In this document: positions 1-64,000 of the stretch, in pieces
Position numbering within the stretch: the first letter of the stretch is position 1
How the letters are laid out: each line of letters opens with the position of its first letter
From: Bacteroidales bacterium
GTDB lineage: Bacteria; Bacteroidota; Bacteroidia; Bacteroidales; GCA-2748055
NCBI GenBank assembly: GCA_040880545.1
Contig: JBBDIE010000175.1
Coordinates: forward strand, 6,569 to 70,568
Reading direction: 5' to 3'
DNA: 64,000 nucleotides
Notes under the pieces: model-generated
What the model saw: the letters and a program-made list of their open reading frames with translations, nothing else
Database searches by the model: none
What the model was told of the DNA's origin: nothing
Program-made: the position numbers and the translations under genes

Positions 1-724
1 GGGTAATCACTATGGCAATGACAGGCCTGATAACAACCCAAACGATCGGGGGAACCAGACTCCACGTACAAATGAGAACAGGGGCAATCAATATGGCAAT
101 GACAGGCCGGACAATAATCCCAACGATCGCGGGAACCAAACTCCCCGTTCAAATGAAAACAAGGGTAACAGCAATGATGTGAAGAGGAGTACTTCAGGAT
201 CCCAGGATAATGGTTCAAATAAGGAGGTACAAACAACACGTCCTTCTTCAAGCCAGGGAAACACACAGTCGCAGGAAAACAGAAACTATACACCAGGTTA
301 CACACAGCCCAGGAGTAACTCCGGGTCAGAAAAGGTAACTACAACCAGGCCAGCTACAAGTAGCAGCAACGGATATACGAGACCTGCCACCACTAGCAGT
401 TCAAGGAAAAGCAGCAGTACCTATACCAGGCCAAGCAGCAGTAGCACCAATACAAGGCCCAGCAGCAGCAGTACCTATACAAGGCCCAGCAGCTCAAGTA
501 GCAGCAGTTCCTACAGCAGGCCAAGCAGCAGTAGCTCAAATCGCAGCAGCAGTTCTTATTCAAGGCCCAGTAGTTCAAGCCGGAGCAGCAGTTCATACAG
601 CAGCCCAAGCAGTGGCAGTTCAAGTCGCAGTAGTTCATCCTACAGCAGTGGTTCAAGGAGCAGTTCCAGCGGGTCCAGCAGTTCAAGCAGCAGCAGCTCG
701 AGCCGCAGTTCTTCACGAAGATAA
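1..724 (+). CDS. Ser/Arg/Asn-rich low-complexity protein, 5'-truncated by the window edge
   Basis: Frame 2 is open from base 2 to the TAA at 722-724, so the ORF-track GTG at 179 is internal. The N-terminal part is two 27-aa repeats (GN[HQ]YGNDRPDNNPNDRGNQTPR[TS]NEN[RK]). The last ~120 aa iterate S(n)-Y-[ST]-RP and are built largely from AGC codons. No recognisable domain. Confidence 0.5.
   Translation, partial: GNHYGNDRPDNNPNDRGNQTPRTNENRGNQYGNDRPDNNPNDRGNQTPRSNENKGNSNDVKRSTSGSQDNGSNKEVQTTRPSSSQGNTQSQENRNYTPGYTQPRSNSGSEKVTTTRPATSSSNGYTRPATTSSSRKSSSTYTRPSSSSTNTRPSSSSTYTRPSSSSSSSSYSRPSSSSSNRSSSSYSRPSSSSRSSSSYSSPSSGSSSRSSSSYSSGSRSSSSGSSSSSSSSSSRSSSRR
2..163 (+). repeat. Two tandem in-frame copies of an 81-nt unit inside the Ser-rich CDS
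   Basis: Bases 2-82 and 83-163 align base for base with a few substitutions (ggtaatcactatggcaatgacaggcctgataacaaccc... versus ggcaatcaatatggcaatgacaggccggacaataatcc...). Confidence 0.85.
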
Positions 725-746
725 TACGTACATATTATTTTTAATT

Positions 747-770
747 CCGGGGGAGTTATCCTCCCGGTTT
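747..770 (+). terminator. Weak hairpin plus TTT between the Ser-rich CDS and the OMP gene (possible attenuator or terminator)
   Basis: ccgggggag/ctcccgg stem with one bulged G, followed by ttt. The stem is short and the T-tract is short. Confidence 0.3.
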
Positions 771-790
771 CATAACGTAATTCGAAAAAA

Positions 791-2269
791 ATGAAAACAA
801 GTTATTATATATCTGTAATAGTCCTGTTTCTGGCTGTTTCAGTTTCAGCACAGGATCAGATACAGGCATTCCGTTTCTCTCAGGTCTATCCTGTAGGAAC
901 CGCACGCTATACATCCATGGGTGGTGCATTTGGAGCGATCGGCGGCGATTTTACCGCTGCTTCCCAAAATCCAGCCGGTTTAGGGATTTTCCGAAACTCA
1001 GAGTTTACCATTACTCCTTCTTACATTCTGAATAATTCCAGATCCAAATACCTCGGTGAATCAAACAGGGACTTCGCCACTAATATGAGTATCGGTAATT
1101 TAGGACTTGTGACTTCGTACAATACTGGCAGGAATGAAGGATTGGCAGGCGCAACTTTCGCTTTTGGATATAATGCACTCAATAACTTTCATAGTACAGC
1201 ACTTATGCATGGTATTAATGAAAACACCTCTCTATTGGATAATTTTGCATGGTATGCCAATAATAACAATGAGCTGGATATCTTTTATGAGGACCTGGCA
1301 AATGAAATTGGCCTGATGCCTCTGGATACTGTACAGAACGAGTACTGGCATTATCTGCAGCCTTATGATGATATCGGATATGATGGATATGGACAGGAAC
1401 AGATAAGGGTGCTTGAGCGTCGTGGAAACATTGGAGAGTATGCATTCTCAGCCGCGATGAATATCAGCCACAAACTTTATTTAGGTGGTACTGTGGGCAT
1501 CCATTCAGTAAGGTTTTATGAGGATATTTACCAAAAAGAGACAGATATAAATGACCTGGAACCTGAATTTGAATCGTTCCGTTTTGGAGAGTATAATTCA
1601 ACCAGGGGCTATGGTTATGTCTTTAAGATTGGGTTGATATTTAAACCAATTCATATTTTAAGAATCGGGGCATCATTCCATGCACCGGTTATTTACCAGC
1701 TGACAGACGATAAATTTACAGAATTAAATAGTTATTGGGACTCCAATTCAGGGTTAACCAATGATTATGCTTCCTCCGGGCTGTTTTCAAAAGAATACAC
1801 ACTACGTACACCTTACAGGGCTTCCCTGAGTACTACAGTATTATTGGGAAAATTAGGATTGATAGCTGCAGAATATGAATATGTGGATTACTCCTCATCG
1901 GATCTTGATAGTCCGGGATATAAATTTGTTAATGAGAATAGTTCCATTGCAAGGGATTTTGGAGTGGCACATAATCTGAAGGCAGGAGCAGAAATTAGAC
2001 TAAACCCGGTATATCTCAGAGCAGGGGCTCAGTATTATATGAATCCTTATACCGAAGCAGCCAATGGTTCCGACATTCTTGTTTACAGTGGTGGAATTGG
2101 GGTGAAAGTCAATCAAACATTTATAGATGTTGCCTACTCGTTGAGAACCAGTTCTGAAACCTACGGACTGTACCAACATTTTTCATCAGATGTTGAAAAT
2201 GAATTTGAAATATCCGACATAGCATACACCAGAACCAACGTAATGGTCACACTTGGCTATAAGTTTTAA
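791..2269 (+). CDS. Outer-membrane beta-barrel protein, FadL/OmpP1/PorV-like
   Basis: Signal peptide ending VSAQ. N-terminal motif ARYTSMGGAFGAIGGDFTAASQNPAGLG is typical of FadL/PorV-type barrels. Alternating beta-strand pattern. C-terminal ...VTLGYKF with a terminal aromatic residue. Confidence 0.7.
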   Translation: MKTSYYISVIVLFLAVSVSAQDQIQAFRFSQVYPVGTARYTSMGGAFGAIGGDFTAASQNPAGLGIFRNSEFTITPSYILNNSRSKYLGESNRDFATNMSIGNLGLVTSYNTGRNEGLAGATFAFGYNALNNFHSTALMHGINENTSLLDNFAWYANNNNELDIFYEDLANEIGLMPLDTVQNEYWHYLQPYDDIGYDGYGQEQIRVLERRGNIGEYAFSAAMNISHKLYLGGTVGIHSVRFYEDIYQKETDINDLEPEFESFRFGEYNSTRGYGYVFKIGLIFKPIHILRIGASFHAPVIYQLTDDKFTELNSYWDSNSGLTNDYASSGLFSKEYTLRTPYRASLSTTVLLGKLGLIAAEYEYVDYSSSDLDSPGYKFVNENSSIARDFGVAHNLKAGAEIRLNPVYLRAGAQYYMNPYTEAANGSDILVYSGGIGVKVNQTFIDVAYSLRTSSETYGLYQHFSSDVENEFEISDIAYTRTNVMVTLGYKF

Positions 2270-2291
2270 TATTGATCTGTTATAAAATCAG

Positions 2292-2326
2292 CCCGGCAGA
2301 ATGAATAACTGCCGGGTTTGTTATTT
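2292..2326. terminator. Bidirectional intrinsic terminator between the convergent OMP and wbqC genes
   Basis: 8-bp GC-rich stem cccggcag (2292-2299) / ctgccggg (2309-2316), followed by tttgttattt. Confidence 0.6.
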
Positions 2327-2950
2327 CACCAAGATGCTGTCTGACAGGACCTTCCCGGCATTGCTTCCTTCGTTAAACAGCAGATCCAGGATGCTCAGTT
2401 CAGAAACGAATCCATGTCTGTCTGAAAAGACCTGGTGATAGGGGATCGGATGATAGGCATACCGGTGATGCCTGAAAGCTTTTTTTGGGTGAATAACCTC
2501 GCTGATATCTGTGCCAGGCTCGGGAGAATGATATGTTTCAGTACGATCCAGGTTCATCTGCCTGCCAAACAGACTCAGACTGGCCCGCAGGAGTTCAAAA
2601 TTAAAATCTGCAAGAAATTTATAATGCTTCAGGTAAAATGGAATGAAGGAATCGTTAATAAATTCAAAGAATGGGGCAGAGGAATAGGCTGAACTTATGC
2701 TCCTCCAATGGTTATGCTGCCATTTGGTGTCGTAGTCGATCCTGACATCCTTCATCAATAACCTGGTTCCATGAACCTTTACAATGGGTATCACAAGATT
2801 GATGACACCGTTGGCTCCGAGAATCCTGCACCGGTTCCGGTAGGTCTGCTTTGAATAATGGTCAAATTGCTCTATTACAGTCTTGTTACCGTGTTGCAAC
2901 AGTAAAGAAAAGTAAGAGACCGGTGCATTGTAATAGCAGGGAAGGACCAT
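2321..2950 (-). CDS. WbqC family protein
   Basis: 209 aa. Contains YFSLL...QFDHYSKQTYRNRCRILGANG...HWRSISSAYSSAPFFEF...ILDLLFNEG, which is characteristic of WbqC-like proteins. The usual Bacteroidota position after lepB. Confidence 0.8.
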   Translation of the reverse strand: MVLPCYYNAPVSYFSLLLQHGNKTVIEQFDHYSKQTYRNRCRILGANGVINLVIPIVKVHGTRLLMKDVRIDYDTKWQHNHWRSISSAYSSAPFFEFINDSFIPFYLKHYKFLADFNFELLRASLSLFGRQMNLDRTETYHSPEPGTDISEVIHPKKAFRHHRYAYHPIPYHQVFSDRHGFVSELSILDLLFNEGSNAGKVLSDSILVK

Positions 2951-2962
2951 GCTGAAAAGTGC

Positions 2963-4372
2963 TTATCTGTTGCTTCTTACAATTTTAAAGAATCTGTTCC
3001 AGCGGACACCCCCATACTCTTTATCGACACTTAACCAGATTACACGAGGTTTTCCTATGATGTGGTCCTCAGGTACAAACCCCCAAAAACGGGAATCGGC
3101 CGAATTGTGTCTGTTATCACCCATCATGAAGTAGTAATCCATTTCAAAGGTATAGCTGTCTGCAGGTACTCCATTAATCATGATGGTACTGTCAGAAATC
3201 TCCAGTTCATTGCTTTCGTACGCCTCAATGATACGTCGGTAAAGAGGGAGGTTCTCCAGGGTTAAATGCACCTGCTCTCCCTTGGCAGGGATTTTTAACG
3301 GTCCGTAAAATTCTGCATTCCATGGGTAATCCATACTATGAGGGAAGGCACTACGGTCATATTCCCCCGCTTCATACATCTGTAATGGCCTAACATGGCT
3401 GATACCAGGGAATTGTGAAATGGCTTTTGCACCTTCAACTGACAAAGGAAACATATAATTTGGATTATTCCTGACATCGGCTGATTGCCTGGGGATACCA
3501 AATTTTTCCACTGATTTGGGATTTAGTGGTGATCCGTCGGTGGTAACGCGGTATAATTGTTGAATACCCTGATATGCAGGCTGAGGTTCACCGTTTACGA
3601 CAATCATGTTCTCCCTTACAACCAATTCATCACCGGGTATTGCCACACAACGTTTTATATAATTATCTCGTCGGTCAACCGGTCTGGTTTCAATGTCGTA
3701 GAGTTTATGAATCTGTTTCCTGGCATAATTTTCATAAATCTCATACTTTAACTGCCTGTTATTTTTTGTCTTGTCTCTTTCCATGAGATCATAGGCCTCA
3801 TCCCTTACCAGATCATAATAATCAAAATTTCCTTTGGCATATAACCTGTGATCCGACGGTTCAAGTGCCACGGTATCGGAGGCCGGGAAATTGAAAACCA
3901 CCATGTCATCCCTTTTAACATCACTGAAACCTTTGAGCCTCTTGTAAGGTCTCCTGATCCATTCGAGGTACGTCTTCTTGTTCAATATAGTGTTGGGAAG
4001 GAAAGGAACAGCGAGAGGCGTATTTGGAGTCCTGGGGCCGTAGGCGGTCTTACTCACATACAGGTGATCACCCACAAGCAGGGTGCCCTCCATGGAAGGA
4101 GTAGGGATCTTATAGTTTTGAAAAAGAAAAAGGTTGATCAGTGAAACGGCAACCACAGCAAATATCAAAGCGTCGAGCCATTCAATGATCACATGATTCT
4201 TCCTGCCCCGTTTTTTCCAGAACGACCAGTTGACTTTTTTACTTACATAAATATCGAATACAATGGGCAATCCGAACAGGAACCAGTAATTACCAAGCCA
4301 AACCACGAACAGAATATATAATCCTGAAGCTATCCCAAATCGTGTATATTTATCCTTAAAATAATTCTTCAT
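2963..4372 (-). CDS. lepB: Signal peptidase I (S26), copy 1
   Basis: N-terminal TM segments. [10 protein letters not shown] (catalytic Ser box), [11 protein letters not shown], and [25 protein letters not shown] (S26 boxes D/E). Confidence 0.9.
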
Positions 4373-4381
4373 TATCGCTGT

Positions 4382-5701
4382 TTAATTAATGCGTTTAAAG
4401 ATACGGTCTTTTCTTAAACCCCCAACAAAAGAATCATTGGGATCTGATGACAGCCATATTGTAACTGCCTTACCCAGCAGATGGTCCTCAGGTATAAAAC
4501 CCCAGTGTCTCGAATCAGCAGTATTATGCCTGTTATCACCCAGTACAAAATAGTAATTCATTTTGAATGTATAGGTCTCTGACACTTTCCCGTTAACATA
4601 ATATTTTCCGTCGTTAAATATAACGTGGTTCATTTCATAGACTTCAATGGCTCGGGAATAAACCGGGTAGGTATATGGATCAAGTTTTACCGTCATCTCC
4701 CTGGCAGGAATTACCAGAGGCCCAAACAGGTCATTGGTCCATTTGTACCTCTGATCATGAGGGAATATCTCTGGGTTGTTGAAAGACAGGACCGGTTCCA
4801 CAAACCTTTGAATGCTTCTTACTTCCGGAAAATTATTTAGCAGCATCGACTGTTCAATGGTAAGATAGATAACGTGAAGGGAGTTGGCCGGATTGTAGGT
4901 GATCTCATTATTAAGGATATTTAATGAATCCAGCAGAATTTCAGGCAGTGCTTCGCCCTTAGTTTTGACATAAAATTTAAGTTTCTGTTGTGGCAGGAAT
5001 TCGACCAATTGCCGGTTTACTGTCAGGCGCCCGTCCATGATTTCGATGGTATCTCCGGGAAGGCCGACGCATCTTTTGATGTAGTTTTCGCGACGGTCCA
5101 CCGGATGTGAGATAACGTTAAAATGTTCATGGATATACTGCTTTCCGTATTGCCTTACCAGTGAATAATAATTCTGACCAGGGTACTCAACTATCATGGA
5201 ATCTCCTTCAGGAAATGAGAAGACGATCACATCTCCACGCTTAACCCTTGAAATACCGTTTAATCGTTTGTATGGCTTTAATAATTTTTCCGAATATGTC
5301 TTCTTCCCATTGGGCAGATAATCGGGTAAAAAAGGCCAGCTCAGGGGTGTATTGGGAAGTTTTGGTCCGTAAGCCAGCTTACTGACAAAGATATAATCTC
5401 CCGCTTTCAGACTTCCCTCCATGGAGGAAGTAGGAATTTTATAAGCTTCTACGAACAGCACCTTTATTGCAGTGGTTATAAATATGGCTATGGCAATGTA
5501 ACCTGTCCATTCCAGAGTTTTAGCGATTTTATTTGGAACAGGATAGTGTTTGTTCAATTTGGGAATAACCCTGCTGATGAAGTAATCAAAAATGATCAAA
5601 TTAAAAAGCAGGAACCAGTATGCAGTGGTCCAGATAACCAGCATAGACCAAAGCAGCATCCAGATCAGGAACCAGGTAATTCGTCTTCGGGGTATGTTCA
5701 T
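4382..5701 (-). CDS. lepB: Signal peptidase I (S26), copy 2 (tandem paralogue)
   Basis: IPTSSMEGSL, YIKRCVGLPGD, GDNRHNTADSRHWGFIPEDHLLGKA. Same architecture as the downstream copy. Confidence 0.9.
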   Translation of the reverse strand: MNIPRRRITWFLIWMLLWSMLVIWTTAYWFLLFNLIIFDYFISRVIPKLNKHYPVPNKIAKTLEWTGYIAIAIFITTAIKVLFVEAYKIPTSSMEGSLKAGDYIFVSKLAYGPKLPNTPLSWPFLPDYLPNGKKTYSEKLLKPYKRLNGISRVKRGDVIVFSFPEGDSMIVEYPGQNYYSLVRQYGKQYIHEHFNVISHPVDRRENYIKRCVGLPGDTIEIMDGRLTVNRQLVEFLPQQKLKFYVKTKGEALPEILLDSLNILNNEITYNPANSLHVIYLTIEQSMLLNNFPEVRSIQRFVEPVLSFNNPEIFPHDQRYKWTNDLFGPLVIPAREMTVKLDPYTYPVYSRAIEVYEMNHVIFNDGKYYVNGKVSETYTFKMNYYFVLGDNRHNTADSRHWGFIPEDHLLGKAVTIWLSSDPNDSFVGGLRKDRIFKRIN

Positions 5702-5704
5702 CGG

Positions 5705-6418
5705 TTACAAATTGAGCATTTCCTGCATACTGTGTATTCCTGACTTTCCTTGCATATATTCAGCAGCCAGAACTGCACCAGTTGCAAAACCTACCCTTGA
5801 TTTGGCATTGTGAGATATACTAATTGTATCTATTTCAGATTCGTAAGTAACACAGTGGTAACCACTCACTTCACCTTCTCGTTTGGAATTAATGTAAATA
5901 TTTTTCGGCTCACCCTCTTTGCGTGTCCAGGAATTTTTGGAAGAGATTTTTTCTGTAATCTGATTTGCCAGGGAAATAGCAGTACCACTCGGAGCATCCA
6001 GTTTATGGACATGGTGGATCTCTTCTATGGAGACATCATATTCCTGAAAGTTTTGCATGATCTCAGCCAGGCGTGTATTCATGGCAAATAACACATTAAC
6101 GCCAATACTGAAATTTGATGCATAGAACAGACCGCCGTTTGTTTCATTGCAGAGCTTTATTGCCTGATCCAGCTTATCCAGCCAACCTGTAGTTCCGGAT
6201 ACAACGGGAACATTTTCCCTGATGCAGACAGAGATATTCTGAAATGCTGAATCGGGCGTTGAAAATTCGATGGCCACATCAATGTCGCGGAGATTTTCCT
6301 GGTTCAGATCTCCGGCGTTGGTCACATCAATGATCAGACCTATGGTATGTCCCCGTAATTCTGATATCCGGGCAATTTCACGTCCCATTTTACCGTATCC
6401 GATGATGGCTATATTCAT
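5705..6418 (-). CDS. dapB: 4-hydroxy-tetrahydrodipicolinate reductase
   Basis: MNIAIIGYGKMGREI Rossmann start, EFSTP, VSGTTGW, HHVHKLDAPSGTA. I use the internal ATG (cat at 6416-6418), because the 30-aa extension in the ORF track has no homologous meaning. Confidence 0.9.
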   Translation of the reverse strand: MNIAIIGYGKMGREIARISELRGHTIGLIIDVTNAGDLNQENLRDIDVAIEFSTPDSAFQNISVCIRENVPVVSGTTGWLDKLDQAIKLCNETNGGLFYASNFSIGVNVLFAMNTRLAEIMQNFQEYDVSIEEIHHVHKLDAPSGTAISLANQITEKISSKNSWTRKEGEPKNIYINSKREGEVSGYHCVTYESEIDTISISHNAKSRVGFATGAVLAAEYMQGKSGIHSMQEMLNL

Positions 6419-6518
6419 GATTGTTTGTTTGATAATGCAAAAATAATATAAAAGATATATAATACTGTGTGATTGTATGGCCGAAGTGCAGGCACTCTCC
6501 ATAAGCACTGCTGTTCAA

Positions 6519-6550
6519 CAAAAAAAGGGTGTCTGTTGAGACACCCTTTC
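6519..6550 (-). terminator. Intrinsic terminator after rplT
   Basis: On the minus strand: gaaagggtgtc-tcaaca-gacaccctttttttg. A 9-bp stem followed by a T-run, about 20 nt after the rplT stop. Confidence 0.7.
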
Positions 6551-6568
6551 ATATATTTCCGGAAAAAT

Positions 6569-6913
6569 TTATTTTACTTTTTTCACGATAGACTCAAACG
6601 TTTTGGGATCGTTCATGGCCAGATCGGCCAGCACCTTTCGGTTGAGGTCGATCCCATTACTCTTGAGTTTATGCATGAATTCAGAGTAGGACATACCATA
6701 TTCGCGTACAGCTGCATTAATCCTTTGTATCCATAGTGCGCGAAATTCTGCTTTTTTCTTTCTACGGTCACGATAGGCATATTGCAACCCTTTATCGTGG
6801 GCATTTTTTGCTACTGTCCAGACATTTTTTCTTCTGCCCCAGTAACCCCGTGTTCTTTTCAGAACCTTTTTTCTTTTTTGTCTTGACGCTACCGCGTTAA
6901 CTGATCTTGGCAT
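6569..6913 (-). CDS. rplT: 50S ribosomal protein L20
   Basis: [30 protein letters not shown]...[20 protein letters not shown]. Full-length L20 signature. Confidence 0.97.
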
Positions 6914-7004
6914 TTTTCATTGTTTTTTGGATGACAGCGCTCGAATTATTCGAGACTTTCAGGCTTGGCATCCTGGTTAATCACTAATTACCTTTATGTA
7001 ATTT

Positions 7005-7202
7005 TTACTTCATTGAGAGCAATTGCTTTATATTCTTCTGATCCGCGTGGTGTACCTCACCAAAATAGGTCAGGTTTCTTTTACGCTTCTTAGATTTCTT
7101 GGTCAAAATATGACTTTTGAAAGCATGCTTTCTCTTGATTTTTCCTGTTCCGGTAAGCGAAAAACGTTTTTTTGCTCCCGGATTGGTTTTCATCTTCGGC
7201 AT
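7005..7202 (-). CDS. rpmI: 50S ribosomal protein L35
   Basis: [39 protein letters not shown]. 65 aa. Confidence 0.97.
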
Positions 7203-7230
7203 TTCAAAAAATATTAACTGTTTAACTAAA

Positions 7231-7794
7231 CTATTTTTTACTCTTAACTTTTGGAGAAAGGAACATCGTCATTCGTTTCCCTTCCAACTTTGGAAGCTGT
7301 TCAACTTTAGCCACATCTTCCAGATCCTGTGCAAGCCGGAGAAGCAAAATCTCTCCTTTCTCTTTAAATAAAATGGTCCTTCCCTTAAAGAACACAAATG
7401 CTTTTACTTTCGCTCCCTCCTCGATGAACTTCACTGCATGTTTCATCTTAAACTCATAATCGTGCTCATCAGTATTGGGGCCGAATCGAATCTCCTTCAC
7501 CACAATTTTTGTGGTTTTGGCTTTCATCTCCTTCTGTTTCTTTTTCTGTTGATAAAGAAACTTCTGATAATCAACAACCCTGCAAACTGGGGGGTCGGCA
7601 TTCGGCGAAATTTCCACCAGGTCCAAATCCAGTCCGTCGGCAATTTTAAGTGCTTCCGAGAGGGTATATACTCCGGGTGTTTCTAAATTCTCTCCAACGA
7701 CTCGAACTGTTGCTGCTCGAATTCGTTCGTTTACTTTGTGTTGAGGTTCCGGTTTACGGTCTCTTCTGTAATTTCTGCCACCAGGTCTGGCCAT
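7231..7794 (-). CDS. infC: Translation initiation factor IF-3
   Basis: [17 protein letters not shown]...[22 protein letters not shown]...[17 protein letters not shown] at 7792-7794. Confidence 0.95.
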
Positions 7795-7819
7795 AAAAAT
7801 ATTTTAATTTTTGAGATTT

Positions 7820-9772
7820 CTAAATGGTATCAATTGATTCCAATTGATTTTCCACTTCTTGTGAAATAAATTTTGCAAATTCTTCAAGGTTCATAGCTCC
7901 TTTGTCTCCTTCTCCCTGTCTTCTGACGGAGATTGTATTACTTGCTGCCTCCTTTTCTCCAACGATGAGCAAGTAGGGGATGCGCTTTAACTCACTATCC
8001 CTGATCTTTTTACCTATTTTTTCACTCCTCTCGTCAATCAGGGTGCGAATATCGTAATTATTTAGGAATTTTGAAACTTTTTCTGCATAATCATGGTACT
8101 TTTCACTGATGGGGAGGATCACAGCCTGGTCAGGTGTCAGCCATAAAGGAAATTTTCCGCCTGTATGCTCTATAAGCACTGCAACAAACCTTTCCATACT
8201 TCCAAAGGGTGCACGGTGGATCATGATGGGCCGGTGTTTCAGGTTATCAGCGCCTGTATATTCAAGTTCGAACCTCTCGGGCAGGTTATAATCGACCTGG
8301 ATCGTTCCAAGTTGCCATTTTCTGCCAATGGCATCCCTTACCATGAAGTCCAGTTTCGGTCCGTAGAAAGCTGCTTCGCCATATTCGATTATGGTTTCCA
8401 GCTTCTTTTCCTCCGCAGCCGCAATGATCGCCTTTTCTGCCTTTTCCCAGTTTTCATCACTACCGATATACTTTTCATGATCAGTCTTGTCCCTGAGTGA
8501 TATCTGGGTTATATAGTCATTAAAATCAAGGGCTTTGAATATGTGGTGAATAATATCGATCACTTTTATAAATTCCTCTTTCAGTTGGTCCGGACGACAG
8601 AATATGTGTGCATCGTCCTGGGTAAAGCCACGAACCCGTGTAAGGCCATGAAGCTCTCCACTCTGCTCGTACCTGTAAACAGTGCCGAATTCAGCCATGC
8701 GTACCGGTAAATCACGATAGGAACGGGGTTTTGAACTATATATTTCGCAATGATGGGGACAGTTCATCGGTTTCAGCAGAAATTCCTCGCCTTCCTGCGG
8801 CGTGGATATGGGCTGAAAACTGTCTTTACCATATTTTTCGTAATGGCCCGAAGTAATATACAAATCTTTTAGCCCGATATGTGGTGTGATCACCTGTTCG
8901 TATCCATACTTACGCTGGACCCTTTTCAGGAAATTCTCCAGCCGTTCACGGAGCTGTGCCCCCTTGGGCAGCCATAGCGGCAGCCCCTGACCCACACGCT
9001 GGGAAAATGTAAAAAGCTCCAGTTCCTTTCCAACTTTCCTGTGATCCCGCTCTTTGGCTTTTTCCAGCTTATCCAGAAATTCTTCCAGCATGGCCTGCTT
9101 GGGGAATGTAATGCCATAAATTCGCGTCAGTTGTTTGCGTTTTTCATCCCCCCTCCAATAGGCTCCGGCCAGGCTGAGCAGTTTGATGGCTTTGATGGGT
9201 GACGTATCAGGAAGGTGCGGCCCTCTGCAAAGATCCGTAAATTTCCCCTGTTTATACAGCGTTATGGTACCATCTTCCAGGTCTGAAATCAGCTCTGTCT
9301 TATATTCATCCCCCTTCTGACCAAACAGTTTCAGGGCATCCTCCTTACTGATCTCTTCTCTTATAAATGAGCTCTTCTGAGAGGAGAGCTCCTTCATCTT
9401 CTGCTCTATTCGTGGAAGATCGGCATCAGTTATAGCAACATCATCCCCTGTGTCAACATCGTAATAAAAACCATTTTCGATGGCCGGGCCAATACCGAAT
9501 TTTGTTCCCGGGTAAAGTACTTCAATGGCTTCAGCCATCAGGTGGGCCGATGAGTGCCAAAACGCGTGTGAAGCTTCATCATCACCCCATTTGTGTAACC
9601 TAATCTCGGCATCCCGGGTGATAGGACGTGTCAGATCCCAGATTTCCTCATTCACTGATACAGCCAGTACCTCCCTGGCAAGACTGTTGCTGAGAGATTT
9701 TGCGATTCCCAACCCTGTTATTCCTTCTTCGAACTTCCGTACCGAATTGTCCGGAAACTTAATATTGATCAT
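7820..9772 (-). CDS. thrS: Threonine--tRNA ligase
   Basis: 650 aa. TGS-domain start [14 protein letters not shown], editing-domain HSSAHLMA, class II motifs ([39 protein letters not shown]), and a C-terminal anticodon-binding domain. Confidence 0.97.
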
Positions 9773-9813
9773 ATTTCCTTTTTAAATAGTGTCTTTCCAT
9801 AATGTCCGATATA

Positions 9814-9999
9814 CTCATGAATAGTTTATTTTCAGTGGTATTCATGAGCTCGTAATGTTATTCCCTTCGGTCATGAGTTCCTGTTGGTCGGTTCACTCGG
9901 TTCTGCGCTATGCTCGTCGGGAAATTGCTCTTTAACGAAAGTAAACTGCGCATTTCCCGACTTCGCAACCGAAAAACTGAAAGTTTTGAGCTCATGACC
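9814..9999 (-). promoter_or_regulatory. Candidate structured 5' leader or cis-regulatory RNA of the thrS-infC-rpmI-rplT operon
   Basis: Nested helices: 9869-9877/9991-9999 (9 bp), 9898-9907/9964-9971, 9916-9925/9952-9961 (10 bp), 9930-9933/9938-9941. A separate 10-bp hairpin at 9814-9823/9839-9848. Alternative pairing 9843-9851/9988-9996. The strand is assigned by context only. Confidence 0.35.
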
Positions 10000-10153
10000 G
10001 CAGGGATTAACCCCTGATCCCGAACATATGATCCGGCCACTCAACATTATTGACAGACTCTAAATTGAGTCCGCAAATTTAGTAAAAAAAGGGGAGACTA
10101 TACCGAATACGATGTGCTGATTTCGTTTGATTTGGCCTGTTCATGAATTTGGT

Positions 10154-11986
10154 TCAACTGCCCACCAGTTTTCCTGCCAGATCTCCTCTCCCTATTCTTA
10201 CCAGTTCTTCCCTGATCTTCCTTTTGTATTCTGTTTTGTACCAGAAGAAGAAGATCAGTTGGTTTGTCTTCTCTGTTTCGGATCTTGCTGTGACAACCTT
10301 TTGCAGACTATAAGGATCATATCCCGAATAAAACATGGTAGTGGCCAGCGTCATGGGAGTAGGGGTAAAGTCCTGTACCTGTTCAAGTCTGAAACCCTGG
10401 CTTTTGGTTAGCACTGCCAATTCTGCCATAGCTTCTGATCTGCAGCCTGGATGACCAGATATAAAATAGGGGATGAGCTGTTGTTTTAAACCCTCCTGTG
10501 CATTGATCCTCGTAAATTCCTTATATAGCATCTCAAATAGCATGTAACCGGGTTTTCTTATGATATTCAGTACACCCGGGTCAGTGTGTTCAGGGGCCAC
10601 TTTCAACCTCCCTGAAACATGATTTTTTACCAGATTCCTGAAATATTCCCTGAAATGGTTATTCTCCTCATTCTGAGCCAGGAAATCGTACCTTATGCCA
10701 CTTCCGATGGTTATTTTTCTGACACCTTTAATCTTTGATGCATCACGATAAAGCTTAATCATGGGACTGTGGTCGGTTTTCAGGTTGTTACAGATGGAGG
10801 GATGGAGACACGATGGGCGGCGGCATACCCTGCAAATTTTCTCATTTACCCCGTGCATCAGGTACATGTTGGCCGACGGACCTCCAAGATCTGTAATCTG
10901 TCCTTTGAAATCCTCCATCAGGGTAATAATTTTAACCTCATTCAGAATAGATGATCTGCTTCGGCTCTGTACGAATTTTCCCTGGTGTGCTGAAATAGTG
11001 CAAAAACTGCATCCACCGAAACAGCCGCGATGTGTATTTACTGAGTGCCTGATCATTTCAAAAGAAGGAACCGCTGCTTTGTTGTGATACTTGGAATGGG
11101 GAAGCCTGGTGTATGGCAGATCATAGATTCGATCCAGCTCCTTTTCGGTCAATAAATCCCACGGCGGATTCACAACAATTACCTGGCTATCACATTTCTG
11201 TGTCAATAAACCGGGATCGGACAAGTTGGATGCAACCTCAATCCTGGCAAAGTTTTCGGCAAATCGCTTTTTACTTTTCAGGCAATTTTCATGACTATAA
11301 AGTTCCACATGCTTTCTGTTCCCCAGGATTTCTGATAAATGGTCCGCGGGCCCCGTAATCACAGTCTGGGCAAGATTGGTTATTTGTTGTATCGGCACTC
11401 CCTGGTCCAGTAATCGGGCAAGCTGCAGGATCGATTTTTCACCCATTCCATAAATGATCATGTCTGCACCCGAATCCAGGATAATACTCTTTTGCAACGT
11501 ATCTTTCCAGTAATCGTAATGTGTAAACCGGCGAAGGGATGCTTCTACACCACCCAGGATCACTGGTGAATCAGGGTACAGTTTCTTTAAAATCCTGGTA
11601 TAGACGATGGATGGGTAATCGGGTCTCTTTCCACTGATATTTCCTGGGGTATATGCGTCCGTGGATCGCTTACGTTTTCGGGCCGTGTAATGATTTACCA
11701 TGGAATCCATCGCCCCTGCAGAAACTCCGAAAAACAGACGGGGCTTACCCAGCTTCCTGAAATCCCGCAGATCATCCTGCCAGTTGGGTTGAGGCACAAT
11801 GGCAACCTTGTATCCGGCTGCCTCCAGTACACGGCCGATAACAGCAATACCGAAAGATGGGTGATCAATATAGGCATCACCACTGAACAGGATCACATCA
11901 GGCTGGTCCCAGTTCCTGGCTTTTACCTCTTTTGCCGTGGTTGGCAACCAGGGAAAAACCGGATGTTTTGTTGCTGTTTGGTTCAA
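10154..11986 (-). CDS. ygiQ: YgiQ family radical SAM protein (UPF0313)
   Basis: FLP-type N-terminus (WLPTTAKEVKARNWDQPDVILFSGDAYIDHPSFG), CFGGCSFC cluster motif, 610 aa. Confidence 0.9.
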   Translation of the reverse strand: MNQTATKHPVFPWLPTTAKEVKARNWDQPDVILFSGDAYIDHPSFGIAVIGRVLEAAGYKVAIVPQPNWQDDLRDFRKLGKPRLFFGVSAGAMDSMVNHYTARKRKRSTDAYTPGNISGKRPDYPSIVYTRILKKLYPDSPVILGGVEASLRRFTHYDYWKDTLQKSIILDSGADMIIYGMGEKSILQLARLLDQGVPIQQITNLAQTVITGPADHLSEILGNRKHVELYSHENCLKSKKRFAENFARIEVASNLSDPGLLTQKCDSQVIVVNPPWDLLTEKELDRIYDLPYTRLPHSKYHNKAAVPSFEMIRHSVNTHRGCFGGCSFCTISAHQGKFVQSRSRSSILNEVKIITLMEDFKGQITDLGGPSANMYLMHGVNEKICRVCRRPSCLHPSICNNLKTDHSPMIKLYRDASKIKGVRKITIGSGIRYDFLAQNEENNHFREYFRNLVKNHVSGRLKVAPEHTDPGVLNIIRKPGYMLFEMLYKEFTRINAQEGLKQQLIPYFISGHPGCRSEAMAELAVLTKSQGFRLEQVQDFTPTPMTLATTMFYSGYDPYSLQKVVTARSETEKTNQLIFFFWYKTEYKRKIREELVRIGRGDLAGKLVGS

Positions 11987-12072
11987 TTAGAGTGTCAATA
12001 TCAGTAAGTTATTCCGGCACTTTTTCGGATCAGTGCCTTTAGCTCCATCCACGTATATCTGTTTTGTAATTT

Positions 12073-14250
12073 TTAAAGGTTCTCCAATATAAAATCGGTC
12101 ATTCTTGTATAAAGATGAAAGGTTGAATTTCCGCCATATATACCATGGCTTTTATTGGGATAAAAAAACATATCAAATTGTTTGTCGGCCTCCACAAGTG
12201 CTGATACAAAATCAACACTGTTCTGGAGATGCACATTGTCATCAGCTGTTCCATGGATCAGTAACAATTTACCTTTCAACTGACCGGCAAAATTAATGGG
12301 CGAATTATCATCATAACCATGGGGGTTTTCCCGGGGTGTGCGCATGAATCTTTCTGTGTATATGGTATCGTAATAGCGCCAGTTTGTTACAGGGGCGCCG
12401 GCAATTCCCATTTTAAACAAGCCGTTACCCTTGGTCAGACATAAACTGGTCATGAATCCTCCGTAACTCCATCCAAATATACCAATGCGTTTGCTGTCAA
12501 TATAATCCAGATCTCCCAGATAGGTTGCAGCCTCCACCTGGTCTATTGTCTCCAGATTACCCATTTGCAAATAGGTTGATTTTCTGAATTCTTCACCCCG
12601 TCCGTTGGTGCCCCTGTTATCAACACAGGCTACGATATATCCTTCCTGGACCAGCAACTGGAACCACGGGGACCGGCGGTTCCAACTGTCCACAACATTT
12701 TGTGATTCAGGTCCGCCATACACATAGATGAATAGTGGGTACTGCCGGGCAGGATCGAAATTGGCAGGTTTGATCATATAGCCATTCAGGTTCTGTCCGC
12801 TCACTGTTGGTACCTGCATGAATTCTATGGGTGAGAACCCGAACTCTTCGGTATTTCTTTTAAGTTCTGCATTGTCTTCCAGTATGCGTACCTGTTTCCC
12901 TTTCCTGTTATACAATGCATACACCGGGGGTGTATTGGCATTTGATCGGGAAAGGATGTAATAATCGAATGAGGAGCTGAACGTTGCACTATAACTTCCT
13001 GGTTCTCCGGAGATTTTCTTTTTCCCGGTTCCATCCATTTTAATGGAATAGAGATGAATTGTGGTAGAAGATTCTTCATAGGAGGTATAATAAACAATCC
13101 CTCGTTTTTTATCCACCCCCTGCAGGGAGGATATATCATATGCACCGCTTGTCACCGGGTGGGTCTCCCCGGTTATAAAATTATGCAGGTAAAAATGAAA
13201 ATAGCCATCCCTTTCACTGATCAGCAAAAATGATTTGTTATCTGGCAGATAAGTAACCATATTATCGGTTGCTTCCGAAATATATTTCTCATTATGTTCT
13301 TCATAAACAGCCTTAGTTTCGCCGTTTACTGCATTCCAATGCAATACTTTTACATGGTTCTGCAATCGATTCAGCCAGATAAGACTCAGCACTTCCGTAT
13401 CATTTGTCCATTTGATCCTGGGAATATAAAACTCTTCGTCATCCGGCAAACTGATGGTTGTTGTCCGGGAATTTTCAATTTCCAATACCCTGATGGAGAC
13501 ATCGCTGTTTGTTTCACCTGCCTTGGGGTACTTGAAGGTATAGGCTTCAGGATACAGGTCACCAAACATGGTCATGAAATATTCTTTAACCCTGGTCTCG
13601 TCAAACCTGTAATAGGCAATCTTTTTTCCGTCGGGCGACCATTTGAAACCATCGGCAAACCCAAATTCCTCTTCATATACCCAATCGGGGGCTCCGTTAA
13701 TTATTTCATTCTTCTTTCCATCAAATGTAACTTGCGTTTCATTTTTGGTTGCCAGTTCAGTAAGGTAGATATTATTCTCCCTGACAAAGGCCACGTGCCG
13801 GTTGTCGGGAGAAAAGGCCGCCAGTTGTTGTTTGCCTCCTGAGGACAAAACGGTCAATTCACCGTTCAGCATATTATAGATAAAGTATTCAGCCAAAAAT
13901 GACCGTCTGTAAATTCGCTCCACATTTGTGGTAAGTAGAATGAACTTCTCATCGGCACTGAATGTGTAGCTGCTGAATGAGTTTATATAGTCGTGATCAC
14001 TTGCATCAAAGAGGACAGCAGTTTGTTCACCATCGGCATAAGCATGTTTGTCAATGGTTTTGCCCCGGTTATTCACGGTATAATGTTTTCCGTCATTCAT
14101 TGAATTAATGCCCTGTACCGATCTGGAGCCAAAGATGTTTTCCCTGTATATATTGTCGAGCGTAATTTTTTTTGTCTGACTTTTAATCACCTGGGACGAA
14201 CTTGCTAACAGGCAGATAATAAGCAATATAGAAAAGTTGAGGTTCTTCAT
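12073..14250 (-). CDS. Dipeptidyl-peptidase IV (S9B family serine peptidase)
   Basis: Signal peptide, DPPIV N-terminal beta-propeller region, catalytic GWSYGGFMT, and later GTADDNVH and SHGI (Ser-Asp-His). Confidence 0.9.
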   Translation of the reverse strand: MKNLNFSILLIICLLASSSQVIKSQTKKITLDNIYRENIFGSRSVQGINSMNDGKHYTVNNRGKTIDKHAYADGEQTAVLFDASDHDYINSFSSYTFSADEKFILLTTNVERIYRRSFLAEYFIYNMLNGELTVLSSGGKQQLAAFSPDNRHVAFVRENNIYLTELATKNETQVTFDGKKNEIINGAPDWVYEEEFGFADGFKWSPDGKKIAYYRFDETRVKEYFMTMFGDLYPEAYTFKYPKAGETNSDVSIRVLEIENSRTTTISLPDDEEFYIPRIKWTNDTEVLSLIWLNRLQNHVKVLHWNAVNGETKAVYEEHNEKYISEATDNMVTYLPDNKSFLLISERDGYFHFYLHNFITGETHPVTSGAYDISSLQGVDKKRGIVYYTSYEESSTTIHLYSIKMDGTGKKKISGEPGSYSATFSSSFDYYILSRSNANTPPVYALYNRKGKQVRILEDNAELKRNTEEFGFSPIEFMQVPTVSGQNLNGYMIKPANFDPARQYPLFIYVYGGPESQNVVDSWNRRSPWFQLLVQEGYIVACVDNRGTNGRGEEFRKSTYLQMGNLETIDQVEAATYLGDLDYIDSKRIGIFGWSYGGFMTSLCLTKGNGLFKMGIAGAPVTNWRYYDTIYTERFMRTPRENPHGYDDNSPINFAGQLKGKLLLIHGTADDNVHLQNSVDFVSALVEADKQFDMFFYPNKSHGIYGGNSTFHLYTRMTDFILENL

Positions 14251-14414
14251 GGTAAAGCATTTTTTTGATTATTGTAAAGGAATGAAATTCCTGTTAAAAA
14301 TCCTACATCACATTTTTGGCATATAATTTGGTTATATTCAGGTAAAGAATAATAATTTTGACCGAATGGCAGGGACCCTCATATTATTGCCTGCAGCATT
14401 TTAACTTTAAATCT

Positions 14415-15437
14415 ATGATCATGAAACGAATTATTACAATATCAGCAGTTCTGGCCCTCATACTTACAGGATGTAACAAAGATCCGGTATCCAATTTTGC
14501 ATATAGCCCCGCAAGTCCCAATACCGGCCAGAATATTTTATTCGAGAATCTTTCTTCAGACGCTGAATCATATGAATGGAACTTTGGAGATGGAAATGTA
14601 ACATCTGTACCCAATCCGGTTCATACATATATGGAAGGAGGCAGTTATACAATACTGCTTAAGGCATTCGGAAAAAGGGGAGGAATGGACATCAGTACAG
14701 AGACTATCAATGTGATATCAGTGGAACCTGTGGCTTCGTTCGGGATTTACACGGATCTTCCTGGAGATGACGGACCGTTTGCATTTGAAACCGATATTGT
14801 ATTTGTTGGTGAGCAGGTGGAGTTTTACAATACAACGGTGGATGGTTCAAGCTACCTGTGGGACTTTGGCGACGGATATACCTCTGAATTAGAGTCGCCG
14901 GTATACAGCTATGATGACCCGGGAACCTATGTGGTTAAGCTCCGTGCTTACGGAACAGGTAGTGAACAGAATTCCTATTCAAAAACAGTTGTGGTAGCAG
15001 AAGGCATCAACAGTGCACTGCGGATCACCGTCCTTGAATACTACGATGAGTATCCTGTGGCAGATGCTTCTGTACTGCTATATGAAACTGTATCCGACTG
15101 GGAAACTGAGACAAATCCCTCTGAAGAGGTCTTTACCACACCATTAGGTAAGTGTGTGTTTGATGGACTGAACTATCAGCGTTACTATGTGGATGTATGG
15201 GAGGCAGATCATGATAATTATTTACTTGCAGAAGAGGATGTTGGCTTTATTGAAACACAGATACTGGAGCCCGGTTATATCCATGATTTTATTGCTTACG
15301 TAGATTATTACGATCCGGCTAAAAAAGTTGCCATAACCAGGATTGCAAAGAAAGCGCTCGCAAAGGAACAGGTATCAGTGAAGAAGGCTTCTGAGTTAAG
15401 AACCGGGAAATTGAACAAATTCAGTAAGGAGCGATAA
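14415..15437 (+). CDS. Lipoprotein with two PKD domains and a C-terminal Ig/carboxypeptidase-regulatory-like domain
   Basis: MIMKRIITISAVLALILTGC lipobox. Two PKD signatures (YEWNFGDGN...HTY..GSYTILLKA and YLWDFGDGY...YSYDDPGTYVVKLRA). ATG at 14415 preferred over the upstream TTG at 14358. Confidence 0.8.
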   Translation: MIMKRIITISAVLALILTGCNKDPVSNFAYSPASPNTGQNILFENLSSDAESYEWNFGDGNVTSVPNPVHTYMEGGSYTILLKAFGKRGGMDISTETINVISVEPVASFGIYTDLPGDDGPFAFETDIVFVGEQVEFYNTTVDGSSYLWDFGDGYTSELESPVYSYDDPGTYVVKLRAYGTGSEQNSYSKTVVVAEGINSALRITVLEYYDEYPVADASVLLYETVSDWETETNPSEEVFTTPLGKCVFDGLNYQRYYVDVWEADHDNYLLAEEDVGFIETQILEPGYIHDFIAYVDYYDPAKKVAITRIAKKALAKEQVSVKKASELRTGKLNKFSKER

Positions 15438-15485
15438 AAAAATCTATTGGCTCAATATCATTGAACAAAAAATTAATATATTTGC

Positions 15486-15515
15486 AACCCCGAAATATTT
15501 CGGGGTTGTTCTTTT
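15486..15515 (+). terminator. Intrinsic terminator after the PKD lipoprotein gene
   Basis: aaccccgaaa-ta-tttcggggtt perfect hairpin (15486-15507) followed by gttctttt. Confidence 0.65.
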
Positions 15516-15522
15516 GATGTTT

Positions 15523-15606
15523 GCCCAGATGGCGGAATTGGTAGACGCGCTAGTTTCAGGGACTAGTATACGCAAGTATGTGCAGGTTCGAGTCCTGTTC
15601 TGGGCA
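15523..15606 (+). tRNA. tRNA-Leu (anticodon CAG)
   Basis: Folded by hand. Acceptor gcccaga/tctgggc, D arm gcg/cgc with AATTGGTAGA loop, anticodon stem ctagt/actag with loop TT-CAG-GG. Long variable arm (atac-gcaa-gtat), T arm gcagg-TTCGAGT-cctgt, discriminator A. No encoded CCA. Confidence 0.93.
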
Positions 15607-15631
15607 CAAATTTGATACAATAATAAAAATG

Positions 15632-15671
15632 AAAGCAACGAAATTCAATATTTTCGTTGCTTTTCTTTTTT
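15632..15671. terminator. Bidirectional terminator between tRNA-Leu and the convergent fucP
   Basis: 12-bp stem aaagcaacgaaa (15632-15643) / tttcgttgcttt (15652-15663). T-run on the plus strand and a T-rich tail on the minus strand. Confidence 0.65.
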
Positions 15672-15713
15672 GTTAAATTATTAATAGGGGTAAGTATTGG
15701 TTTCAGACATATT

Positions 15714-17015
15714 TTATCCTGATTTAGGATGAATTTTTAATGTCCTGTAACCGTAGACAGCTATCACGATAAAGCTGATTAATGGCAGGATAAAGGAGAA
15801 GTTGACGGCCGGCATAGATCCTACAGTCCCTAAATCAATGATAGCGCCCTGTAAAGGGGGCATCAATGCACCACCAACAATGGCCATAACGAGTCCGGCC
15901 GCTCCAATGGTAGCATCTTCACCCAGTCCTTCGAGCGCAATTCCATAAATTGTAGGAAACATAAGTGACATGAATGCCGAAGTTGCTACGAGCAGATATA
16001 AACCGATCATCCCCTGGATAAGAATCACCCCTGCTATGGTAATCATGCCTCCTATGGCAAATATGGTAAGTAGTAACCGCGCGTTCATATATCTCATCAG
16101 CATTGTACTGATAAACCGGCTAAAGAGGAAAATCACCATGGCCACAATGTTATAGTTTTGGGCCGTTGCTTTTGGAATTCCCAGGTTATCAGCATAATGA
16201 ATGATAAATGTCCAGCACATAATTTGTGCCCCGACATAAAAAACCTGTGCAATCACACCTTCACGATACCCCATGTTTTTTATGAGTCTTTTAAAAATAT
16301 CAGATGTTCTTATGGAGTGATCGGCTTCAGCCCTTTTGGGCATTTTTGAAAAGGCAATGATAACGAGCATTATAATAACTACAAGTCCTAAAATGACATA
16401 CGGATCACGTATAATAGCAAGATCGTGTGTTCGAATGACTGCCTTTTCAGCATCTCCCAGGGTGTTGAAAATTAAATTACCTGCTGTATCCCTTTTATCG
16501 GAATCAAGGGCTGAAAGGATGAAGTTGGAAGCCACAAACATTCCCAAGAGTGACCCTACGGGGTTAAATGATTGTGCCAGGTTTAGTCTACGTGTGGCTG
16601 TTTTAGGTGATCCCATGGACAAGATGTAAGGATTTGCAGTTGTTTCCAAAAAAGCCAGTCCAAAAGTAAGGATATAAAGTGAAACCAGGAAAAAGCCGAA
16701 AAATTCGAACTTTGCAGCCGGGAAGAACAACAAAGCTCCGATGGCGTACAGTAACAATCCCACTAGAATTCCTTTTTTATAACTGAATTTTTTGACAAAC
16801 AGTGCTGCCGGAATGGCCATTGTGGCATACCCGCCATAAAATGCAAACTGCACCATCGCAGCCTTAACATTCTTTATTTCCATCACAGTTTGAAATGCTG
16901 CAACCATTGGGTTGGTGATATCATTGGCAAAACCCCATAATGCAAATAAACAGGTAATAAGTATAAAGGGTAATAACATCTCTTTTGAAACCACAACTTT
17001 ATCAGGATCTTTCAT
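15714..17015 (-). CDS. fucP: L-fucose:H+ symporter permease (MFS)
   Basis: 433 aa, 12 predicted TM segments. The FucP-type N-terminus LPFILITCLFALWGFANDITNPMVAAFQ. Confidence 0.88.
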   Translation of the reverse strand: MKDPDKVVVSKEMLLPFILITCLFALWGFANDITNPMVAAFQTVMEIKNVKAAMVQFAFYGGYATMAIPAALFVKKFSYKKGILVGLLLYAIGALLFFPAAKFEFFGFFLVSLYILTFGLAFLETTANPYILSMGSPKTATRRLNLAQSFNPVGSLLGMFVASNFILSALDSDKRDTAGNLIFNTLGDAEKAVIRTHDLAIIRDPYVILGLVVIIMLVIIAFSKMPKRAEADHSIRTSDIFKRLIKNMGYREGVIAQVFYVGAQIMCWTFIIHYADNLGIPKATAQNYNIVAMVIFLFSRFISTMLMRYMNARLLLTIFAIGGMITIAGVILIQGMIGLYLLVATSAFMSLMFPTIYGIALEGLGEDATIGAAGLVMAIVGGALMPPLQGAIIDLGTVGSMPAVNFSFILPLISFIVIAVYGYRTLKIHPKSG

Positions 17016-17108
17016 GTTTACTATATTGATTATTTTTTAATGTAATGATAAAAATGCAATATTAATTTTGAATTTGTACCTTGCTATTACCTGCCGTGTG
17101 ATATAATA

Positions 17109-18188
17109 CTATAGATATTGATCCTTATTTGTCTTTTTTAAATATTCCACGATTTTTTTTACATCTTCAGCTCTTTCACGATGGCAAACCAGAGTTGTGT
17201 TCCCGTCCTGCACTACTACCACATCATCGAGGCCTACCAGTGCAACCAGACCATTTTCAGCATGAACATATGAATTCGAAGTATCCAGAAAAACTGCCTC
17301 CGAAGATGAATAATTTCCACTTTCATTTTTTTCGCTTACCTTGTATACCGACTCCCAACTTCCCAAATCATTCCAATCAAAATTTCCCTCTACCATATAG
17401 ATATTTTGGGCGTTTTCCATAATTCCGTAATCAATCGAGATGCTCTCAACTTTACGATAAATGCTATCCAGTGTATGTTCGTAACCAGGCTTACCCATTT
17501 CTGTCTGAATTTCTCGCAGACAGTAGTACAGGTCCGGGGCAAATTCCTTTACTGCATCCAGAATCACAGATACTTTAAAGACAAACATACCACTGTTCCA
17601 GTAAAAACCTCCCATTTCAAGGTAGGAGACTGCAGTTTCATAATCGGGTTTCTCAACAAATTGTTCTACGGTAAACTGCCTGATTTTTCTATTACCCGTA
17701 ATTTCATTGTTAATCTTTACAAATCCGTAGCCGGTTGCCGGGTAAGTCGGGGTAATTCCTATGGTAACGATCCCGTTTTGATTTTCAGCTAAATTTACCG
17801 CCTCTAATATTGTTTCACTGAATATCTCATTATTCTTTATAAGATGATCAGATGGAGATACGATCATGATCCCGTCCGGATTTTCCTTTTGAGTAAACAT
17901 GGCAGCCAGACCAATGCATGGCAGTGTGTTTTTTCCCACGGGTTCGTATATCAGGTTTTTTTGGGGAATCTCAGGAGTCTGTTCTTCCAGAATTTGTTTT
18001 TGGTTCAGACTGGAAACGATGTAAATGTTCTCTGTTTCCAAAAAATTTTGAAACCGACGAACTGTGGATTGTAATAAAGATTCGTTGCCAAAGAGGTTTA
18101 AAAACTGCTTGGGTTTGGCTTGTTTACTTCGTGGCCAGAAACGAGTGCCTGAGCCACCAGCCATTATAAGACTATAGATATTTTTCAT
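17109..18188 (-). CDS. manC: Mannose-1-phosphate guanylyltransferase (GDP-hexose pyrophosphorylase, RmlA/GlmU fold)
   Basis: MAGGSGTRFWPRSKQAKPKQFLNL, EPVGKNTLPCI, SPSDH, FVEKPD. 359 aa, no PMI domain. Confidence 0.85.
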   Translation of the reverse strand: MKNIYSLIMAGGSGTRFWPRSKQAKPKQFLNLFGNESLLQSTVRRFQNFLETENIYIVSSLNQKQILEEQTPEIPQKNLIYEPVGKNTLPCIGLAAMFTQKENPDGIMIVSPSDHLIKNNEIFSETILEAVNLAENQNGIVTIGITPTYPATGYGFVKINNEITGNRKIRQFTVEQFVEKPDYETAVSYLEMGGFYWNSGMFVFKVSVILDAVKEFAPDLYYCLREIQTEMGKPGYEHTLDSIYRKVESISIDYGIMENAQNIYMVEGNFDWNDLGSWESVYKVSEKNESGNYSSSEAVFLDTSNSYVHAENGLVALVGLDDVVVVQDGNTTLVCHRERAEDVKKIVEYLKKTNKDQYL

Positions 18189-18260
18189 ATTTATGGGTTG
18201 AATCTGTTTCCCCGGGAATTAAATGATTGTGGAAAATTATAATGAAGAAAATCGGTTGGA

Positions 18261-19826
18261 CTATTTTAATTCAATTTTAAAGACAGTAGCCATCTCATCT
18301 ATAGATTCGTCAGTTGTAACAAGTTGTAATCCAGCATCTATAAGTTTATATTCAACTTTATTATGGCTCCCAAGCAATGTTACATTTTTTATGGCACGGT
18401 GGCTTGCCCATTCATCCTTGGAAAATGCAGTTAAAAGTATCTCGGAATTGGCCTTAGGGCTACCCAGAAGAATGGAATAAATTACATTCTCTTTCGTAGT
18501 ATACCGTATGTCTTTTGCTGAATATTTTATCTTCAGAAATTCCTCCCGATTGCTAAAATGACCCTCTGGTTCCTTGGTTGGTCCTTCGCCATAGGTATAC
18601 CATGGACGGGTTTCATATATAGATTCACCGTATTTATCCAGCCATTCCCCCATGGTTAGTAAAACATTTTGCTGCTCCTCGGGTATGGTACCGTCGGATT
18701 TTGGAGAAATATTAAGTAATAGTACTCCGTTTTTACTAACAATGTCGATTAAAACATGCAAGACATCCTCAGCCGGTTTAATTTGCAGATTTTCTGTATA
18801 ACACCAGCTTCCGGAACTGACAGTTTCGTCGGTCATCCATGCCTTTTCTTCAAGTCGATTTTTACGTGATTTCTCCAGGTCATCAACACTTACATCAAGC
18901 GGTAAATCATCTTGTTTCCTGACAATTACAACCTCTTTTCCCAACTTTTCTGCTTCATTCAGGTAATAGGCACAAAATTTAAGTTGGTACTCTTCTGGAA
19001 TCTGATCCAGCCAGGAATCAAACCAAATAATGTCAGGCTGATATTTATCAATCACCTCCTTCAATTTTCCGAACCATATATCTTCCAGCCATTCATTCTC
19101 AGGGATATTCCCATAAAGGTAATTCAGTTCTTCGTCATTGAGCGACGGTGGCATCCCTTCAAACAACGGATAATGACTATTCTGAAATGCTTTGCGCATG
19201 GGCCTGTCTATATCTGAGTGGAGCTTTTCGATTTCCTCTTGCTCTATTCCTTGATAGCGTTGCAGTTGTTTAGCATGGTGAAATGTTGTGATGAATTTTA
19301 ATCCCTGATCTCTGAACGCTTTTTCCATCTCGCCGGTAATATCACGCTGTGGGCCTTTTTTTCCTGCATTCCACGGCGTAACATCGCTGTCCCACATTGC
19401 AAAGCCATCGTGGTGTTCGGCAACCGGACCGGCAAAGCGGGCACCTGCTTTTTTAAATAGGGAGCTCCATTCTTCTGCATCAAATTCTTCTGCTGTGAAC
19501 ATCGGGACAAAATCATGATATCCAAATTCAGATGGGTGTCCATATTTTTCAAGGTGATGGACGTATTCATCAGTTCCTTCGAAATGCATCCAGCGGGGAT
19601 ACCATTCAGTGCCGAAAGCCGGGACCGAGTATACCCCCCAATGAAAATAGATTCCCAGTTTAGCATCCTTAAACCAACCGGGCTCTTCATTATGTTTTGC
19701 AAGTGATTCCCATGATTCCTCGTATTCGACTTGATTTTCTTGTTCATTAGAAGCTTTATTGCCTGAAATTCCACAACCAGTGAATGCGATCATTAATAGC
19801 AGGAGGCCCAAGGTTTTTATTTTCAT
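18261..19826 (-). CDS. Alpha-L-fucosidase, GH29 (lipoprotein)
   Basis: MKIKTLGLLLLMIAFTGC lipobox (ATG = cat at 19824-19826). WFKDAKLGIYFHWGVYSVPAFGTEWYPRWM, GPVAEHHDGFAMWDS, PDIIWFDSW (nucleophile Asp region). Confidence 0.9.
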   Translation of the reverse strand: MKIKTLGLLLLMIAFTGCGISGNKASNEQENQVEYEESWESLAKHNEEPGWFKDAKLGIYFHWGVYSVPAFGTEWYPRWMHFEGTDEYVHHLEKYGHPSEFGYHDFVPMFTAEEFDAEEWSSLFKKAGARFAGPVAEHHDGFAMWDSDVTPWNAGKKGPQRDITGEMEKAFRDQGLKFITTFHHAKQLQRYQGIEQEEIEKLHSDIDRPMRKAFQNSHYPLFEGMPPSLNDEELNYLYGNIPENEWLEDIWFGKLKEVIDKYQPDIIWFDSWLDQIPEEYQLKFCAYYLNEAEKLGKEVVIVRKQDDLPLDVSVDDLEKSRKNRLEEKAWMTDETVSSGSWCYTENLQIKPAEDVLHVLIDIVSKNGVLLLNISPKSDGTIPEEQQNVLLTMGEWLDKYGESIYETRPWYTYGEGPTKEPEGHFSNREEFLKIKYSAKDIRYTTKENVIYSILLGSPKANSEILLTAFSKDEWASHRAIKNVTLLGSHNKVEYKLIDAGLQLVTTDESIDEMATVFKIELK

Positions 19827-20088
19827 CAGTTTGATATTAGTTACTGAGTGCTTGCAAGAAAATGTCAATAGCTGCGTTATGCTCGACTTCAAAACAGTCA
19901 TCGCAATCCCCTGTTAAAGAACTGGGCAGCCATTGCTCTTGACGTTTTCTTATCAAATACTACATCGTTTTATGAGTTTTCTTTCTAACACTACTTGTAA
20001 GTTTCAGTTAAATAATAAACTCTGTATTAAAACACTTATAAATCAATGCCATATTATTCTTTGTACAATGATGCCACCTTTGGCAATC

Positions 20089-20442
20089 TCATTTGTCTTC
20101 AAGTTTATAAATTCGTTCCATTAATTGCCACTTGTTTCCCGCTGTTGTGCCAGGTGATGTTTTCTGAAATCGTGCAACATAATCTTCCCACTCACTCTGC
20201 CTGGGTTTTAAGGCTAGCTCAGCCATTGCTTTATCATGATCAAAATCATTAACTGTTTCCATGATCATAAATAACCTGTTTCCGTGAATATATATCTCCA
20301 TGTCTGTTATACCCACTTCACGCATTCCCTGGGTTATATCGGGCCATGCCGCTCTAGGAGCATGGACCTTTATATATTCTCTTATAGTAGGGGGATCATC
20401 TTCTAAATCAAGTGTTTTGCAATATCTTTTGAATGTCGTCAT
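20089..20442 (-). CDS. L-rhamnose mutarotase (RhaM) family protein, probable L-6-deoxyhexose/L-hexose mutarotase
   Basis: 117 aa ferredoxin-like dimeric alpha/beta-barrel pattern. EYIKVHA..WPDI...MREVGITDMEIY..GNRLFMIME resembles RhaM. Confidence 0.75.
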   Translation of the reverse strand: MTTFKRYCKTLDLEDDPPTIREYIKVHAPRAAWPDITQGMREVGITDMEIYIHGNRLFMIMETVNDFDHDKAMAELALKPRQSEWEDYVARFQKTSPGTTAGNKWQLMERIYKLEDK

Positions 20443-20476
20443 ATCTTTTTAAAAAGTAGAAGTTAGTTTGGAACGA

Positions 20477-21613
20477 TTAATACCTGACTTTCACTTTAAT
20501 GGTACCTTCAATTTTGTCTGATGAAGGAAATACTATATAACCCCCACCACTACCAGAGGTAATCGCACCAGAATATTTTGTAAAATAATTTGTTTTCACT
20601 TCTTCCATTACCCAGTCAGGAACTGTATATGGCAACATTTCACTCCATGCCAGGAATGACTCTTTCATTGATTCACCTAGTTTTTGAACATCTTTTTTTA
20701 ATATGGCTTCGTAACATTTTTTCCCAGATTCCCCCAATTTTTTGATCAATGCCGGTTCCAGGTTTTTTTTCAGTAAAGGATTATATCCTTTGGGACGTGG
20801 TTGCAACGGAACAAAATTCAAAACTTCAGAAAGCCACTCACACGTATCCGGGTCGGCAGTGTTTTCAATATTTCCGGGCCAGAAATCACCAACATAATCC
20901 AGTCTTGAAATTCCCGGCACCATGAGTCCTATATGATCCTGTGAACCTGAGATATATTCAGATCCCGGAGGATTTTCAGCGCCAAAAAGCAATTGGGCAT
21001 TTCGTATCGGATCTCCTTCCGGAACATCCCCTCCCCACAATTCATAGGCAACTTTTCGGGAACTGGACGCCATGCCAGATCGGCCGTTAAAGTCAATGTT
21101 TGGCCATATCTGAGCTACAACGACAGATCCAGGATGTATTTGAGAAATCCAGGGTTGATCCAGCCAGCCACCTGCCAGACATACCCGATAGGGGAATTGA
21201 AGTTCTTGCTTGGATGCAGAACTGGAACGTGGAGGTAAACCTTCTTCAGGCATTCGTTCTAAAACAACCAGTTCCACACCGTTTTCTTTGCAGACCCTCT
21301 TTTTATCCGGCGTATATCCATCGGTATTTACTACGAAGATATCAGGTTTCAGCGATTTCATATCGGGTTCAAAATCCATTACCCCTTTTCCTGATGCAAG
21401 ATGGGCTTCCTCCACGAATTTGATGGAATCGATCATATACTTGCGCTCTACCTGTGAAAAATAGGGAGATTTGCCCTTCAGCATTTTCACATTTTCGTCC
21501 TGTCCAAGAAAAACATGGAGTTTACCATAGCTCGCCGCTGTCTTTAGAAAGGCTATGTGTCCTGCATGTATTAAGTCGAAACAGCCGCTAACCATTACAG
21601 TTTTGTTTCTCAT
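20477..21613 (-). CDS. Fusion protein: HxGH cytidylyl/adenylyl-type nucleotidyltransferase (N-terminal) plus GHMP-family sugar kinase-like domain (C-terminal)
   Basis: N-terminal VSGCFDLIHAGHIAFL (HxGH, as in TagD/RfaE domain II) and PPRSSSASK (RTxGISTT-like). C-terminal LAGGWLDQPW, GRSGMASSS (GHMP motif II-like), GSQDHIG (GxQDQ-like in fucokinase/HddA kinases) and SGSGGGYIVF (motif III-like). Confidence 0.65.
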   Translation of the reverse strand: MRNKTVMVSGCFDLIHAGHIAFLKTAASYGKLHVFLGQDENVKMLKGKSPYFSQVERKYMIDSIKFVEEAHLASGKGVMDFEPDMKSLKPDIFVVNTDGYTPDKKRVCKENGVELVVLERMPEEGLPPRSSSASKQELQFPYRVCLAGGWLDQPWISQIHPGSVVVAQIWPNIDFNGRSGMASSSRKVAYELWGGDVPEGDPIRNAQLLFGAENPPGSEYISGSQDHIGLMVPGISRLDYVGDFWPGNIENTADPDTCEWLSEVLNFVPLQPRPKGYNPLLKKNLEPALIKKLGESGKKCYEAILKKDVQKLGESMKESFLAWSEMLPYTVPDWVMEEVKTNYFTKYSGAITSGSGGGYIVFPSSDKIEGTIKVKVRY

Positions 21614-21705
21614 GTACTACTCATTTTTGGTCAATGATTTTTAACATACAATTTGATTAAAAACCTGGCCTTGAAACCTTGGGTCAATTTGATGAATCAA
21701 GTGGG

Positions 21706-22695
21706 TCAACTAACTAAGCTTTTTTCTTCTTTTGATATCATTTGTTCCTTGATCCAATCGTATGTTTTTTTCATCCCGTCTTTTAAAGGATATATTGGCG
21801 CCCAATTTAAATATTTCTTAATCAGGGTATTTTCGCTGTTTCTGCCACGTACACCTTTCGGCGCATCCAAATCATAAGTTCGCTTAAGTTTGAATCCTGC
21901 GATATCTTCAACGATATCCACCAGTTCATTAATGGAAACCATTTCATCACTTCCCAGGTTGATTGGTTCTTCGATGTCGCTTTCCATTATTTTCAAGATA
22001 CCTTCAACACATTCATCGATATACATGAACGAACGGGTCTGTTCCCCGTCTCCCCATATTATGATTTCATCTTTTCCATACAATTCCCCTTCAATAATTT
22101 TACGGCACATTGCTGCAGGAGCCTTTTCACGACCGCCATCGTACGTTCCATGAGGACCGTAAACATTATGGAAACGGGCAACCCTGGTTGCTAATCCATA
22201 ATCTTCCATATAGTGACGGCACATTCGTTCGGAAAATAATTTTTCCCAACCATATCCGTCCTCTGCCATAGCAGGATATGCATCTGGTTCTTTTAATCCC
22301 GGATTGTTGGGGTCGGTTTGTTTCTCTGCGTTGTATACACAGGCTGATGAAGCATAAAAAAATCGCGTCACCCCCAGATCTTTAGCAGCCATTAACATGT
22401 GTGTATTTATAAGTACACTCAACATACACTCCGCTTTATGCGTTTCAATAAAGCCCATACCACCCATATCAGCCGCCAGATTATAAACTTCATTGTAACC
22501 ATTTACGGCTGTATAACAATTTTCTTTGACATTCAGGTCAAGCACAAGATTATCACAGCCGGAGTGAACCTGGTACCATTCAGTAAGCGGTTTTTTGTCC
22601 ACAGCACGAACGTGATGCCCCATATCGCTTAGTTTTCGAGCCAGATGCCCGGCTATAAAGCCACCCGCACCTGTTACAACAATTCTTTTTTGCAT
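21706..22695 (-). CDS. gme: GDP-mannose 3,5-epimerase homologue (extended SDR)
   Basis: Collinear similarity to plant GME as I recall it: VTGAGGFIAGH, NLAADMGGMGFI, RFFYASSACVY, YGWEKL, RFHNVYGP.GT..GGREKAPAA.CRK, WGDG.QTRSF.YIDECVEG, GSDEMVSINE, GVRGRNS.N.LIK..L.WAP. Confidence 0.85.
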   Translation of the reverse strand: MQKRIVVTGAGGFIAGHLARKLSDMGHHVRAVDKKPLTEWYQVHSGCDNLVLDLNVKENCYTAVNGYNEVYNLAADMGGMGFIETHKAECMLSVLINTHMLMAAKDLGVTRFFYASSACVYNAEKQTDPNNPGLKEPDAYPAMAEDGYGWEKLFSERMCRHYMEDYGLATRVARFHNVYGPHGTYDGGREKAPAAMCRKIIEGELYGKDEIIIWGDGEQTRSFMYIDECVEGILKIMESDIEEPINLGSDEMVSINELVDIVEDIAGFKLKRTYDLDAPKGVRGRNSENTLIKKYLNWAPIYPLKDGMKKTYDWIKEQMISKEEKSLVS

Positions 22696-22780
22696 GTTTT
22701 TTTCTTTATGTTTTTGACTTCCAGCACAAAGATGATTATTCTTAATGATTCATGCAACCATCTGAAATTATGAACTTTAT

Positions 22781-22835
22781 CGCAAAGGTTACCGCAAAGC
22801 TTTGCGGTAAATTAAAGATGTTACATAACATAAAA
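22781..22835. promoter_or_regulatory. Conserved bipartite palindromic element, copy 1 (candidate LacI-family operator plus second inverted repeat)
   Basis: Perfect 22-bp palindrome ttaccgcaaagctttgcggtaa (22789-22810), preceded by half-site cgcaaagg. 10 nt after GCGG comes atgtta-ca-taacat (22818-22831). About 95 bp upstream of the gme start. Confidence 0.5.
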
Positions 22836-22871
22836 GTCAATATTTATCGCATTATTCATAACCTACGTAAA

Positions 22872-25124
22872 CTACTCTTCAACGGTAAATCGCCAGATTT
22901 TTCCTTTGATTTTTTTTGTTCCCTGGATTACGTCCACCCGCCAAAAGTACGTTTCACAAAAATTCAGTTGATCCATTTCCAGAATATTGGAATCAAGGAC
23001 TCCCTGGTATTCATTACTTACGGGACTCGCTTCATTAACCGCTTTGTAACTATTTCCAAAGTACACTTCATGGCTGTCAGCTTTATATCCTTCTAACCAC
23101 ATTAAATCAGCATCTATATCAATTGAAATGGCTACGTTTGGTGGTATCGGATTAGAAGCTTGTTGTGATTGTCGTCCAGGAATCCAGTAATGTCCATTAT
23201 TAGTTTCGTATGGACCGATATCTGGTAAAACATTCCCTGTTTTTCCTGTAATTCCATCTATATAATAGCCTGCATCGTTTAATCTACTCTCTGTGGATAA
23301 TCGGAAATCCAGATTATCAGGATCACGGAGCTGCGACCTTACGTCACCGGTCCAGTTATTGGAATGTTTGCCGGGTAATCCATTTGAAGGGGATCTCAAA
23401 TTACTGGATATTTGGCCTGCCAGGTTATTCCTGGTAATACTGTTATCATTTTCTCCCGGATGATCAATTCCCGGCCCCCATCCCTGGTAATTAAAACCTT
23501 TCAGTGGATCTTTCGGGACCGGGTTTCCAACTGCAGAACGTATGGCTATATCATTCCTTAAATTGTCAAAGGAAAGATTGTGATACACTAACTGAGAATC
23601 TCCCTTTACATACATGGACCTGGTATCCCATACTACATTGTGGTGAATTGTACCTCCATGGGGAAAATCCCTGGCGCCTGCCAGGTATCCGATAAAAGAT
23701 CCGTCGAAACGTACCCCGTATTTCGGATCATCATCAAAACGACTAGCCTGGGCTGATTCATGTAACCAATTATATCTGATTACGGTTCCCGGTTGCGCCG
23801 ATCCACTGACCTGAATAAGCGCTCCATCTGATTGCAGGTACCCAATATCGAAAATATTATTATATTCTATCAGGTTTGCGGGACCGGATCTGTATCCAAC
23901 AGAGGCCCCTCCGGTATGGATCGTATTCCTACGAAATATAGTTTCGACCCCTTCTCCTCCATCTACAGTTACAGCATCTCCAACACAGCTGTAATTGATC
24001 TCATGGAAATAGCAATTTTCTATCAGGTTTCTTTCCCCCCTGATTTTCAGTCCTGTTCCATCGGTGTATGCAAACGTACAGTTCCGGAGTGTATTCTCTA
24101 TACCATCAATGGTTGTAACTTCTGGTTCCTCAGTAACCCCAAGCATTCTTTTGGAATAGCTCGGGTATTTAAAATCACAATCCTCTATGGAAACATGATT
24201 TGCGCTTTCGATATGAAATGTTGACCCAAAAAAGTGTAATCCTGATATTTTGAGATATTCGCTGTTTTCAAAATGCAGAGCATAAGTCAGTGTTTTGCCT
24301 CTGATATCCAGGTTTTCCGGCGATTCGTTATCAGATGGCCATATGTATAACTCCTTTGAGTCAGCCTGATACACCCATTCTGTGGCAGTATCCAACATGT
24401 TAAGGGAACCCTCAAAAAAGTACCATCCTGTCTCTTTTCTCATTTCCCAATAGACATCCTGTGCCAATCGATCCCAAAGATTTTTCTCATATGTAAATGT
24501 ATTGGATCCTTTCTTGTGACTGGTTACTCTTGTCGCAAAGGTATTCCATGCACCAATATTTAACATAACCAAAGCGTTGGTGAAGTCAACATCCGCTTGA
24601 GCCAGATCTCTGAAATCATGGTCATTGACCATTTTCCCATATTGCGATTGATCAGATTGATGGGCCCATGTTTTTTCCTGATCAAACATTGCCCCGTCCT
24701 TCCACTGTGCATTTGGCCAGCGGGCCGATATCATTGATTCGTTACCAACAAACAACTGCCAGATTTCATCGTTAAGACGAGTCTTAACGATATGTCCCTT
24801 ATGGGAATTCCAAACGCTTTTAATTTCCTTAGTACCATCAAGAATGACATGCTCATTATTAAAAGGGAGTATCGTAATTTGTTTATTTTCCAGACCTTTA
24901 AGATTCGAAATATGTACAGCTTCATGATATCTTCCTCCTCGCAGGTAACAAGTATCTCCTGCTTTTAATTGCTTCACAGCATGTTGGATCGTTTTAAATG
25001 GTTGCTCCAAACTTCCGGAGCCAGAATCGTCACCATTGGGGGCTACGTAATATTCCTTGCTATACAAATCGCTGGTGCCAACCAATATGATGCAGAGTAA
25101 AATAATTGAATACGACCTGGTCAT
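22872..25124 (-). CDS. Secreted right-handed parallel beta-helix protein (pectate-lyase-fold glycan-degrading enzyme candidate) with a C-terminal ~90-aa beta-sandwich-like domain
   Basis: Signal peptide. DUF1565-like start YYVAPNGDDSGSGSLEQPFKTIQHAVKQLKAGDTCYLRGGRY. Repeated beta-helix coils (NCTF..., NCYFH..., RNTIH...). C-terminal ...SHEVYFGNSYKAVNEA...TYFWRVDV...WRFTV. ATG at 25124 chosen. Confidence 0.7.
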   Translation of the reverse strand: MTRSYSIILLCIILVGTSDLYSKEYYVAPNGDDSGSGSLEQPFKTIQHAVKQLKAGDTCYLRGGRYHEAVHISNLKGLENKQITILPFNNEHVILDGTKEIKSVWNSHKGHIVKTRLNDEIWQLFVGNESMISARWPNAQWKDGAMFDQEKTWAHQSDQSQYGKMVNDHDFRDLAQADVDFTNALVMLNIGAWNTFATRVTSHKKGSNTFTYEKNLWDRLAQDVYWEMRKETGWYFFEGSLNMLDTATEWVYQADSKELYIWPSDNESPENLDIRGKTLTYALHFENSEYLKISGLHFFGSTFHIESANHVSIEDCDFKYPSYSKRMLGVTEEPEVTTIDGIENTLRNCTFAYTDGTGLKIRGERNLIENCYFHEINYSCVGDAVTVDGGEGVETIFRRNTIHTGGASVGYRSGPANLIEYNNIFDIGYLQSDGALIQVSGSAQPGTVIRYNWLHESAQASRFDDDPKYGVRFDGSFIGYLAGARDFPHGGTIHHNVVWDTRSMYVKGDSQLVYHNLSFDNLRNDIAIRSAVGNPVPKDPLKGFNYQGWGPGIDHPGENDNSITRNNLAGQISSNLRSPSNGLPGKHSNNWTGDVRSQLRDPDNLDFRLSTESRLNDAGYYIDGITGKTGNVLPDIGPYETNNGHYWIPGRQSQQASNPIPPNVAISIDIDADLMWLEGYKADSHEVYFGNSYKAVNEASPVSNEYQGVLDSNILEMDQLNFCETYFWRVDVIQGTKKIKGKIWRFTVEE

Positions 25125-25382
25125 AATTATATTTTTATTTGGTTTTATGCTAAAATTCAGACAACAGAACTCTAATTGAACTTTTTGGTTCATTTGCATT
25201 CCAAGGCTTTCCTGAATATTACATTGCGATAATTTAATCGCTGTGTAACTTAGAATTTTACTATTTTAAAATAAGAACTACCAAACACATTGATTGGAAT
25301 TTTCCGAGGGCTCAGCAGTTCTGATGTTAACTTGATTCGTTATATATTAATTGTCAATTTTTCTGAGAATAGATGGATATTG

Positions 25383-26909
25383 TTATTTCAGAATTAACTT
25401 TTGCGTTTCAGAATAACCTTCCCCCTTCATTCTCATGAGGTACATTCCATTTTCTAGATGTGTCAAATCTATTGTCTCTTTAAAGTAGTCGTTTGCCTGA
25501 AATTCTCTTGAGAGTATCTGGGCACCGGTGATACTAAATACTTCTAATCGTAATGTACCGATTTCATTTCCTGCGTATTCAATTGTTAAAATGCCCTGAC
25601 TGGGATTTGGATAAACTTGGGGTATAATTGAATGTGACAGCGGTATACTTGAAGTTCCTGTAAGTTGCCAACGTTGATCACCTAATTGAAGACCATCAGT
25701 GGCTGCTGTGGCAGATCTTAAATTCCTATCATATCCAAAATCAATATCGTTCAGGTCTTCCAATGCGTATTGATTTGGCGGAGACAGGGCTGCAATATCA
25801 AAATTGTTCTCAACCAGATACTGCCAGTATTCAAGATTAAGTGCCGGCGGACTGGTAAAATTAATTGCTTCACTAAAAAAATTAGTAGTATCAACCTGGG
25901 AATTTTCAATAAAAGCAAGGAAATTGGGAGGGGTCTCAGGATTGGCAGCAAGTACATCAGGGTCGGCGAAAATATTGGTACGTATATTGTACATTTCGTC
26001 AGATCTGAATTCTAACAATACATCTGAAATATCAGATTGTGTATGCCAATTATTGTTACTCAGATCGAAAGACCTCAGATTGTCATCCACCCCAATTGAA
26101 TCAACTGTAAAGAGCACATCGTGACTACCCGCCACTGCCAGGTATGCAAAATTATAGAATATATTATTTGTTACAATAGCCTTAACAGTCATTCCCAAAT
26201 CAAAATAGACATCATTTAAATAATTGGATTGATAATATGTATTGTGACTGAAGTTAAGCACATTTGTAACACTTGCCATTCTTAGGAAAAGCGGTCCGTC
26301 ACAATTATAAAAAGTAGTATTTTCAATGGATAAAGTATCCTGCGGCCTGGCAAGTGTATTGATGATGGAAGGAAAGCCCGGGTCCTCAAATACCAGACCA
26401 TTAATAAAAACTGAATTTGTCACATAAACTTTACTGCCATTACTTGTACGAATAAAGTCCTTTCCAACAAATTCGAAAACACAATCATCGACATTTAATC
26501 TCAGATCATTGTCTGCGAGCCGGATAGCTTGTACCAAAACGGTTGAATCCAGCGCTTTTTGATTAAACTTCAGTCCTTCCACTACTAGGTGTCCCGTTAC
26601 TTCGAAGTGTCTTTTGTAACTGTCATCTATGCCTACAATTACAGGCCGTGCACCATCTCCTTGCTCTGCCCTGATATGGAGCGTATTATCCAGGGAAGAA
26701 ATCTTATTGTTCAATACATAAGTACCTCCTCTTCGTAACTCAAAGATGGTGTTACCAGGATTATCTTCACTGTCAATAGCTATGTTAAGCGCACCTGCCT
26801 CACCTTCCAGATCCGGTTCTACAACTATTACCGTTTTTTGCCCAAAGGCTGGCAGGCACATTAAAAACAGTCCCATTGTTAAAAGCATGTAAATTTTTTT
26901 CATAATCAT
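25383..26909 (-). CDS. T9SS-sorted secreted protein with a beta-helix-like body
   Basis: Signal peptide MKKIYMLLTMGLFLMCLPAFGQ. C-terminal VYPNPSQGILTIEY...LEVFSITGAQIL...IDLTHLENGMYLMRMKGEGYSETQKLILK matches the type A Por/T9SS sorting domain pattern. Confidence 0.75.
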   Translation of the reverse strand: MIMKKIYMLLTMGLFLMCLPAFGQKTVIVVEPDLEGEAGALNIAIDSEDNPGNTIFELRRGGTYVLNNKISSLDNTLHIRAEQGDGARPVIVGIDDSYKRHFEVTGHLVVEGLKFNQKALDSTVLVQAIRLADNDLRLNVDDCVFEFVGKDFIRTSNGSKVYVTNSVFINGLVFEDPGFPSIINTLARPQDTLSIENTTFYNCDGPLFLRMASVTNVLNFSHNTYYQSNYLNDVYFDLGMTVKAIVTNNIFYNFAYLAVAGSHDVLFTVDSIGVDDNLRSFDLSNNNWHTQSDISDVLLEFRSDEMYNIRTNIFADPDVLAANPETPPNFLAFIENSQVDTTNFFSEAINFTSPPALNLEYWQYLVENNFDIAALSPPNQYALEDLNDIDFGYDRNLRSATAATDGLQLGDQRWQLTGTSSIPLSHSIIPQVYPNPSQGILTIEYAGNEIGTLRLEVFSITGAQILSREFQANDYFKETIDLTHLENGMYLMRMKGEGYSETQKLILK

Positions 26910-27115
26910 TTAGTTAAGTTTATAATCAAAGTCAAAAATGTCTGCATTGAATTTTTTACTTTTTAGTGGTTCAGTGTATATGTAGAATTCGCCTCCAATT
27001 TTTGAATAAATCCAGACTTAATATATTCGCGTGGATATATAGTTTTTGGAGCTGATTCATTATCAAATTTCGTTTATCTTTTCATTACTTACAACCTCAT
27101 TTTCAGTACTTTTCT

Positions 27116-27171
27116 CCGCAAAGCTTTGTGCAAAGCTTTGCGGAATTGAAAAGATGTTGAATAACATAAAA
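27116..27171. promoter_or_regulatory. Conserved bipartite palindromic element, copy 2
   Basis: ccgCAAAGCTTTGtgCAAAGCTTTGcgg (27116-27143). 10 nt later comes atgtt-gaat-aacat (27154-27167). About 205 bp upstream of the T9SS protein start. Confidence 0.5.
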
Positions 27172-27351
27172 ATGTAAAATGATTGATTTGATTTTTTATT
27201 GAATATTTTTATAGCATGACTGTATTCTGAGGGTAATGAAACAGGATTTATTTTAATAGAAGTAATGTAAAAAACCACCTGTTCCATAAAGTATTACAAA
27301 TACACTACCTTAACTACTTACCATAAAACAGGTCAGGGACCATCGACTACA

Positions 27352-28935
27352 TTATTTCCGGTTACCTTGGTGGTCCAGAAATATTTTGATGAAATTATTA
27401 TTTAATTCATCACTATCACCGTAATGATTCCGCAACTTTTCCAGTTTGATGTGAAGTGTTTCCCGTATGTCGGCATACACAGGATCTGAGTAAATGTTAT
27501 TCATTTCCATTGGATCAGTTTTCAGATCATACATCTCCCATTCGTCGATGTCATAATAGAAATGAATTAGCTTATATCGCTCAGTGGCGATGCCGTAGTG
27601 TCTCTTGACCATATGGTGGGATGGGTATTCATAATATGTATAATAAACGGCATCGCGCCACAAATCTGATTCGCCACTCACCAGTTTTCTGAAGGATTCC
27701 CCTTGCATATCTTCCGGGATTTCAATACCTGCATAATCCAAAAAGGTAGGGGCAAAGTCGAGATTTTGGACCAGCTTATCTATTTTGGTCCCTGGTTCAA
27801 TTTCTTTCGGGTAACGCATCAGCAACGGTGTTCGGAACGACTCTTCGTACATGAATCTTTTATCAAACCATCCATGTTCCCCCAGGTAAAATCCCTGATC
27901 AGAGGTGTAAACCACAATGGTATTTTCATCTAATCCAGCTTCCTTCAGGTAGTCAAGTACTTCTCCAATACCGTCGTCCACCGATTTTATGGTTCGAAGG
28001 TAATCTTTGATGTAGCGGTTATACTTCCAAAGTGAAAGTTCCCTGCCTTCAGGCATATTGGAGAGTAATTTTTGGTTTTTAGGCTCGTATGCTGCCATCC
28101 ACAGGGCACGCTGTTCTTCGTTCATGCGATTCAGATGTCTGATCAGGCTTGTTGTATCACCATCGGGATTGACCAGCAGTTTGAAATCCAGTCCCCATCG
28201 GGCGTGACCATCAATTAACATCTCCTGCTCCTTTGCAGCGGTCCCCCGATTTTTATAATCGTCAAAGAAATTGGCCGGAGGATCAAAGATCACATCGTCG
28301 TATAGTGTCAGGTATTTAGGTGCAGGTTGCCAGTTTCGATGTGGTGCCTTGTGGTGATAAAGCAGACAAAATGGTTTGTCATGATCGCGTTTATTTTTCA
28401 GCCAGTCAATTGTTTTCTCTGTAATTATTTCGGTACAATACCCCTCAATTCGAATCTCTTTACCATCAATTAGAAAATCAGGGTTATAATATTCCCCCTG
28501 ACCGGGAAGAACCATAGAATAATCAAATCCCTGGGGAATACCATCCATGTGAATTTTCCCAATCATTGCTGTTTGATAGCCATTAGCCTGCAATATTTTC
28601 GGGAAATTATCCTGGTCCCAGTTAAAAGGCTGTTTGTTATCCACTTTTCCGTTAACAAAGCTGTGTTTGCCTGTTAACAATACTGCACGGCTCGGTGCAC
28701 AAATTGAGTTTGTAACTGAAGCCCGTGTAAAAATGGCCCCTTCTTTTGCCAGCCTGTCAATATTTGGTGTTTCATTTAAACCATGACCATATGCACTAAT
28801 CGCCTGGTAGGCATGATCATCACTCATAATAAACAAAATATTGGGAGGTTCAGTTTTATTCTGTTGCTGAGTACAACTGAGAATTCCCATTCCTGTTGTT
28901 ATTAGGACAATGGATTTTAGAATGTACTGGTTCAT
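27352..28935 (-). CDS. Sulfatase, S1 family (Cys-type, formylglycine-dependent)
   Basis: Signal/lipobox (...GILSC). NILFIMSDDH metal-binding start. SICAPSRAVLLTGK (C-x-P-x-R). Confidence 0.9.
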   Translation of the reverse strand: MNQYILKSIVLITTGMGILSCTQQQNKTEPPNILFIMSDDHAYQAISAYGHGLNETPNIDRLAKEGAIFTRASVTNSICAPSRAVLLTGKHSFVNGKVDNKQPFNWDQDNFPKILQANGYQTAMIGKIHMDGIPQGFDYSMVLPGQGEYYNPDFLIDGKEIRIEGYCTEIITEKTIDWLKNKRDHDKPFCLLYHHKAPHRNWQPAPKYLTLYDDVIFDPPANFFDDYKNRGTAAKEQEMLIDGHARWGLDFKLLVNPDGDTTSLIRHLNRMNEEQRALWMAAYEPKNQKLLSNMPEGRELSLWKYNRYIKDYLRTIKSVDDGIGEVLDYLKEAGLDENTIVVYTSDQGFYLGEHGWFDKRFMYEESFRTPLLMRYPKEIEPGTKIDKLVQNLDFAPTFLDYAGIEIPEDMQGESFRKLVSGESDLWRDAVYYTYYEYPSHHMVKRHYGIATERYKLIHFYYDIDEWEMYDLKTDPMEMNNIYSDPVYADIRETLHIKLEKLRNHYGDSDELNNNFIKIFLDHQGNRK

Positions 28936-29056
28936 TATCTGGTTTTTTTAGGTTTGCTCATTCAAATAGTAGTGGAAATTATTCTTCTGGCACCAATTTC
29001 ATTCAAATTCAGGACTATATGATAAAGAATTACATATTCACTTTCACCGTAATGGT

Positions 29057-30427
29057 TTAATGGTTTTCTATTCTTTTACCGGTCCATCGTGTGAATTTAT
29101 CAGGTGTAGGTTGTTGGGGGATTTCATCATTAAATTTAACGATCCAATTATCCAGTATTGTGCGCATCTCATTTAGCTGGTTGGAATAATCTGAATTTTC
29201 GGCTAGATTATTAAACTGATAAGGATCGTTTTTCAAATCATATAACTCTTCCGCAGTGCGGGGTTCAATGAAACAATCCAGTTGGAATTCATTCAACTCA
29301 CCAGCATGGTACAGTTTTATCATTTCCTGGTAGGTAATACTGTTGACTGCATCAGCAGGTGGTGAAGCGTTTAGCTCCGGATAGGCGTTGCGTATGTAGA
29401 GATAATCGTGGGTTCTTATTGCACGTTCATGCGCCTGGTAGTCATGCCAGTTATGCTCCGAAGCTATGTATTCCCTTCCATTGGTTGTATAATCTTCCAA
29501 AACCGGCACAAACGATAACCCCTGGTATGATTCAGAAATACCAGCATCAGCAAGTTCGCATAGGGTTGGTGCAATATCAATGGAGCTAATCAGTACATCT
29601 GTTGTCCCTTTCCTGAGTTTCGCGGGCCAACGGACTATAAAAGGTGTCTTAATGCCGCTGTCATATAATCGTGTTTTGGCACGGGGAAATGGCATTCCGT
29701 TGTCACTCATATATATCACCATTGTTTCTTCATCAACACCTTGCCGTTTAAGTTCATTCATTACTTGTCCAAGGTAATCGTCGAGCCGTGATATTTCATC
29801 ATAATACATGGCCAGATCTTTCCTGGTTGAGTCATTATCAGGCAAAAATGGAGGAACGATTACATCTTCCGGGAGATGGGGTTCCGGAATAATATTTTCA
29901 ATGTATGGGCGATGGGGGTCCGAGGCGGCCAGCCATAGAAAGAAAGGTTTATCATTGGGCCTGTTTTGCAATGCTTCCACCCAATATTCACATCCACTTG
30001 GCTTTCCTCCGTAAATGGTATCGAATTCCGGCCGCTTAGGACCAATGTGATATTTCCCCGCCACCGCAGTGTAATATCCAACTTTCTGTAATTCTCCTGC
30101 GAACAACAACTGATCTGCAGGTAGCGGCATATGAAGTTCAGGTGCGCTGGTACTGTGCGGATAACGACCTGTTAAAATACTACAGCGACTGGGGCTACAG
30201 GAACTGGTAGTCAGAAAGGCATTGTTGAAAACTACTCCTTCTTCAGCCAGCTTGTTGATATTTGGTGTTTTTATGGTATTGTTACCATAGGCCCCGTTAT
30301 CGCTCCATGCCGCATCATCTGCAATAATAATAACAAAATTGGGCTGTTTCCGTTCTTCCGGTTTTGGATCACCACAGGAAATCAGGGGCAATAATGCTAT
30401 TGTGCCAATAAATGACAAAGCTTTCAT
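29057..30427 (-). CDS. Sulfatase, S1 family (Cys-type)
   Basis: MKALSFIGTIALLPLISC lipobox (ATG at 30427; the longer alternative starts at 30463). NFVIIIADDA. SSCSPSRCSILTGR. Confidence 0.9.
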   Translation of the reverse strand: MKALSFIGTIALLPLISCGDPKPEERKQPNFVIIIADDAAWSDNGAYGNNTIKTPNINKLAEEGVVFNNAFLTTSSCSPSRCSILTGRYPHSTSAPELHMPLPADQLLFAGELQKVGYYTAVAGKYHIGPKRPEFDTIYGGKPSGCEYWVEALQNRPNDKPFFLWLAASDPHRPYIENIIPEPHLPEDVIVPPFLPDNDSTRKDLAMYYDEISRLDDYLGQVMNELKRQGVDEETMVIYMSDNGMPFPRAKTRLYDSGIKTPFIVRWPAKLRKGTTDVLISSIDIAPTLCELADAGISESYQGLSFVPVLEDYTTNGREYIASEHNWHDYQAHERAIRTHDYLYIRNAYPELNASPPADAVNSITYQEMIKLYHAGELNEFQLDCFIEPRTAEELYDLKNDPYQFNNLAENSDYSNQLNEMRTILDNWIVKFNDEIPQQPTPDKFTRWTGKRIENH

Positions 30428-30534
30428 CTTTAGTTGATTACTGTAAGCAGGATGATAGTTCATAATTCTTTTATTTAGTCGTTTAAATATCCTTATTGTT
30501 CTGTTTTTGGTTTAAATATGTAGTTTCAGTGTAC

Positions 30535-31836
30535 TCAAAACACAAAATCTAAACTTATTCCTGCAGTATCCAACTGGCTCTTGATGGTTTTTGTCTGCCC
30601 CATGGCAGTAACTGTGATATCATAATCACCTAAAAATCCACGTAGATTATACTTTCCATTTGCATCAGTTTCTCCGGCAAGATCGGTCCACCATTGGTTA
30701 AAAACAAGGTCCAACCATGCCTCACCTGCCGGTTTAATGGTCCAGTCTGAATTCCAAAGCGTTGTATTGTTGGCACCTCCTCCCCAGATTTGCCACATGA
30801 CAATACCAGAAACAGCGGGGTGACTATAAGCAATGGTCATCACATCGTGCAAATATTCAGCTTGAAGCTGCTGATCAGCAACATTTATATCAAATTCGGT
30901 TAGCTGAAGGTTAGGCACCAGTTCCGCAAATCTGTCCAGCCTTTCATAAATTTTATCCATACTGATAAGATCGCTCTCTTGTTTAAAATGACTCATGAAA
31001 CCAATACCATCCGGTGTACCACCATATTCAAGAAGCTTTCTGATTTGTGCTATATACTTGTCCTGGCGCGATCCATCACCCGGTAAAATACTGCCTTCGT
31101 TTACCCAAAATTCCACACCGGGAGGAGCATGTTCACGGGCATGTTTGATAACGTCTGCGAAAAATGATGGACCAAAAAGGTGGTCGTAGCCCAGATGGTC
31201 AGATATATCAGTTACAATGTGATTGATAGCATCCCATTCTGAAATACGATTTCCCGCCCAGGTTACCATCTCCTCAATATACTGGAAGGCGATCTCTTTT
31301 AGCTCATTTGTGTCCGCAGGCATTACATCTGGCTGTCCACGTCTGTCCTCATCTTCAATCTGAATGCGAGCCCACATTAAATAGTGGCCACGAACTTCAA
31401 TTCCCCGTTCTTTCAACCAGTCGAGCTGAATATCTCCCACCTCGTTGTTATGGGCTCCAACAACTAGTTTGTTGAAATATTTCTCCACAAGTTCCCGGCA
31501 AAGACGGGCATCTTCAGGATTAGGTTTATCTTCCCATCTTGACTGACCCATCAATGCACCAAAACCAAAAGCATGTTTAGACATCTTTACCGCAACTTCA
31601 GCATCAGGCACAGGTTCTCCTGAAATATCTGAAACAGTAATTTTTATGTCTGATTTGCGATGTATCTCAATTCTCTCTTTTGCAGATTTTAACCATTCCG
31701 GATCATTGTCAACCATATTGGTGGTGTCGTTTTTGATAGTGTCGTTGGCAACGATGGGCTCTTTGAGAGTAGGAGGAGTGGTCTTTTCACAGGACACCAT
31801 CGCTAAAGAGACCATTGCCATGATAATATAATTCAT
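30535..31836 (-). CDS. GH10-like (beta/alpha)8 glycoside hydrolase-fold lipoprotein, atypical active site, paralogue A
   Basis: Lipobox (AMVSC). GH10 landmarks in order: HAFGFG, VRGHYLMW, WDAINH (in place of WDVVNE), WVNEG, GIGFMSHF, LQLTEFDI (nucleophile motif), IVMWQIW. C-terminal Ig-like tail. Confidence 0.7.
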   Translation of the reverse strand: MNYIIMAMVSLAMVSCEKTTPPTLKEPIVANDTIKNDTTNMVDNDPEWLKSAKERIEIHRKSDIKITVSDISGEPVPDAEVAVKMSKHAFGFGALMGQSRWEDKPNPEDARLCRELVEKYFNKLVVGAHNNEVGDIQLDWLKERGIEVRGHYLMWARIQIEDEDRRGQPDVMPADTNELKEIAFQYIEEMVTWAGNRISEWDAINHIVTDISDHLGYDHLFGPSFFADVIKHAREHAPPGVEFWVNEGSILPGDGSRQDKYIAQIRKLLEYGGTPDGIGFMSHFKQESDLISMDKIYERLDRFAELVPNLQLTEFDINVADQQLQAEYLHDVMTIAYSHPAVSGIVMWQIWGGGANNTTLWNSDWTIKPAGEAWLDLVFNQWWTDLAGETDANGKYNLRGFLGDYDITVTAMGQTKTIKSQLDTAGISLDFVF

Positions 31837-31900
31837 ATCCTTAAATTAAATGTTCTGTATTCCTGTTTTGAAAATTATTAATTAAGAGGTTCTTTTTACA

Positions 31901-33199
31901 TTAAAACACAATATTTAAACTGGTCCCTTCGGGAAGAAGGTTACAATTCATCGTTTTAATTTCATTTTCCACTTGTATATGGATTTCATAATCACCTAAA
32001 AACCCACGTGCTTCAAATTGTCCTTCATTATTTGTTATTCCAGTCTCTTCTGTCCACCATTTATTATGAACCAGGTCTATCCAGGCTTCGCCTGCCGGTT
32101 TAATTGTCCAGTCTGAATTCCAGAGGACTCTATTATGTCCTTCAGATCCCCATATTTGCCAGACAGTAATTGAAGTTACAGCAGGATGGCTGAAAGCAAT
32201 ATTCATAACATCATGCAAGTATGATGCATGTAATTTTTCATCTTCAACATCTATATCTAATTCTGTTAATTGCAGATTAGGGACCAGTTCGGCAAATTTA
32301 TCCAACCGCTGATAAACTACCTCCATGCTAATCAGGTCATCCTCACCCTTGAAGTGGGACATGAACCCAATGCCGTCCGGCTTGGCGTTATATTTGACGA
32401 GGTTTTCAATTACTTCGTAATATAATTGTAACCTTTTTCCTTCACCCGGTAGAACCCCACCTTCATTTATCCACATCTCAACTTCAGGAGGGGCAAGCTC
32501 TCTGGCGAATTTAATTATATCAGCAAAAAATTCCTCCCCAAACAGGTGATCATATCCTACATGGTCGGAAACATTTGTAACGATATGATTGATTAAATTC
32601 CATTCAGTGATCCGATTATCGGCCCAGGTAATCATATCTTCGATACGTTGAAATGCCATTTTTCGCAGCTCTTCCTCATCATCAGGCCATTCATCAGGTT
32701 GGCCATACCGATTGCCAGGCTGAATACGTGCCCACATAAGATAATGACCCCGAACCTTTATGTTTCGCTCATTTAACCAATTTAATCCGAATTCGCTTAC
32801 GGGGTCATTCTCTCTTATAGCGGCTACTTTGTTAAAATAGGTTTCTACGATTTCTAAATGTTTCTGGGCATCCGTTGGATTTGGCTGGCCTTCAAATCTA
32901 CTGGTTCCTAACAATGATCCAAATTCAAAAGCATGCCGAATCATTTTTACCTCAACTTCTGCACCTTCAATTGGCTTTCCATTGTTATCCACAACATGAA
33001 TGGAAAGATCTGCTTTACGATGCAGTTCAATTCTCTCTTTTGCTGACTTCAGCCAGGCTGGATCGTCATTTATAGTACTGATTGTATCATTGTTTACTGA
33101 ATCATTACTGACTAGAGGTTGTTTCTCAACAGGAAGGGGTTCCTTTTCACAGGAGGCCATCGTAATAACTGTCAATGCAATTAAAATATAATTAATCAT
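31901..33199 (-). CDS. GH10-like (beta/alpha)8 glycoside hydrolase-fold lipoprotein, atypical active site, paralogue B
   Basis: Same architecture as paralogue A and clearly homologous along its whole length. HAFEFG, VRGHYLMW, WNLINH, WINEG, GIGFMSHF, LQLTELDI, ITVWQIW. Confidence 0.7.
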   Translation of the reverse strand: MINYILIALTVITMASCEKEPLPVEKQPLVSNDSVNNDTISTINDDPAWLKSAKERIELHRKADLSIHVVDNNGKPIEGAEVEVKMIRHAFEFGSLLGTSRFEGQPNPTDAQKHLEIVETYFNKVAAIRENDPVSEFGLNWLNERNIKVRGHYLMWARIQPGNRYGQPDEWPDDEEELRKMAFQRIEDMITWADNRITEWNLINHIVTNVSDHVGYDHLFGEEFFADIIKFARELAPPEVEMWINEGGVLPGEGKRLQLYYEVIENLVKYNAKPDGIGFMSHFKGEDDLISMEVVYQRLDKFAELVPNLQLTELDIDVEDEKLHASYLHDVMNIAFSHPAVTSITVWQIWGSEGHNRVLWNSDWTIKPAGEAWIDLVHNKWWTEETGITNNEGQFEARGFLGDYEIHIQVENEIKTMNCNLLPEGTSLNIVF

Positions 33200-33377
33200 T
33201 TTCTATTTATTGATTATTAATCAAGTCTGTCATACTTATCAAGCACTACATAGTTTTAAGAGTTTTCATTCTGACACTATAATTCGTTGTCTGTTTTCGA
33301 AGCCCTTTTAAATTTCTGCCTCGCCCAGATATACCATCTTGCTATATCAAAAAGGGCATGTTGGCAATCGATTTATA

Positions 33378-34724
33378 TTATTTGGTTTGCTGCTTATACT
33401 TTCCCATTTCAAGTTCCCATTCATCCAACAGGTTACGTAATTTCTCCACACTTTTGGTCCCTTGTTTGACCAAATTCCGGGTTTCACTTTCATCCGTCTT
33501 TAAATTAAATAGGTATTCTTCATCCTTAATCCTAAGATATTTCCAATCACCTTCTCTGACGGCCCACTGGTTATTATACCTCCAATAAAGTACTCTATCC
33601 TTGATCTCCTTATTCTTAAACAGGACCTGGGAGAAATCAGTTCCATCAAATACCAGATCGGTTTCAATACCGGCAATTGACAAAAATGTGGGCATGATAT
33701 CCATGCTAACAACATGAGAATTTGAAACGGTTCCCTCCTTGATTCTGGAAGGATACCATACAATTGCAGGAACACGGATACCTCCTTCCCACAGGCTGGT
33801 TTTATAACCATGTAAATTTCCACTACTTCCAACTTCCAACGGACCATTATCGGAACAAAACAAAACCATGGTATTGTTATCCAATCCAAGATCTTTCAAT
33901 TTTTGAAATACCCTGCCAATATTCTCATCCATTACTTCTATCATTTCCTTGTAAGCTACATCTTTATCAGGCCTTGAGCCATGAGCCACAAACTCTTTCC
34001 CGGGCAACCGTTCAGCTTCATCATTCCTGCCTTGAAACGGAAAGTGAGGAGCTTCATGTGGCAAATAGAGGAAAAATGGTTTGTCCCTGTTTTGTTCCAT
34101 AAAATCAAGTGCGTGATTAGTGATTAAATCTGTCACATATCCCTCTTCGTAAATTGAGTCTGTATTGTGCCACCAATCATGCAAGCCAATGCCATCACGA
34201 TGAGAAATATAATCCACATTACCACTTACATATCCATAAAATTCATCAAACCCATGGTTAACAGGATTATACTTTAATTCATACCCAAGGTGCCACTTTC
34301 CGAATATTCCTGTGGTATAACCATGCTCTTGAAATACTTCGCTGATAGTACGTTCATCGCTTGAGATTCCACCTGCATATCGTCTGGCCATCTGTGCGTA
34401 AATTACCCCTTCCAAACCTGCTCTTTGTGCATAATTACCTGTCATCAGACTTGCTCTTGTTGGGGTACAAACAGCGCCATTGGAATAATAGTTGGTAAAT
34501 CGTATACCTTCAGTCGCCATCTGGTCCAGAACTGGTGTTTTAATTTTTTCATTGCCATAGCAACCAATATCACCATATCCCAGATCATCAGCCATTATCA
34601 GGATGAAATTGGGAGGATACTTTTCAGGTTTCTTTTCGGCTGTTAGACACTGCTGCCCTGTAATTGCCATTGTCAATACTCCTCCCAGGAGTAAAGATTT
34701 TTTCGTGAATGATTTCATATGCAA
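33378..34724 (-). CDS. Sulfatase, S1 family (Cys-type, arylsulfatase A/GALNS-like)
   Basis: Signal peptide. NFILIMADDLGYGD. AVCTPTRASLMTGN. Confidence 0.9.
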   Translation of the reverse strand: MHMKSFTKKSLLLGGVLTMAITGQQCLTAEKKPEKYPPNFILIMADDLGYGDIGCYGNEKIKTPVLDQMATEGIRFTNYYSNGAVCTPTRASLMTGNYAQRAGLEGVIYAQMARRYAGGISSDERTISEVFQEHGYTTGIFGKWHLGYELKYNPVNHGFDEFYGYVSGNVDYISHRDGIGLHDWWHNTDSIYEEGYVTDLITNHALDFMEQNRDKPFFLYLPHEAPHFPFQGRNDEAERLPGKEFVAHGSRPDKDVAYKEMIEVMDENIGRVFQKLKDLGLDNNTMVLFCSDNGPLEVGSSGNLHGYKTSLWEGGIRVPAIVWYPSRIKEGTVSNSHVVSMDIMPTFLSIAGIETDLVFDGTDFSQVLFKNKEIKDRVLYWRYNNQWAVREGDWKYLRIKDEEYLFNLKTDESETRNLVKQGTKSVEKLRNLLDEWELEMGKYKQQTK

Positions 34725-34809
34725 AAATTATTAATCAATAGATTTTTCCTTGATTCCAGCTTAGACAAAACAATATTACTATAACATAGCTATCATGGTA
34801 AAATTAGCA

Positions 34810-35625
34810 TCAATTAACTGTTTCATCCAAGGGAATACCCAGTTCCTTGTAAAGGCGTCTCCGTCCCGCTTTATCATTTTCGTGAATTTTATGTGCGTAT
34901 TCTGCCACCTGGATCGCAACTCTTCGCGGAACAACGACGACTCCGTCTCCGTCGGCAACAATTACATCTCCCGGACATACCAATACTCCGCCAATTTCAA
35001 CCGGGCGATTTACAGATTCCACTTCATTACGTCCGGGTCGAATGCCACGACCCTTTTTTTTCAGGTATAACGGGATCTTCTGCAAAGCTATTTCATCAGT
35101 GTCCCTTGCTCCGGCATCAGTCACAACGCCCACTGCACCCAACTTCACCCAGGCCATAATGTTCTTTGAGCCAATGGTTCCAATATCTTTGTCTTCCACA
35201 TCATCCATAACCAACACAGTACCAGGAGTAATAACATTCTCCATTGACCTTTTTGAAGTTGGGGGAAGAAAAGAGGATCTCCAGTCAACATATTCTTCCT
35301 CTGGTTCGTTTCGATCCGGGCGTTGTGTTGGTACAAGCCGCACAGTTGCAGCGATACCTGTCATAATGTGGCTCATATCATCAATATTTACCCAGGCAGG
35401 ATGAATTTCAGGATTAACAAGACCTGTGTTAGGCAGGCCCACCTGGTCCAATCCGTCAGAAACATCTGTCAGACGTAAACCATGGTATAGTTTAATCAGT
35501 TCAGCATTCTCACTGGCAGAATAGGTTTGTGATTCAATTAAGTTGACTCCATCTTTGGTTTGACTATACATGGAGATGTAACACACTATGAATAAAGACA
35601 CAAAACAGATTATTTTCATTTTCAT
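34810..35625 (-). CDS. RraA/HMG-aldolase family protein carrying an N-terminal signal peptide
   Basis: MKMKIICFVSLFIVCYISMYSQT Sec-type leader. RraA-fold motifs: DVSDGLDQVG, GTVLVMDD, GSKNIMAWVKLGAVGVVTDAGARD, PGDVIVADGDGVVVVP. Confidence 0.7.
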   Translation of the reverse strand: MKMKIICFVSLFIVCYISMYSQTKDGVNLIESQTYSASENAELIKLYHGLRLTDVSDGLDQVGLPNTGLVNPEIHPAWVNIDDMSHIMTGIAATVRLVPTQRPDRNEPEEEYVDWRSSFLPPTSKRSMENVITPGTVLVMDDVEDKDIGTIGSKNIMAWVKLGAVGVVTDAGARDTDEIALQKIPLYLKKKGRGIRPGRNEVESVNRPVEIGGVLVCPGDVIVADGDGVVVVPRRVAIQVAEYAHKIHENDKAGRRRLYKELGIPLDETVN

Positions 35626-35700
35626 TATATTCAGTTATCAGGAAATTAATTTTTTAGCGATTGGCACATGCATGATTATTCAGATTAATTGTAATCTGAA

Positions 35701-37275
35701 TCAATCTGGTATTTTATTGGAAAATGTTAATTTAAGCACATAAGCCATCTCGTCAGATTGTTTTTCACACATGGTTATATGCATACCTGAATTATTCTGT
35801 TTGTATTTTAATGATATACTTTGATCTTTATCAGCAAGCAATAACGCTACGTTCTGTAGTGATTGAATATTAAACTCATTGGATGACAGTGAATTAATAG
35901 TTAATGTTTTATTATCACCCGGCCATCCGAGGATGATTGCATAGAGCACTTTATTGTCTTTACTCCTGGTGAAACGTATATCCCTGGCCGTACCTTGCGA
36001 GGGTGCCTCGAATCCCACAACTTTATTTTCATTTGTATGACGGTGACCCAGCCCCATCTTCGTTGGCCCTTCTCCATATTTGACCCAGGTACGGGTATTG
36101 TAAACTGCTTCCCCGTATTTTCCGAGCCAGTCACCTAAAGAGAGAAGTATCTCTTTTTGCTCCTGCGGTATGCTGCCGTCAGCTTTTGGAGAAATATTGA
36201 GCAGAAGATTACCATTTTTACTTACACGGTCGAGAAAGCCATGAAGTACTTCTGTGGGAGAATAATAGCGAATACCTTCCGTGTAACACCAACTTGACCG
36301 GCTGATTGCATCATCGGTTAACCAGTAATAATCCACCAGATCTGCTGGACCACCACGTTCATAGTCCAGCACAGCAACATCGTTATTTAGTGCATCTTTG
36401 TAAGTAGCTACAACTTCCTTGTTCCATTGCTCGGCCTTGTTATAATAATATGCAAGAAATTCAAGTAATACAGGTTCTCGGATGGCTGTAAGATTAAAAT
36501 CCTGCCAAATTATATCCGGTTGATAATTATCTATAATTTCCTTGTGTTTATCAAGCCAGAGTTTTTCATTTGCTTTTTCAGTAAGCTGTGCATAAAGAAT
36601 TTGCAATTCAGGATCATTCGTTTCAGGAGCATGGTCATAGAATTGCCTGGGAGTCTCAACTCGTCTTGTCTGCGTAAATCCGTGAAATGCATGATGCATG
36701 GAAAGTATGATCTTCATATCTTTTTCACGGATTGCCTGGGTCAGCAGTCCGACCAGGTCAAGTCCGGGCCCCTGGTTTTTGGCGTTCCATGGATTAACTT
36801 CGCTGTCCCACATTGAAAAGCCGTCATGATGTTCAGCAACAGGACCTGCAAACCTGGCACCGGATTTTGCAAAAAGATCCGCCCATTCATCAGGATCAAA
36901 ATTACCTCCCTCTGATTTTAATTTAGGGTGAAACTGAACGAAATTACCTTTTTTGTCCTCTGCGCCCGTAATGAAATAATGATAGGGCCATTCCTCAGGA
37001 TGACCGTAGGTTTCAATGTGATGTATATTTTCATCTGAGCCATCGATATACATTCTCCTGGGATACCATTCATTGCCAAAGGCTGGAACAGAATATACTC
37101 CCCAGTGGAAATAGATTCCAAATTTAGCATCACGAAACCATTCAGGTATGTTATAATGCGTACTTATCGATTCCCGGTTAGCTTCATATCGAACCTCTGT
37201 TTGTGCCGAAATAGCGGTTGTTGCCACAATAAATGATCCAATCATCAAATAAAAAATTATTATTTTGTTTTTCAT
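35701..37275 (-). CDS. Alpha-L-fucosidase, GH29
   Basis: Signal peptide. WFRDAKFGIYFHWGVYSVPAFGNEWYPRRMY, GPVAEHHDGFSMWDS, PDIIWQDF. Confidence 0.9.
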   Translation of the reverse strand: MKNKIIIFYLMIGSFIVATTAISAQTEVRYEANRESISTHYNIPEWFRDAKFGIYFHWGVYSVPAFGNEWYPRRMYIDGSDENIHHIETYGHPEEWPYHYFITGAEDKKGNFVQFHPKLKSEGGNFDPDEWADLFAKSGARFAGPVAEHHDGFSMWDSEVNPWNAKNQGPGLDLVGLLTQAIREKDMKIILSMHHAFHGFTQTRRVETPRQFYDHAPETNDPELQILYAQLTEKANEKLWLDKHKEIIDNYQPDIIWQDFNLTAIREPVLLEFLAYYYNKAEQWNKEVVATYKDALNNDVAVLDYERGGPADLVDYYWLTDDAISRSSWCYTEGIRYYSPTEVLHGFLDRVSKNGNLLLNISPKADGSIPQEQKEILLSLGDWLGKYGEAVYNTRTWVKYGEGPTKMGLGHRHTNENKVVGFEAPSQGTARDIRFTRSKDNKVLYAIILGWPGDNKTLTINSLSSNEFNIQSLQNVALLLADKDQSISLKYKQNNSGMHITMCEKQSDEMAYVLKLTFSNKIPD

Positions 37276-37369
37276 GATTTTAGCGTTGCTAAATATTTAA
37301 TATTTCAGAGGCGATGTATATTGATGACGCATTACTGATTTTTATATGTTCTCTTTATAAATCATTGAC

Positions 37370-39190
37370 TTAAAGTTTTTCTATATATGTATAATAAGAG
37401 GGATAAATTCTGTTTTTATCATCCGTCAAAAAGACTTCCATGTCATATTTTCCTTCTGGAATGGTTATCTCAAAAACTACCTCAGTATCATTGTTTTTGA
37501 TGGATTTAGTTTCTTTTATGTCTGCTAGGTAAATTGAAGCATTAATAAAATTTACATATTTACTGGCGGGCATGGGATTATTCACTTCCACTGTATTTAC
37601 CCTGGCTTGTACATCCTCATTAATAGATAATCCGCTTGATCTTGGATAGCGACACAGACTTATTTTGTAGCGCCCACCCTTAGAGAATTCAACTTTTAGT
37701 ATTCCATTGCCCTGATCGGCTTCCAAAGCGCCATACTGGTGCCAGGCTCGTCCAAGGAAACCGGTATGCATATCGTGTGCACTGATCCTAACCGGATTTT
37801 CATAACTCGTACCAACTTCGATATATGCATGTTTCTCGCCGACTCCTTCATTCATGATAGATTCCCACCATTTATTATATGCTTGAGATAATCTGTTAAC
37901 AATCTCGGGATGCAGGTAAGCAATATTATTTGATTGTTTTCTGTCTTGTTCTATATTATATAATTCTTCACCGTTAATTAACCTCCAGGTTTCATCCATT
38001 ACGGAATAGTTTCTGAATTTCACCAGATTTTGTACCCGCTGGTTGTCCACAACCAATATCCGTTCTTCCCATTTATCATATCCTTCTATGAATAATGGAG
38101 CAAGACTTCTGCCATCGATAGGTTTCTTTTCTTCAAATTTCAATTCACATAATTCCACCAGTGTAGGAAGAATATCAATATGGGCAGTCAATTTATCGAT
38201 ATCTTTTCCTCCCAGAACATTTCCTGCGGGCCATCGTATGAAAAACGGGACCCGATGGCCTCCATCGTATATACTTGCTTTCTTGCCGCGTAATCCTCCA
38301 TCATGACCAAACATTTTACCATCTTTATTCTCAACACCAAAGGCTGTTCCATTATCGGTCATAAATATTAAAATGGTATTTTCTCTGATATCCAGCTGTT
38401 CCAGTTTATTTTCCAATCGTTGAAAATTATCATCGATGTTGGTAATCATGCCATAGAACCGTTTTTGGTTTTCCAGTATTGTCTCATCATTTTTATAAAG
38501 ATTGTAATATTCCAGGGGCACATGTAAAGGAGCGTGTGGTGCATTGGTGGATATGTAACAAAAGAATGGTTGGTCTTTATTTTTTTCAATGAATTTTAAT
38601 GCTTCATTAAAAAAGACATCTGTACAATAACCTTCAAATTTCCGAGGTGTGCCATTGTGCCAATAAGTATCATCAAAATAGTCATTCCCCCAATAATCCG
38701 GCCCTTGTGTAATCCCTCCTCCACCATGCCGGACTACTTCCTGAAATCCACGGTCCTCTGGTCTGAACGGATAATTATCACCCAGGTGCCATTTCCCAAA
38801 CATACCTGTTATGTAATCGTTTTCAGAAAAAATCTCGGCAATGATTTTCTCATCTCTGAATAGCTGGGACCTACCGGCAATAGTATGATGTGTGTTTGTT
38901 CGATTGGTATATCTGCCTGTCATCAAAGCTCCACGAGTGGGGGCACATGTAGGACTGACATGATAATTGGTAAATCTTACTGAATTCTCATAAAACATGT
39001 CCAGATTTGGTGTTTGAATAATATGATTTCCATGTACCCCCAAATCGCCATATCCCTGATCATCAGTGATAACGAATATTACATTTGGTTGTGGAGTCAC
39101 TACCTCTTTTGATCCTTGATTGCCGCAACTGACCAAGGGGATTAATGCGATTAAAGTGAAATTGATTAATATTGTATATCTCATTATCAT
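37370..39190 (-). CDS. Sulfatase, S1 family (Cys-type) with an extra C-terminal beta-sandwich-like domain
   Basis: Lipobox (IPLVSC). NVIFVITDDQGYGD. PTCAPTRGALMTGR. 606 aa. Confidence 0.9.
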   Translation of the reverse strand: MIMRYTILINFTLIALIPLVSCGNQGSKEVVTPQPNVIFVITDDQGYGDLGVHGNHIIQTPNLDMFYENSVRFTNYHVSPTCAPTRGALMTGRYTNRTNTHHTIAGRSQLFRDEKIIAEIFSENDYITGMFGKWHLGDNYPFRPEDRGFQEVVRHGGGGITQGPDYWGNDYFDDTYWHNGTPRKFEGYCTDVFFNEALKFIEKNKDQPFFCYISTNAPHAPLHVPLEYYNLYKNDETILENQKRFYGMITNIDDNFQRLENKLEQLDIRENTILIFMTDNGTAFGVENKDGKMFGHDGGLRGKKASIYDGGHRVPFFIRWPAGNVLGGKDIDKLTAHIDILPTLVELCELKFEEKKPIDGRSLAPLFIEGYDKWEERILVVDNQRVQNLVKFRNYSVMDETWRLINGEELYNIEQDRKQSNNIAYLHPEIVNRLSQAYNKWWESIMNEGVGEKHAYIEVGTSYENPVRISAHDMHTGFLGRAWHQYGALEADQGNGILKVEFSKGGRYKISLCRYPRSSGLSINEDVQARVNTVEVNNPMPASKYVNFINASIYLADIKETKSIKNNDTEVVFEITIPEGKYDMEVFLTDDKNRIYPSYYTYIEKL

Positions 39191-39261
39191 CTTGTTAAGT
39201 GTTAATTTTTATCAAAACAGATTTTCCCTTTTCATTAAATCAAGTTACTTCTTTGCGAATT

Positions 39262-40818
39262 TTAATATTTCACATATTCAGCTTCAAAATTATTAAGCTT
39301 ACCCCTCATCTCCACTACAACATCTTCATAATCCGGATGATTTATAAGATTATTGAATTCCAGGCTGTCTTCATCTATTTTAAATAACTCTTCAATTACC
39401 GGATGACATTCCTGGTACCGGATATATTTATACTTTTTAGTTCGCACGAATTTTGATCTGATTGATTGATATTCTTCCGGATTATTTACTTCTGATATCA
39501 CCGGATCAAGATTATTGTAGTTATTTTCGCCGTATACTGCATCATGTATTTCATCTGTTTTGTCATACACAATAGGCAAAAAACTTTTCCCCGGTAAATT
39601 GCCAGGTTTTTCAATACCGGCAAGGTCGAGAATTGTGGGAGCAATATCTATTACTGATATCAGTCCATTTTCTATACGCCCGTTGCTGTTTTTCATATAC
39701 CTTGGGTCATAGACAATCATAGGTGTTTTGGCTGATTCATCATATAGTAGGGCTTTTCCCATTAATTGCCTGGAACCACAGAAATAACCATTATCTGATG
39801 TGAAAATTATGATGGTATTGTCGGCTATTCCCAGTTCGTTAAGTTTTTGTCTTATCTGTCCTATAACAACATCCACTCCTGTGACAAGTGCGTAATAATT
39901 TTTAATAAAGGCCTGGTAAGTACTATAATCATGGATATGCCTTTCAGGAGGGTTTTTTGTGCCAAAATACCAATGGGCATTTCTGCTTTTTTTCTGCACG
40001 ACATCCGGTAAATTATTGAAATACAGAGGGGCATCATTGCTCATTCGTGGTATATCATTTTTGTACAGATTCTTTAAATGTTCCTCCGGATCGAATGGTG
40101 CATGTGGGGCCTTAAAACTTACAGAGAGACAGAACGGTTTGTCTTCTTTGCTGGCTTTTTGAATAAAATCGTTGGACTGGTAGCCCATGAATTCATTTAA
40201 ATGGGTAGCATTCCATCTGTTTTCATATCCATTAAACGAACCGTCATCGTCGGCCCGGTAATTACCTTGTGCTGTAAAACCGTACCAAATGTCAAAGTGG
40301 TGCTTAGGCATGAATTCCTCCTTATACCATTCCCTGTAATTTTCATTTTTTTCTGACCCCTGAGATACTGCGAAACCAAATTTCCCGATAAATCCGTTAA
40401 AATACCCTGCTTCCTTAAGTAATACCGGGTAAGAAGTTGAAAATTCCTCATCAGTAATTACAAGGTTCGTGGGCCGATCGAAGCCCGAACCATGCATTCC
40501 CAGATACTTCCCGGTCATAATGGATGTGCGGCTAGGCAAACATATTGGTGAAACATGATAGGCGTTATTAAATGAAACAGACTGGCTCGCTAACCGATCA
40601 ATGTGAGGTGTGATAACATGCTCATTTCCCATGAATCCGAGTGCGTCCCACCGTAAATCATCTGTTAATAAAAATATAATGTTGGGTTTGTCATTGTCTG
40701 ACTGTGAAATGTCATTTGAGTTCTTTGCCGGATGATTACCAGTACAAGCTCCTAATAATACGAGTGATGATAAAGATATTATAGACTTTTTCATGTTGTT
40801 GAATTTTTTTTTGGACAA
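39262..40818 (-). CDS. Sulfatase, S1 family (Cys-type)
   Basis: Lipobox (LLGAC). NIIFLLTDDLRWD. PICLPSRTSIMTGK. Confidence 0.9.
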   Translation of the reverse strand: MSKKKFNNMKKSIISLSSLVLLGACTGNHPAKNSNDISQSDNDKPNIIFLLTDDLRWDALGFMGNEHVITPHIDRLASQSVSFNNAYHVSPICLPSRTSIMTGKYLGMHGSGFDRPTNLVITDEEFSTSYPVLLKEAGYFNGFIGKFGFAVSQGSEKNENYREWYKEEFMPKHHFDIWYGFTAQGNYRADDDGSFNGYENRWNATHLNEFMGYQSNDFIQKASKEDKPFCLSVSFKAPHAPFDPEEHLKNLYKNDIPRMSNDAPLYFNNLPDVVQKKSRNAHWYFGTKNPPERHIHDYSTYQAFIKNYYALVTGVDVVIGQIRQKLNELGIADNTIIIFTSDNGYFCGSRQLMGKALLYDESAKTPMIVYDPRYMKNSNGRIENGLISVIDIAPTILDLAGIEKPGNLPGKSFLPIVYDKTDEIHDAVYGENNYNNLDPVISEVNNPEEYQSIRSKFVRTKKYKYIRYQECHPVIEELFKIDEDSLEFNNLINHPDYEDVVVEMRGKLNNFEAEYVKY

Positions 40819-40857
40819 TTCTTAAATTTAATTTTGATCATAATTTATTTCTGTACA

Positions 40858-42483
40858 TTATTCTGACCAGTTAGCTTTAATTATTTTTTGTATTTGCGGA
40901 TAATTATCGTCTCCCTCATTTAATTTTTCACGAAGTGACTGTAACTCAACTTTAAGTGAATCAATAACCTTTTTACAGGCAGGGTCATCATAGCGATTAT
41001 TGGTCTCAAACGGATCATTTTTTAGATCGTAAAATTCCCAGGCTGCAGGTGTTTGAAAATTAGACATAGAGGCTGGATTATTTGCCCATTCCTGAGCTTC
41101 TCCCGACCTGTTTTTGTAATCTACTCCGTAAAAAAATATCAACTTGTAGTCCTTTGTCCTTATTCCAAAATGAGCCGGGTTGTTGTGGTTATGAGCCATA
41201 TGCATCCAGTAGCGATAATAGGTGGCTTGTTGCCATTTATCTGGTTCCGAGCCTGTTTCCAATATTTCTTTAAAACTGTTTCCCTGCATATAAGCAGGAA
41301 CCTTTCCACCGGCAAGTTCAATCATAGTCGGAGCAAAATCAGTATTATTGACAATGGCATCTGTTCTTGTACCCACTTTTATCATTTTTGGATAATGAAT
41401 AAGTAAGGGCATTTTCATGGATTCTTCATACATCCATCTCTTATCTATATAATCATGCTCGCCCAGCATAAAACCCTGGTCCCCGGTATATATGATTACC
41501 GTGTTTTCCATCAGGTCATTCTCTCGTATATAATCTAAGATTCGTTTTAGATTATCGTCTACTCCCTTTACGCAACGTAAATATCTTTTTAGATATTCCT
41601 GATATGCAAGGTGCTTATATTCCGGATCCGGAATTGCAGGATCTATCCCCATGTGCATTCCCATATTGCGGATAACATTTCTGTGTCCGACGGAGGAGCC
41701 GATCGTATCAAGTAGCGAATTATTTATACCCCGGGTGGCAACAGAGCCGTTTTTGGCATTATACCATAAACTGGCTGGTTCAGGAATTTCTGTATTTTCA
41801 AGATAATCTTTATACCGGGGAGCAAATTCAAAGAAATCATGTGGTGCTTTGAAGTGACATTTCAAAAAGAAAGGCTTCGACTTGTCTCTCCCATTTTTTA
41901 ACCAATTGAGTGCAATATCAGTGATCACATCTGTGGAGTGCCCTTTGTACCGGCTTGCATTAACCTCTCTTACTATATCCTTCCCAAACCTGATTTCCAT
42001 CTTTTCGGCTCCGTCCCTGCTGTACAAAACAGGATCAAAATAATCGCCCTGCCCAGGAAGTACATTATAATAATCGAATGCTTCGGGTGCCTGTTTCAAA
42101 TGCCACTTTCCAATCATTGCCGTATGATATCCCAGCTTTTTCATTTCATGGGCAAGATATTGTTTCTCAGGGGGCAGATTCCCGTCAAGATCAAGAACGC
42201 CATTTGTCTGGCTGTACTGTCCGGTCATAATTGAAGTCCGGCTTGGAGTACAAATTGCATTTGTGCAGAAGGCATGATCGAAAATAATGCCCCTCCTGGC
42301 GAGAGAATCCAATACAGGGGTTGGATTTAAACAGGCTAAACGACTTCCATAAATTCCAAATGCTTGTGTAGTATGATCATCCGACATTATATAGATAATG
42401 TTTGGCCTCACAATCTCCTTTTGACAAGATGTAAACAAGCCAGATATTAAAACTAGTCCGATGCTTTTAAAAACTTGTTTCAT
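40858..42483 (-). CDS. Sulfatase, S1 family (Cys-type)
   Basis: Lipobox (LFTSC). NIIYIMSDDH. AICTPSRTSIMTGQ. Overall similar to the 27352-28935 protein. Confidence 0.9.
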   Translation of the reverse strand: MKQVFKSIGLVLISGLFTSCQKEIVRPNIIYIMSDDHTTQAFGIYGSRLACLNPTPVLDSLARRGIIFDHAFCTNAICTPSRTSIMTGQYSQTNGVLDLDGNLPPEKQYLAHEMKKLGYHTAMIGKWHLKQAPEAFDYYNVLPGQGDYFDPVLYSRDGAEKMEIRFGKDIVREVNASRYKGHSTDVITDIALNWLKNGRDKSKPFFLKCHFKAPHDFFEFAPRYKDYLENTEIPEPASLWYNAKNGSVATRGINNSLLDTIGSSVGHRNVIRNMGMHMGIDPAIPDPEYKHLAYQEYLKRYLRCVKGVDDNLKRILDYIRENDLMENTVIIYTGDQGFMLGEHDYIDKRWMYEESMKMPLLIHYPKMIKVGTRTDAIVNNTDFAPTMIELAGGKVPAYMQGNSFKEILETGSEPDKWQQATYYRYWMHMAHNHNNPAHFGIRTKDYKLIFFYGVDYKNRSGEAQEWANNPASMSNFQTPAAWEFYDLKNDPFETNNRYDDPACKKVIDSLKVELQSLREKLNEGDDNYPQIQKIIKANWSE

Positions 42484-42659
42484 ACTAATCCTTTAAATAT
42501 TTCAGATCCGGCCGATATACCATTACAGCCAAAGTATTAATGGAGTAATGAAGGTCCGGTATATCTAAGGTTCAATTGAGAACCTCATTAATGGGGTGAA
42601 TTTATTCATCACTACTCGCTTTGATTCCACTGGAATATGCCTGTTTAAGAATAATGAAT

Positions 42660-43748
42660 TCATTCCTGAAAAATGATTATCCTATCCATCCGTTCCTGCC
42701 AATCACGGAGCCATTCTTCACGCCAGCTACTAGTAATTTTAGCACCCCACCACTCTGCATTCCAATGTCTTGGGGATTTAAATTCATAGAGCATGAATTC
42801 AGGATCCATTATATCCACATACCAGTTTTTATAAGTTGTTCCTTTCCTTTTTATAAACTTCCCCCCCCAACCTGATAGGGTTGGATCGTCGGGGTTACCT
42901 TTTAGAAGATATAATACCGTTGGTGTGTCGCCCATTTTTATTTCCCCTCCTTTTAACAGGGAAATCCAATCGCCCATAGCTCCATGACCCTTTACATGGG
43001 TTTGCATAAATGTGAAATTATCAAGATCACCCTGTTGATTTCCTCCCAATCTGACTCCTTGAAAACTATACATATTCTGGACAATCCATAAGTCTTTATG
43101 ATGAGTTTCGATATATTTTATTGAGTGCGGATCACGGAGTTCATTCGCACCTGCCAGGTAAATAACCCTGATATTTTCTTTGATCTCAGGTTTTGCACTT
43201 AACGCAAAAGCAAGATCTGTAGGTGTTCCCCAAATAAGCACATACAATGGCCTGTTCTCAGGGTCCCTTCGCATAGCACATTCAATAAGCCATTTAGCAC
43301 CTTCGGTCAGCTTTTCATCTGTATAACTCAGACCATGTATAATTTCTTCTGATGGTGCCGCTTTTGAACCCTGTTTAGCGATTGCCCTATAGTAAGCCGG
43401 TGATGGATATTTATCTGAATGTTTTACCAGTTTAGGATAATCAGCCTCATACAGGTCAACTACCTGCAAGATATTTTTTACAGTTCCAAATTTAGGGGGA
43501 GTTGCAATAATACCTTCCGTATCGAAAAGATCACCATACACAAAATAGTGTACCAGAGATTGATAATCATCGTCATCCCCACCTCCGATATCAGTTGTTA
43601 TAAATACCCTGTACCTGTCCCCGTTAAGAGCACCTGACAAAAGCTCATTGTTCGGTTTAATGATTGTTTCTTCCTGTGCAAATATTTCAACACTTCGGAC
43701 CAAAATGACAACCAGTAAAAAACAGAATATAAAAGTGCGGCTTTTCAT
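42660..43748 (-). CDS. DUF1593 (Sde_0182 nucleoside-hydrolase-like domain) protein, secreted
   Basis: Signal peptide. RVFITTDIGGGDDDDYQSLVHYFVYGDLFDTEGIIATPP matches the DUF1593 N-terminal signature as I recall it. Confidence 0.6.
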   Translation of the reverse strand: MKSRTFIFCFLLVVILVRSVEIFAQEETIIKPNNELLSGALNGDRYRVFITTDIGGGDDDDYQSLVHYFVYGDLFDTEGIIATPPKFGTVKNILQVVDLYEADYPKLVKHSDKYPSPAYYRAIAKQGSKAAPSEEIIHGLSYTDEKLTEGAKWLIECAMRRDPENRPLYVLIWGTPTDLAFALSAKPEIKENIRVIYLAGANELRDPHSIKYIETHHKDLWIVQNMYSFQGVRLGGNQQGDLDNFTFMQTHVKGHGAMGDWISLLKGGEIKMGDTPTVLYLLKGNPDDPTLSGWGGKFIKRKGTTYKNWYVDIMDPEFMLYEFKSPRHWNAEWWGAKITSSWREEWLRDWQERMDRIIIFQE

Positions 43749-43773
43749 AATCGTAGATTTTCAAACCATAGTT

Positions 43774-45348
43774 TTAATGATACATCCACTCAATCTGGGG
43801 CCAGTTTTCCATTCCTTCATTAGATAAGGGTCTGCCCGGGGTACTTCTACCAAATTCTATGTAACTGACAAGTAAAGCTTTCAGGTTTTCTGCTATCGCC
43901 GGATTCTCAGCAAACACATTATTATCTTCTCCCGGATCATCTTTCATGTTATATAATTGGAATGCTGATATGTCCTTAAAATTTTTATCACCATAACCTC
44001 CTGAACCCGGCCACACTATTAATTTCCATTTTCCCTGCCGTATTGCGAACCTTCCATTAGATGAATGCTGGACCATTGCTTCGCGAAGCTGGCCATTAGA
44101 TTTTTCACCAGTTAGAACTGGTAAATAACTATAACTGTCTCCCGCAGCACTATCAGGTAATTCATAATTCAGGATATCTGCCAATGTAGCCATTAAGTCG
44201 GTGGTGCTGATGAGCTCACTGGCTGTAACACCGGATTTAATTTTTGCAGGCCAGCTAACTATGAAAGGAACCCTGTGACCCCCCTCAAAAATATCCGCTT
44301 TTTTCCCTCTGAATATATAACTTGGGTGGTGCCCAACTTTTTCAAGTTCATCAAAATTTGCCTTGGGAGAACAACCATTATCTGAATTAAAAATGACGAT
44401 TGTATTTTCTTTAATTCCATTTTCTTCAATGGCGGCTATAATTTGCCCGACAACATGATCGACCTGTGAAACAAAATCGCCGTAAAAATTCGTATTGCTT
44501 TTTCCTAAAAATTCAGAAGTTGGAAGAATTGGGGTATGGGGTGCAGGCATAGCAAAATATAAAAAAAATGGAGATTTTGAATTTGCCCATTCATTAATAT
44601 ATTGAATAGATTTTCGGGTTAAATGGGGCAATACATCTGCATGGCTAAAGTCTGAACCGGTTAAACCTTTTCTCCAGTAACCTTTTTCATCCACAGAGAC
44701 TGTTGTATCAGTCGGCACAGTGGTTGCCTTACCATTTTCAACGTAAACATAGGGAGGCATATCAAGTGAGCCTGAAATAGCGTATGAATAACTGAAACCT
44801 CTGTCAAGCGGACCATTTTTTACCGGTTTGCTAAAATTAACTTCAGGATCTATACCGGGTCCCAATGGAGTGGATTGCCAACCCTCAGGTCCTGTTACTA
44901 CCCAATCCCATCCAAGGTGCCACTTTCCAACAAAACCAGTGTGATAATTATTTTCCTGCATCAATTTACCAACTGTCAGTCTTTCTGGTTCAATCATTGC
45001 TTTTGAATAGCCTGATAAAACACCTTTTTTTAATGTTGATCTCCAGCTGTACCTGCCGGTTACAATTCCATACCGTGTTGGGGTACAAACAGACGAACTA
45101 GTGTGAGCATCTGTAAACCGGATACCTTCCGAAGCAAGTTTATCAATATAAGGTGTACTGATTTTCGAATTTTCATTATAGCATGTAACATCACCATAGC
45201 CCATATCATCGGCCAGTATGTAGATTACATTTGGCTTGTCAGACTGAACTTTCTCATCTGTATTATTGCATCCAGATCCGGCAGTTAACGCAATTGTAGA
45301 TGCTATGAGTATGTAATACCTGTTCATATCACGATTTTTAATTCTCAA
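43774..45348 (-). CDS. Sulfatase, S1 family (Cys-type)
   Basis: Lipobox (TAGSGC). NVIYILADDMGYGD. SVCTPTRYGIVTGR. Confidence 0.9.
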   Translation of the reverse strand: MRIKNRDMNRYYILIASTIALTAGSGCNNTDEKVQSDKPNVIYILADDMGYGDVTCYNENSKISTPYIDKLASEGIRFTDAHTSSSVCTPTRYGIVTGRYSWRSTLKKGVLSGYSKAMIEPERLTVGKLMQENNYHTGFVGKWHLGWDWVVTGPEGWQSTPLGPGIDPEVNFSKPVKNGPLDRGFSYSYAISGSLDMPPYVYVENGKATTVPTDTTVSVDEKGYWRKGLTGSDFSHADVLPHLTRKSIQYINEWANSKSPFFLYFAMPAPHTPILPTSEFLGKSNTNFYGDFVSQVDHVVGQIIAAIEENGIKENTIVIFNSDNGCSPKANFDELEKVGHHPSYIFRGKKADIFEGGHRVPFIVSWPAKIKSGVTASELISTTDLMATLADILNYELPDSAAGDSYSYLPVLTGEKSNGQLREAMVQHSSNGRFAIRQGKWKLIVWPGSGGYGDKNFKDISAFQLYNMKDDPGEDNNVFAENPAIAENLKALLVSYIEFGRSTPGRPLSNEGMENWPQIEWMYH

Positions 45349-45353
45349 CTGAA

Positions 45354-46700
45354 TCAGAGTTTCTGATATTTTTGATTATACTTTCTCAAATCTTCTTCTG
45401 TATATCTGCCCTTAACACGCTCAGGGATGTCAGTATGTTGATTGATATTTTTAATTGCATTTGATTCAACGAGCCTGTTAACTCCCGCTTTATTCTTAAT
45501 CAATTCAAATTCATCATACAGATCGCCTGCAACGGTAAATGATTTGTAACTTAAAGTATTTCCACTAAAGGAAATTCGTTGGTATAACTGGGTATTGGAT
45601 GCAACCCGATCACTCCAGAAATTGGTTCCAAGTCCGTACATTTTTGGACCGGCAACAGTTACGATATACATAGGTTTGTTATCAGAACTTGCATCAACAT
45701 GCTCAAGGTTCTGACCACGGCAATATGTATGGTCATGACCCTGGAGGACTAAATCCACACCGTGCTTTTCTAAAACAGGTTTTACTGCATTTTGATATTC
45801 TGCATTATCTCTGCCTATTGAACAACCATAGACGGGGAAATGGGTAAATACAACAGTCCAGCGATATGGATTTTCAGTAAGAGTTTTGTCCAACCATTCC
45901 AGGACCAGTTCCCTGGTCACTTCATTATACATGATTGCAGGGGAATCAAAGGTAATAAATCTGACACCCTGGTAATCTACATAATAACCATGATTGGGTA
46001 TTTTTGTGACAGGACCGTTTTCCGGTAAAGTAAAAATTTGATTCCAATGATTAGAAAAAGACCTGGAAAGATCTTCTTCTTTCCTGTACTCATGGTTGCC
46101 AGGAGTAATCAAACTTGGTTTCATCCCGAACATCCATCCTCCGGCATAAAAAAACTGTTCCCAAAGATCTGTTTTACTGGCATTAACCAGGTCGCCAACA
46201 AACAACATAAAATCAGCATCGGGGTAATGGGTAAACCCCTGACGTAAAACCCTGGAGCCAAGAGATTTTATATTGTTCTGAATATCACCAAAATAGAGAA
46301 AAGAAAATGGTTCTGGTTTGTTCGATGAAGTTTCGAATTGGAACCATTCACTCCAGTTTCTTCCATTTCCAACACGGTAAACATATTTAGTTTCAGGTTT
46401 AAGTCCATTAAAAACTACCTTATGGCCCATATAATCAGTACTTCCCGTCTCCCATAATGAAAAAGTTCCAGTCTGGCTGATTGAGTTCTCCTCAAGATAT
46501 GGCGTCGCATCAACGACTGCAATTTCACCTATACTTATTGAATCATCCAATAGGGTACGCCAGGATACTGCTGCTGAAGTGGCCGGATCTCCTGGAATAG
46601 TCATCATTATACAATCCGGAAAATCTGTATTCTGTGCTATAAGATTCTGAAGAGTAGTTGCTATAATTAATATTGATATAATTTTTCTTATATTTTTCAT
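45354..46700 (-). CDS. Purple-acid-phosphatase-like metallophosphoesterase, secreted
   Basis: Signal peptide. Fn3-like N-domain (AAVSWRT...KYVYRVG). Calcineurin-like blocks: YFGDIQ, FVGDLVN, TPGNHEY, VVFTHFPVYG, LVLQGHDHTYCRG. Confidence 0.8.
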   Translation of the reverse strand: MKNIRKIISILIIATTLQNLIAQNTDFPDCIMMTIPGDPATSAAVSWRTLLDDSISIGEIAVVDATPYLEENSISQTGTFSLWETGSTDYMGHKVVFNGLKPETKYVYRVGNGRNWSEWFQFETSSNKPEPFSFLYFGDIQNNIKSLGSRVLRQGFTHYPDADFMLFVGDLVNASKTDLWEQFFYAGGWMFGMKPSLITPGNHEYRKEEDLSRSFSNHWNQIFTLPENGPVTKIPNHGYYVDYQGVRFITFDSPAIMYNEVTRELVLEWLDKTLTENPYRWTVVFTHFPVYGCSIGRDNAEYQNAVKPVLEKHGVDLVLQGHDHTYCRGQNLEHVDASSDNKPMYIVTVAGPKMYGLGTNFWSDRVASNTQLYQRISFSGNTLSYKSFTVAGDLYDEFELIKNKAGVNRLVESNAIKNINQHTDIPERVKGRYTEEDLRKYNQKYQKL

Positions 46701-46875
46701 GTCCAGTGTTTTCTCAAATAATTATTATTCAGGTGTTATTCAGGCTATACAGGATCGGTATATTATTGCCATATTCTAAATTTTAATCTATTCAATACAA
46801 GCATTTTATATATATTTAGTACGTTAGTCTCCAGGATGTGAGAAATTGTTCAGATATCTGATACCTTAATTTAGA

Positions 46876-48300
46876 TCAGGGCGAAGAGGTTAGAGTCGAT
46901 TTCCATTGCTGGAGTCTTTTTACCATCTTTTTTGTGCGTTTAGGATGATCCTTGGCAAGGTTATTTTGTTGTCCACGATCGTTTACGATATTATACAATG
47001 CAACCTGCCAGGGATCTTGTGACATTAAAAGGACCCAATCATCATCAAGCATGGCAAGTTGGGGCCAATTGGCTTCTTTATTATGTGGTCCCCGCCACTC
47101 CCAGAACAAGGGTTTTGACCTTTTAAATTTTTGACCTTTAAATGCTTGCAAAATACTGATGCCATCAGGTTTATATCCTGACGGCAATGGAATCCCTGCA
47201 GCAGCAGCTAATGTTGGAAGTATATCCACACCGGAAATAACGGATGAGGTATCAATCAAACCTTCAGGAGTAATACCCGGCCAGCGTACGATAAAAGGGG
47301 TATTTACCCCCCCAAGATATAGACTTCGTTTACGACCGCGAAGTCCACCGGTATCTCCTACACTGTAATATCTAACATGACTGCTTTCAGTATGCGGATC
47401 TTCCGGACCATTATCGCTTGCAAATATAACCAGGGTATTCTCCTCCAGCCCCAGTTCTGTCAGGATTTCGAGCACATTGCCGATAAGTCTGTCGGCACGC
47501 GTGATCGCTGAATAATATGTGCGCTGCGGCTCTGGAGTATCAGGGTATACAAGCTTATCGTCGTTTGTTGCCGATACAATTGTATGCGACTCATGGATAC
47601 AGAGATTTACGAAAAATGGTTTTTCTCTTGGTTCTGAAATAAAATTAATGGCATGTTCCACTGCTGCTGCAGTACGATAACTTGCTTCTATGGTACGATC
47701 ACCCTCTTTGCCTGCGAATGAACTATTTTCCCATACAGTAGTACCGGGACCCGTCCATACTGCTGCTTCATCATACCCATATGCTTCTGGACGGGGTGTT
47801 TCGGGCGTGACATTTGATCCGTGCAACGAAAGGTGCCACTTCCCAAAATGGCCCGTGGCATATCCCGCCTCTTTTAATAATCTGGGTAAAAGAGTTACAT
47901 GTGGGTCTAGCCAATTGGCAATCCCGGCAGCAACATTCTTTTCCTGGGTACTGATTGCGCTGTGGATAGAATGTCTCGCCGGATAATTCCCCGTAACAAT
48001 TGTGGTCCGGCTTGGTGAACATACAGGGTTGCCAACTGTAAACTTATGAAAGTCGATTCCACTTCTGGCAAGCTTGTCAAGATTTGGGGTTTTAATCTCA
48101 GGATGACCGTGATATGCCAGATCGCCCCAGCCCCAGTCATCAGCATATATAATCAATATGTTTGGTTTAGCCGTGCTATTATCACCAGCATAAACATGGT
48201 TGGTAACATTTGGCAGGCAGGGTAATATAATGCCAATAAAAGCTGATTTTATCAGTCTGTAATTTTTCACCTGTTTATAAATTTTATTCTTTGATGACAA
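46876..48300 (-). CDS. Sulfatase, S1 family (Cys-type)
   Basis: NILIIYADDWGWGD. PVCSPSRTTIVTGN. N-terminal hydrophobic leader. Confidence 0.9.
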   Translation of the reverse strand: MSSKNKIYKQVKNYRLIKSAFIGIILPCLPNVTNHVYAGDNSTAKPNILIIYADDWGWGDLAYHGHPEIKTPNLDKLARSGIDFHKFTVGNPVCSPSRTTIVTGNYPARHSIHSAISTQEKNVAAGIANWLDPHVTLLPRLLKEAGYATGHFGKWHLSLHGSNVTPETPRPEAYGYDEAAVWTGPGTTVWENSSFAGKEGDRTIEASYRTAAAVEHAINFISEPREKPFFVNLCIHESHTIVSATNDDKLVYPDTPEPQRTYYSAITRADRLIGNVLEILTELGLEENTLVIFASDNGPEDPHTESSHVRYYSVGDTGGLRGRKRSLYLGGVNTPFIVRWPGITPEGLIDTSSVISGVDILPTLAAAAGIPLPSGYKPDGISILQAFKGQKFKRSKPLFWEWRGPHNKEANWPQLAMLDDDWVLLMSQDPWQVALYNIVNDRGQQNNLAKDHPKRTKKMVKRLQQWKSTLTSSP

Positions 48301-48370
48301 AACATGGAACCATCATTATTATAGATCAATTTGTAAATAAAAATTATATTCCAATGTAATTCTCATTCAA

Positions 48371-49915
48371 TTATTTACTTAGAGTAAACTTCAACGCAAC
48401 TGCCACATCATTTAATACTTCCGGCAGTACAACGTGAGTTCCGTCTTCTTCTACGGACCATTCAACTTTTTTGGTCGAACCAAGTAATTGCACATTCTTT
48501 ATTCTATCAACTATTTCATCGTTGCTATGGATGCTTTTAATATGCAAGTGCATATCTTCGGGCCAGCTAAGGGCCATTACGTACAGATTATTATCTTTAA
48601 CCGTGAATCTGATGTCTCTCGCATCGATATTATCTGTAAAGTTCCATTTTGGATGGGGCTTAGGTGTTCTGAGTTTCTCTTCCAGGCCCTCTGCATGTAT
48701 CTTCCATGGACGTGTTTCAAAGATGGCTTCACCATTTACTTCAAGCCATTTACCAACTCCCCTGAGTGCTTCTTTTTGTGCTTCAGGAATTGTTCCGTCA
48801 GCTTTTGGTGAGAGATTCAGTAATAAGCCACCACCTCTGCTTACACGATCAATCAAACCGCGAACAATTTCAGGAGCCTTTTTGTAAATCTGATCTGTAT
48901 TATAACCCCATCCCTGATGAGCTATTTTCATATCATCTATCCAGGGTCTTGTCTCGTTGGCATTACGATCTCTTCCCTCTTCAAATGAAAGTATACCTAA
49001 TTCATATGGAAAATTAAATTCCATACTACCAGGAAACTTGTTCAAAACCACCACAGGTTTTTGCCATTCTACCTGTTTATTATAATAGTAAGCCAATATT
49101 TCCTGAACAGGATTATCAGCTGTTTCATCCCTGAATGCACCACCGTCGAACCAAATAATATCAGGTTCATAGTTATCAAGCACTTCTGTTACTTTATTTT
49201 TCCATTCTACCAGGAAATCCTCCCTTGTTCTGCCAACCTCGTCATTCCAGTAGAGATCTCCATATTCAGGATTGAAAATATCCCAGTCTTTATCTAAATA
49301 TTTCTCACGTTCAACTGAATCAACAGGTTGCCAATAATTTCCAATCCAAGGGAGGTACCAGTTAAATGTACGAATATGATGAAATGTGGCAATAACAGGC
49401 ATTTCATTTTTTTTAAGTTCTGCAGCGAACTCTCCAAAAAGGTCACGTTTGGGCCCCATGTCCATGGAATTCCATTTTGTAAATTCAGAATCCCAAATAC
49501 AGAATCCATCATGATGAACAGTAGCTAATCCTGCATATTTTGCACCCGATTGCTTTATAATTTCTACCCATTCCGCAGGATCATATTTTTCGGCCTTAAA
49601 CATGGGGATGAACTCTTTATATGAAAATTCTGATGGATCACCCCAGTTTTCAAGATGATGTTCATATACGTGGTCTCCAATTTTATGCATACGTTTTCCA
49701 TAATGCTCTGTGAAGTATGCTGGTACCGCGTATACTCCCCAGTGGGCATATATACCAAATTTTGCATCAAGCAGCCATTCCGGAATATCATTGTTGATCA
49801 GGGATTCCCAGGTAGGTTCAAATGTTTGGGTGAATACTTCATTTTTCTTTTTTGATGAATTACATGATCCCATTAAAAACATGAGAATAATTAAAAACGT
49901 CATCTTGAATTTCAT
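48371..49915 (-). CDS. Alpha-L-fucosidase, GH29 (lipoprotein)
   Basis: MKFKMTFLIILMFLMGSC (ATG at 49915; the longer alternative starts at 49939). WLLDAKFGIYAHWGVYAVPAY, ATVHHDGFCIWDS, PDIIWFDGG. Confidence 0.9.
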   Translation of the reverse strand: MKFKMTFLIILMFLMGSCNSSKKKNEVFTQTFEPTWESLINNDIPEWLLDAKFGIYAHWGVYAVPAYFTEHYGKRMHKIGDHVYEHHLENWGDPSEFSYKEFIPMFKAEKYDPAEWVEIIKQSGAKYAGLATVHHDGFCIWDSEFTKWNSMDMGPKRDLFGEFAAELKKNEMPVIATFHHIRTFNWYLPWIGNYWQPVDSVEREKYLDKDWDIFNPEYGDLYWNDEVGRTREDFLVEWKNKVTEVLDNYEPDIIWFDGGAFRDETADNPVQEILAYYYNKQVEWQKPVVVLNKFPGSMEFNFPYELGILSFEEGRDRNANETRPWIDDMKIAHQGWGYNTDQIYKKAPEIVRGLIDRVSRGGGLLLNLSPKADGTIPEAQKEALRGVGKWLEVNGEAIFETRPWKIHAEGLEEKLRTPKPHPKWNFTDNIDARDIRFTVKDNNLYVMALSWPEDMHLHIKSIHSNDEIVDRIKNVQLLGSTKKVEWSVEEDGTHVVLPEVLNDVAVALKFTLSK

Positions 49916-49981
49916 AATTTGTATTTTTAGATTTAGCATTTTTGTATTTTCATATCTCTATTTCAAGCACTTCTATTCTGA

Positions 49982-52168
49982 TTAAAAGTGTTGTGGAAAA
50001 TCATCAGTTAGTCCGACTTTACTCATTATATTTATTTGCTCTATGCCCAAGGCCAGGGCAGGGGAGTCTCCTTTCAATTTGAAGCGCTGCTCTTCCTGGT
50101 TTTCGAATAACGGATCAACATAGACTGAGTTATTATCAAATCCGTGAATTTGTAAATCCATTAAAATTTTGTTTTCTCTGAAATCAGGATTGGACAAACT
50201 AAAATAAAGATTGCTGTCAACCCTGTTGTCGGTCATCATCTGATATACTTCAGGTGGCTTCGCATCCTTTATAAAAGAATAAAAATTATCCTTTTCACCA
50301 GTACTGACAAACACATTTTTAACTATATCTGAATTTCCAAAGTTGCCCAGTGCCTGAATCATTCCTTTCCCGGTCCCTGATGATACATCTATAAGGAAAT
50401 TATTCCGTACCACATTATCCCCCTTGGGAGCGATACCGGCATTAGGAGATCTGAATACTATATTATGGTTAATAAGCGTTCCGTTTTGGGCATTATCGAT
50501 TCGAATACTGGAATTGACCTCCGGATTCTGAATATCATGAACATAGTTGAAACGAATTATATTTCCCAGTCCTGCACCCGACACATTAATGGCAGCACCA
50601 TCACCCATCTTTTCCAGTGCGTTGTGAATATGATTAAATTCAACAATATTATTACGGGAATGCAGGTAGGGAGCTAGTTCATCCAATGTAGAAGCCGTAC
50701 CTGTTTCATCAAACCTGATACTCCTGCTGCATTCCCGGGTTTTCTCTCTGTCAGGACTAAAAAATGGCGGACGAACACCTGTGATGCAAACTGCTTTTCG
50801 AGGTACATTGTGGATATAATTATGGGCTATCAGGTTTTCTCCACTCTGCCATGCAGTGATCATTTGTGAATGCCACCAGATTGTTCCACAATCATGAATG
50901 TGGTTATTTACAACTTTGTTATATTTGTTCACATCTTTAGTACCGGGTCCGTATCCCAGCATCATAACTGCCGAAGCTCCCAAGTCATGAAAATAGCTGT
51001 TTTTGATTTCAATATGCTGGGCGTGATAATCCAGTCGAATTGCATTTCCGCCGGCATTATAAAAATGGCATGCTTCAACACTGCAGTATTCCGCCCCCTT
51101 GAATCTGAGCATTGCATTGTCCTTATTTTCAACCTCCCAGTCATGCTGTATCCCCGATTCATTTGCATCCCATGAAGTACGGTCTGCTTGGGTAAATGAA
51201 AGTCCACTAAAATGAATACCGGTAACAGGAACATCTTCTGATTCATTGATTCTTGAATCTCCTTCAACTTTTATTAATGTACTGAGTTTAGGAGCCATAA
51301 TATTTTGTCCCGGATCTATATTTTCGGGCCACAGGTATACTTTTTGCTGCTGAGTATTTATTAGCCAACATCCCGGATCATCCATTCCCTCAAATACATT
51401 TTCCACCCAAACAATCCCTTCCGGGAACCGTACTCTTTTCATTCTTGTGAGTGGATAGGAAGATGGGATTTTTGTTCTGGCAATACTGTTTCTTTCATCC
51501 ACCGATTCCAGGGGAAGTATATTCATGGTCCAGGCAACAGAGGGTTGTATAACAATTTCAACATCTTCCAGGTTGTACCAGTTTTTTAATTTTCCCGGGG
51601 GGAAATGAAGATTATATAGGTCTTCCGGCTTTTTTGCTCTGTTCCCCTCGTACTCACGCGTTGGGAAAAATCCTTCAGTCACCGCCCTGGGAATCCTTAA
51701 ATCACCATCATATAAAGTATAGAATGATTGAATTCCTTCTGGTAGATCGGCGCTCCAGATTTTTCCTGTTGCTTTATCTGGTAATCCGGGAAGATCGGTA
51801 TCAACTCTTTCCCATCCTGTTACACGGACTCCCGAGCTGATCACAGGCTGTTCCCCAGGATAATTCCGGTAAGTAATACGGAACCCTTCAGGGGCAGAAT
51901 CTTCAAGCCCCAGTACAAATGTATGGGACAGATAATAGGTTCCCTCTCTCAGGAAAACAGTAATGTCCGAATGCAATCCGTTTCTTTTCAACTCCCGGAT
52001 TTGATTCCTGGCCTTCTCAATGCTTGCCAGAGGCTGTGACAATGTTCCCGGATTGTTGTCTGCACCGGAAGGGGATATGTATATTTCTACCGGTGCATTC
52101 CGGCATCCGCTAAGGAATGGCAGCAGCACGATATAGAGAACAAAGAAAATTGTTTTATTCCTATTCAT
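49982..52168 (-). CDS. Right-handed parallel beta-helix lipoprotein (glycan-degrading enzyme candidate)
   Basis: Lipobox (PFLSGC). IYISPSGADNNPGTLSQPLASIEKARNQI start. Many beta-helix coils (CHFYNAGGNAIRL, NSYFHDLGASAV, NNHIHDCG, HNYIHNVPRKAV, FNHIHN, FNYVHDI). Confidence 0.7.
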   Translation of the reverse strand: MNRNKTIFFVLYIVLLPFLSGCRNAPVEIYISPSGADNNPGTLSQPLASIEKARNQIRELKRNGLHSDITVFLREGTYYLSHTFVLGLEDSAPEGFRITYRNYPGEQPVISSGVRVTGWERVDTDLPGLPDKATGKIWSADLPEGIQSFYTLYDGDLRIPRAVTEGFFPTREYEGNRAKKPEDLYNLHFPPGKLKNWYNLEDVEIVIQPSVAWTMNILPLESVDERNSIARTKIPSSYPLTRMKRVRFPEGIVWVENVFEGMDDPGCWLINTQQQKVYLWPENIDPGQNIMAPKLSTLIKVEGDSRINESEDVPVTGIHFSGLSFTQADRTSWDANESGIQHDWEVENKDNAMLRFKGAEYCSVEACHFYNAGGNAIRLDYHAQHIEIKNSYFHDLGASAVMMLGYGPGTKDVNKYNKVVNNHIHDCGTIWWHSQMITAWQSGENLIAHNYIHNVPRKAVCITGVRPPFFSPDREKTRECSRSIRFDETGTASTLDELAPYLHSRNNIVEFNHIHNALEKMGDGAAINVSGAGLGNIIRFNYVHDIQNPEVNSSIRIDNAQNGTLINHNIVFRSPNAGIAPKGDNVVRNNFLIDVSSGTGKGMIQALGNFGNSDIVKNVFVSTGEKDNFYSFIKDAKPPEVYQMMTDNRVDSNLYFSLSNPDFRENKILMDLQIHGFDNNSVYVDPLFENQEEQRFKLKGDSPALALGIEQINIMSKVGLTDDFPQHF

Positions 52169-52242
52169 TTAAATGCGAAATAAAAGGGCTTTACACATTA
52201 ATAAAATTAATGAACTGAAGCCCGTAATCTAATTTTTATCTA

Positions 52243-54141
52243 CTAAAGATTATCAGTTTCCGGGGAGCCTGCCCATCCTGGATTTTGAACCAGGTTTGGA
52301 TTAATTCTTCTTTCTTCATCAGGAATTGGTAATAAGTACCATGAAGATTCGAAAGCCCTCTGCTGTTCTTCGAATTCGTAGGAAATTGTGGTGGGGCCCT
52401 CTGGTACGTCCCTGCTTAATACCGGTTTCAGAAATACAGCGGTTTGTTGCGATTCAACAGGTACTTTCCAACGTCGTATATCATAGAATATATGATCTTC
52501 AAAGTTCATCTCGACAATACGCTCCTGCCGAATTTCTTTCCGCATCTCTTCCTGAGAAAGGCCTGTTGGCATTAAGGGCATACTGTAGGTATTTCCCATA
52601 AATTCGGGATATGGCATACACTTGGTACGTTCACGAATCATATTAATTGCTTCAATGGCTGTCAGACCAATGCCAAGGGCGTCAACGTCAGGACCATAGG
52701 CTTCATTCATCGCTTCCGCATACATGAGCAGTACATCGGCATACCGTAAAAATATGAAATTATGATGTGCAGTTCCACCACTGTTGCCTTCTAATGGATT
52801 AATATCAAGATTAAGCTGCTTTATAGAATATAGATAAGTGTTATATTGCGACAACTGGGGGGCAGCATCTGCTGATGTTGTATTTTCACCCAACACCCAT
52901 GTTTGTTGAATCCTTCCCTGTCTAAGATCAGCACCGTTATAGCCTACATCCCTGTAAAAGCGCGGATCAAGGTTAACATAGGGATTTTGTAAGTCAAAGC
53001 CACCCACTGGATCATCTTGGTCATAGGCTTCTCCTCCATTTATAATCTTATAATATTTCATGATATTATAAGTCATCTGATTCTTGCCTCCTTTATTGCC
53101 ATTCCATGCCATGTTTGGAGGTAAATTTATATATTCCATTCTCCAGTGTTGTTCTCCGATCCGGTTAAAAATCACCTCTTCGTTTGTAAAAGTTATAAAT
53201 AGCTGGGAAATATCCTCAACGAGTGAATATTGATTAAGTTGAATAACGTCTGCAGCAGCTTCTGCAGCTTTTACCCACTTATCCGGATCATATTGCCCTC
53301 TGAATGGTGAATCGTTCGGTTTCTCAGGATTATTGGCCAGTGGGCTGGCAGAAAATAGTAAGGCTTGGGTTTTTAAGGCCAATGCTGTACCTTTTGTAGC
53401 TCGTCCCGTTTGGCTGCTACTCCATTCTAATGGCAAAAGTGCCGCGGCTTCATTACATAAATTAACGATAAACTCTACACATTCATCATATGTGTTTCGT
53501 TCCCCATTAACTTCTGGGTCGGTTGTTTTCAGTGCCTTGTCTACAATAGTAAAACCACCATAATTCTTAAGTAGATCCATGGAGTAAAATGCAACCAGAA
53601 ATGTTGCTTCGCCTAATTTCTGATCCTTCTGTGTTTGCCCAAACCCATACTCATCGTCTAAAGGAACATTTTTGATATTCTCGATAAATAACCAACAAGC
53701 ACGTATGGCGGCATAATCAAAGCGATAAAAATCGCCCATTCCGTTGGCATATTCTCTGTTATTGGTAGTATAATTATAAGATTCGGACCATTCACCCCGG
53801 TTGAATACAGCGGTAAATTGTTGTCCCGGGTCCATGGCTGTTGCTCCAAATGCAGAATAAGTATCTGCCAGTGCGCCTTGCTTCAACTTGCCGTTTGAGT
53901 TTACACTGGAAGGATCCATATAGAAAGGGAGCCGATCGTATAAATTACTAAGTACCTGATCAGCAAAACGGATATCGGAATAAGTTTTTTGTAAATCCAG
54001 ATCTCCGGTCTCCGGTTTTTCCAGTAAATCTGAAAAATCTTCACACGATATACACATTACCATGCTAAATCCCAGTAACATAAGTATTCTTAAATTTATC
54101 CTTTTCATAACAACTAGATTTAATAGTTTCTTGAAATTCAT
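52243..54141 (-). CDS. susD: SusD/RagB family nutrient-binding outer-membrane lipoprotein (pair 1)
   Basis: Lipobox MVMCISC (alternative ATG at 54108). SusD-like TPR body. C-terminal RRWK..., ...LLPIP..E...NPNLVQNPGW. Immediately downstream of a SusC gene. Confidence 0.9.
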   Translation of the reverse strand: MNFKKLLNLVVMKRINLRILMLLGFSMVMCISCEDFSDLLEKPETGDLDLQKTYSDIRFADQVLSNLYDRLPFYMDPSSVNSNGKLKQGALADTYSAFGATAMDPGQQFTAVFNRGEWSESYNYTTNNREYANGMGDFYRFDYAAIRACWLFIENIKNVPLDDEYGFGQTQKDQKLGEATFLVAFYSMDLLKNYGGFTIVDKALKTTDPEVNGERNTYDECVEFIVNLCNEAAALLPLEWSSSQTGRATKGTALALKTQALLFSASPLANNPEKPNDSPFRGQYDPDKWVKAAEAAADVIQLNQYSLVEDISQLFITFTNEEVIFNRIGEQHWRMEYINLPPNMAWNGNKGGKNQMTYNIMKYYKIINGGEAYDQDDPVGGFDLQNPYVNLDPRFYRDVGYNGADLRQGRIQQTWVLGENTTSADAAPQLSQYNTYLYSIKQLNLDINPLEGNSGGTAHHNFIFLRYADVLLMYAEAMNEAYGPDVDALGIGLTAIEAINMIRERTKCMPYPEFMGNTYSMPLMPTGLSQEEMRKEIRQERIVEMNFEDHIFYDIRRWKVPVESQQTAVFLKPVLSRDVPEGPTTISYEFEEQQRAFESSWYLLPIPDEERRINPNLVQNPGWAGSPETDNL

Positions 54142-54151
54142 AGCTCAACAA

Positions 54152-57100
54152 TTAAAATCCAATGTTTAACCCTACACCATAAAAGCTGGTTTGTGGATAA
54201 ACAGATTCGTTACTGTACGTTCTTGGCATCTCAGGGTCAATCCATTTCCACTTGGATTTTGTAAAAGTGAGCACATTGCTTGCCATTAAAGTCACTTTCG
54301 CACTTTTAATATTCATTGGATTTAGTAAAGATTCAGGCAGTTGATAGGACAATTCTATATTTTTTAACCTGAGATAATCTGCCCTGAAAGTAGAGAATGT
54401 TGAATTTTTATTGGTCTCAGTACTTGCGCCGACTACTAATCTCGGATAAGTTGCGTTTTCTCTTGTATCAATTAATTCACCGGTATATGGGTCTTCATAA
54501 TATGCCCATCTTCCCAGATGCATCTCCTGTACTTTTGAATTATTATAGAATTCTTTTGACATTAGACTATCGAATGACCGGCTGAACCCACCGGCTCCCT
54601 GCCAGAACATAGTTAAGCCTAATCCTTTGTAAATAAACGTATAATTTAATCCGTAGATATATTCCGGCCGGTCAGTCATACCGATTGCACCCACATCAAA
54701 ATTGTCGATTACTCCGTCGTCATTTCGGTCAACAAACTTGAGATCGCCCGGATAAACGGGAGTTGTTGGAACTGGTACAGAAGGAGTAGCATCAGCCGGA
54801 AGTACGTATTTATTTGCACCTTCAACTAATTCATCCCACTGATACCCTAATTCTTCGAAAGTATAATATTCTCCATTCCAGGTATAACCGAATAATTGTC
54901 CAATTGATTTTCCTGTACGATTTTTATATTCCAGATCGTACTTAATTTCGTCGATATCAATGATTGTGTTAACAGCTCGTGAAAAATTACCATTTGCAAT
55001 AACAGAAAAGTCTCCAAAGTTTTTCCTAAGGGAGGCGGTTATTTCAAATCCCTCATTATTTACTTTTCCAAAGTTTTCTGGAGGTAGTTGATTTTGCTGG
55101 AGTCCGGTAACCTGTGTGAGTGTATTCCTGGTGGCCAGAATATTGGAACGTTTTTCAAAGAAGTAATCAAATCCCAAACTAATGAGGCCATTAAATATCT
55201 GCATATCGACACCGTAATTTTGCTTTTTGGCAATCTCCCAGCTTACATTCTCATTAGCCAGGGAAGATTCCACCAAAGTTGGATATGTATTGTACGCATC
55301 ACCAAAACTATAGTCCCGGCCCGGTTCAAAAATGGACAGATATAAGTACTGATAGTTCCCGATTTTGTCGTTTCCTGCTGTACCATAGGAACCTCTGATT
55401 TTGAAGAAGTTAATTACGGAAATATTTGACTTAAAGAAATTTTCTTCTGAAACTATCCAACCTGCGGAGAAAGCAGGGAACAGAGCATATCTTTCCTGTC
55501 TTTCGAATTGGGTAGAACCATTATATCCTAAATTTGCTTCGGCCAGGTATCTGTGTTTAAAAGCGTAGGTTACCCTTCCGGCAAAACCAAGATGTGCTGT
55601 CCATGGATTGGCATTACGCGATTTTTTATCCTGGTTGTACAAAGCAAGCCCAGTTACTTTATGGGCACCAAATGTACGATCATATGTAAGCGCAGCTTCA
55701 ACGTATGGATTATTCCGGGTACCGTAGTTAAGTGTCCTGTACCGGGGTAGTTCTGCTTGTTGCATTTGGGTATAGGTATCTGTTGCAGGATTGTATTTAT
55801 AGGTCCCCGGTTCTGCAAGGATTCTGAATTCATAATCCATCGCCGTATTAATACCAGATTTAACTCTGAATGCCAGCCCTTCTGTGATAAAATCCAATTT
55901 CTGTTTGAAATTCAACATGGCATAAAGGCTCTGATCCTTTTCAGTCTGGCTGGAGCCCCTCCGTAGGTTTCCGTACGCACTGTTTTCATCCATGTCCGAT
56001 GCACCAATAGATCCGTTTGGATTAATCAATGCTGTCAGGTTTGGTGGTTCCATGATTACAGTTCGCCACATTCCATAACCATCGGAAGCACCCTGGGGGA
56101 TATTACGCGTATCCTGAATTCTTCCATTTAGATTTACACCAAGTTCAGTGGTTTTTGTTAACTGAAAATCGAAATTCATCCTTAAATTAAATCGATTATA
56201 GCCTGCATTGGTACTGTAATCTGTTTCGTCCCATTGCCTGTATGCACCTTCCTGTGATAAAAACTCACCACCAACAAAATACTTTACTTGCTCGGTTCCC
56301 CCACGTAGGCTAATATTATACCGTTGTTCTGGGGCGTAGGGTGCAACCACCTCTTCAAACCAATCAATATCAGGGTGGGTGTAGGGTGAATCCCCTGTTC
56401 TGTAATGTTCAAGATCCTCCTCTGTGTAAAAAGGATTGTTCCCCACATTTATTAAGGCCTCATTATATAAACGGGCATGATCGTAAGATCCCAGGAAATT
56501 CGGGAAATTGATTATTTTATGCAAACGATACTGTCCGTTAACGTCAATTTCAGGTTTTCCTGAGTATCCTCGTTTGGTGGTAATCAATATGACACCATTT
56601 GCCCCTCGCACACCATAAACAGCCGTTGCTGAAGCATCCTTCAGGACAGAAAATGATTCAATATCATTCGGATTAATTCTACTAAGACTACCTTCCATTC
56701 CATCAATCAGGATCAGCGGAGAGCTGTCATTTATGGTACTTACCCCCCGAATGGACATAATCGGATCATCAGCACCTGGCCTTCCTTCTCCCATTTTAAT
56801 AATCAGACCTGAGACTCTACCTGCAAGTGAATTCGAAAGGTTTGAGGTGGCAATATCGGTAAGATCTTCACTATCAACACTCGATATGGCACCCACTACG
56901 CTAATCTTCTGTTGTGTTCCATAACCGACAACTACTACCTCTTCCAGATCTTCGGCCGTACTTTCCATTGTAATTTCCAGATTAGTCTGGTTACCAATAA
57001 TTTGATGTTGCGTAGCATAACCTATAAAAGAAATGACCAGAACACTTTCCGGACCATCAATATTAATTGAAAAATTCCCGTTACTATCGGTTATTGTGCC

Positions 57101-57250
57101 TCTTGTTGTTCCTTCAAGAACTACTGTGGCTCCTGGAACTATTTCACCGTTTTCATCCTGTACAAATCCAGTGATCTGTCTTTGTTGTGCATTTAAAGTC
57201 AGTATTGTTGCACAAATCAGTAATGTAAATAATATTGTTTTTTTCATCAT
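54152..57250 (-). CDS. susC: SusC/RagA family TonB-dependent transporter (pair 1)
   Basis: 1032 aa. Carboxypeptidase-regulatory-like start ITGFVQDENGEIVPGATVVLEG, plug (VVVGYGTQQK, IRGVSTIN), C-terminal ...GVGLNIGF. No STN domain seen. Confidence 0.93.
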   Translation of the reverse strand: MMKKTILFTLLICATILTLNAQQRQITGFVQDENGEIVPGATVVLEGTTRGTITDSNGNFSINIDGPESVLVISFIGYATQHQIIGNQTNLEITMESTAEDLEEVVVVGYGTQQKISVVGAISSVDSEDLTDIATSNLSNSLAGRVSGLIIKMGEGRPGADDPIMSIRGVSTINDSSPLILIDGMEGSLSRINPNDIESFSVLKDASATAVYGVRGANGVILITTKRGYSGKPEIDVNGQYRLHKIINFPNFLGSYDHARLYNEALINVGNNPFYTEEDLEHYRTGDSPYTHPDIDWFEEVVAPYAPEQRYNISLRGGTEQVKYFVGGEFLSQEGAYRQWDETDYSTNAGYNRFNLRMNFDFQLTKTTELGVNLNGRIQDTRNIPQGASDGYGMWRTVIMEPPNLTALINPNGSIGASDMDENSAYGNLRRGSSQTEKDQSLYAMLNFKQKLDFITEGLAFRVKSGINTAMDYEFRILAEPGTYKYNPATDTYTQMQQAELPRYRTLNYGTRNNPYVEAALTYDRTFGAHKVTGLALYNQDKKSRNANPWTAHLGFAGRVTYAFKHRYLAEANLGYNGSTQFERQERYALFPAFSAGWIVSEENFFKSNISVINFFKIRGSYGTAGNDKIGNYQYLYLSIFEPGRDYSFGDAYNTYPTLVESSLANENVSWEIAKKQNYGVDMQIFNGLISLGFDYFFEKRSNILATRNTLTQVTGLQQNQLPPENFGKVNNEGFEITASLRKNFGDFSVIANGNFSRAVNTIIDIDEIKYDLEYKNRTGKSIGQLFGYTWNGEYYTFEELGYQWDELVEGANKYVLPADATPSVPVPTTPVYPGDLKFVDRNDDGVIDNFDVGAIGMTDRPEYIYGLNYTFIYKGLGLTMFWQGAGGFSRSFDSLMSKEFYNNSKVQEMHLGRWAYYEDPYTGELIDTRENATYPRLVVGASTETNKNSTFSTFRADYLRLKNIELSYQLPESLLNPMNIKSAKVTLMASNVLTFTKSKWKWIDPEMPRTYSNESVYPQTSFYGVGLNIGF

Positions 57251-57298
57251 TGGAAATTTTTTACAAAAACCATACTTATTCCTGAATCAATTAAAGTT

Positions 57299-58963
57299 TT
57301 ACCACCCAGCGTTTTGCTGTAAACTACTGTTTCTGTTTATTTCACTCTGGGGTAGCGGGTAGAGGTTCATTTCCGGCCTGAATACCCTGCTTTGGGCAAC
57401 TTTAGGTTCATATGTAAATGTTGAATCATTGATAGCTGTAATTTTCAATCCATTTACAGGTTGTCCTAGTACAGTACCTGCTAATTTCCATCGACGTAAA
57501 TCCAGATGCCGGTGTTCTTCAAAAGCAAGTTCTATACGCCGCTCTTCCTGGATTATTGCTCGCATCTCTTCTTGAGTCAATCCGGTAGGGAGTGGTGGTA
57601 ATTGTACCCTGTTACGGACCTCATTTACTGCACTTAATGCACTCATTCCAAATGACTCCTCTGTTTCCGGGCCATAAGCCTCATTCATTGCTTCAGCAAA
57701 GTTCAGCAATATTTCAGCATATCTGATATGAGGGAAACAGTGATAAGTAGCACCCGAAGACCCGCCAAACCATTGTGCATCCTCAGACATAAATTTTTTC
57801 AGGTAAAAACCGGTTTTGGTGGAATTTACATTTCCTAAATCCTTACCTCCCTGAAAGGTTTCTATGGTACTACCCATCCAGGAGGCTCCATTATAAAGGA
57901 CTGATGCATAAAAACGTGGTTCACGGTCCTGGAATGGATTTTCAGCATGTACCGGGTTGTCCCAATCAAACAAGGAGCCATCACTCATCTTATATGCATC
58001 GACGAGATCAAGACTGGGACATGAACCACCCATGCCATCTGTAAAACCAGTTGGCCCGTTAAGTCTTTCCACATCATTATTGCGTGAGGTCATTTTACTG
58101 AAAATAATCTCATCGTTACCCGACAGCGTAGTGAAGAATCCTTCATAATCGTTGAATAGCTGATAGGTATTCAAATTAATTACATCATAAGCAGCCTGTG
58201 CCGCGTCCTGCCACTTTCCGGCGTCATAGGCCCCATGTTCTACTGTACTTTCAGAATTCAATGGATCATTAAATAGCGGACTGGCCGCATAGAGTAAAGT
58301 ACGTGACTTTAAGGCCAGTGCTGCTCCTTTGGTGGCCCTGCCAAAATTAGTGGCATTGCTTTGCCAGATATCTGGTAAAATGGCTGCAGCATTATCGCAT
58401 TCGTCAACAATAAATTGAATACAATCTTCATAACTGTCCCTTTCCATCCCGGCACCTTCACCAATTTCGAGAACTTCAGTAATTATGGGAACTCCTCCAT
58501 ATCTTTTGACCAGTTCAAAGTAGAAAAACGCACGTAAAAAGTAAGTTTGTCCCAACAGAAGCTCAATAGTCCGGTCGCTTACAAAAAGGCCTTCGGGTAC
58601 CTGCGGGTGTAAATCATTCAGGAAAATATTTGTTTTCCTAATTGCAGCATAGGAACTGCTCCATGCATCATCCCGTGGTGAAGATGCTGACCAGGCACCG
58701 GTTGCCATAAATTCGGCTTCAGTATAATTTCCGCTTGCCACCGCTTCGTCTGTGGTTGATGCAATCATAGAATTTCCATCTAGTCGGTTATAACCATCTG
58801 GTAAAGCAGCATACATATCATTTACAAGACCAATGACATATATTGAATCGGACATTACATCATCTATATCATAATAATCCACCGGCATATCATGTATTGA
58901 GGTTTCACATGAATTACCAAATATGAAGGTGGCAATGATTAAACTATAAATTATCTTTTTCAT
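57299..58963 (-). CDS. susD: SusD/RagB family nutrient-binding outer-membrane lipoprotein (pair 2)
   Basis: Lipobox FIFGNSC. SusD-like body. RRIELAFEEHRHLDLRRWK, ...YPLPQSEINRNSSLQQNAGW. Confidence 0.9.
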   Translation of the reverse strand: MKKIIYSLIIATFIFGNSCETSIHDMPVDYYDIDDVMSDSIYVIGLVNDMYAALPDGYNRLDGNSMIASTTDEAVASGNYTEAEFMATGAWSASSPRDDAWSSSYAAIRKTNIFLNDLHPQVPEGLFVSDRTIELLLGQTYFLRAFFYFELVKRYGGVPIITEVLEIGEGAGMERDSYEDCIQFIVDECDNAAAILPDIWQSNATNFGRATKGAALALKSRTLLYAASPLFNDPLNSESTVEHGAYDAGKWQDAAQAAYDVINLNTYQLFNDYEGFFTTLSGNDEIIFSKMTSRNNDVERLNGPTGFTDGMGGSCPSLDLVDAYKMSDGSLFDWDNPVHAENPFQDREPRFYASVLYNGASWMGSTIETFQGGKDLGNVNSTKTGFYLKKFMSEDAQWFGGSSGATYHCFPHIRYAEILLNFAEAMNEAYGPETEESFGMSALSAVNEVRNRVQLPPLPTGLTQEEMRAIIQEERRIELAFEEHRHLDLRRWKLAGTVLGQPVNGLKITAINDSTFTYEPKVAQSRVFRPEMNLYPLPQSEINRNSSLQQNAGW

Positions 58964-58981
58964 TTTTTTTCAGTTTGGTAG

Positions 58982-61900
58982 TTAGAAACTCAAATTAATT
59001 CCGCCGGTGTATAACCGTGGAATAGGATAGCTGGTTCCATTGGTATTCCCAGCAGGGTCGAACATTGTAACTTTTGACACAGAAAACAGGTTACTACCGT
59101 TTACAAAAAGCCGCAAACTCTGCAATCCCAGCCTGTTTATAATTGATTGTGGCAGGGTAAAGCCAAGTTGGATCGACCTTAGTCGTAAGAAACTACCATC
59201 TTCCAACCAGAAATCACTGGTAACTTTGTTATTTTGAAAATTGGAATTTGATAAACTGGGATAAGTTGCATTTTGCTCATTTCCTGGTTGCCAGCGATCA
59301 AGGTGCCATTCATTCACTGAACCTTTTCCGTTATTTATGGCATACGCCAGATCGCCAGAGTAGCGAACCGTTCGGTTGGCTACGCCTGAAAATTGAAAAT
59401 TAAAATCAAAGGATTTGAATTCAAAACCTCCTGAAAAGCCATACCAGAGTTCAGGAAAATCTCCATGCCCTAAATAGGAAATATCTCTTTCATCAATAAT
59501 ATTATCGTTGTTCAGATCCTTATATTTTAGGGAGCCGGGAATAACAGAACCGATGGAAGATTGATCAGACAGTGCACTGAAATCATCGTTCTCTGTAAAA
59601 AAACGATCAAAACTGTAGCCGTATCTTGATCCAATTGGATTGCCGGTCCTATAGAGCCATTCATATTCACGTGCCTCTTCGTTTTGAGCTATAATTTCAT
59701 TACGTGCATACGTACCGTTGGCTGAGAGATAAAAACTCATATCAGAACCAATCTGCTGATTCCAGGAGAACATACCTTCTACTCCACTATTAACAACGAT
59801 CCCGTCAGGATATAAATATTCCATTCCAAGGATTCCGGGTGTACCTCCCACAAGAATATCATCCGTTCTTTCAAAGAAATAATCTGCAGAAAAAATTAAT
59901 CTGGCATCAAAAAATGATGCATCCAAACCAATATCATATTTCTTGGTTTTGGACCAGGTTATCATGTCATTGGCACCTGCAACTTCACCAAAGCGGGGAA
60001 CGGAAGTACCCAGATCTGGCCCTAACTGGTAGCTTCCACTCTGTTCGAATCTTCCTATATATGCAAAATAGGCAGAACTGGTAAAGGAATCAAAATCATT
60101 TCCATTAATGCCGGCGGAACTTCTTAATTTTAAATAACTAATGAAGTCCGTATTATCCATGAAGGCCTCATTTGAAATAACCCAGCCCAATGATAGTGCA
60201 GGAAAAAGTCCATATCGATTATCCGGTGGAAATTGCTCTGATCCCTGGAATGAAAATGCGAATGTTGCAAAATAGGTTGACCCCAGGCCATAATCCAATC
60301 GACCTTTAAATCCTTGGTACCAGTGCGGAATACGTGCCACGCTTCTCTCAACCATTCTCCTTTCTGCTAAGAGTTTACCGTCAAGTGTAGATTCACCAAA
60401 AGTTGTAGTGTAACTTAATCCAACTTCAGATTCAAAATAGCGGTTGACATTCTCGGTTGTGCTGCGATTAAGCATCTCAGTATCATCGCCAATTTTATTT
60501 AGTGTAGCTAAACCTTCCTGATATTCATAAACGGCAAATGATTTTGAACGGTCAATTATATTGTCTCCAAAGGTGTTATATCCAAAGGAACCTATAACTG
60601 ATAAGCCTTCTACAAAATCCAGATCATAAGTAAAATCAATAAATCCAGATAAATAATACCTTTCCCAGAAAGAATATCCAGCTCTGTTTAACTGACCATA
60701 GAAATTATTCCGGTAATCCGCAGTCCCACCCAGCGAATCTTCAACTGCGAAAGTGGGGTAGGCATTTGGCGGAGTAGCCAACATCTGATTAAGATAGGTC
60801 GATACTCCGTTGCTGCTATAACTGCCAGGCTGTGTACGTTTATCCTTTTTTGCTTTTATATCAACATTTACATTTAGTTTATTGGTTACCTGTATTCCGA
60901 TATTACCATGAAGATTGATGGCATTTAATTCCGTATTTGTATTGTATGCATTTTCAGCTTCGATTGTATTCATTAATCCATCATTGTAGAGATGTCCCAG
61001 TGAAAATATATAGTTTGCATTTTTTCCACCTCCGGAAATATTCAGGTTATTCCTGGTCTGCATAAATGAATCATCGAAATAATCGCTGATGTAGTTATTG
61101 TTTGGATGACTGAGGGGACTACTTCCATTTCTGAAAGTTTCAATATCTCCGGAAGAATATAAGGGTGGCTGTCCATCATTTATTAATGCTTCATTGTATA
61201 ATTCGGCATAGGTACCGGCACCCAATGTTTGCGGAAATTTAGCTGAATTAGAAATCGAAGTTTGTGAATTCAGGTTCACTTTTAAATCTCCTTCTCGTCC
61301 TCTTTTAGTATTGACCAGAATTACACCATTGCCTCCTCTTAATCCATACATGGCTGTTGATGCAGCATCTTTCAGAACAGTTATGCTTTCAATATCATAG
61401 GGATTCAAGAGGGTAATATCTGCTTCATGCCCGTCCACCAAAATTGTGGCGCCGCTTCTAAGCTCTCCAAATGTATTTCTGCCCCGGATACTTATGGTAA
61501 CATCTTCCTTACCTGGTTGTCCATCCGATTGCATGACTAGTAAACCAGGCAGACGACCCTCAAGAGTGGTCAGTCGATTTGTTCCGGGTAAATCCTCAAT
61601 TTCGCTGCCTGATATATAAGATACTGCCTCGCTGATTTCATTAGCTTCTTTGACCATATTTAGTAAGATCACTTCGTCAGTTGCCGCTGAAATTAACACA
61701 ACACTATCCTGTTTTAATGTTTCAGGGTTGATGGAAATTGAATTATAGCCAGATTTACTAATGGTAAGCAAATCACCGCATAATTCAGAATTGATTTCAA
61801 ATTTTCCGTTGGCATCGGTTACAGCATGCTTATCACAATATGTAATCTGCGCATTTTCAATGAGTTGGTGGTTTTCGTCGATAACAACGCCACCTATTTG

Positions 61901-61987
61901 ATTACCAATTGCATTAGCTTTACAAGTAACTGTCAAAATGACAAGCCAGATAAAATTAAGTGCGAATTTAGTCTTAAGTTTTTTCAT
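58982..61987 (-). CDS. susC: SusC/RagA family TonB-dependent transporter (pair 2)
   Basis: 1001 aa. IGGVVIDENHQLIENAQITY, plug region (SIRGRNTFG, VLKDAASTAMYGLRGGNGVILVNTKRG), C-terminal ...GGINLSF. Confidence 0.93.
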   Translation of the reverse strand: MKKLKTKFALNFIWLVILTVTCKANAIGNQIGGVVIDENHQLIENAQITYCDKHAVTDANGKFEINSELCGDLLTISKSGYNSISINPETLKQDSVVLISAATDEVILLNMVKEANEISEAVSYISGSEIEDLPGTNRLTTLEGRLPGLLVMQSDGQPGKEDVTISIRGRNTFGELRSGATILVDGHEADITLLNPYDIESITVLKDAASTAMYGLRGGNGVILVNTKRGREGDLKVNLNSQTSISNSAKFPQTLGAGTYAELYNEALINDGQPPLYSSGDIETFRNGSSPLSHPNNNYISDYFDDSFMQTRNNLNISGGGKNANYIFSLGHLYNDGLMNTIEAENAYNTNTELNAINLHGNIGIQVTNKLNVNVDIKAKKDKRTQPGSYSSNGVSTYLNQMLATPPNAYPTFAVEDSLGGTADYRNNFYGQLNRAGYSFWERYYLSGFIDFTYDLDFVEGLSVIGSFGYNTFGDNIIDRSKSFAVYEYQEGLATLNKIGDDTEMLNRSTTENVNRYFESEVGLSYTTTFGESTLDGKLLAERRMVERSVARIPHWYQGFKGRLDYGLGSTYFATFAFSFQGSEQFPPDNRYGLFPALSLGWVISNEAFMDNTDFISYLKLRSSAGINGNDFDSFTSSAYFAYIGRFEQSGSYQLGPDLGTSVPRFGEVAGANDMITWSKTKKYDIGLDASFFDARLIFSADYFFERTDDILVGGTPGILGMEYLYPDGIVVNSGVEGMFSWNQQIGSDMSFYLSANGTYARNEIIAQNEEAREYEWLYRTGNPIGSRYGYSFDRFFTENDDFSALSDQSSIGSVIPGSLKYKDLNNDNIIDERDISYLGHGDFPELWYGFSGGFEFKSFDFNFQFSGVANRTVRYSGDLAYAINNGKGSVNEWHLDRWQPGNEQNATYPSLSNSNFQNNKVTSDFWLEDGSFLRLRSIQLGFTLPQSIINRLGLQSLRLFVNGSNLFSVSKVTMFDPAGNTNGTSYPIPRLYTGGINLSF

Positions 61988-62061
61988 AGATTTAAGGTTT
62001 ACTAGATGACTTCCCTAATTGTAGTAGTTCAAATTATTGATGGTCAATAACTATTTCAGCG

Positions 62062-62090
62062 AAAACATTCAATATATAATTGAATGTTTT
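62062..62090. promoter_or_regulatory. 29-bp inverted repeat upstream of susC (pair 2)
   Basis: aaaacattcaat-atata-attgaatgtttt (12-bp arms), 75-100 bp upstream of the SusC ATG at 61987. Confidence 0.35.
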
Positions 62091-62523
62091 GGACCGAATA
62101 GCAAAATTTATTTTTTTTAAAATGATTTCATATTTATTACCATTTATTTCCTCCCCCTGGTGAATATGATTGATGCAATTTATCGCTAAATCTCATTAAT
62201 TCTTATAGAAATACAGTGAACCTGCTATCTAATGTATTTGACCTGATTTGGTAAACGGAATCGAAAAAAGTTGGGAATTAACTTATGATCAGAAAAATTT
62301 ATATACTCTTCTTGATAATTTCTATTTTGGGCTACCCCAATCAGAATTTATATAACAGATAGGTATAATTCATGTAAATTTTCAAGTTTTAGGATTTAAA
62401 AATTTCAAAGAACGATAAATTTTGTTGGTGAGAGCAGACGATTGTTTACATCTGTTAAATTAATTCTCATCCAAATATCGAGAAACTTTATTTAAATACA
62501 AATCGCTGATTTATTGTAATATA

Positions 62524-62580
62524 CCGCAAAGCTTTCCGCAAAGCTTTGCGTTAATAAAAACATGTTGAAAAACATAAAAA
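62524..62580. promoter_or_regulatory. Conserved bipartite palindromic element, copy 3 (in the susC / lacI-family divergent region)
   Basis: ccgCAAAGCTTTccgCAAAGCTTTGcg (62524-62550). 10 nt later comes atgtt-gaaa-aacat (62562-62575). About 215 bp upstream of the regulator ATG and about 540 bp upstream of susC. Confidence 0.5.
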
Positions 62581-62761
62581 AGAGGATAACTATAATTATA
62601 AGTTGATTTTTTCACTTTTTTTATTAAAATCTTCAAGCGATTCAAAATTTATATTTTATTTGGAAGATCTATTTATTTGTCCGTCAGATTTTCATAAGAT
62701 GACTCCACTTGCCAATACGGGAATTCTTTGTTATACCTGCAAGGTCATATCTAAAAATTAC

Positions 62762-62769
62762 TAAATTTG
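62762..62769 (+). promoter_or_regulatory. Possible Bacteroidota -7 promoter box (TAnnTTTG) for the LacI-family gene
   Basis: TAAATTTG lies 24 nt upstream of the ATG at 62793. No well-spaced -33 TTTG is present, so this is weak. Confidence 0.3.
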
Positions 62770-62792
62770 TTGAGAACTTATGGATTAGCTAT

Positions 62793-63818
62793 ATGGGGAA
62801 GAGACATGTTTCATTAAAGGATATGGCAAGTGAATTGGGAGTATCAATTTCTACGGTTTCCAGAGCACTAAAAAATCATCCGGACATTAGTCCTGAACTT
62901 TCAGCGAGGATTCAAAAACTTGCTATTGAAAGAAATTACTCTCCAAACCCCTTGGCAATGGGTCTGCTCAGGCAGCAAACCAAAATGATAGGTATTATAG
63001 TTCCCGATATTGTCACTCATTTTTTTGCATCAATTATTGCAGGGATAGAATCGGTAGCTGCTGAAAAGGGATATTACATTGTCATTGCTTCTTCTAACGA
63101 ATCATATCAAAAGGAGGTTGAATCAGTTAAAAACCTGCTAAAAACCCGGGTTGAAGGTTTAATAGTATGCCTGAGCCAAGAGACAAAAGAATTCGGTCAT
63201 TTTGAAAGCTTAATAAACAATGAAATGCCGTTGGTATTTTTTGACAGAATATGTGAATCATTAGAGACCCCCTCTGTTACAGTTGATGGAGTAGAAGCGG
63301 TTAGGAACATAATACGCCATTTTAAAGAAAATGGATGCAAACGCATAGCCTATATTTCAGGACCAAGTTACCTGAATATATCAAAAAACAGGAAAGAAGG
63401 ATACCTTAAGGGTTTGAAGGAAAGTGGACTTAAATTCTACCCTGAGATGCTTGTACAATGTGATTTAAGTGCGAAAGATGCTACTTTAGCTACCCGTAAA
63501 CTATTAAATTCACAGGCTAAGCCAGATGCCATTTTTGGGATAAATGATACTGTAGCATTCGCCGCCATGAAGGAAATAAAAAAACATGGATTGAAAATTC
63601 CCGATGATATTGCCTTGATAGGTTTCACTGACGAGTTTCATTCCACGGTTGTGGATCCTGCATTAACCTCGGTCACACACCCGACCATTCAGATGGGTGA
63701 GGAATCGGCCCGACTTTTCTTTAAATGGATTGAAATAGGTACTTCCTTTACCGAACGGGTTGTATTACCAACCGAGTTGGTTATTAGAGAGTCATCTGTA
63801 AAGTCAACACCTTCATAA
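62793..63818 (+). CDS. LacI/PurR family transcriptional regulator
   Basis: HTH: VSLKDMASELGVSISTVSRALKNHPDISPELSARIQKLAIERNYSPNPLAMGL. Periplasmic-binding-protein-like sugar-binding core (IGIIVPDI..., VEGLIV, IAYISGP, PDAIFGINDTVA, IPDDIALIGFTD). ATG at 62793 preferred over the TTG at 62709. Confidence 0.9.
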   Translation: MGKRHVSLKDMASELGVSISTVSRALKNHPDISPELSARIQKLAIERNYSPNPLAMGLLRQQTKMIGIIVPDIVTHFFASIIAGIESVAAEKGYYIVIASSNESYQKEVESVKNLLKTRVEGLIVCLSQETKEFGHFESLINNEMPLVFFDRICESLETPSVTVDGVEAVRNIIRHFKENGCKRIAYISGPSYLNISKNRKEGYLKGLKESGLKFYPEMLVQCDLSAKDATLATRKLLNSQAKPDAIFGINDTVAFAAMKEIKKHGLKIPDDIALIGFTDEFHSTVVDPALTSVTHPTIQMGEESARLFFKWIEIGTSFTERVVLPTELVIRESSVKSTPS

Positions 63819-64000
63819 TTGTTAATTCAGAAATAATAATTTTTGGGTGAAGGATCAATACAATATTATCCATGTATTTGACATCAACCCTGATATATTC
63901 AAATATAATTTTTTTTGATACTCATTTTCATTCAGAATCTGATAATATCACGTAATTTATTGGAATTCGGCCACTTAATTGCCGATTGCAAATGAACCAA

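Follow-up and report, generated by a model that had tools for sequence, protein, structure and literature searches.

A candidate GDP-sugar route for L-galactose utilisation in a LacI-linked gene module of Bacteroidales

Described routes through nucleotide-sugars and for L-galactose

The Leloir pathway (GalM, GalK, GalT, GalE) leads from a mutarotase and a GHMP anomeric kinase through a nucleotide-sugar and an SDR epimerase to a common hexose-1-phosphate, with the nucleotide being recycled. In the plant Smirnoff-Wheeler pathway, GMP/VTC1, GME, and the GDP-L-galactose phosphorylase VTC2 act on GDP-Man, GDP-L-Gal, and L-Gal-1-P, the last of which is consumed by a phosphatase. The equilibrium of plant GME favours the GDP-mannose side. 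Fkp (~950 aa) joins a kinase and a sugar-1-phosphate nucleotidyltransferase in one polypeptide, and its pyrophosphorylase domain has a ManC-type fold (structures 5YYS/9IIT). Fkp has been used for the production of GDP-L-Gal (review PMC8787198).

To date, GME in bacteria has been associated with the synthesis of lipopolysaccharide (PMC8787198), and the GDP-mannose 3,5-epimerase of Methylacidiphilum fumariolicum was discussed for both lipopolysaccharide and L-sugar synthesis (PMC6678494; review PMC8787198). The known oxidative L-galactose pathway, described from Bacteroides vulgatus (BVU_0219/0220/0222) (Hobbs et al., 2014) and Luteolibacter LG18 (PMC12632266), employs an AKR, an amidohydrolase lactonase, and a Zn-dehydrogenase, and has D-tagaturonate and the hexuronate route as its end point. 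No paper on a catabolic GDP-sugar route for L-galactose was found in the literature.

A six-gene block and its enzymes

The window analysed here is a 64,000-nucleotide stretch of DNA from a Bacteroidales bacterium (contig JBBDIE010000175.1). Six co-directional ORFs on the minus strand, separated by gaps of 34-262 bp, fill positions 15714-22695. The original prediction had given each of them a function, and all six assignments hold against Pfam, NCBIfam, the PDB, and a family profile, which establishes their protein families:

15631-15664, bidirectional terminator-like hairpin that closes the operon
15714-17015, minus strand, FucP-type L-fucose/L-galactose:H+ symporter (TIGR00885, 594 bits against a cut-off of 280)
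17109-18188, minus strand, ManC-type mannose-1-phosphate guanylyltransferase without a PMI domain (PF00483 and PF22640)
18261-19901 (likely start 19826), minus strand, lipoprotein GH29 alpha-L-fucosidase/alpha-L-galactosidase (PF01120, 336 bits)
20089-20442, minus strand, RhaM-family mutarotase of 117 aa (PF05336, E=1.5e-27)
20477-21214, minus strand, C-terminal compact GHMP-type sugar 1-kinase domain of the fusion, residues ~134-378 and stop codon (family profile against the PDB, motifs)
21215-21613, minus strand, N-terminal HxGH (cytidylyltransferase-like) nucleotidyltransferase domain of the fusion, residues ~1-133 (PF01467, 49 bits)
21706-22695, minus strand, GDP-mannose 3,5-epimerase homologue, GME (plant GME 2C59/8SG0 in the PDB, E=1e-103)

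The GME homologue shares 51% identity with A. thaliana GME and retains the catalytic Cys, the Tyr-x3-Lys, and the Lys and Arg, residues which set it apart from GDP-fucose synthase and GalE. The ManC-type protein scores 330 bits with TIGR01479 and matches the T. maritima GMP structure 2X5S (E=5.5e-74). The GH29 protein (18261-19826) carries a lipoprotein signal (MKIKTLGLLLLMIAFTGC); among solved structures it is closest to the exo-alpha-L-galactosidase BpGH29 (7LJJ; E=1e-104, 40% identity). Each of the window's three GH29s shares 36-40% identity with BpGH29, and in four loci the GH29 adjacent to the module reaches 50-52%; the family region around this enzyme is not isofunctional (PMC11189522).

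The fusion (20477-21613; 378 aa) combines an HxGH nucleotidyltransferase with a divergent GHMP kinase. Its N-terminal half, with HAGH at residues 16-19, matches TIGR02199 (rfaE domain II, E=1e-13) and, by Foldseek, 3GLV and HldC; the family models with the best scores are those for heptose-1-P adenylyltransferase and glycerol-3-P cytidylyltransferase. HIGH-type nucleotidyltransferases characteristically take CTP or ATP, and GTP use by this domain would therefore be an assumption. The C-terminal half was not recognised by Pfam, NCBIfam, or a single-sequence PDB search, and its assignment required a family profile. With this profile, the best PDB match was the Fkp L-fucokinase domain (9IIP/5YYS, E=8e-16), followed by heptose GHMP kinases. 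The half contains the motifs RSGMASSS, GSQD, and SGSGGGY, the first and last of which are consistent with a GHMP kinase, and relatives of the fusion match GHMP_kinases_C. In one relative (P0130), RhaM, nucleotidyltransferase, and kinase form a single protein.

In its succession of enzyme types the module resembles the Leloir pathway, but it would act on an L-hexose carried on GDP rather than UDP, with a 3,5-epimerase instead of a 4-epimerase and a RhaM-type mutarotase instead of GalM. It also lacks a HIT-type GalT, and two pyrophosphorylase-type enzymes would perform activation and release. The fusion shares with Fkp the union of kinase and nucleotidyltransferase, and the GHMP kinase domain of Fkp is the closest solved relative of its own; however, it is far shorter, its kinase domain is compact (~245 aa), its nucleotidyltransferase half adopts a HIGH/cytidylyltransferase fold (PF01467) and not a ManC/GlmU-like one, and its gene lies with GME in a repressor-controlled utilisation operon. 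With the Smirnoff-Wheeler pathway the module has homologous ManC-type and GME enzymes and the predicted intermediates in common, whereas its proposed direction is reversed and catabolic, L-Gal-1-P would be made by a kinase, and a VTC2 homologue of the HIT family is lacking. The M. fumariolicum epimerase belongs to the same family as the GME found here, which in contrast is encoded in a sugar-utilisation operon.

Predicted operator, neighbouring PUL, and conservation of the module

Beyond the six genes, the window contains the following features of the predicted regulatory system and the adjoining PUL:

22793-22806, likely operator palindrome CGCAAAGCTTTGCG, ~100 bp upstream of GME
22872-25199, minus strand, 775-aa beta-helix protein, paired with the T9SS-sorted protein
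25383-26909, minus strand, T9SS-sorted 508-aa protein; the 22872-26909 pair is preceded by its own likely operator
27117-27142, second likely double operator, ahead of the genes for the T9SS-tail and beta-helix proteins
27352-61987, minus strand, PUL body (Pfam scans)
62525-62550, likely double operator (a pair of overlapping palindromes) that separates LacI from the first SusC gene
62709-63818, plus strand, LacI-family repressor, predicted regulator of the whole system (PF00356 and Peripla_BP domains)

The palindrome before the six genes, described earlier as copy 1 of a repeated element, is present and is likely an operator of the LacI regulator. Five matches occur in the window against 0.1 expected by chance, and they precede GME, the genes at 22872-26909, and the SusC/D-sulfatase locus. 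This common predicted operator ties the module to the PUL, whose body contains two SusC/D pairs, ~9 sulfatases, two GH29s, two GH10-like proteins, a beta-helix protein, an NH-like protein, a purple acid phosphatase, and a secreted RraA-like protein. The claimed attachment to a sulfatase PUL is thereby borne out here; as a general rule it fails, since only 3 of 53 loci show it and the usual setting is a small operon beside LacI.

Elsewhere, mostly in Prolixibacteraceae, the module usually takes the form LacI, operator, GME-fusion-(ManC-FucP-RhaM-GH29). Isolates that bear it include Draconibacterium aestuarii Z1-6, Tangfeifania diversioriginum DSM 27063, and Maribellus sp. YY47. Because the same block was found again in dozens of genomes, the six-gene set is not a chance assembly. 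In 65 of 69 loci the gene immediately upstream of the fusion is GME, and a verrucomicrobial locus likewise has the two linked; in a spirochaetal locus, a lone kinase has a neighbour gene with a weak nucleotidyltransferase match. Only 35 of 53 loci have ManC adjoining the fusion. In other genomes, LacI orthologues (56-77% identity) adjoin GME in divergent orientation, and the 400 bp upstream of GME include an operator-like site in 52 of 66 loci elsewhere. Across 1.28 Mb there were 110 operator matches, with 94 upstream of GME. Both the linkage and the shared operator are thus established. Over 80 loci the only conserved neighbours were LacI, ManC, GH29, RhaM, and FucP, and no glycosyltransferase, flippase, polymerase, or capsule gene recurred, which is the composition of a utilisation operon.

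In ~30 other assemblies, including Draconibacterium sediminis, D. mangrovi, Sunxiuqinia dokdonensis, Mangrovibacterium, and Hymenobacter, the double operator and an orthologous LacI (59-63% identity) instead precede RhaM-AKR-lactonase-Zn-dehydrogenase. The AKR has L-galactose dehydrogenases as its sole PDB matches, the lactonase is an L-fucono-1,5-lactonase-type Amidohydro_2 match, and the Zn-dehydrogenase is 30% identical over its full length to the E. coli L-galactonate oxidoreductase LgoD. By homology, the three enzymes are of the kinds used in the known oxidative L-galactose pathway. The predicted substrate and the LacI-operator pair are therefore the same as for the GDP-sugar module, whereas the enzymes are unrelated and the end products differ (D-tagaturonate as against mannose phosphates). 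Both module types are present inside single genera, and none of the sampled assemblies carried the two together (operator-proximal loci; best 80 of 411 matches).

Within the window, FucI and the oxidative L-galactose enzymes have no homologue. All ORFs of at least 150 aa in 4382-63818, save for an overlapping ORF (13294-13842) and a nested ORF (19298-19774), have Pfam assignments other than FucK, FucA, or the fuconate pathway, and the 117-aa RhaM protein belongs to its own family; four further ORFs lie before this range, in 179-4372. This agrees with the original prediction, which had seen no known L-fucose catabolic or L-galactose dehydrogenase enzymes.

Proposed pathway and alternative readings

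On balance, and by a modest measure, we think it probable that the six genes are the cytoplasmic/periplasmic end of a LacI-repressed L-galactose utilisation regulon that works on GDP-sugars in a Leloir-like manner. As judged from homology and context, the GH29 lipoprotein, the upstream GH29s, and the sulfatases would free alpha-L-galactose, and L-fucose too; FucP would import the sugar and the RhaM-type mutarotase supply the beta-anomer. The GHMP domain of the fusion would then form beta-L-galactose-1-phosphate, and the fused HxGH nucleotidyltransferase, or else ManC, would convert it to GDP-beta-L-galactose. Epimerisation at C3 and C5 by GME would give GDP-alpha-D-mannose, from which the ManC-type enzyme, running in the direction of pyrophosphorolysis, would release mannose-1-phosphate and GTP. 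We infer both this direction and the nucleotide of the HxGH domain. Housekeeping phosphomannomutase and mannose-6-phosphate isomerase would lead to fructose-6-phosphate, at a net cost of one ATP; neither is encoded in the operon or among the conserved neighbours. The nucleotide-sugar funnel for L-galactose that had been suggested is supported by the LacI-repressed operon free of glycosyltransferases, the operator common with the oxidative set, the retained GME residues, and the Fkp-like kinase half, and the plant GME equilibrium agrees with the catabolic direction.

The main rival is Fkp-like salvage, in which imported L-fucose and/or L-galactose would be converted to GDP-L-fucose or GDP-L-galactose and built into glycans of the cell itself, with GME and ManC keeping the GDP-L-Gal and GDP-Man pools balanced or replenished. 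Such a role appears real for the wider fusion family, as distant relatives (~40% identity) lie beside GT2, GT4, and exosortase genes, and some family members are fused to GT2 or to GDP-mannose 4,6-dehydratase. The Fkp-like kinase domain, its union with a nucleotidyltransferase, and the lipopolysaccharide link of bacterial GME also fit salvage. The absence of conserved glycosyltransferase, flippase, or polymerase genes over the 80 loci argues against it, however, as does a LacI-type repressor set over the operon with its permease, mutarotase, and secreted GH29, and here over a whole PUL. A purely catabolic oxidative pathway under the same regulator in sister species points the same way, and the GME equilibrium would pull salvaged GDP-L-Gal to GDP-Man, leaving salvage rather unlikely for this module.

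The PUL content fits a sulfated L-galactan no better than fucoidan, whose sugar is L-fucose, and FucP scores as an L-fucose permease equivalog. L-fucose might accordingly pass through L-Fuc-1-P to GDP-L-Fuc, which the GME homologue would turn into GDP-D-rhamnose or a 4-keto intermediate for further enzymes, in keeping with a window without FucI or scanned ORFs of other fucose-catabolic families. We know of no entry of GDP-D-rhamnose or D-rhamnose-1-phosphate into central metabolism, though, and no extra conserved enzymes lie nearby. FucI adjoins the module in a freshwater clade, which can be counted for an L-fucose substrate, but its presence in at least eight module-bearing assemblies indicates that the classical fucose route is not replaced there and favours L-galactose. 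Since the alternative module under the same operator also has a Zn-dehydrogenase related to L-galactonate oxidoreductase and not a fuconate dehydratase, we hold the L-fucose route improbable. There is a similarly small chance that the pathway runs as proposed with another nucleotide or division of labour, the HxGH domain making a CDP- or ADP-L-sugar for a different purpose, or ManC activating L-Gal-1-P and the HxGH domain performing release. The best-scoring models of that domain and the ManC-type fold of Fkp's own pyrophosphorylase domain speak for this, whereas the identity of GME to GDP-specific plant enzymes and the GME-fusion linkage kept where ManC is not adjacent speak against it.

The L-galactose reading has its own difficulties in the lack of phosphomannomutase and isomerase genes in and around the operon, the inconstant position of ManC, the fucoidan-like PUL, and a hybrid operon (L249) that combines ManC with oxidative genes and for which the proposed model gives no account. 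If true, it would represent a previously undescribed bacterial route by which L-galactose, a rare sugar, enters central metabolism via GDP-sugars, while a repressor of the same type is predicted to govern the known oxidative pathway in sister species.

The six-gene block and its putative regulon

Six co-directional genes had been claimed at 15714-22695, and all six ORFs were found there on the minus strand, separated by short intergenic gaps of 92, 34, 262, 72, and 93 bp. The block ends at a terminator-like hairpin, beyond which lie unrelated genes encoding a PKD protein, DPP-IV, a radical SAM protein, ThrRS, and IF3.

Features of the module, its regulator, and the putative operators
62709-63818, plus strand: LacI-family regulator, divergent from the minus-strand locus
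62525-62550: putative operator, double copy, in the SusC-LacI interval
27117-27142: putative operator, double copy, 5' of the T9SS-tail and beta-helix genes adjoining GME
22793-22806: putative operator, single copy, about 100 bp upstream of GME
21706-22695, minus strand: GDP-mannose 3,5-epimerase homologue (GME), 329 aa
20477-21613, minus strand: nucleotidyltransferase-kinase fusion, 378 aa
20089-20442, minus strand: RhaM-type mutarotase, 117 aa
18261-19901, minus strand: GH29, likely start 19826, with lipoprotein signal MKIKTLGLLLLMIAFTGC from that start
17109-18188, minus strand: ManC, 359 aa
15714-17015, minus strand: FucP, 433 aa
15631-15664: terminator-like hairpin, bidirectional, at the end of the six-gene block

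The palindrome CGCAAAGCTTTGCG, allowing up to two mismatches, occurs at five sites in the window where 0.1 would be expected, and is predicted to be the operator of the LacI-family regulator (operator sequence form for the LacI protein: GCAAASCTTTGC). The features of a LacI regulon were found, namely a regulator with HTH_LacI and sugar-binding domains and palindromic sites preceding the target operons. Based on these shared sites, the module, the genes at 22872-26909, and the polysaccharide utilisation locus (PUL) at 27352-61987 are predicted to form one regulon.

All genes from 61987 down to 15714 are on the minus strand. This stretch contains two SusC/D pairs, about nine sulfatases, three GH29 enzymes, two weak GH10-like proteins, two large beta-helix proteins, and one T9SS-sorted protein, together with a nucleoside-hydrolase-like protein, a purple acid phosphatase, and an RraA-like protein with a signal peptide. 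The GH10-like proteins are encoded in tandem (30535-31836 and 31901-33199, minus strand; about 90 bits each). Apart from this pair, the glycan-acting content of the PUL consists of GH29 enzymes and sulfatases alone, and the pair may cleave sulfated fucan or L-galactan internally by an activity not yet described. The RraA-like/HMG-CHA aldolase-family protein (PF03737; 34810-35625, minus strand) carries a clear N-terminal signal peptide, MKMKIICFVSLFIVCYISMYSQ; members of this family are normally cytoplasmic, making a secreted one unusual. A Sde182 nucleoside-hydrolase-like protein and the purple acid phosphatase (42660-43748 and 45354-46700, minus strand) sit among the sulfatases. The beta-helix proteins, also on the minus strand, have 775 aa (22872-25199) and 728 aa (49982-52168); for the former, no close solved relative was found in the PDB (best E=5e-9 over about 100 residues). 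No other domain was recognised in the 508-aa T9SS-sorted protein (25383-26909, minus strand).

Predicted enzymes of the module

Among solved structures, plant GDP-mannose 3,5-epimerases match the window GME (E=1e-103), which is 51% identical to the Arabidopsis thaliana enzyme over 323 residues. GMEs are told from GDP-fucose synthase and GalE by a catalytic Cys, a Cys-acidifying Arg, the SDR Tyr-x3-Lys, and a catalytic Lys instead of His (PMC8787198). All of these residues are present in the window protein. The catalytic acid Cys (C145 in A. thaliana) lies in YASSACVY, compared to YASSACIY in 2C59, and the catalytic base Lys (K217; His in GDP-fucose synthase) in GGREKAPAA, which is identical in 2C59. 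The Cys-acidifying Arg (R306; Lys in GMER) lies in a conserved GVRGRNS, and the SDR motif reads YGWEK, compared to YGLEK in 2C59. The predicted activity of the window GME is interconversion of GDP-D-mannose and GDP-L-galactose.

The fusion had been read as an HxGH nucleotidyltransferase joined to a GHMP kinase, and both halves of that assignment held. The N-terminal third of the protein belongs to the cytidylyltransferase-like HIGH nucleotidyltransferases (PF01467, 49.1 bits, cut-off 21); the best-scoring models for it were heptose-1-P adenylyltransferase and glycerol-3-P cytidylyltransferase. The signature HAGH is found at residues 16-19, with H16, G18, and H19 invariant across 29 sequences. 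Residues 134-378 gave no match in Pfam, NCBIfam, or a single-sequence PDB search, so the kinase assignment comes from the family profile. A profile of the C-terminal domain built from 25 family members had its best PDB matches in the Bacteroides Fkp L-fucokinase domain (9IIP, 5YYS, and 9IIT; E=8e-16 to 2e-14), followed by heptose GHMP kinases (E=4e-12 to 1e-8) and mevalonate kinases. Phosphate-binding motif II (PxGSGLGSSA-like) reads RSGMASSS and motif III (GAGGGG-like) reads SGSGGGY in the window fusion; both are nearly invariant in the 25 members, whose consensus is RSGMA(T/S)S(T/S)R, GSQD, and GAGGGGY. Among the relatives, two, P0148 (29.1 bits) and P0127 (23.6 bits), score above the PF08544 gathering threshold of 21 bits. 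Secondary support came from Foldseek, which recovered the same two fold classes, with 9IIP at E=4.8e-6, from an AlphaFold model of moderate confidence (pLDDT 66.7).

An exhaustive search with the C-terminal domain gave 528 cluster representatives, a mixture of fusions and free-standing proteins about 240 aa long. The fusions found in relatives join RhaM, nucleotidyltransferase, and kinase; GDP-mannose 4,6-dehydratase and kinase; or GT2 and kinase. While the N-terminal pyrophosphorylase of Fkp has a ManC/GlmU-like NTP_transferase fold, the window fusion has a PF01467 CTP_transf_like domain with HAGH instead. It is thus a predicted analogue of Fkp rather than a member of the Fkp family, differing in the fold of its nucleotidyltransferase, and it combines domains for the kinase/pyrophosphorylase step in a new architecture.

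Of the remaining four proteins, ManC (PF00483, 150 bits; beta-helix domain PF22640, 64 bits) is a typical short GDP-mannose pyrophosphorylase closest to that of Thermotoga maritima (2X5S, E=5.5e-74). Its TIGR01479 score of 330 bits falls under the cut-off of 373, and the match stops at position 352 of 467, indicating that the phosphomannose isomerase (PMI) domain appears to be absent. FucP matches the TIGR00885 equivalog (594 bits, cut-off 280) and RhaM matches PF05336. The module GH29 contains a PF01120 catalytic domain (336 bits), and its best solved relative is an exo-alpha-L-galactosidase (7LJJ/7LK7/7LNP and 7SNK; E=1e-104, 40% identity). We take 7LJJ to be BpGH29 of the Bacteroides plebeius porphyran PUL, reportedly the work of Robb et al. 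in 2022. The other two window GH29s are 36-38% identical to BpGH29; the notion that the module GH29 is uniquely L-galactosidase-like was rejected, as all three fall within 36-40%.

Conservation of the module and alternation with oxidative genes

Scanning genomes with the fusion sequence alone returned no matches, whereas an alignment-based scan found relatives in 411 species genomes, labelled only as 'adenylyltransferase/cytidyltransferase family protein'. The best 80 of these 411 are mostly from Prolixibacteraceae (Draconibacterium, Maribellus, Mariniphaga, Tangfeifania, and Sunxiuqinia among others), along with some MAGs that carry the labels Ignavibacteria, Melioribacter, Odoribacter, or Porphyromonadaceae. 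Neighbours in the 80 loci were identified by mapping the window proteins onto them and by clustering all ORFs. Only six recurred: GME, LacI, ManC, GH29, RhaM, and FucP. GME lies immediately 5' of the fusion in 65 of the 69 loci with enough sequence, and a LacI orthologue at least 50% identical to that of the window lies upstream in 38 of 59. Downstream, the 53 loci with 7 kb of sequence contain ManC (35), GH29 (33), RhaM (20), and FucP (13). The original prediction had also raised the question of co-occurrence with sulfatase/GH29 PULs; sulfatases were seen in 3 of the same 53 loci and SusC/D in 1. By these counts, the usual form is a compact operon beside its own regulator. In the window, regulator and GME are about 40 kb apart, and the interval is filled by the SusC/D-sulfatase locus and the T9SS-tail and beta-helix genes.

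Operator-like sites were found in 52 of 66 GME upstream regions among the 80 loci, and 94 of 110 operator matches in 1.28 Mb lie within 400 bp upstream of GME. The double operator GCAAASCTTTGCGNAAASCTTTGC was then scanned over one genome per species, giving 108 stretches, nearly all from Bacteroidota. About half precede GME-fusion operons. In about 30 others, the operator precedes RhaM and three different genes, with a divergent LacI 59-63% identical to that of the window. These come from Draconibacterium sediminis, D. mangrovi, Mangrovibacterium, Sunxiuqinia dokdonensis, Gaoshiqia, Maribellus maritimus, Thermophagus, Echinicola, and several Hymenobacter. The first alternative gene encodes an aldo-keto reductase (AKR) whose PDB matches are solely L-galactose dehydrogenases, the second an Amidohydro_2 lactonase matching the L-fucono-1,5-lactonase model, and the third a Zn-dependent dehydrogenase with 30% full-length identity to the Escherichia coli L-galactonate oxidoreductase LgoD. 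Hobbs et al. reportedly described in 2014 a Bacteroides vulgatus L-galactose pathway built of these enzyme types; the families of BVU_0220/0222 are presumed here. BVU_0219 is reported to cluster with plant L-galactose dehydrogenase (PMC12632266).

Comparison of assembly accessions in the sample revealed no assembly with both module types, and both occur within Draconibacterium, Maribellus, and Sunxiuqinia. Isolates of the GME type include Draconibacterium aestuarii Z1-6, Tangfeifania diversioriginum DSM 27063, and Maribellus sp. YY47, and those of the oxidative type D. sediminis JN14CK-3, D. mangrovi GM2-18, Sunxiuqinia dokdonensis DH1, and Maribellus maritimus 5E3. By tblastn, the AKR, lactonase, and L-galactonate dehydrogenase had no match in the window or in the 80 fusion loci, which bears out the reported absence of the Bacteroides L-galactose dehydrogenase route from the window. 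The alternation looks like non-orthologous displacement inside one LacI regulon. No other finding argues as strongly that GME-fusion(-ManC) would catabolise the same sugar as the oxidative set, L-galactose, by another path.

Further operator targets include GH29, GH2, GH97, SusC, and Gfo/Idh/MocA oxidoreductases. TAT-signal forms of the latter lie beside the operator or the GME operon in many relatives (L241, L242, L257, L273, L299, and L300), often as two or three tandem copies; their matches to the NCBIfam BT_2158 glycoside 3-dehydrogenase family score under the cut-off. In the CAZIOB01 assembly (loci L272 and L289), the GME operon and an operator-preceded GH29 and sulfatase cluster are on separate contigs, the latter two proteins being 74-79% identical to GH29a and Sulf541 of the window. 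A hybrid operon was seen in uncultured Draconibacterium sp. X8 (L249; NZ_CANLMQ010000015.1, about 621-6254), in the order LacI, double operator, AKR-lactonase-Zn-dehydrogenase, then ManC and FucP. The presence of ManC with oxidative genes there is unexplained by its proposed role.

Other arrangements were also observed. Two Bacteroidales MAG loci (L070 and L077) have large GH95-like and GH3-like proteins, judged by eye, flanking GME-fusion, a GH set unlike that of the window. GH95 includes alpha-L-fucosidases and alpha-L-galactosidases. The distant-relative scan used a generic HxGH pattern, and most of its 80 loci were unrelated cytidylyltransferases, leaving about 14 usable. In a Verrucomicrobiae MAG (L167, 6978-12162) a GT2 gene is followed by a full fusion, with GME also at the locus, and in a Rectinemataceae MAG (L175, 3472-9820) a stand-alone kinase domain lies near GME, with L-fucose isomerase (FucI) and a 341-aa neighbour of the kinase with a weak cytidylyltransferase match. 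The context of the kinase-domain family thus differs between lineages.

A candidate GDP-sugar route and its rivals

In the proposed route, GH29 would free the sugar, FucP would import it, and the mutarotase would set its anomer. A retaining GH29 releases the alpha-anomer and Fkp-type kinases take the beta-anomer, which would account for the mutarotase. The kinase domain would then form beta-L-Gal-1-P, the nucleotidyltransferase GDP-L-Gal, and GME GDP-Man, which ManC in reverse would convert to Man-1-P and GTP. Man-1-P would pass to housekeeping phosphomannomutase (PMM) and PMI; neither PMM nor a mannose-6-P isomerase recurred near the module in the 80 loci, and the operator scan found no PMM or PMI among regulon members. 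Either nucleotidyltransferase, the HIGH domain or ManC, may activate while the other releases. All of these biochemical steps are predicted from gene content and homology. The module would be a Leloir-type nucleotide-sugar pathway assembled from known enzyme superfamilies. The likeness is in how it would work; the Leloir pathway itself has a HIT-type GalT and a 4-epimerase, domains absent from the six proteins, and the module is not a member of it.

We consider it an even prospect that many Bacteroidota and some Verrucomicrobiota, Spirochaetota, and Ignavibacteriota use this Leloir-like GDP-sugar catabolism of L-galactose for one ATP, in place of the oxidative pathway in one LacI regulon, which here gained a sulfatase/GH29 PUL of about 35 kb. 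The PUL may then target sulfated L-galactans or L-galactose-bearing fucans. Salvage for glycan synthesis would account for the resemblance of the kinase to Fkp and for the GT2, GT4, and exosortase genes beside distant fusion relatives of about 40% identity (L166 and the GME-bearing L167), and bacterial GME has been tied to lipopolysaccharide in a review of the family (PMC8787198). However, it leaves unexplained the repressor, the PUL linkage, the alternation with a purely catabolic pathway, and the finding that no glycosyltransferase recurred near the module in the 80 loci. Salvage is judged rather unlikely.

Another rival makes the module a route for L-fucose itself. FucP, the mutarotase, GH29, and the Fkp-like kinase cannot tell L-fucose from L-galactose, since L-galactose is 6-hydroxy-L-fucose. 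Acting on GDP-L-fucose, the epimerase would give GDP-D-rhamnose, for which we know of no catabolic exit; its product from L-galactose would be GDP-mannose. FucI (NCBIfam equivalog, 1085 bits) adjoins the module in a freshwater clade and was sampled in at least 8 module-bearing assemblies, in which L-fucose thus has its own route. An L-fucose route is considered improbable. On the same co-occurrence, the module was rejected as a general substitute for classical fucose catabolism. Placement of FucI in the same regulon was also rejected, as no operator-like site was seen upstream of it in the freshwater module-bearing loci. In freshwater Prolixibacteraceae/Bacteroidia MAGs (L053, L067, L071, and L081-L092), LacI-FucP-RhaM-GME-fusion has FucI and a 793-aa TPP-enzyme-like gene as its immediate neighbours, in convergent orientation to LacI. 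A variant of the route with another nucleotide is likewise considered improbable. HIGH-type nucleotidyltransferases typically use CTP or ATP; the L-galactose model would require GTP use by this domain.

In a full-text literature search, no paper was found that describes bacterial catabolism of L-galactose or L-fucose through nucleotide sugars, places GME in a PUL, or combines GDP-L-galactose with polysaccharide utilisation. A 2025 paper presents L-galactose catabolism as oxidative only, citing the B. vulgatus enzymes (PMC12632266). If the L-galactose reading is true, this would be a third L-galactose route, the two described routes found (B. vulgatus and Luteolibacter) both being oxidative, and would convert an L-sugar to a D-sugar by a Leloir-type nucleotide-sugar pathway at no redox cost. 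It would also give a first catabolic role to GDP-mannose 3,5-epimerase, so far discussed for ascorbate, cell-wall, and lipopolysaccharide synthesis. The regulon alternation offers testable isolate pairs inside single genera, and a small bifunctional enzyme and bacterial epimerases would become available for making GDP-L-galactose and related L-sugar nucleotides. Finally, the route would provide a function for the 'adenylyltransferase/cytidyltransferase' family of 411 species genomes and would bear on how marine and sediment bacteria mineralise L-galactose-containing glycans of algae, invertebrates, and plants.

What the first reader, a model, noticed from the sequence alone, without database searches (positions are those of the whole stretch)
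20477..21613. Unusual fusion of an HxGH nucleotidyltransferase with a GHMP-type sugar kinase
Residues ~1-135 carry the GCFDLIHAGH motif of the cytidylyl/adenylyltransferase superfamily (TagD, RfaE domain II).

Residues ~140-378 carry GHMP-kinase-like motifs: GRSGMASSS, GSQDHIG and SGSGGGYIVF. These are reminiscent of fucokinase/HddA-type anomeric or heptose kinases.

Known bifunctional kinase/nucleotidyltransferases use other combinations:
- RfaE: ribokinase-fold kinase + HxGH transferase, in the opposite order
- Bacteroides Fkp: RmlA-fold pyrophosphorylase + GHMP fucokinase

This domain combination and order therefore looks like a third solution to 'kinase + NDP-sugar synthase in one chain'. 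Both the sugar and the nucleotide specificity are unknown. A separate RmlA-fold GDP-hexose pyrophosphorylase (ManC) in the same operon makes the role of the HxGH domain especially unclear.
Basis: partly seen in the sequence, partly recalled or inferred. Interest (0 to 1): 0.7.

Follow-up and report, generated by a model that had tools for sequence, protein, structure and literature searches.

The report
Compact sugar kinase–nucleotidyltransferase fusion enzyme
This gene encodes a real, widespread but biochemically untested two-in-one enzyme that probably turns an imported L-sugar (L-galactose or L-fucose) into its GDP-activated form, and its conserved neighbours suggest an undescribed route that feeds L-galactose into ordinary mannose metabolism.

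Summary
Residues 1-135 are an HxGH cytidylyltransferase-like domain. Residues ~139-378 are a minimal GHMP kinase of the fucokinase/HddA branch; this shows only by family profile (Fkp, E 1.5e-15) and fold (TM 0.70), not by single-sequence Pfam.

The architecture is not rare. It occurs in at least 576 species genomes across many phyla, named only 'adenylyltransferase/cytidyltransferase family protein'. It is not entirely new either: a June 2026 paper proposed, from genetics alone, that the distant relative Akkermansia Amuc_1591 is a 'fucose-nucleotidyltransferase'. No member has been assayed.

The context is new. The window protein belongs to a distinct clade with a bona fide GDP-mannose 3,5-epimerase directly upstream in 11 of 12 loci. 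In Prolixibacteraceae six genes recur as one unit, under a LacI regulator where the flank is visible: epimerase, fusion, ManC, FucP-type permease, RhaM-type mutarotase, GH29.

I infer a Leloir-like route: L-galactose, L-Gal-1-P, GDP-L-Gal, GDP-mannose, mannose-1-P. This would explain the 'redundant' ManC. Sugar, nucleotide and flux direction are all unproven. A purely biosynthetic GDP-L-Gal/GDP-L-Fuc salvage role remains a serious rival.

The parts
21209..21613 (-). N-terminal HxGH (cytidylyltransferase-like) nucleotidyltransferase domain, residues 1-135. HxGH at residues 16-19; RSSS(ASK) signature at 129-135.
   Evidence: PF01467 E 8.5e-13. TIGR00125 46.9 bits against cut-off 27.7. PDB sequence hits ECT 3elb, TagD 2b7l/1coz, 3glv, Fom1 CyTase 5x3d. 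Foldseek TagD/HldC/Fom1 TM 0.72-0.85 of target. Both motifs conserved across divergent fused members.
20480..21199 (-). C-terminal minimal GHMP anomeric-sugar kinase module (residues 139-378) of the fucokinase/HddA branch. Motif I is PYRVCLAGGWLDQP (141-154), motif II RSGMASS (178-184), catalytic SGSQD (222-226), motif III GSGGGY (354-359).
   Evidence: Profile A3 against PDB: Fkp 9iip E 1.5e-15, 3k85 1.9e-11, WcbL 4usk ~5e-8, mevalonate kinase 1e-6. 21 of 63 relatives reach PF08544. Domain model pLDDT 89. Its top 50 Foldseek hits are all GHMP enzymes, WcbL TMq 0.70, Fkp 0.58-0.67.
20477..21613 (-). Whole fusion gene (378 aa + stop).
21706..22695 (-). GDP-mannose 3,5-epimerase (GME) homologue, 92 bp upstream of the fusion.
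   Evidence: PDB 8sg0/2c59 E 1e-103, 350 bits. All fingerprint residues S143, C145, Y174, K178, N203, K217, R243, R306 conserved (one search read against PMC8787198). Adjacent in 11 of 12 loci of the window's clade.
20089..20442 (-). RhaM-family sugar mutarotase, 34 bp downstream of the fusion.
   Evidence: PF05336 E 1.5e-27. Recurs in the unit in L002, L006, L081-L083. A RhaM+HxGH+kinase triple fusion exists (P0130).
18261..19901 (-). GH29 exo-alpha-L-fucosidase/alpha-L-galactosidase.
   Evidence: PF01120 E 4e-100. Closest solved structure is BpGH29 exo-alpha-L-galactosidase 7snk/7ljj/7lnp, 349-354 bits, against 290 for the next entry (7SNK = BpGH29 per PMC12316285).
17109..18188 (-). ManC-type mannose-1-phosphate guanylyltransferase (no PMI domain).
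   Evidence: PF00483 + PF22640. TIGR01479 330 bits over positions 1-352. Conserved in the unit in L002, L081, L082, L083.
15714..17015 (-). FucP-type L-fucose/L-galactose:H+ symporter, last gene of the unit.
   Evidence: TIGR00885 594 bits against cut-off 280.
15632..15663 (-). Terminator-like hairpin (12 pairs + T tail) about 50 bp after FucP; probable end of the transcription unit.
   Evidence: The total number of terminator-like sites is not above the shuffle expectation, so only its position argues for it.

Best explanation
The gene encodes a bifunctional salvage enzyme for L-galacto-configured sugars. The C-terminal minimal GHMP kinase phosphorylates the anomeric hydroxyl of the beta-L-sugar with ATP. 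The N-terminal HxGH domain then couples the beta-L-sugar-1-phosphate to GTP, releasing pyrophosphate and giving the GDP-sugar.

In the window's clade the preferred sugar is most likely L-galactose, and the enzyme is the entry point of a six-gene unit that is LacI-controlled in close relatives. A GH29 enzyme releases the alpha-L-sugar from a sulfated glycan. The FucP-type permease imports it. The RhaM-type mutarotase supplies the beta-anomer. The fusion makes GDP-beta-L-galactose. GME epimerises that to GDP-alpha-D-mannose. ManC, running in the pyrophosphorolysis direction, yields mannose-1-phosphate plus GTP.

GTP and pyrophosphate are thus recycled between the two transferases. The net reaction is L-galactose + ATP giving mannose-1-phosphate + ADP, a pyrophosphorylase-type (Isselbacher-like) analogue of the Leloir pathway.

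Shown here: both domain identities, conservation of catalytic and sugar-binding residues, the GME identity and the conserved gene unit. Inferred: every enzymatic activity, the sugar, the nucleotide and the direction of flux.

Rough confidences: kinase + nucleotidyltransferase acting on an L-Fuc/L-Gal-type sugar, 0.75. GDP as the nucleotide, 0.6. The full catabolic funnel to mannose-1-phosphate, about 0.45-0.5.
For: Domains.

Fucose-1-P contacts of Fkp (R592, W599, D601, T602, Q761 and the general base D762; PMC11982464) align with R143, W150, D152, Q153, Q225 and D226 (alignment). These residues are conserved in both clades. Fkp itself accepts L-Fuc, L-Gal and D-Ara.

Genetics on the distant homologue Amuc_1591: D-arabinose-resistance mutations map to it and L-fucose rescues growth. 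Homology is shown.

GDP link: a bona fide GME lies directly upstream in 11 of 12 loci of the window's clade. Gmd lies directly downstream in 8 loci of the sister clade. A Gmd+kinase fusion protein exists (P0226).

Catabolic design: the same six genes recur in L002 and L082-L083 (L081 has five of them, with an unrelated 551-aa protein instead of GH29), and a divergent LacI regulator flanks the unit in L002 and L081-L083. Neighbours of the clade are GH29 (8), GH95 (3), LacI (5) and MFS (5), with no glycosyltransferase family in the top 25. In the window the unit closes a ~40-kb SusC/D + sulfatase + GH29 locus with no glycosyltransferase among the genes scanned.

L-galactose hint: the operon's GH29 is closest to the solved exo-alpha-L-galactosidase BpGH29.

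Divergence from the fucose-type clade: L010 carries one paralogue of each clade flanking one GME. There are 31 clade-discriminating positions, including C145, which is Asp in 100% of the sister clade.

The GME equilibrium is described as unfavourable towards GDP-L-Gal (PMC8787198), so the GDP-L-Gal to GDP-Man direction is downhill.
Against: No activity has been measured for any family member.

The HxGH fold is known with ATP or CTP, not GTP (my knowledge of the families). The closest profiles are adenylyl- and cytidylyltransferases, so GDP rests only on context.

Sugar preference cannot be read from the pocket, because Fkp's C6 pocket makes no specific contacts.

The GH29 evidence is weak: the two other GH29s compared also score 305-326 bits against BpGH29.

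ManC is inside the unit only in the window and in L002 and L081-L083 (Prolixibacteraceae), not in the other clade members.

In L010 the module abuts LPS-core genes (LpxK, HldE, HAD phosphatase, GT9), and bacterial GME has been linked to LPS synthesis. Both favour a biosynthetic reading at least there.

No phosphomannomutase or mannose-6-P isomerase lies in the unit. L-galactose is a rare sugar for so widespread a module.
Confidence: 0.5

Rival explanations
1. Pure L-fucose salvage for glycan synthesis, a compact analogue of Fkp. The enzyme makes GDP-L-fucose from scavenged fucose to decorate LPS, capsule or glycoproteins, as proposed for Amuc_1591. On this reading the adjacent GME and ManC serve an unrelated or merely co-regulated purpose.
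For: All fucose-1-P contact residues are conserved. The sister clade sits with Gmd/Fcl-like genes, FucI, FucK, FucP, RmlA and WecB/C. Akkermansia genetics point to fucose. The window locus has three GH29 'fucosidases' and many sulfatases, as expected for fucoidan-like substrates. FucP matches the L-fucose permease equivalog at 594 bits.
Against: It does not explain why GME, whose only known substrates are GDP-Man, GDP-L-Gal and GDP-L-Gul, is directly upstream in 11 of 12 loci of this clade but rarely in the fucose-type clade. It does not explain why ManC travels in the unit in Prolixibacteraceae. It does not explain why L010 keeps one paralogue of each clade side by side. No fucose catabolic genes or fucosyltransferases are in the window.
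Confidence: 0.2
2. A biosynthetic GDP-L-galactose supply module. ManC + GME make GDP-L-Gal de novo and the fusion adds a salvage branch, just as Gmd/Fcl + Fkp do for GDP-fucose. The product is consumed by L-galactosyltransferases encoded elsewhere.
For: This is the same logic as the Gmd-adjacent sister clade. L010 has LPS-core genes immediately downstream. The review links bacterial GME to LPS synthesis. GT+kinase-module fusion proteins exist (P0137, P0168).
Against: No glycosyltransferase is near the unit in the window or among the top neighbour families of the clade. The unit is under a LacI-type regulator with a permease and an exo-glycosidase, which is typical of substrate-induced catabolism. 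De novo and salvage branches in one inducible operon would be redundant, whereas all six genes fit one linear catabolic path.
Confidence: 0.2
3. The HxGH domain does not make a GDP-sugar. It either uses CTP or ATP to give a CDP- or ADP-L-sugar with an unknown fate, or it is a non-catalytic or regulatory domain and the protein is only a kinase.
For: Nearest characterised relatives are cytidylyl- and adenylyltransferases. The kinase module also exists alone as ~240-aa proteins, so it can function without the transferase.
Against: HxGH and the RSST-type motif are conserved in both clades of fused members down to about 35% identity, which argues for catalysis. The conserved partners (GME, Gmd, ManC) are all GDP-sugar enzymes. 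No CDP- or ADP-fucose/galactose-using enzyme is known (my knowledge).
Confidence: 0.1

Closest known systems
Amuc_1591 of Akkermansia muciniphila ('fucose-nucleotidyltransferase'; Lakey et al., Gut Microbes 2026, PMC13313206)
   Same: Same two-domain layout: HxGH transferase, linker, fucokinase-like GHMP module. Homologous over both domains (hhalign probability 99.9%, E 2.8e-32, 321 columns; BLASTP 34% identity over residues 4-184). Same database name. No enzymology for either.
   Different: Distant: the kinase half is barely alignable pairwise. Amuc_1591 sits next to murJ and is proposed to feed LPS fucosylation. The window protein belongs to a separate clade tied to GME, ManC, a permease, a mutarotase and GH29 inside a polysaccharide utilisation locus.
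[quoted passage not shown]
   Same: Best PDB match of the kinase module (E 1.5e-15). Sugar-binding and catalytic residues are conserved. Same domain order (transferase N-terminal, kinase C-terminal). Same presumed two-step chemistry. Fkp accepts L-Gal and D-Ara as well as L-Fuc.
   Different: Fkp is 949 aa, with an alpha/beta + beta-helix pyrophosphorylase domain. Here the transferase is an unrelated 135-aa HxGH domain, the kinase is trimmed to ~240 aa and the whole protein is 378 aa.
HldE/RfaE and HldC (ADP-heptose synthesis)
   Same: The only characterised case of an HxGH domain acting on a sugar-1-phosphate, and also fused to a kinase. The N-domain hits rfaE_dom_II at E 9.6e-14 and HldC by fold.
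   Different: HldE's kinase has the ribokinase/PfkB fold and is N-terminal. Its nucleotide is ATP and its sugar a heptose. The window scores 51 bits against a cut-off of 181.5, so it is not a member.
HddA/WcbL-type GHMP heptose kinases (PDB 3k85, 4usk, 4n3o)
   Same: Closest fold matches of the kinase module (TMq 0.70 for WcbL) and significant profile hits.
   Different: These are stand-alone enzymes of ~340 aa acting on heptose-7-phosphate. Their partner transferase HddC is RmlA-like.
[quoted passage not shown]
   Same: The logic is anomeric kinase, then nucleotidyl transfer, then epimerisation of the NDP-sugar, then release of a common hexose-1-phosphate. The same GME reaction is used as in plants.
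   Different: It uses GDP instead of UDP, a 3,5-epimerase instead of a 4-epimerase and two pyrophosphorylases instead of a uridylyltransferase. It runs opposite to the plant direction. It is not described for any organism in the library searched.

Membership tests
Cytidylyltransferase-like HxGH nucleotidyltransferases (Pfam PF01467) | Profile match above the curated threshold | tested here: met
   49.1 bits against cut-off 21, residues 8-131. TIGR00125 46.9 against 27.7.
Cytidylyltransferase-like HxGH nucleotidyltransferases (Pfam PF01467) | HxGH motif and second RTxGISTT/RSST-type signature | tested here: met
   H16-A-G-H19 and R129-S-S-S132. H16, G18, H19, R129 and S130 are conserved in both clades. 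Positions 131-132 are SS in the window's clade and TT in the sister clade.
Cytidylyltransferase-like HxGH nucleotidyltransferases (Pfam PF01467) | Rossmann-like nucleotidyltransferase fold | tested here: met
   Foldseek against TagD 2b7l TMt 0.85, Fom1 CyTase 0.79, HldC 0.72.
GHMP kinase superfamily | Pfam GHMP_kinases_N/C match by the protein itself | tested here: not met
   No Pfam hit for residues 136-378 even at E<=10. However, 21 of 63 divergent relatives reach PF08544 (best E 3.7e-07).
GHMP kinase superfamily | Significant profile-level homology to solved GHMP kinases | tested here: met
   Profile A3: Fkp 1.5e-15, 3k85 1.9e-11, 4n3o 4.5e-08, WcbL 4.9e-08, mevalonate kinase 9.5e-07.
GHMP kinase superfamily | GHMP fold | tested here: met
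   Domain model pLDDT 89, pTM 0.89. The top 50 Foldseek hits are all GHMP enzymes, TMq up to 0.70. The module is about 100 residues shorter than typical members.
GHMP kinase superfamily | Motifs II (phosphate loop) and III (GxGGGG), catalytic Asp and Arg | tested here: met
   RSGMASS 178-184; GSGGGY 354-359; D226 = Fkp D762; R143 = Fkp R592.
GHMP kinase superfamily | ATP-dependent kinase activity | not testable with these tools
   Needs an enzyme assay.
Fkp (L-fucokinase/GDP-fucose pyrophosphorylase) | Fucokinase-type sugar pocket (R592, W599, D601, Q761, D762) | tested here: met
   R143, W150, D152, Q225, D226.
Fkp (L-fucokinase/GDP-fucose pyrophosphorylase) | N-terminal alpha/beta + beta-helix GDP-fucose pyrophosphorylase domain | tested here: not met
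   The N-terminal domain is PF01467, with no NTP_transferase or Fucokinase-family hit. It is therefore not a member of Fkp, only a functional analogue.
HldE/RfaE | PfkB/ribokinase-fold kinase + HxGH adenylyltransferase, equivalog score | tested here: not met
   rfaE_dom_II 51.4 bits against 181.5; HldE 38.5 against 521; no PfkB domain.
Amuc_1591-type HxGH+GHMP fusion ('fucose-nucleotidyltransferase') | Same two-domain architecture with homology over both domains | tested here: met
   hhalign 99.9%, 321 columns; BLASTP E 5e-24.
Amuc_1591-type HxGH+GHMP fusion ('fucose-nucleotidyltransferase') | Same substrate (L-fucose) and biosynthetic role | tested here: inconclusive
   The window protein lies in a separate clade with different conserved neighbours and 31 discriminating positions. 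The substrate is unmeasured for both.
[quoted passage not shown] | Catalytic fingerprint S143/Y174/K178, C145/K217, N203, R243, R306 | tested here: met
   All are conserved in the alignment to 2c59 (residues per PMC8787198); 350 bits.
Leloir/Isselbacher-type NDP-sugar catabolic pathway | Kinase, sugar-1-P nucleotidyltransferase, NDP-sugar epimerase and a second pyrophosphorylase encoded together with a transporter | tested here: met
   Window 15714-22695; the same genes recur in L002 and L081-L083.
Leloir/Isselbacher-type NDP-sugar catabolic pathway | Net flux from free sugar to hexose-1-phosphate | not testable with these tools
   Needs genetics, labelling or reconstitution.

The most novel reading that the evidence does not exclude
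Marine and sediment Bacteroidota catabolise L-galactose, released from sulfated algal or animal glycans, by a GDP-sugar-based Leloir-like pathway not described in the literature I could search. The entry enzyme would be the first HxGH-fold sugar-1-phosphate guanylyltransferase, fused to a minimal GHMP L-galactokinase. GME would run 'backwards' relative to plants and ManC would run in pyrophosphorolysis, so that GTP and PPi cycle and only one ATP is spent per sugar.
Probability: 0.4. Interest if true: 0.8.

Novelty: new variant of a known kind. Interest (0 to 1): 0.62.

Why it matters
Thousands of database proteins with this layout carry only the name 'adenylyltransferase/cytidyltransferase family protein', so their kinase half is invisible to annotation. 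Showing that they are one-chain sugar activators of 378 aa (Fkp is 949 aa) would correct that. It would also give glyco-engineers a much smaller catalyst for GDP-L-fucose, GDP-L-galactose or GDP-D-arabinose synthesis.

If the GME-linked clade really funnels L-galactose into mannose metabolism, it answers a question that the porphyran and GH29 papers I read leave open: what bacteria do with the L-galactose released by exo-alpha-L-galactosidases. It would also add a GDP-based counterpart to the Leloir pathway and a catabolic role for GDP-mannose 3,5-epimerase, an enzyme otherwise known from vitamin C and glycan biosynthesis.

Tried and rejected
1. Single-sequence searches of the C-terminal half against Pfam, NCBIfam and the PDB gave nothing, even at E<=10. 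The GHMP link needed a family profile.

2. The first attempt to fetch related loci with a 26-sequence alignment failed for lack of conserved stretches. A narrower 8-sequence alignment worked.

3. I tried to reach Amuc_1591 through a search seeded with a Verrucomicrobial homologue. No Akkermansia entry was among the top 120. The sequence came from the paper's supplement instead.

4. I tried to infer L-Fuc versus L-Gal preference from pocket residues and rejected the approach. Fkp's C6 pocket makes no specific contacts, and no model coordinates were available to map the clade-specific residues.

5. I tested GH29 as a discriminator. The operon's GH29 is closest to BpGH29 L-galactosidase, but the two other GH29s compared also score 305-326 bits against it, so this is only weak support.

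6. I considered L-fucose as the substrate of the GME route and rejected it. Epimerising GDP-L-fucose would give GDP-D-rhamnose, and ManC reversal would give a 6-deoxy-hexose-1-phosphate with no known onward path (inference from the chemistry).

7. The sigma-70 promoter scan was uninformative: 26 sites against 23 expected, and Bacteroidota promoters differ in any case.

8. The 551-aa protein that replaces GH29 in Maribellus YY47 is unrelated to GH29 and has no Pfam hit.

9. Literature searches found no described GDP-L-galactose-mediated catabolism and no biochemical characterisation of this fusion.
Full report
OBSERVATION. The stated coordinates hold one ORF, but on the minus strand: ATG at 21613, stop at 20477-20479, 378 aa. 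The start agrees with more than 100 full-length homologues that begin at the same methionine.

N-TERMINAL DOMAIN. Residues 8-131 match Pfam CTP_transf_like (E 8.5e-13, 49 bits against cut-off 21). They also match the generic NCBIfam domain TIGR00125. They fall far below the equivalog thresholds of RfaE domain II (51 against 181.5), TagD (40 against 165) and HldE. The nearest solved sequences are ethanolamine-phosphate cytidylyltransferase, TagD, a Thermoplasma RfaE-like protein and the Fom1 cytidylyltransferase domain. The AlphaFold model superposes on TagD, Fom1 and HldC at TM 0.72-0.85 of the target. The HxGH motif (16-19) and the second signature (RSSS, 129-132; RSTT in the sister clade) are conserved in both clades of fused members, down to about 35% identity. 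It is therefore a distinct, probably catalytic, subfamily of the HxGH transferases. Homology does not reveal its nucleotide.

C-TERMINAL DOMAIN. On its own, the C-terminal half matches nothing in Pfam, NCBIfam or the PDB. An exhaustive search found 527 clusters at 50% identity containing this module. It occurs alone (about 240 aa), behind an HxGH domain (about 375-390 aa, the commonest form) and in longer fusions.

- 21 of 63 divergent members reach Pfam GHMP_kinases_C.
- A profile of 28 module sequences hits the fucokinase domain of Bacteroides Fkp (E 1.5e-15), HddA/WcbL-type heptose kinases (1.9e-11 to about 7e-08) and mevalonate kinases (about 1e-06).
- A domain-only model (pLDDT 89, pTM 0.89) returns only GHMP enzymes among its top 50 fold matches: WcbL TMq 0.70, Fkp 0.58-0.67, galactokinases 0.59-0.64.

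The residues that bind fucose-1-phosphate in the Fkp crystal structure are R592, W599, D601, T602 and Q761, with D762 as general base (PMC11982464). They align with R143, W150, D152, Q153, Q225 and D226, and these are conserved throughout the family. The module is a trimmed GHMP kinase, about 100 residues shorter than usual.

HOW COMMON, AND IS IT KNOWN. The architecture is abundant. Thousands of database proteins are named only 'adenylyltransferase/cytidyltransferase family protein'.

One paper describes it. Lakey et al. (Gut Microbes, June 2026, PMC13313206) found that D-arabinose-resistant suppressors of Akkermansia muciniphila all map to Amuc_1591. They modelled it as an adenylyl/cytidylyltransferase domain plus a fucokinase-like domain and called it a 'previously uncharacterized fucose-nucleotidyltransferase'. 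They gave no enzymology and did not identify the nucleotide. Using the sequence in their supplement, I find it homologous to the window protein over both domains, but distant: hhalign 99.9%, E 2.8e-32, 321 columns; BLASTP 34% identity over residues 4-184. A 2025 phylogenetic study of FKP enzymes does not mention this type.

CONTEXT IN THE WINDOW. The gene lies in a co-directional string with gaps of 34-187 bp:
- GDP-mannose 3,5-epimerase (21706-22695)
- the fusion
- a RhaM-type mutarotase (20089-20442)
- GH29 (18261-19901)
- ManC (17109-18188)
- a FucP-type permease (15714-17015)

A hairpin follows at 15663-15632. The epimerase is a strong GME homologue (E 1e-103 to the plant enzymes). It has every fingerprint residue of the family: S143, C145, Y174, K178, N203, K217, R243 and R306.

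Upstream, on the same strand, is a ~40-kb polysaccharide utilisation locus. It has two SusC/SusD pairs, eight or nine sulfatases, two more GH29s, two beta-helix proteins and two GH10-like proteins, with a LacI regulator at its head. The genes I scanned include no glycosyltransferase and no FucI/FucK/FucA.

CONTEXT ELSEWHERE. A neighbour-joining tree of the fusion proteins from 76 loci splits them in two.

The window protein falls in a monophyletic clade with L001-L006 and L008-L012, at 55-76% identity. In this clade GME is directly upstream in 11 of 12 loci, GH29 is nearby in 9 and FucP in 5. Other neighbours are LacI regulators, MFS permeases, GH95 and GFO/IDH/MocA oxidoreductases. No glycosyltransferase family is among the 25 commonest.

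In three named relatives the genes form a compact operon facing a divergent LacI gene, in the order GME, fusion, ManC, MFS/FucP, RhaM, GH29. These are a 5.3-Mb Draconibacterium contig, Prolixibacteraceae Z1-6 and the isolate Maribellus sp. YY47. In YY47 the GH29 is missing and an unrelated 551-aa protein follows the fusion. L002 has the same set.

The large sister clade (40-46% identity) instead lies next to Gmd (8 loci, directly downstream), L-fucose isomerase and L-fuculokinase (4 loci each), FucP, or RmlA/WecB/WecC.

One Sedimentisphaerales locus (L010) has a sister-clade paralogue, GME, a window-clade paralogue and FucP in a row. This argues that the two clades differ in specificity. Thirty-one positions discriminate them, in both domains. 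Examples are C145 (Asp in 100% of the sister clade and in Fkp), W323 (Gln in 100%), N205 (Leu) and the residues preceding motif III.

Rare longer proteins join the kinase module to RhaM + HxGH, to a complete Gmd, or to glycosyltransferases. Each is a single representative and may be a gene-calling artefact. If real, they point to the same partners.

MECHANISM. The chemistry follows from the two domains and from Fkp. A retaining GH29 releases the alpha-L-sugar. The mutarotase supplies the beta-anomer that a fucokinase-type enzyme phosphorylates. The HxGH domain converts the beta-L-sugar-1-phosphate to an NDP-sugar. This is inference from established family knowledge.

The nucleotide is most simply GDP, because every conserved partner (GME, Gmd, ManC) is a GDP-sugar enzyme.

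For the window's clade, L-galactose is the only known substrate that connects an L-galacto-specific kinase/transferase to GME. GDP-L-Gal would be epimerised to GDP-Man. ManC, run in reverse with the pyrophosphate released by the HxGH step, would give mannose-1-phosphate and regenerate GTP.

Other points are compatible but not decisive:
- The GME equilibrium is reported as unfavourable towards GDP-L-Gal.
- The operon's GH29 is closest to the solved exo-alpha-L-galactosidase BpGH29.
- Fkp accepts L-Gal.

L-fucose cannot use this route, because its product would be a 6-deoxy-hexose-1-phosphate.

WEAKNESSES. Nothing has been assayed.
- GTP use by an HxGH sugar-phosphate transferase has no precedent that I know of.
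- The C6 pocket of Fkp is non-specific, so the sugar preference rests on context alone.
- The two other GH29s compared resemble BpGH29 almost as much.
- ManC is inside the unit only in the window and in L002 and L081-L083 (Prolixibacteraceae).
- L010 is followed by LPS-core genes, and bacterial GME has been linked to LPS. A biosynthetic GDP-L-Gal or GDP-L-Fuc supply role is therefore a live alternative.

My estimates: kinase + transferase on an L-Fuc/L-Gal-type sugar about 0.75; GDP about 0.6; the full catabolic funnel about 0.45-0.5.

NOVELTY AND VERDICT. But the architecture is common, and the literature has already flagged it, on genetics only, as a fucose-activating enzyme. What is new here:
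- the demonstration at family scale that it is a compact analogue of Fkp
- the split into a fucose-type clade and a GME-linked clade
- the conserved six-gene unit, which suggests a GDP-based Leloir-like route for L-galactose; I could not find such a route described

I class it as a new variant of a known kind, of moderate to high interest. It is directly testable in cultured Maribellus or Draconibacterium strains.

Noticed in passing
window 22872-63818: The finding sits at the 3' end of a ~40-kb minus-strand polysaccharide utilisation locus. It has two SusC/SusD pairs (52243-61987), eight or nine S1 sulfatases, three GH29s in total and a LacI regulator at 62709-63818 (+). This probably targets a sulfated fucan or L-galactan.
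   Followed up: partly
window 22872-25199 and 49982-52168: Two large secreted proteins (775 and 728 aa) have only a generic right-handed beta-helix hit (PF13229). They are candidates for uncharacterised endo-acting enzymes on the sulfated substrate.
   Followed up: no
window 30535-31836 and 31901-33199: Tandem paralogues (433 and 432 aa), probably lipoproteins, with a weak GH10 match for the one I scanned (30535-31836; 90 bits). A GH10-like enzyme is unexpected in a sulfatase/GH29 locus.
   Followed up: no
window 34810-35625; 42660-43748; 45354-46700; 25383-26909: Odd accessory genes in the locus: an RraA-like 'aldolase' with what looks by eye like an N-terminal signal peptide, an Sde182 nucleoside-hydrolase-like protein, a purple-acid-phosphatase-like metallophosphoesterase, and a 508-aa protein whose only recognised part is a T9SS sorting tail.
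   Followed up: no
L010:4150-14199: A Sedimentisphaerales MAG has a sister-clade paralogue, GME, a window-clade paralogue and FucP in a row. These are followed by LpxK, HldE, a HAD phosphatase and a GT9 heptosyltransferase, so two fusion paralogues sit beside LPS-core genes.
   Followed up: partly
proteins P0130, P0226, P0137, P0168, P0148, P0122: Longer variants of the kinase module: RhaM+HxGH+kinase, Gmd+kinase, GT2+kinase, DXD-glycosyltransferase+kinase, PNP_UDP_1+HxGH+kinase, and double HxGH+kinase. They may be true Rosetta-stone fusions or gene-calling artefacts.
   Followed up: partly
L081:11165-12820: In Maribellus sp. YY47 the operon carries a 551-aa secreted protein with no Pfam hit and no similarity to GH29, while the GH29 found in relatives is absent. 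It could be an unrecognised glycosidase.
   Followed up: partly
L008:6335-7723: The one locus of the window's clade without an adjacent GME has a GH27-like alpha-galactosidase (Melibiase_2) directly upstream of the fusion instead.
   Followed up: no
window 20480-21208 and ~240-aa relatives (P0127, P0140-P0143 and others): The kinase module also exists as a stand-alone ~240-aa protein in many lineages. This would be an unusually small GHMP kinase and is itself uncharacterised.
   Followed up: partly

Follow-up and report, generated by a model that had tools for sequence, protein, structure and literature searches.

What do two xylanase-like lipoproteins do between the sulfatases of a fucosidase-containing polysaccharide-utilisation locus, when the glutamate that serves GH10 enzymes as general acid/base is replaced in both by a histidine? 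Clan GH-A, to which GH10 belongs, is the textbook case of a two-glutamate retaining machinery. Few marine polymers resist breakdown as strongly as fucoidan and other sulfated fucose-rich glycans, and the set of enzymes that degrades them is incomplete; a conserved secreted pair between sulfatases, with a predicted chemistry that is non-canonical, is a candidate for a missing degradation step. We analysed this pair (here called A and B) in a stretch of 64,000 nucleotides of a Bacteroidales contig (JBBDIE010000175.1; hereafter the window), following up an earlier note made from the sequence of that stretch.

Two lipoproteins derived from GH10

Paralogue A (30535-31836) encodes a 433-residue lipoprotein composed of a His-type GH10-derived barrel and a C-terminal β-sandwich, and paralogue B (31901-33199) encodes a 432-residue lipoprotein of the same architecture; both reading frames are real and as the earlier note described them. 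The pair, the codons given below and the two flanking sulfatases all lie on the minus strand. A and B are 58% identical over a full-length alignment, and each has a lipobox-like pattern within residues 13-17 (MVSC in A, MASC in B) that marks Cys16 of A (31789-31791) and Cys17 of B (33149-33151) as the putative lipobox cysteines. The duplication is old, since the homologue P0005 is nearer to B and the homologues P0002 and P0004 are nearer to A. A recent duplicate or a decaying copy can be ruled out, because separate A and B orthologues occur in other organisms and every conserved catalytic-site residue is retained in both proteins.

Sequence and predicted structure agree that A and B derive from GH10, as had been proposed. 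The Pfam family PF00331 (Glyco_hydro_10, clan GH-A) matches A with 90.7 bits and B with 88.8 bits (E 1e-25), against a curated cut-off of 22.1 bits. This match spans only profile positions 60-308 of 311; it begins at profile position 5-9 in long-form His-type relatives, as opposed to 60 in A and B. The sole NCBIfam match is to a xylanase/feruloyl-esterase model and lies far below threshold. With the AF2 model of A (pLDDT 91.5) as query, the best 50 Foldseek matches were all GH10 structures or designs on a GH10 scaffold, and the predicted (β/α)8 barrel of A and B is closest to GH10 structures. Neither the PDB sequence matches nor the Foldseek matches included a solved structure of any His-type clade member, and fucose-active barrels of the GH107/GH29 type were likewise missing from the listed PDB sequence and fold matches to A and B. 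GH168 structures exist and were also absent from both sets of matches, and membership of GH174 or GH187 is not supported, these families being described as β-sheet folds (PMC12534559) and A and B being barrels. The name 'endo-1,4-beta-xylanase' that clade members carry in databases is an automatic annotation.

A histidine at the acid/base position

The position of the histidine follows from alignment to a GH10 xylanase structure, 7D88, and to its mutant. In the HMMER alignment of 7D88 to A (E 1.9e-32), 'wdvnNEmm' stands over 'wdaiNHiv', and 7D89, the E182A/E280A mutant, differs from 7D88 exactly at the columns of His206 and Glu314 of A. His206 (CAC, 31219-31221, in WDAINH) is thus aligned with E182 of 7D88 at the β4 acid/base position, and its counterpart in B is His205 (CAT, 32585-32587, in WNLINH). 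In the AF2 model of A, His206 comes directly after β4 (residues 200-205) and Glu314 lies inside β7 (residues 310-317), which bears out the placement given in the earlier note. The general acid/base glutamate that GH10 enzymes carry on β4 (N-E) is therefore not present in A or B. Both proteins do have the T-E-x-D motif of the β7 nucleophile: Glu314 of A (30895-30897, in LQLTEFDI) is aligned with E280 of 7D88, and Glu313 (32261-32263, in LQLTELDI) is the predicted nucleophile of B. Not all of the GH10 landmarks claimed for both proteins are shared. VRGHYLMW, GIGFMSHF and LQLTE[FL]DI are found in each, but the FGFG of A reads FEFG in B, and the VWQIW of B reads MWQIW in A.

Other changes accompany the histidine. 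At the end of β5, Glu247 of A (31096-31098, in WVNEG) is a candidate dyad partner of the histidine or a candidate relocated acid/base, and corresponds to Glu246 of B (32462-32464, in WINEG). On β6, the canonical GH10 glutamine is replaced by methionine within GIGFMSHF (Met281 of A, 30994-30996; Met280 of B, 32360-32362). The β5 tyrosine or other aromatic residue and the β6 glutamine, which we take to be aglycone-side positions of GH10, are both changed in the clade of A and B; a literature search found no citable statement on the roles of the β5 Tyr and β6 Gln in Cex.

The β2-α2 segment is shortened as well (residues 123-135 of A, 31432-31470), and the alignment indicates that about 17 residues including the GH10 motif E-N-x-x-K-W have been deleted. 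This deletion is common to A, B and the homologues P0002-P0025, which we refer to as the short sub-clade. Long His/Met forms have E-x-G-x-R-W in place of the motif, and the His/Gln subgroup retains it. In GH10 the β2 E-N-x-x-K loop forms the −2 xylose subsite (PMC5877695), and its deletion together with the altered aglycone-side residues makes a new specificity, one of two possibilities raised in the earlier note, very likely. A metagenome scan with the short-clade alignment returned relatives of at most 45% identity and added no close genomic contexts.

Conservation and covariation in the His-type clade

Histidine occupies the acid/base column in 117 of the 120 nearest homologues, all 120 of which have the nucleophile motif T-E-x-D. 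Asn205, His151, Trp155, His283, Trp348 and Trp351 (A numbering) are invariant or nearly so across the His-type clade, a pattern which speaks for a catalytic centre that is preserved and not decaying. In a tree of 234 sequences all 129 His-type proteins fall behind one branch, with a single Fitch change. This is a neighbour-joining tree without support values, whose topology inside the His clade is not reliable enough to order the His/Gln and His/Met forms; at the level of the clade, the sequences place the substitution at a single origin. The N-H pair is thus family-wide, and the suggestion that the substitution is not a random inactivating mutation is upheld, because the histidine is found throughout the family and arose once.

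The changes around the histidine are correlated with it. The β5-end glutamate is present in 125 of the 129 proteins of the His clade in the tree. Among the homologues, P0007 and P0019 have Asp at this position. In a comparison of His-type with Glu-type proteins it was found in 93/95 and 23/95, respectively, and 72 of the 95 Glu-type proteins have Asp; β6 is Met in 98% of His-type and Gln in 98% of Glu-type proteins; and the residue at position β5+2 is Gly in 89% of His-type proteins and Tyr/Phe in Glu-type proteins. These statistics are not phylogenetically independent, given that the histidine has a single origin. The independent His/Gln subgroup has W[IM]NED in all 23 of its sequences.

The family is very large. 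A profile of the clade collected 2,984 clusters (50% identity, E<=1e-30), with Glu-type relatives counted among them, and 372 species genomes contain relatives; a family of this size makes pseudo-enzymes unlikely. Signal-like N-termini occur in 61 of 81 His-type proteins, P0002 and P0004 carry T9SS tails, and many clade members have separate CBM-like N-terminal domains (weak CBM_4_9 match).

Genomic context

A and B lie between two S1 sulfatases, one adjoining A downstream (29057-30463; PF00884, E 1.1e-48) and one adjoining B upstream (33378-34724; PF00884, E 1.3e-65). The surrounding polysaccharide-utilisation locus (15714-63818) contains a LacI regulator, two SusC/SusD pairs, three GH29 proteins, nine sulfatases, two β-helix proteins of which one is GH141-like, a PF07632 protein, a purple acid phosphatase, a T9SS-tailed protein, NDP-sugar genes and an MFS transporter. 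The view that the locus otherwise lacks an endo-acting enzyme does not hold, as the GH141-like β-helix protein (49982-52168) matches PDB 9RX2 with E 1.7e-156 and the N-terminus of BT_1002 with E 2.9e-13, and GH141 includes characterised endo-fucanases (PMC12786026). The second β-helix protein (22872-25199) and a T9SS-secreted protein without family assignment (25383-26909) are also present.

Similar surroundings recur within the short sub-clade, where 8 of 10 contexts include genes for sulfatases, for fucosidases of GH29 or GH95, or for the catabolism of deoxy-hexoses. PhoD-type or purple-acid phosphatases stand beside short-clade members in 3-4 of the 10 (in the window, at 45354-46700). Across the wider clade the neighbours are mixed: of 80 loci, about 11 have a sulfatase gene no more than 10 kb away and none has GH29. 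His-type relatives are also widespread in genomes from soil and freshwater that carry no fucose genes. A sulfatase/fucosidase link for the whole His clade was therefore rejected, and the link to fucose-containing glycans does not extend beyond the short sub-clade.

Proposed mechanism and alternatives

Our preferred reading, to which we give about even weight, is that A and B act outside the cytoplasm as retaining β-glycosidases with a histidine, or His-Glu, acid/base and a target that is not xylan but probably an anionic fucose-rich glycan. As read from the sequences, the β7 glutamate (Glu314 in A) would be the nucleophile and the β4 histidine (His206 in A) would replace the canonical glutamate as general acid/base. 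The clade-specific Glu247 at the end of β5 (W[VI]NEG) would orient His206 and tune its pKa, the two forming a Glu-His dyad comparable to the Asp-His dyad of GH3 NagZ, and the aglycone side would have been rebuilt concurrently by the exchange of the β5 aromatic residue for glycine and of the β6 glutamine for methionine. Because the core −1 residues and the β4/β7 geometry are retained, the bond cleaved would most likely be an equatorial β-D-type linkage or a stereochemically equivalent one; an α-L-fucosidic bond is an unlikely target. Loss of the −2 xylose subsite in the sub-clade and the rebuilt aglycone side argue against β-1,4-xylan as the substrate, and to judge from the genomic context, the substrate would be a part of a sulfated fucose-rich glycan that is not fucosyl and is probably anionic or flanked by sulfate, whether it forms a branch or is inserted in the backbone.

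The glutamate in W[VI]NEG could be either the partner of the histidine or the real acid/base, and the earlier note had named the second possibility as one that would refute its reading. In the latter case Glu247 would take over proton transfer from β5, and the β4 histidine would bind an anion (sulfate or carboxylate) on the +1 sugar or shape the aglycone site. We regard such a relocation as unlikely. The presence of the β5 Glu in almost the whole clade and in both His subgroups, the resemblance of its N-E to the canonical N-E of β4 and the almost complete loss of activity in E128H of a canonical GH10 enzyme (PMC8056907) would all fit it, but 23 of the 95 Glu-type relatives have this glutamate beside an intact β4 Glu, so it does not make an acid/base by itself, and it is less strictly conserved than the histidine, being Asp in P0007 and P0019. 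A quite improbable reading retains the histidine in the reaction but makes the enzyme anion-dependent: a histidine, neutral or cationic where GH10 has a carboxylate, would open the glycosyl-enzyme to attack by phosphate, by sulfate or by a carboxylate-bearing sugar as the anionic nucleophile or acceptor, as in a phosphorylase or transglycosylase. GH3 enzymes of the NagZ type with a histidine acid/base have been reported to be phosphorylases, and phosphorylases are typically cytoplasmic. The former point would favour anion dependence, as would the recurrence of phosphatases beside short-clade members and the behaviour of an engineered GH10 N127S/E128H enzyme, which turns over only with azide (PMC8056907). 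Against it, the clade proteins are lipoproteins or secreted, the phosphatases are confined to the minority of contexts given above, and genes that handle sugar 1-phosphates are not evident in the neighbourhood.

That A and B are non-catalytic, SGBP-like glycan-binding lipoproteins on an inactivated GH10 barrel, the other possibility in the earlier note, strikes us as very improbable. The canonical acid/base is indeed absent and both are surface-type lipoproteins within a SusC/D locus. However, in a clade whose members have diverged to about 35% identity there is no variation at the nucleophile glutamate, the asparagine before the histidine, His283, Asp316 or the −1 tryptophans, the invariance of the histidine itself is unexpected for a relaxed site, and the CBM-like N-terminal domains of many members would be redundant in a lectin. 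We assign the lowest probability of all to A and B being the missing endo-α-L-fucanase for a sulfated fucan backbone. GH107 uses a histidine acid/base, and this precedent, the position of the pair inside a sulfatase/GH29 locus and the recurrence of fucose-related contexts in the short sub-clade all speak for the idea. Yet the known fucose-active barrels (GH29, GH107, GH151 and GH168) place the nucleophile on β4 and the acid/base on β6 (PMC12534559), whereas A and B retain the β4/β7 layout of GH10 and the −1 residues of β-D-glycanases. In addition, the GH141-like protein already provides the locus with a member of a family with proven endo-fucanases (PMC12786026), and the soil and freshwater His-type relatives are widespread without fucose genes.

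Significance

A and B belong to the known GH10 family as a His-type branch, and a full-text literature search found no earlier paper on a natural His-type GH10; the key fucoidan papers that were checked do not mention GH10. A and B probably have a target other than xylan, and the label of xylanase that databases give them is then probably wrong. A wider proposition, which we advance tentatively, is that in the His clade a Glu-His dyad would stand in for the glutamate acid/base of the retaining mechanism, as in no natural lineage of clan GH-A described before, adapting the GH10 barrel to polyanionic (sulfated or uronic) glycans, with the short sub-clade supplying a missing debranching or endo activity on β-linked non-fucose elements of sulfated fucans and with the database xylanases forming a distinct misannotated class. 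If true, a natural lineage with a histidine acid/base and a co-evolved glutamate would show how the GH-A machinery can be re-tuned, and would provide a parallel from nature to the engineered His-xylanases with which glycosyl azides are synthesised. A functionally distinct class that merits its own CAZy subfamily or family would then account for hundreds to thousands of misannotated 'endo-1,4-beta-xylanases' of Planctomycetota, Verrucomicrobiota, Lentisphaerota and Bacteroidota, and correcting them would bring down the inflated estimates of xylan degradation that metagenomic surveys give for Planctomycetota and Verrucomicrobiota.

Comparison with known systems

The closest characterised proteins are two GH10 endo-β-1,4-xylanases, XynA of Bacillus sp. 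KW1 (7D88/7D89) and AcXyn10A of Acetivibrio clariflavus (8B73). The structures 7D88 and 8B73 are both the best sequence matches to A (E 1.9e-32 and 2.7e-19, respectively) and the best structural matches (Foldseek E 3e-27 to 3e-30, TM 0.69-0.85). They share with A and B an N-terminal helix and strand, the C-terminal sandwich, T-E-x-D, the asparagine before the acid/base, R-G-H and G-x-G-x-x-x-H. They differ in having a glutamate acid/base, N-D-Y on β5, Gln on β6 and an intact F-N-x-x-x-x-E-N-x-x-K-W, where A and B have His, N-E-G, Met and a deleted β2 motif, and the identity is only 23-25%.

The comparison with GH107, which the earlier note had set apart as a different fold, turns instead on the arrangement of the catalytic residues. 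GH107 is also a (β/α)8 barrel, with the nucleophile on β4 and the acid/base on β6 as in GH29, GH151 and GH168 (PMC12534559). These families resemble A and B in their barrel fold; they are also retaining and act on sulfated fucans. In contrast to A and B, their nucleophile is an Asp on β4, their acid/base is on β6 and the bonds cleaved are axial α-L-fucosidic ones. Since A and B retain the β4/β7 layout of GH10, the GH107 precedent is not directly transferable and an α-L-fucanase is unlikely.

For the proposed dyad, the parallel is with GH3 BsNagZ, a retaining enzyme which, as cited in PMC8056907, pairs a histidine acid/base with a carboxylate (Asp-His dyad). NagZ differs from A and B in belonging to an unrelated family with another fold arrangement, in its GlcNAc substrate, in being cytoplasmic and in having no sequence relationship to them. 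In our clade, the glutamate that covaries with the histidine lies on the neighbouring strand and is a candidate for the carboxylate of such a dyad.

The nearest chemical comparison is with laboratory mutants of SoXyn10A from Streptomyces olivaceoviridis, in which a histidine was placed at exactly the same GH10 acid/base position as in A and B. E128H is almost inactive, and N127S/E128H ('SEA') deglycosylates only with azide (PMC8056907), so that a histidine here is not automatically competent. 'SEA' is a laboratory mutant in which the asparagine is replaced, the partner is an uncharged serine and activity is drastically lower. The natural clade differs in that the asparagine is retained and is accompanied by the β5 Glu and by the Gln-to-Met and Tyr-to-Gly changes. 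With a hydrogen-bond partner to hold it, the SoXyn10A histidine can act as an acid, and its poor performance is ascribed in the same paper to having no negatively charged partner (PMC8056907); the clade-specific β5 glutamate of A and B would supply such a partner for the histidine.

Results

Paralogues A and B are adjoining minus-strand ORFs (A, 30535-31836, 433 aa; B, 31901-33199, 432 aa), 58% identical over their full length, which lie within GH10 by sequence and fold. Both match Pfam Glyco_hydro_10 (A 90.7 bits, B 88.8 bits; cut-off 22.1), and NCBIfam offers no specific model for either. At the N-terminus of each, a short hydrophobic stretch runs into a lipobox-like MVSC or MASC, and the two look like lipoproteins. 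The landmark motifs listed in the earlier note are present, except that FGFG occurs only in A (FEFG in B) and VWQIW only in B (MWQIW in A). Its His codon is correctly placed: 31219-31221 reads CAC and encodes His206 of A, the equivalent in B being His205 (32585-32587, minus strand). That this residue occupies the acid/base position on beta4 was also borne out. The best solved relative, the GH10 xylanase XynA (7D88; E 1.9e-32), aligns over residues 42 to 412 and sets 'wdvnNEmm' over 'wdaiNHiv' and 'vtEyd' over 'ltEfd'; the inactive mutant 7D89 (E182A/E280A) departs from 7D88 at exactly those two columns, the beta4 Glu/His and the nucleophile Glu. An AlphaFold2 model of A (112 homologues as input; pLDDT 91.5, pTM 0.87) places His206 immediately past strand 200-205 and Glu314 within strand 310-317; Glu247 lies at the end of strand 242-248. 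In a Foldseek search of the PDB the best 50 matches were all GH10, with AcXyn10A (8B73) and XynA (7D88/7D89) followed by classical xylanases.

The substitution, previously noted in the two copies, proved to be family-wide: N-H stands at this position in 117 of the 120 nearest homologues and N-E in three, while the nucleophile motif T-E-x-D and the Asn preceding the His are kept in all 120. Searching 1.8 billion cluster representatives with a profile returned 2,984 clusters at E<=1e-30, a count that includes Glu-type relatives (Glu at this position) of the same architecture. Scanning one genome per GTDB species located relatives in 372 stretches, mostly from Planctomycetota, Verrucomicrobiota and Lentisphaerota/Victivallales; Desulfobacterota, Spirochaetota, Acidobacteriota, Armatimonadota and others also carry them, and the samples are marine, freshwater, groundwater and soil. 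When 234 catalytic domains were placed in a neighbour-joining tree, a single branch set all 129 His-type sequences apart, and one E-to-H change suffices by parsimony; they form a large clade with a single origin, and both the clade and its signature residues are strongly supported. Most members are ~600 aa long with an additional N-terminal domain of ~180 residues (a weak CBM_4_9 match in one member), which the short forms A and B do not have. A signal-like N-terminus was seen in 61/81 complete His-type proteins, and the close relatives P0002 and P0004 bear T9SS sorting domains. These two are closer to A than B is, and P0005 is closer to B; the A/B duplication therefore took place before several carriers diverged, with both copies retained since. 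Databases name His-type members endo-1,4-beta-xylanase; we found no paper describing one, and no solved His-type structure in the PDB copies searched (2026 for sequences, up to April 2026 for folds). One 1695-aa chain from the representative search (P0121) contains two His-type GH10 domains, the beta6 residue being Gln in one and Met in the other. Two groundwater Spirochaetota loci (L023, 9335-13101; L085, 10001-13719) have two GH10 genes in tandem, one His-type and the other canonical Glu-type, both of the same ~610-aa architecture and adjoined by a GntR/LacI-type regulator, a natural pair well suited to side-by-side biochemical comparison.

Other residues changed with the His. Between 95 His-type and 95 Glu-type sequences of the same architecture, which differ without exception at beta4 (His 100%, Glu 100%), the beta6 motif G-I-G-x-[M/Q]-x-H has Met in 98% of the former and Gln in 98% of the latter, the residue following beta5 N-[D/E] is Gly in 89% as against Tyr or Phe, and the beta5 acidic residue is Glu in 93/95 as against Asp in 72/95 and Glu in 23/95. 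A second His-type subgroup (His/Gln, from Pirellulaceae and Verrucomicrobia) retains the beta6 Gln and the beta2 motif E-N-x-x-K-W and has beta5 W-[IM]-N-E-D in 23/23 sequences, so that beta4 His and beta5 Glu co-occur in both this and the His/Met subgroup. These correlations all come from a clade of single origin and so lack phylogenetic independence, yet they hold across sequences diverged to ~35% identity. Common to both types are R-G-H-x-x-x-W, the Asn preceding the acid/base residue, His283, Asp316, Trp348 and Trp351, so that the -1 site is preserved at its core. In GH10 structures the beta5 Tyr forms part of the lining of the +1 subsite and the beta6 Gln lies next to the acid/base, and so the coordinated changes seem to be concentrated on the aglycone and acid/base side.

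At beta2, Glu-type relatives read F-N-x-x-v-x-E-N-x-l-K-W and long His/Met forms F-N-K-v-x-x-E-x-G-x-R-W. The alignment shows ~17 residues, including this whole motif, to be gone in A, B and their nearest relatives, P0002-P0025 (45-67% identity); because of the deletion the Pfam match of A and B spans only profile positions 60-308 of 311, beginning at 60 as against 5-9 in long forms. In canonical GH10 enzymes the Glu, Asn and Lys of the motif form the -2 subsite, and mutation of the Asn cripples activity (PMC5877695). With these residues deleted, the alignment implies that A and B cannot bind xylan as canonical GH10 enzymes do.

The genes of the window, nearly all on the minus strand, make up a polysaccharide-utilisation locus (PUL) of Bacteroidota type, with a LacI-family regulator, two SusC/SusD pairs, three GH29 fucosidases, nine S1 sulfatases (two directly flanking the A/B pair), two beta-helix proteins, an RraA-like protein and an MFS transporter. 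Such a gene set is consistent with a sulfated, fucose-rich glycan as target. The earlier note held that the locus seemed to lack an endo-acting enzyme. This no longer stands, since the 728-aa beta-helix protein at 49982-52168 (minus) is a plausible candidate: it matches PDB 9RX2 ('Parallel beta-helix repeat protein'; E 1.7e-156), which is almost identical in length and for which we found no paper, and its N-terminus matches BT_1002, the GH141 founder. GH141 enzymes of a fucoidan cluster were shown in 2025 to be endo-1,4-alpha-L-fucanases (PMC12786026), and this beta-helix protein is likely an endo-fucanase. A 508-aa protein with a T9SS C-terminal sorting domain (25383-26909, minus) but no recognisable catalytic domain, in which the first ~430 residues match nothing in Pfam or among PDB sequences, is a secreted, mid-PUL candidate for a new enzyme family. 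NDP-sugar genes (17109-22695, minus; mannose-1-phosphate guanylyltransferase-like, cytidylyltransferase-like and NAD-dependent epimerase/dehydratase) have a GH29 gene on one side and a beta-helix gene on the other, an unusual arrangement for a PUL that is purely catabolic; fucose salvage may be the reason. At the low-coordinate edge of the PUL, a tRNA-Leu(CAG) gene (15523-15607, plus) separates a PKD-domain gene from the MFS transporter.

Ten contexts, the window included, were obtained for the short sub-clade (A, B and their nearest relatives), and 8/10 are fucose- or sulfate-related. Neighbours include seven sulfatases, two GH29, PF07632 and a beta-helix protein (P0007); a beta-helix protein, rhaM and GH29 (P0006); GH29, a sulfatase and TonB-dependent receptors (P0016); two sulfatases (P0019); PF07632, a GMC oxidoreductase, a PhoD-like phosphatase and a sulfatase (P0020); GH95 and a sulfatase (P0023); and RhaT, SDR, PF07632 and an MR_MLE dehydratase-type gene, a deoxy-hexose catabolic set (P0010). 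Among 80 loci of the wider clade neighbours are heterogeneous, with a sulfatase lying within 10 kb in only ~11 and GH29 in none; the fucose link belongs to the short sub-clade and not to the whole His clade. PF07632 recurs in 4/10 short-clade contexts, in the window as a Sde182 nucleoside-hydrolase-like protein (42660-43748, minus) inside the sulfatase/GH29 locus, as is a purple acid phosphatase (45354-46700, minus). PhoD-type phosphatases occur in 3/10, directly upstream in two soil contigs (P0009, P0011). The loci with PF07632 or phosphatase genes, taken together, are the window, L081, L133, L135, L088 and L132, and a glycosidase-like protein is in this way linked to phosphoesterases. In Verrucomicrobiaceae loci of the His/Gln subgroup (L037, L048, L054, L059, L064; WDAVNHPV, WINEDQ, GIGNQAHF) the -2 subsite motif is kept, and a BD-FAE (acetyl/feruloyl esterase-type) gene directly follows the His/Gln gene in 5/5 loci checked, which hints at an acylated, possibly xylan-like substrate.

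Discussion

Evidence on the chemistry and substrate of the His clade is indirect. A and B are without two features that define the GH10 active site, the acid/base Glu and the -2 motif, and the earlier note had allowed for non-hydrolytic binding proteins; active enzymes are nonetheless favoured by the retention of the nucleophile and -1 core, by an invariant His, and by how large the clade is and the secretion signals it carries, and a purely binding role seems very improbable. That A and B are alpha-L-fucanases, in a locus of GH29 genes and sulfatases, is the least probable reading: fucose-active barrels (GH29, GH107, GH151, GH168) place the nucleophile on beta4 and the acid/base on beta6 (PMC12534559), whereas A and B retain the GH10 beta4/beta7 layout, suited to equatorial beta-D-type bonds. 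The likeliest substrate would be a beta-linked, non-fucose element within a sulfated fucan.

As to mechanism, the reading we favour, with about an even chance, is that the beta4 His and beta5 Glu act together as a Glu-His dyad that would serve as acid/base. The near-invariant beta5 Glu could instead be the acid/base itself, with the His binding an anionic substituent, which we consider unlikely. The engineered xylanase SoXyn10A bears on these readings: E128H alone is nearly inactive, and in N127S/E128H the His serves as acid only if held by a hydrogen-bond partner, with azide needed for deglycosylation (PMC8056907). An enzyme that needs an anionic acceptor, phosphorylase- or transglycosylase-like, is improbable here. 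The weakness of the double mutant is put down by its authors to the absence of a negatively charged partner (PMC8056907); unlike it, the natural clade retains the Asn and has gained a neighbouring Glu, which favours the Glu-His dyad. The closest characterised proteins to A and B, XynA and AcXyn10A, are both ordinary xylanases, and Fsa02490Xyn, a relative of AcXyn10A, likewise has two conserved Glu (PMC12485897).
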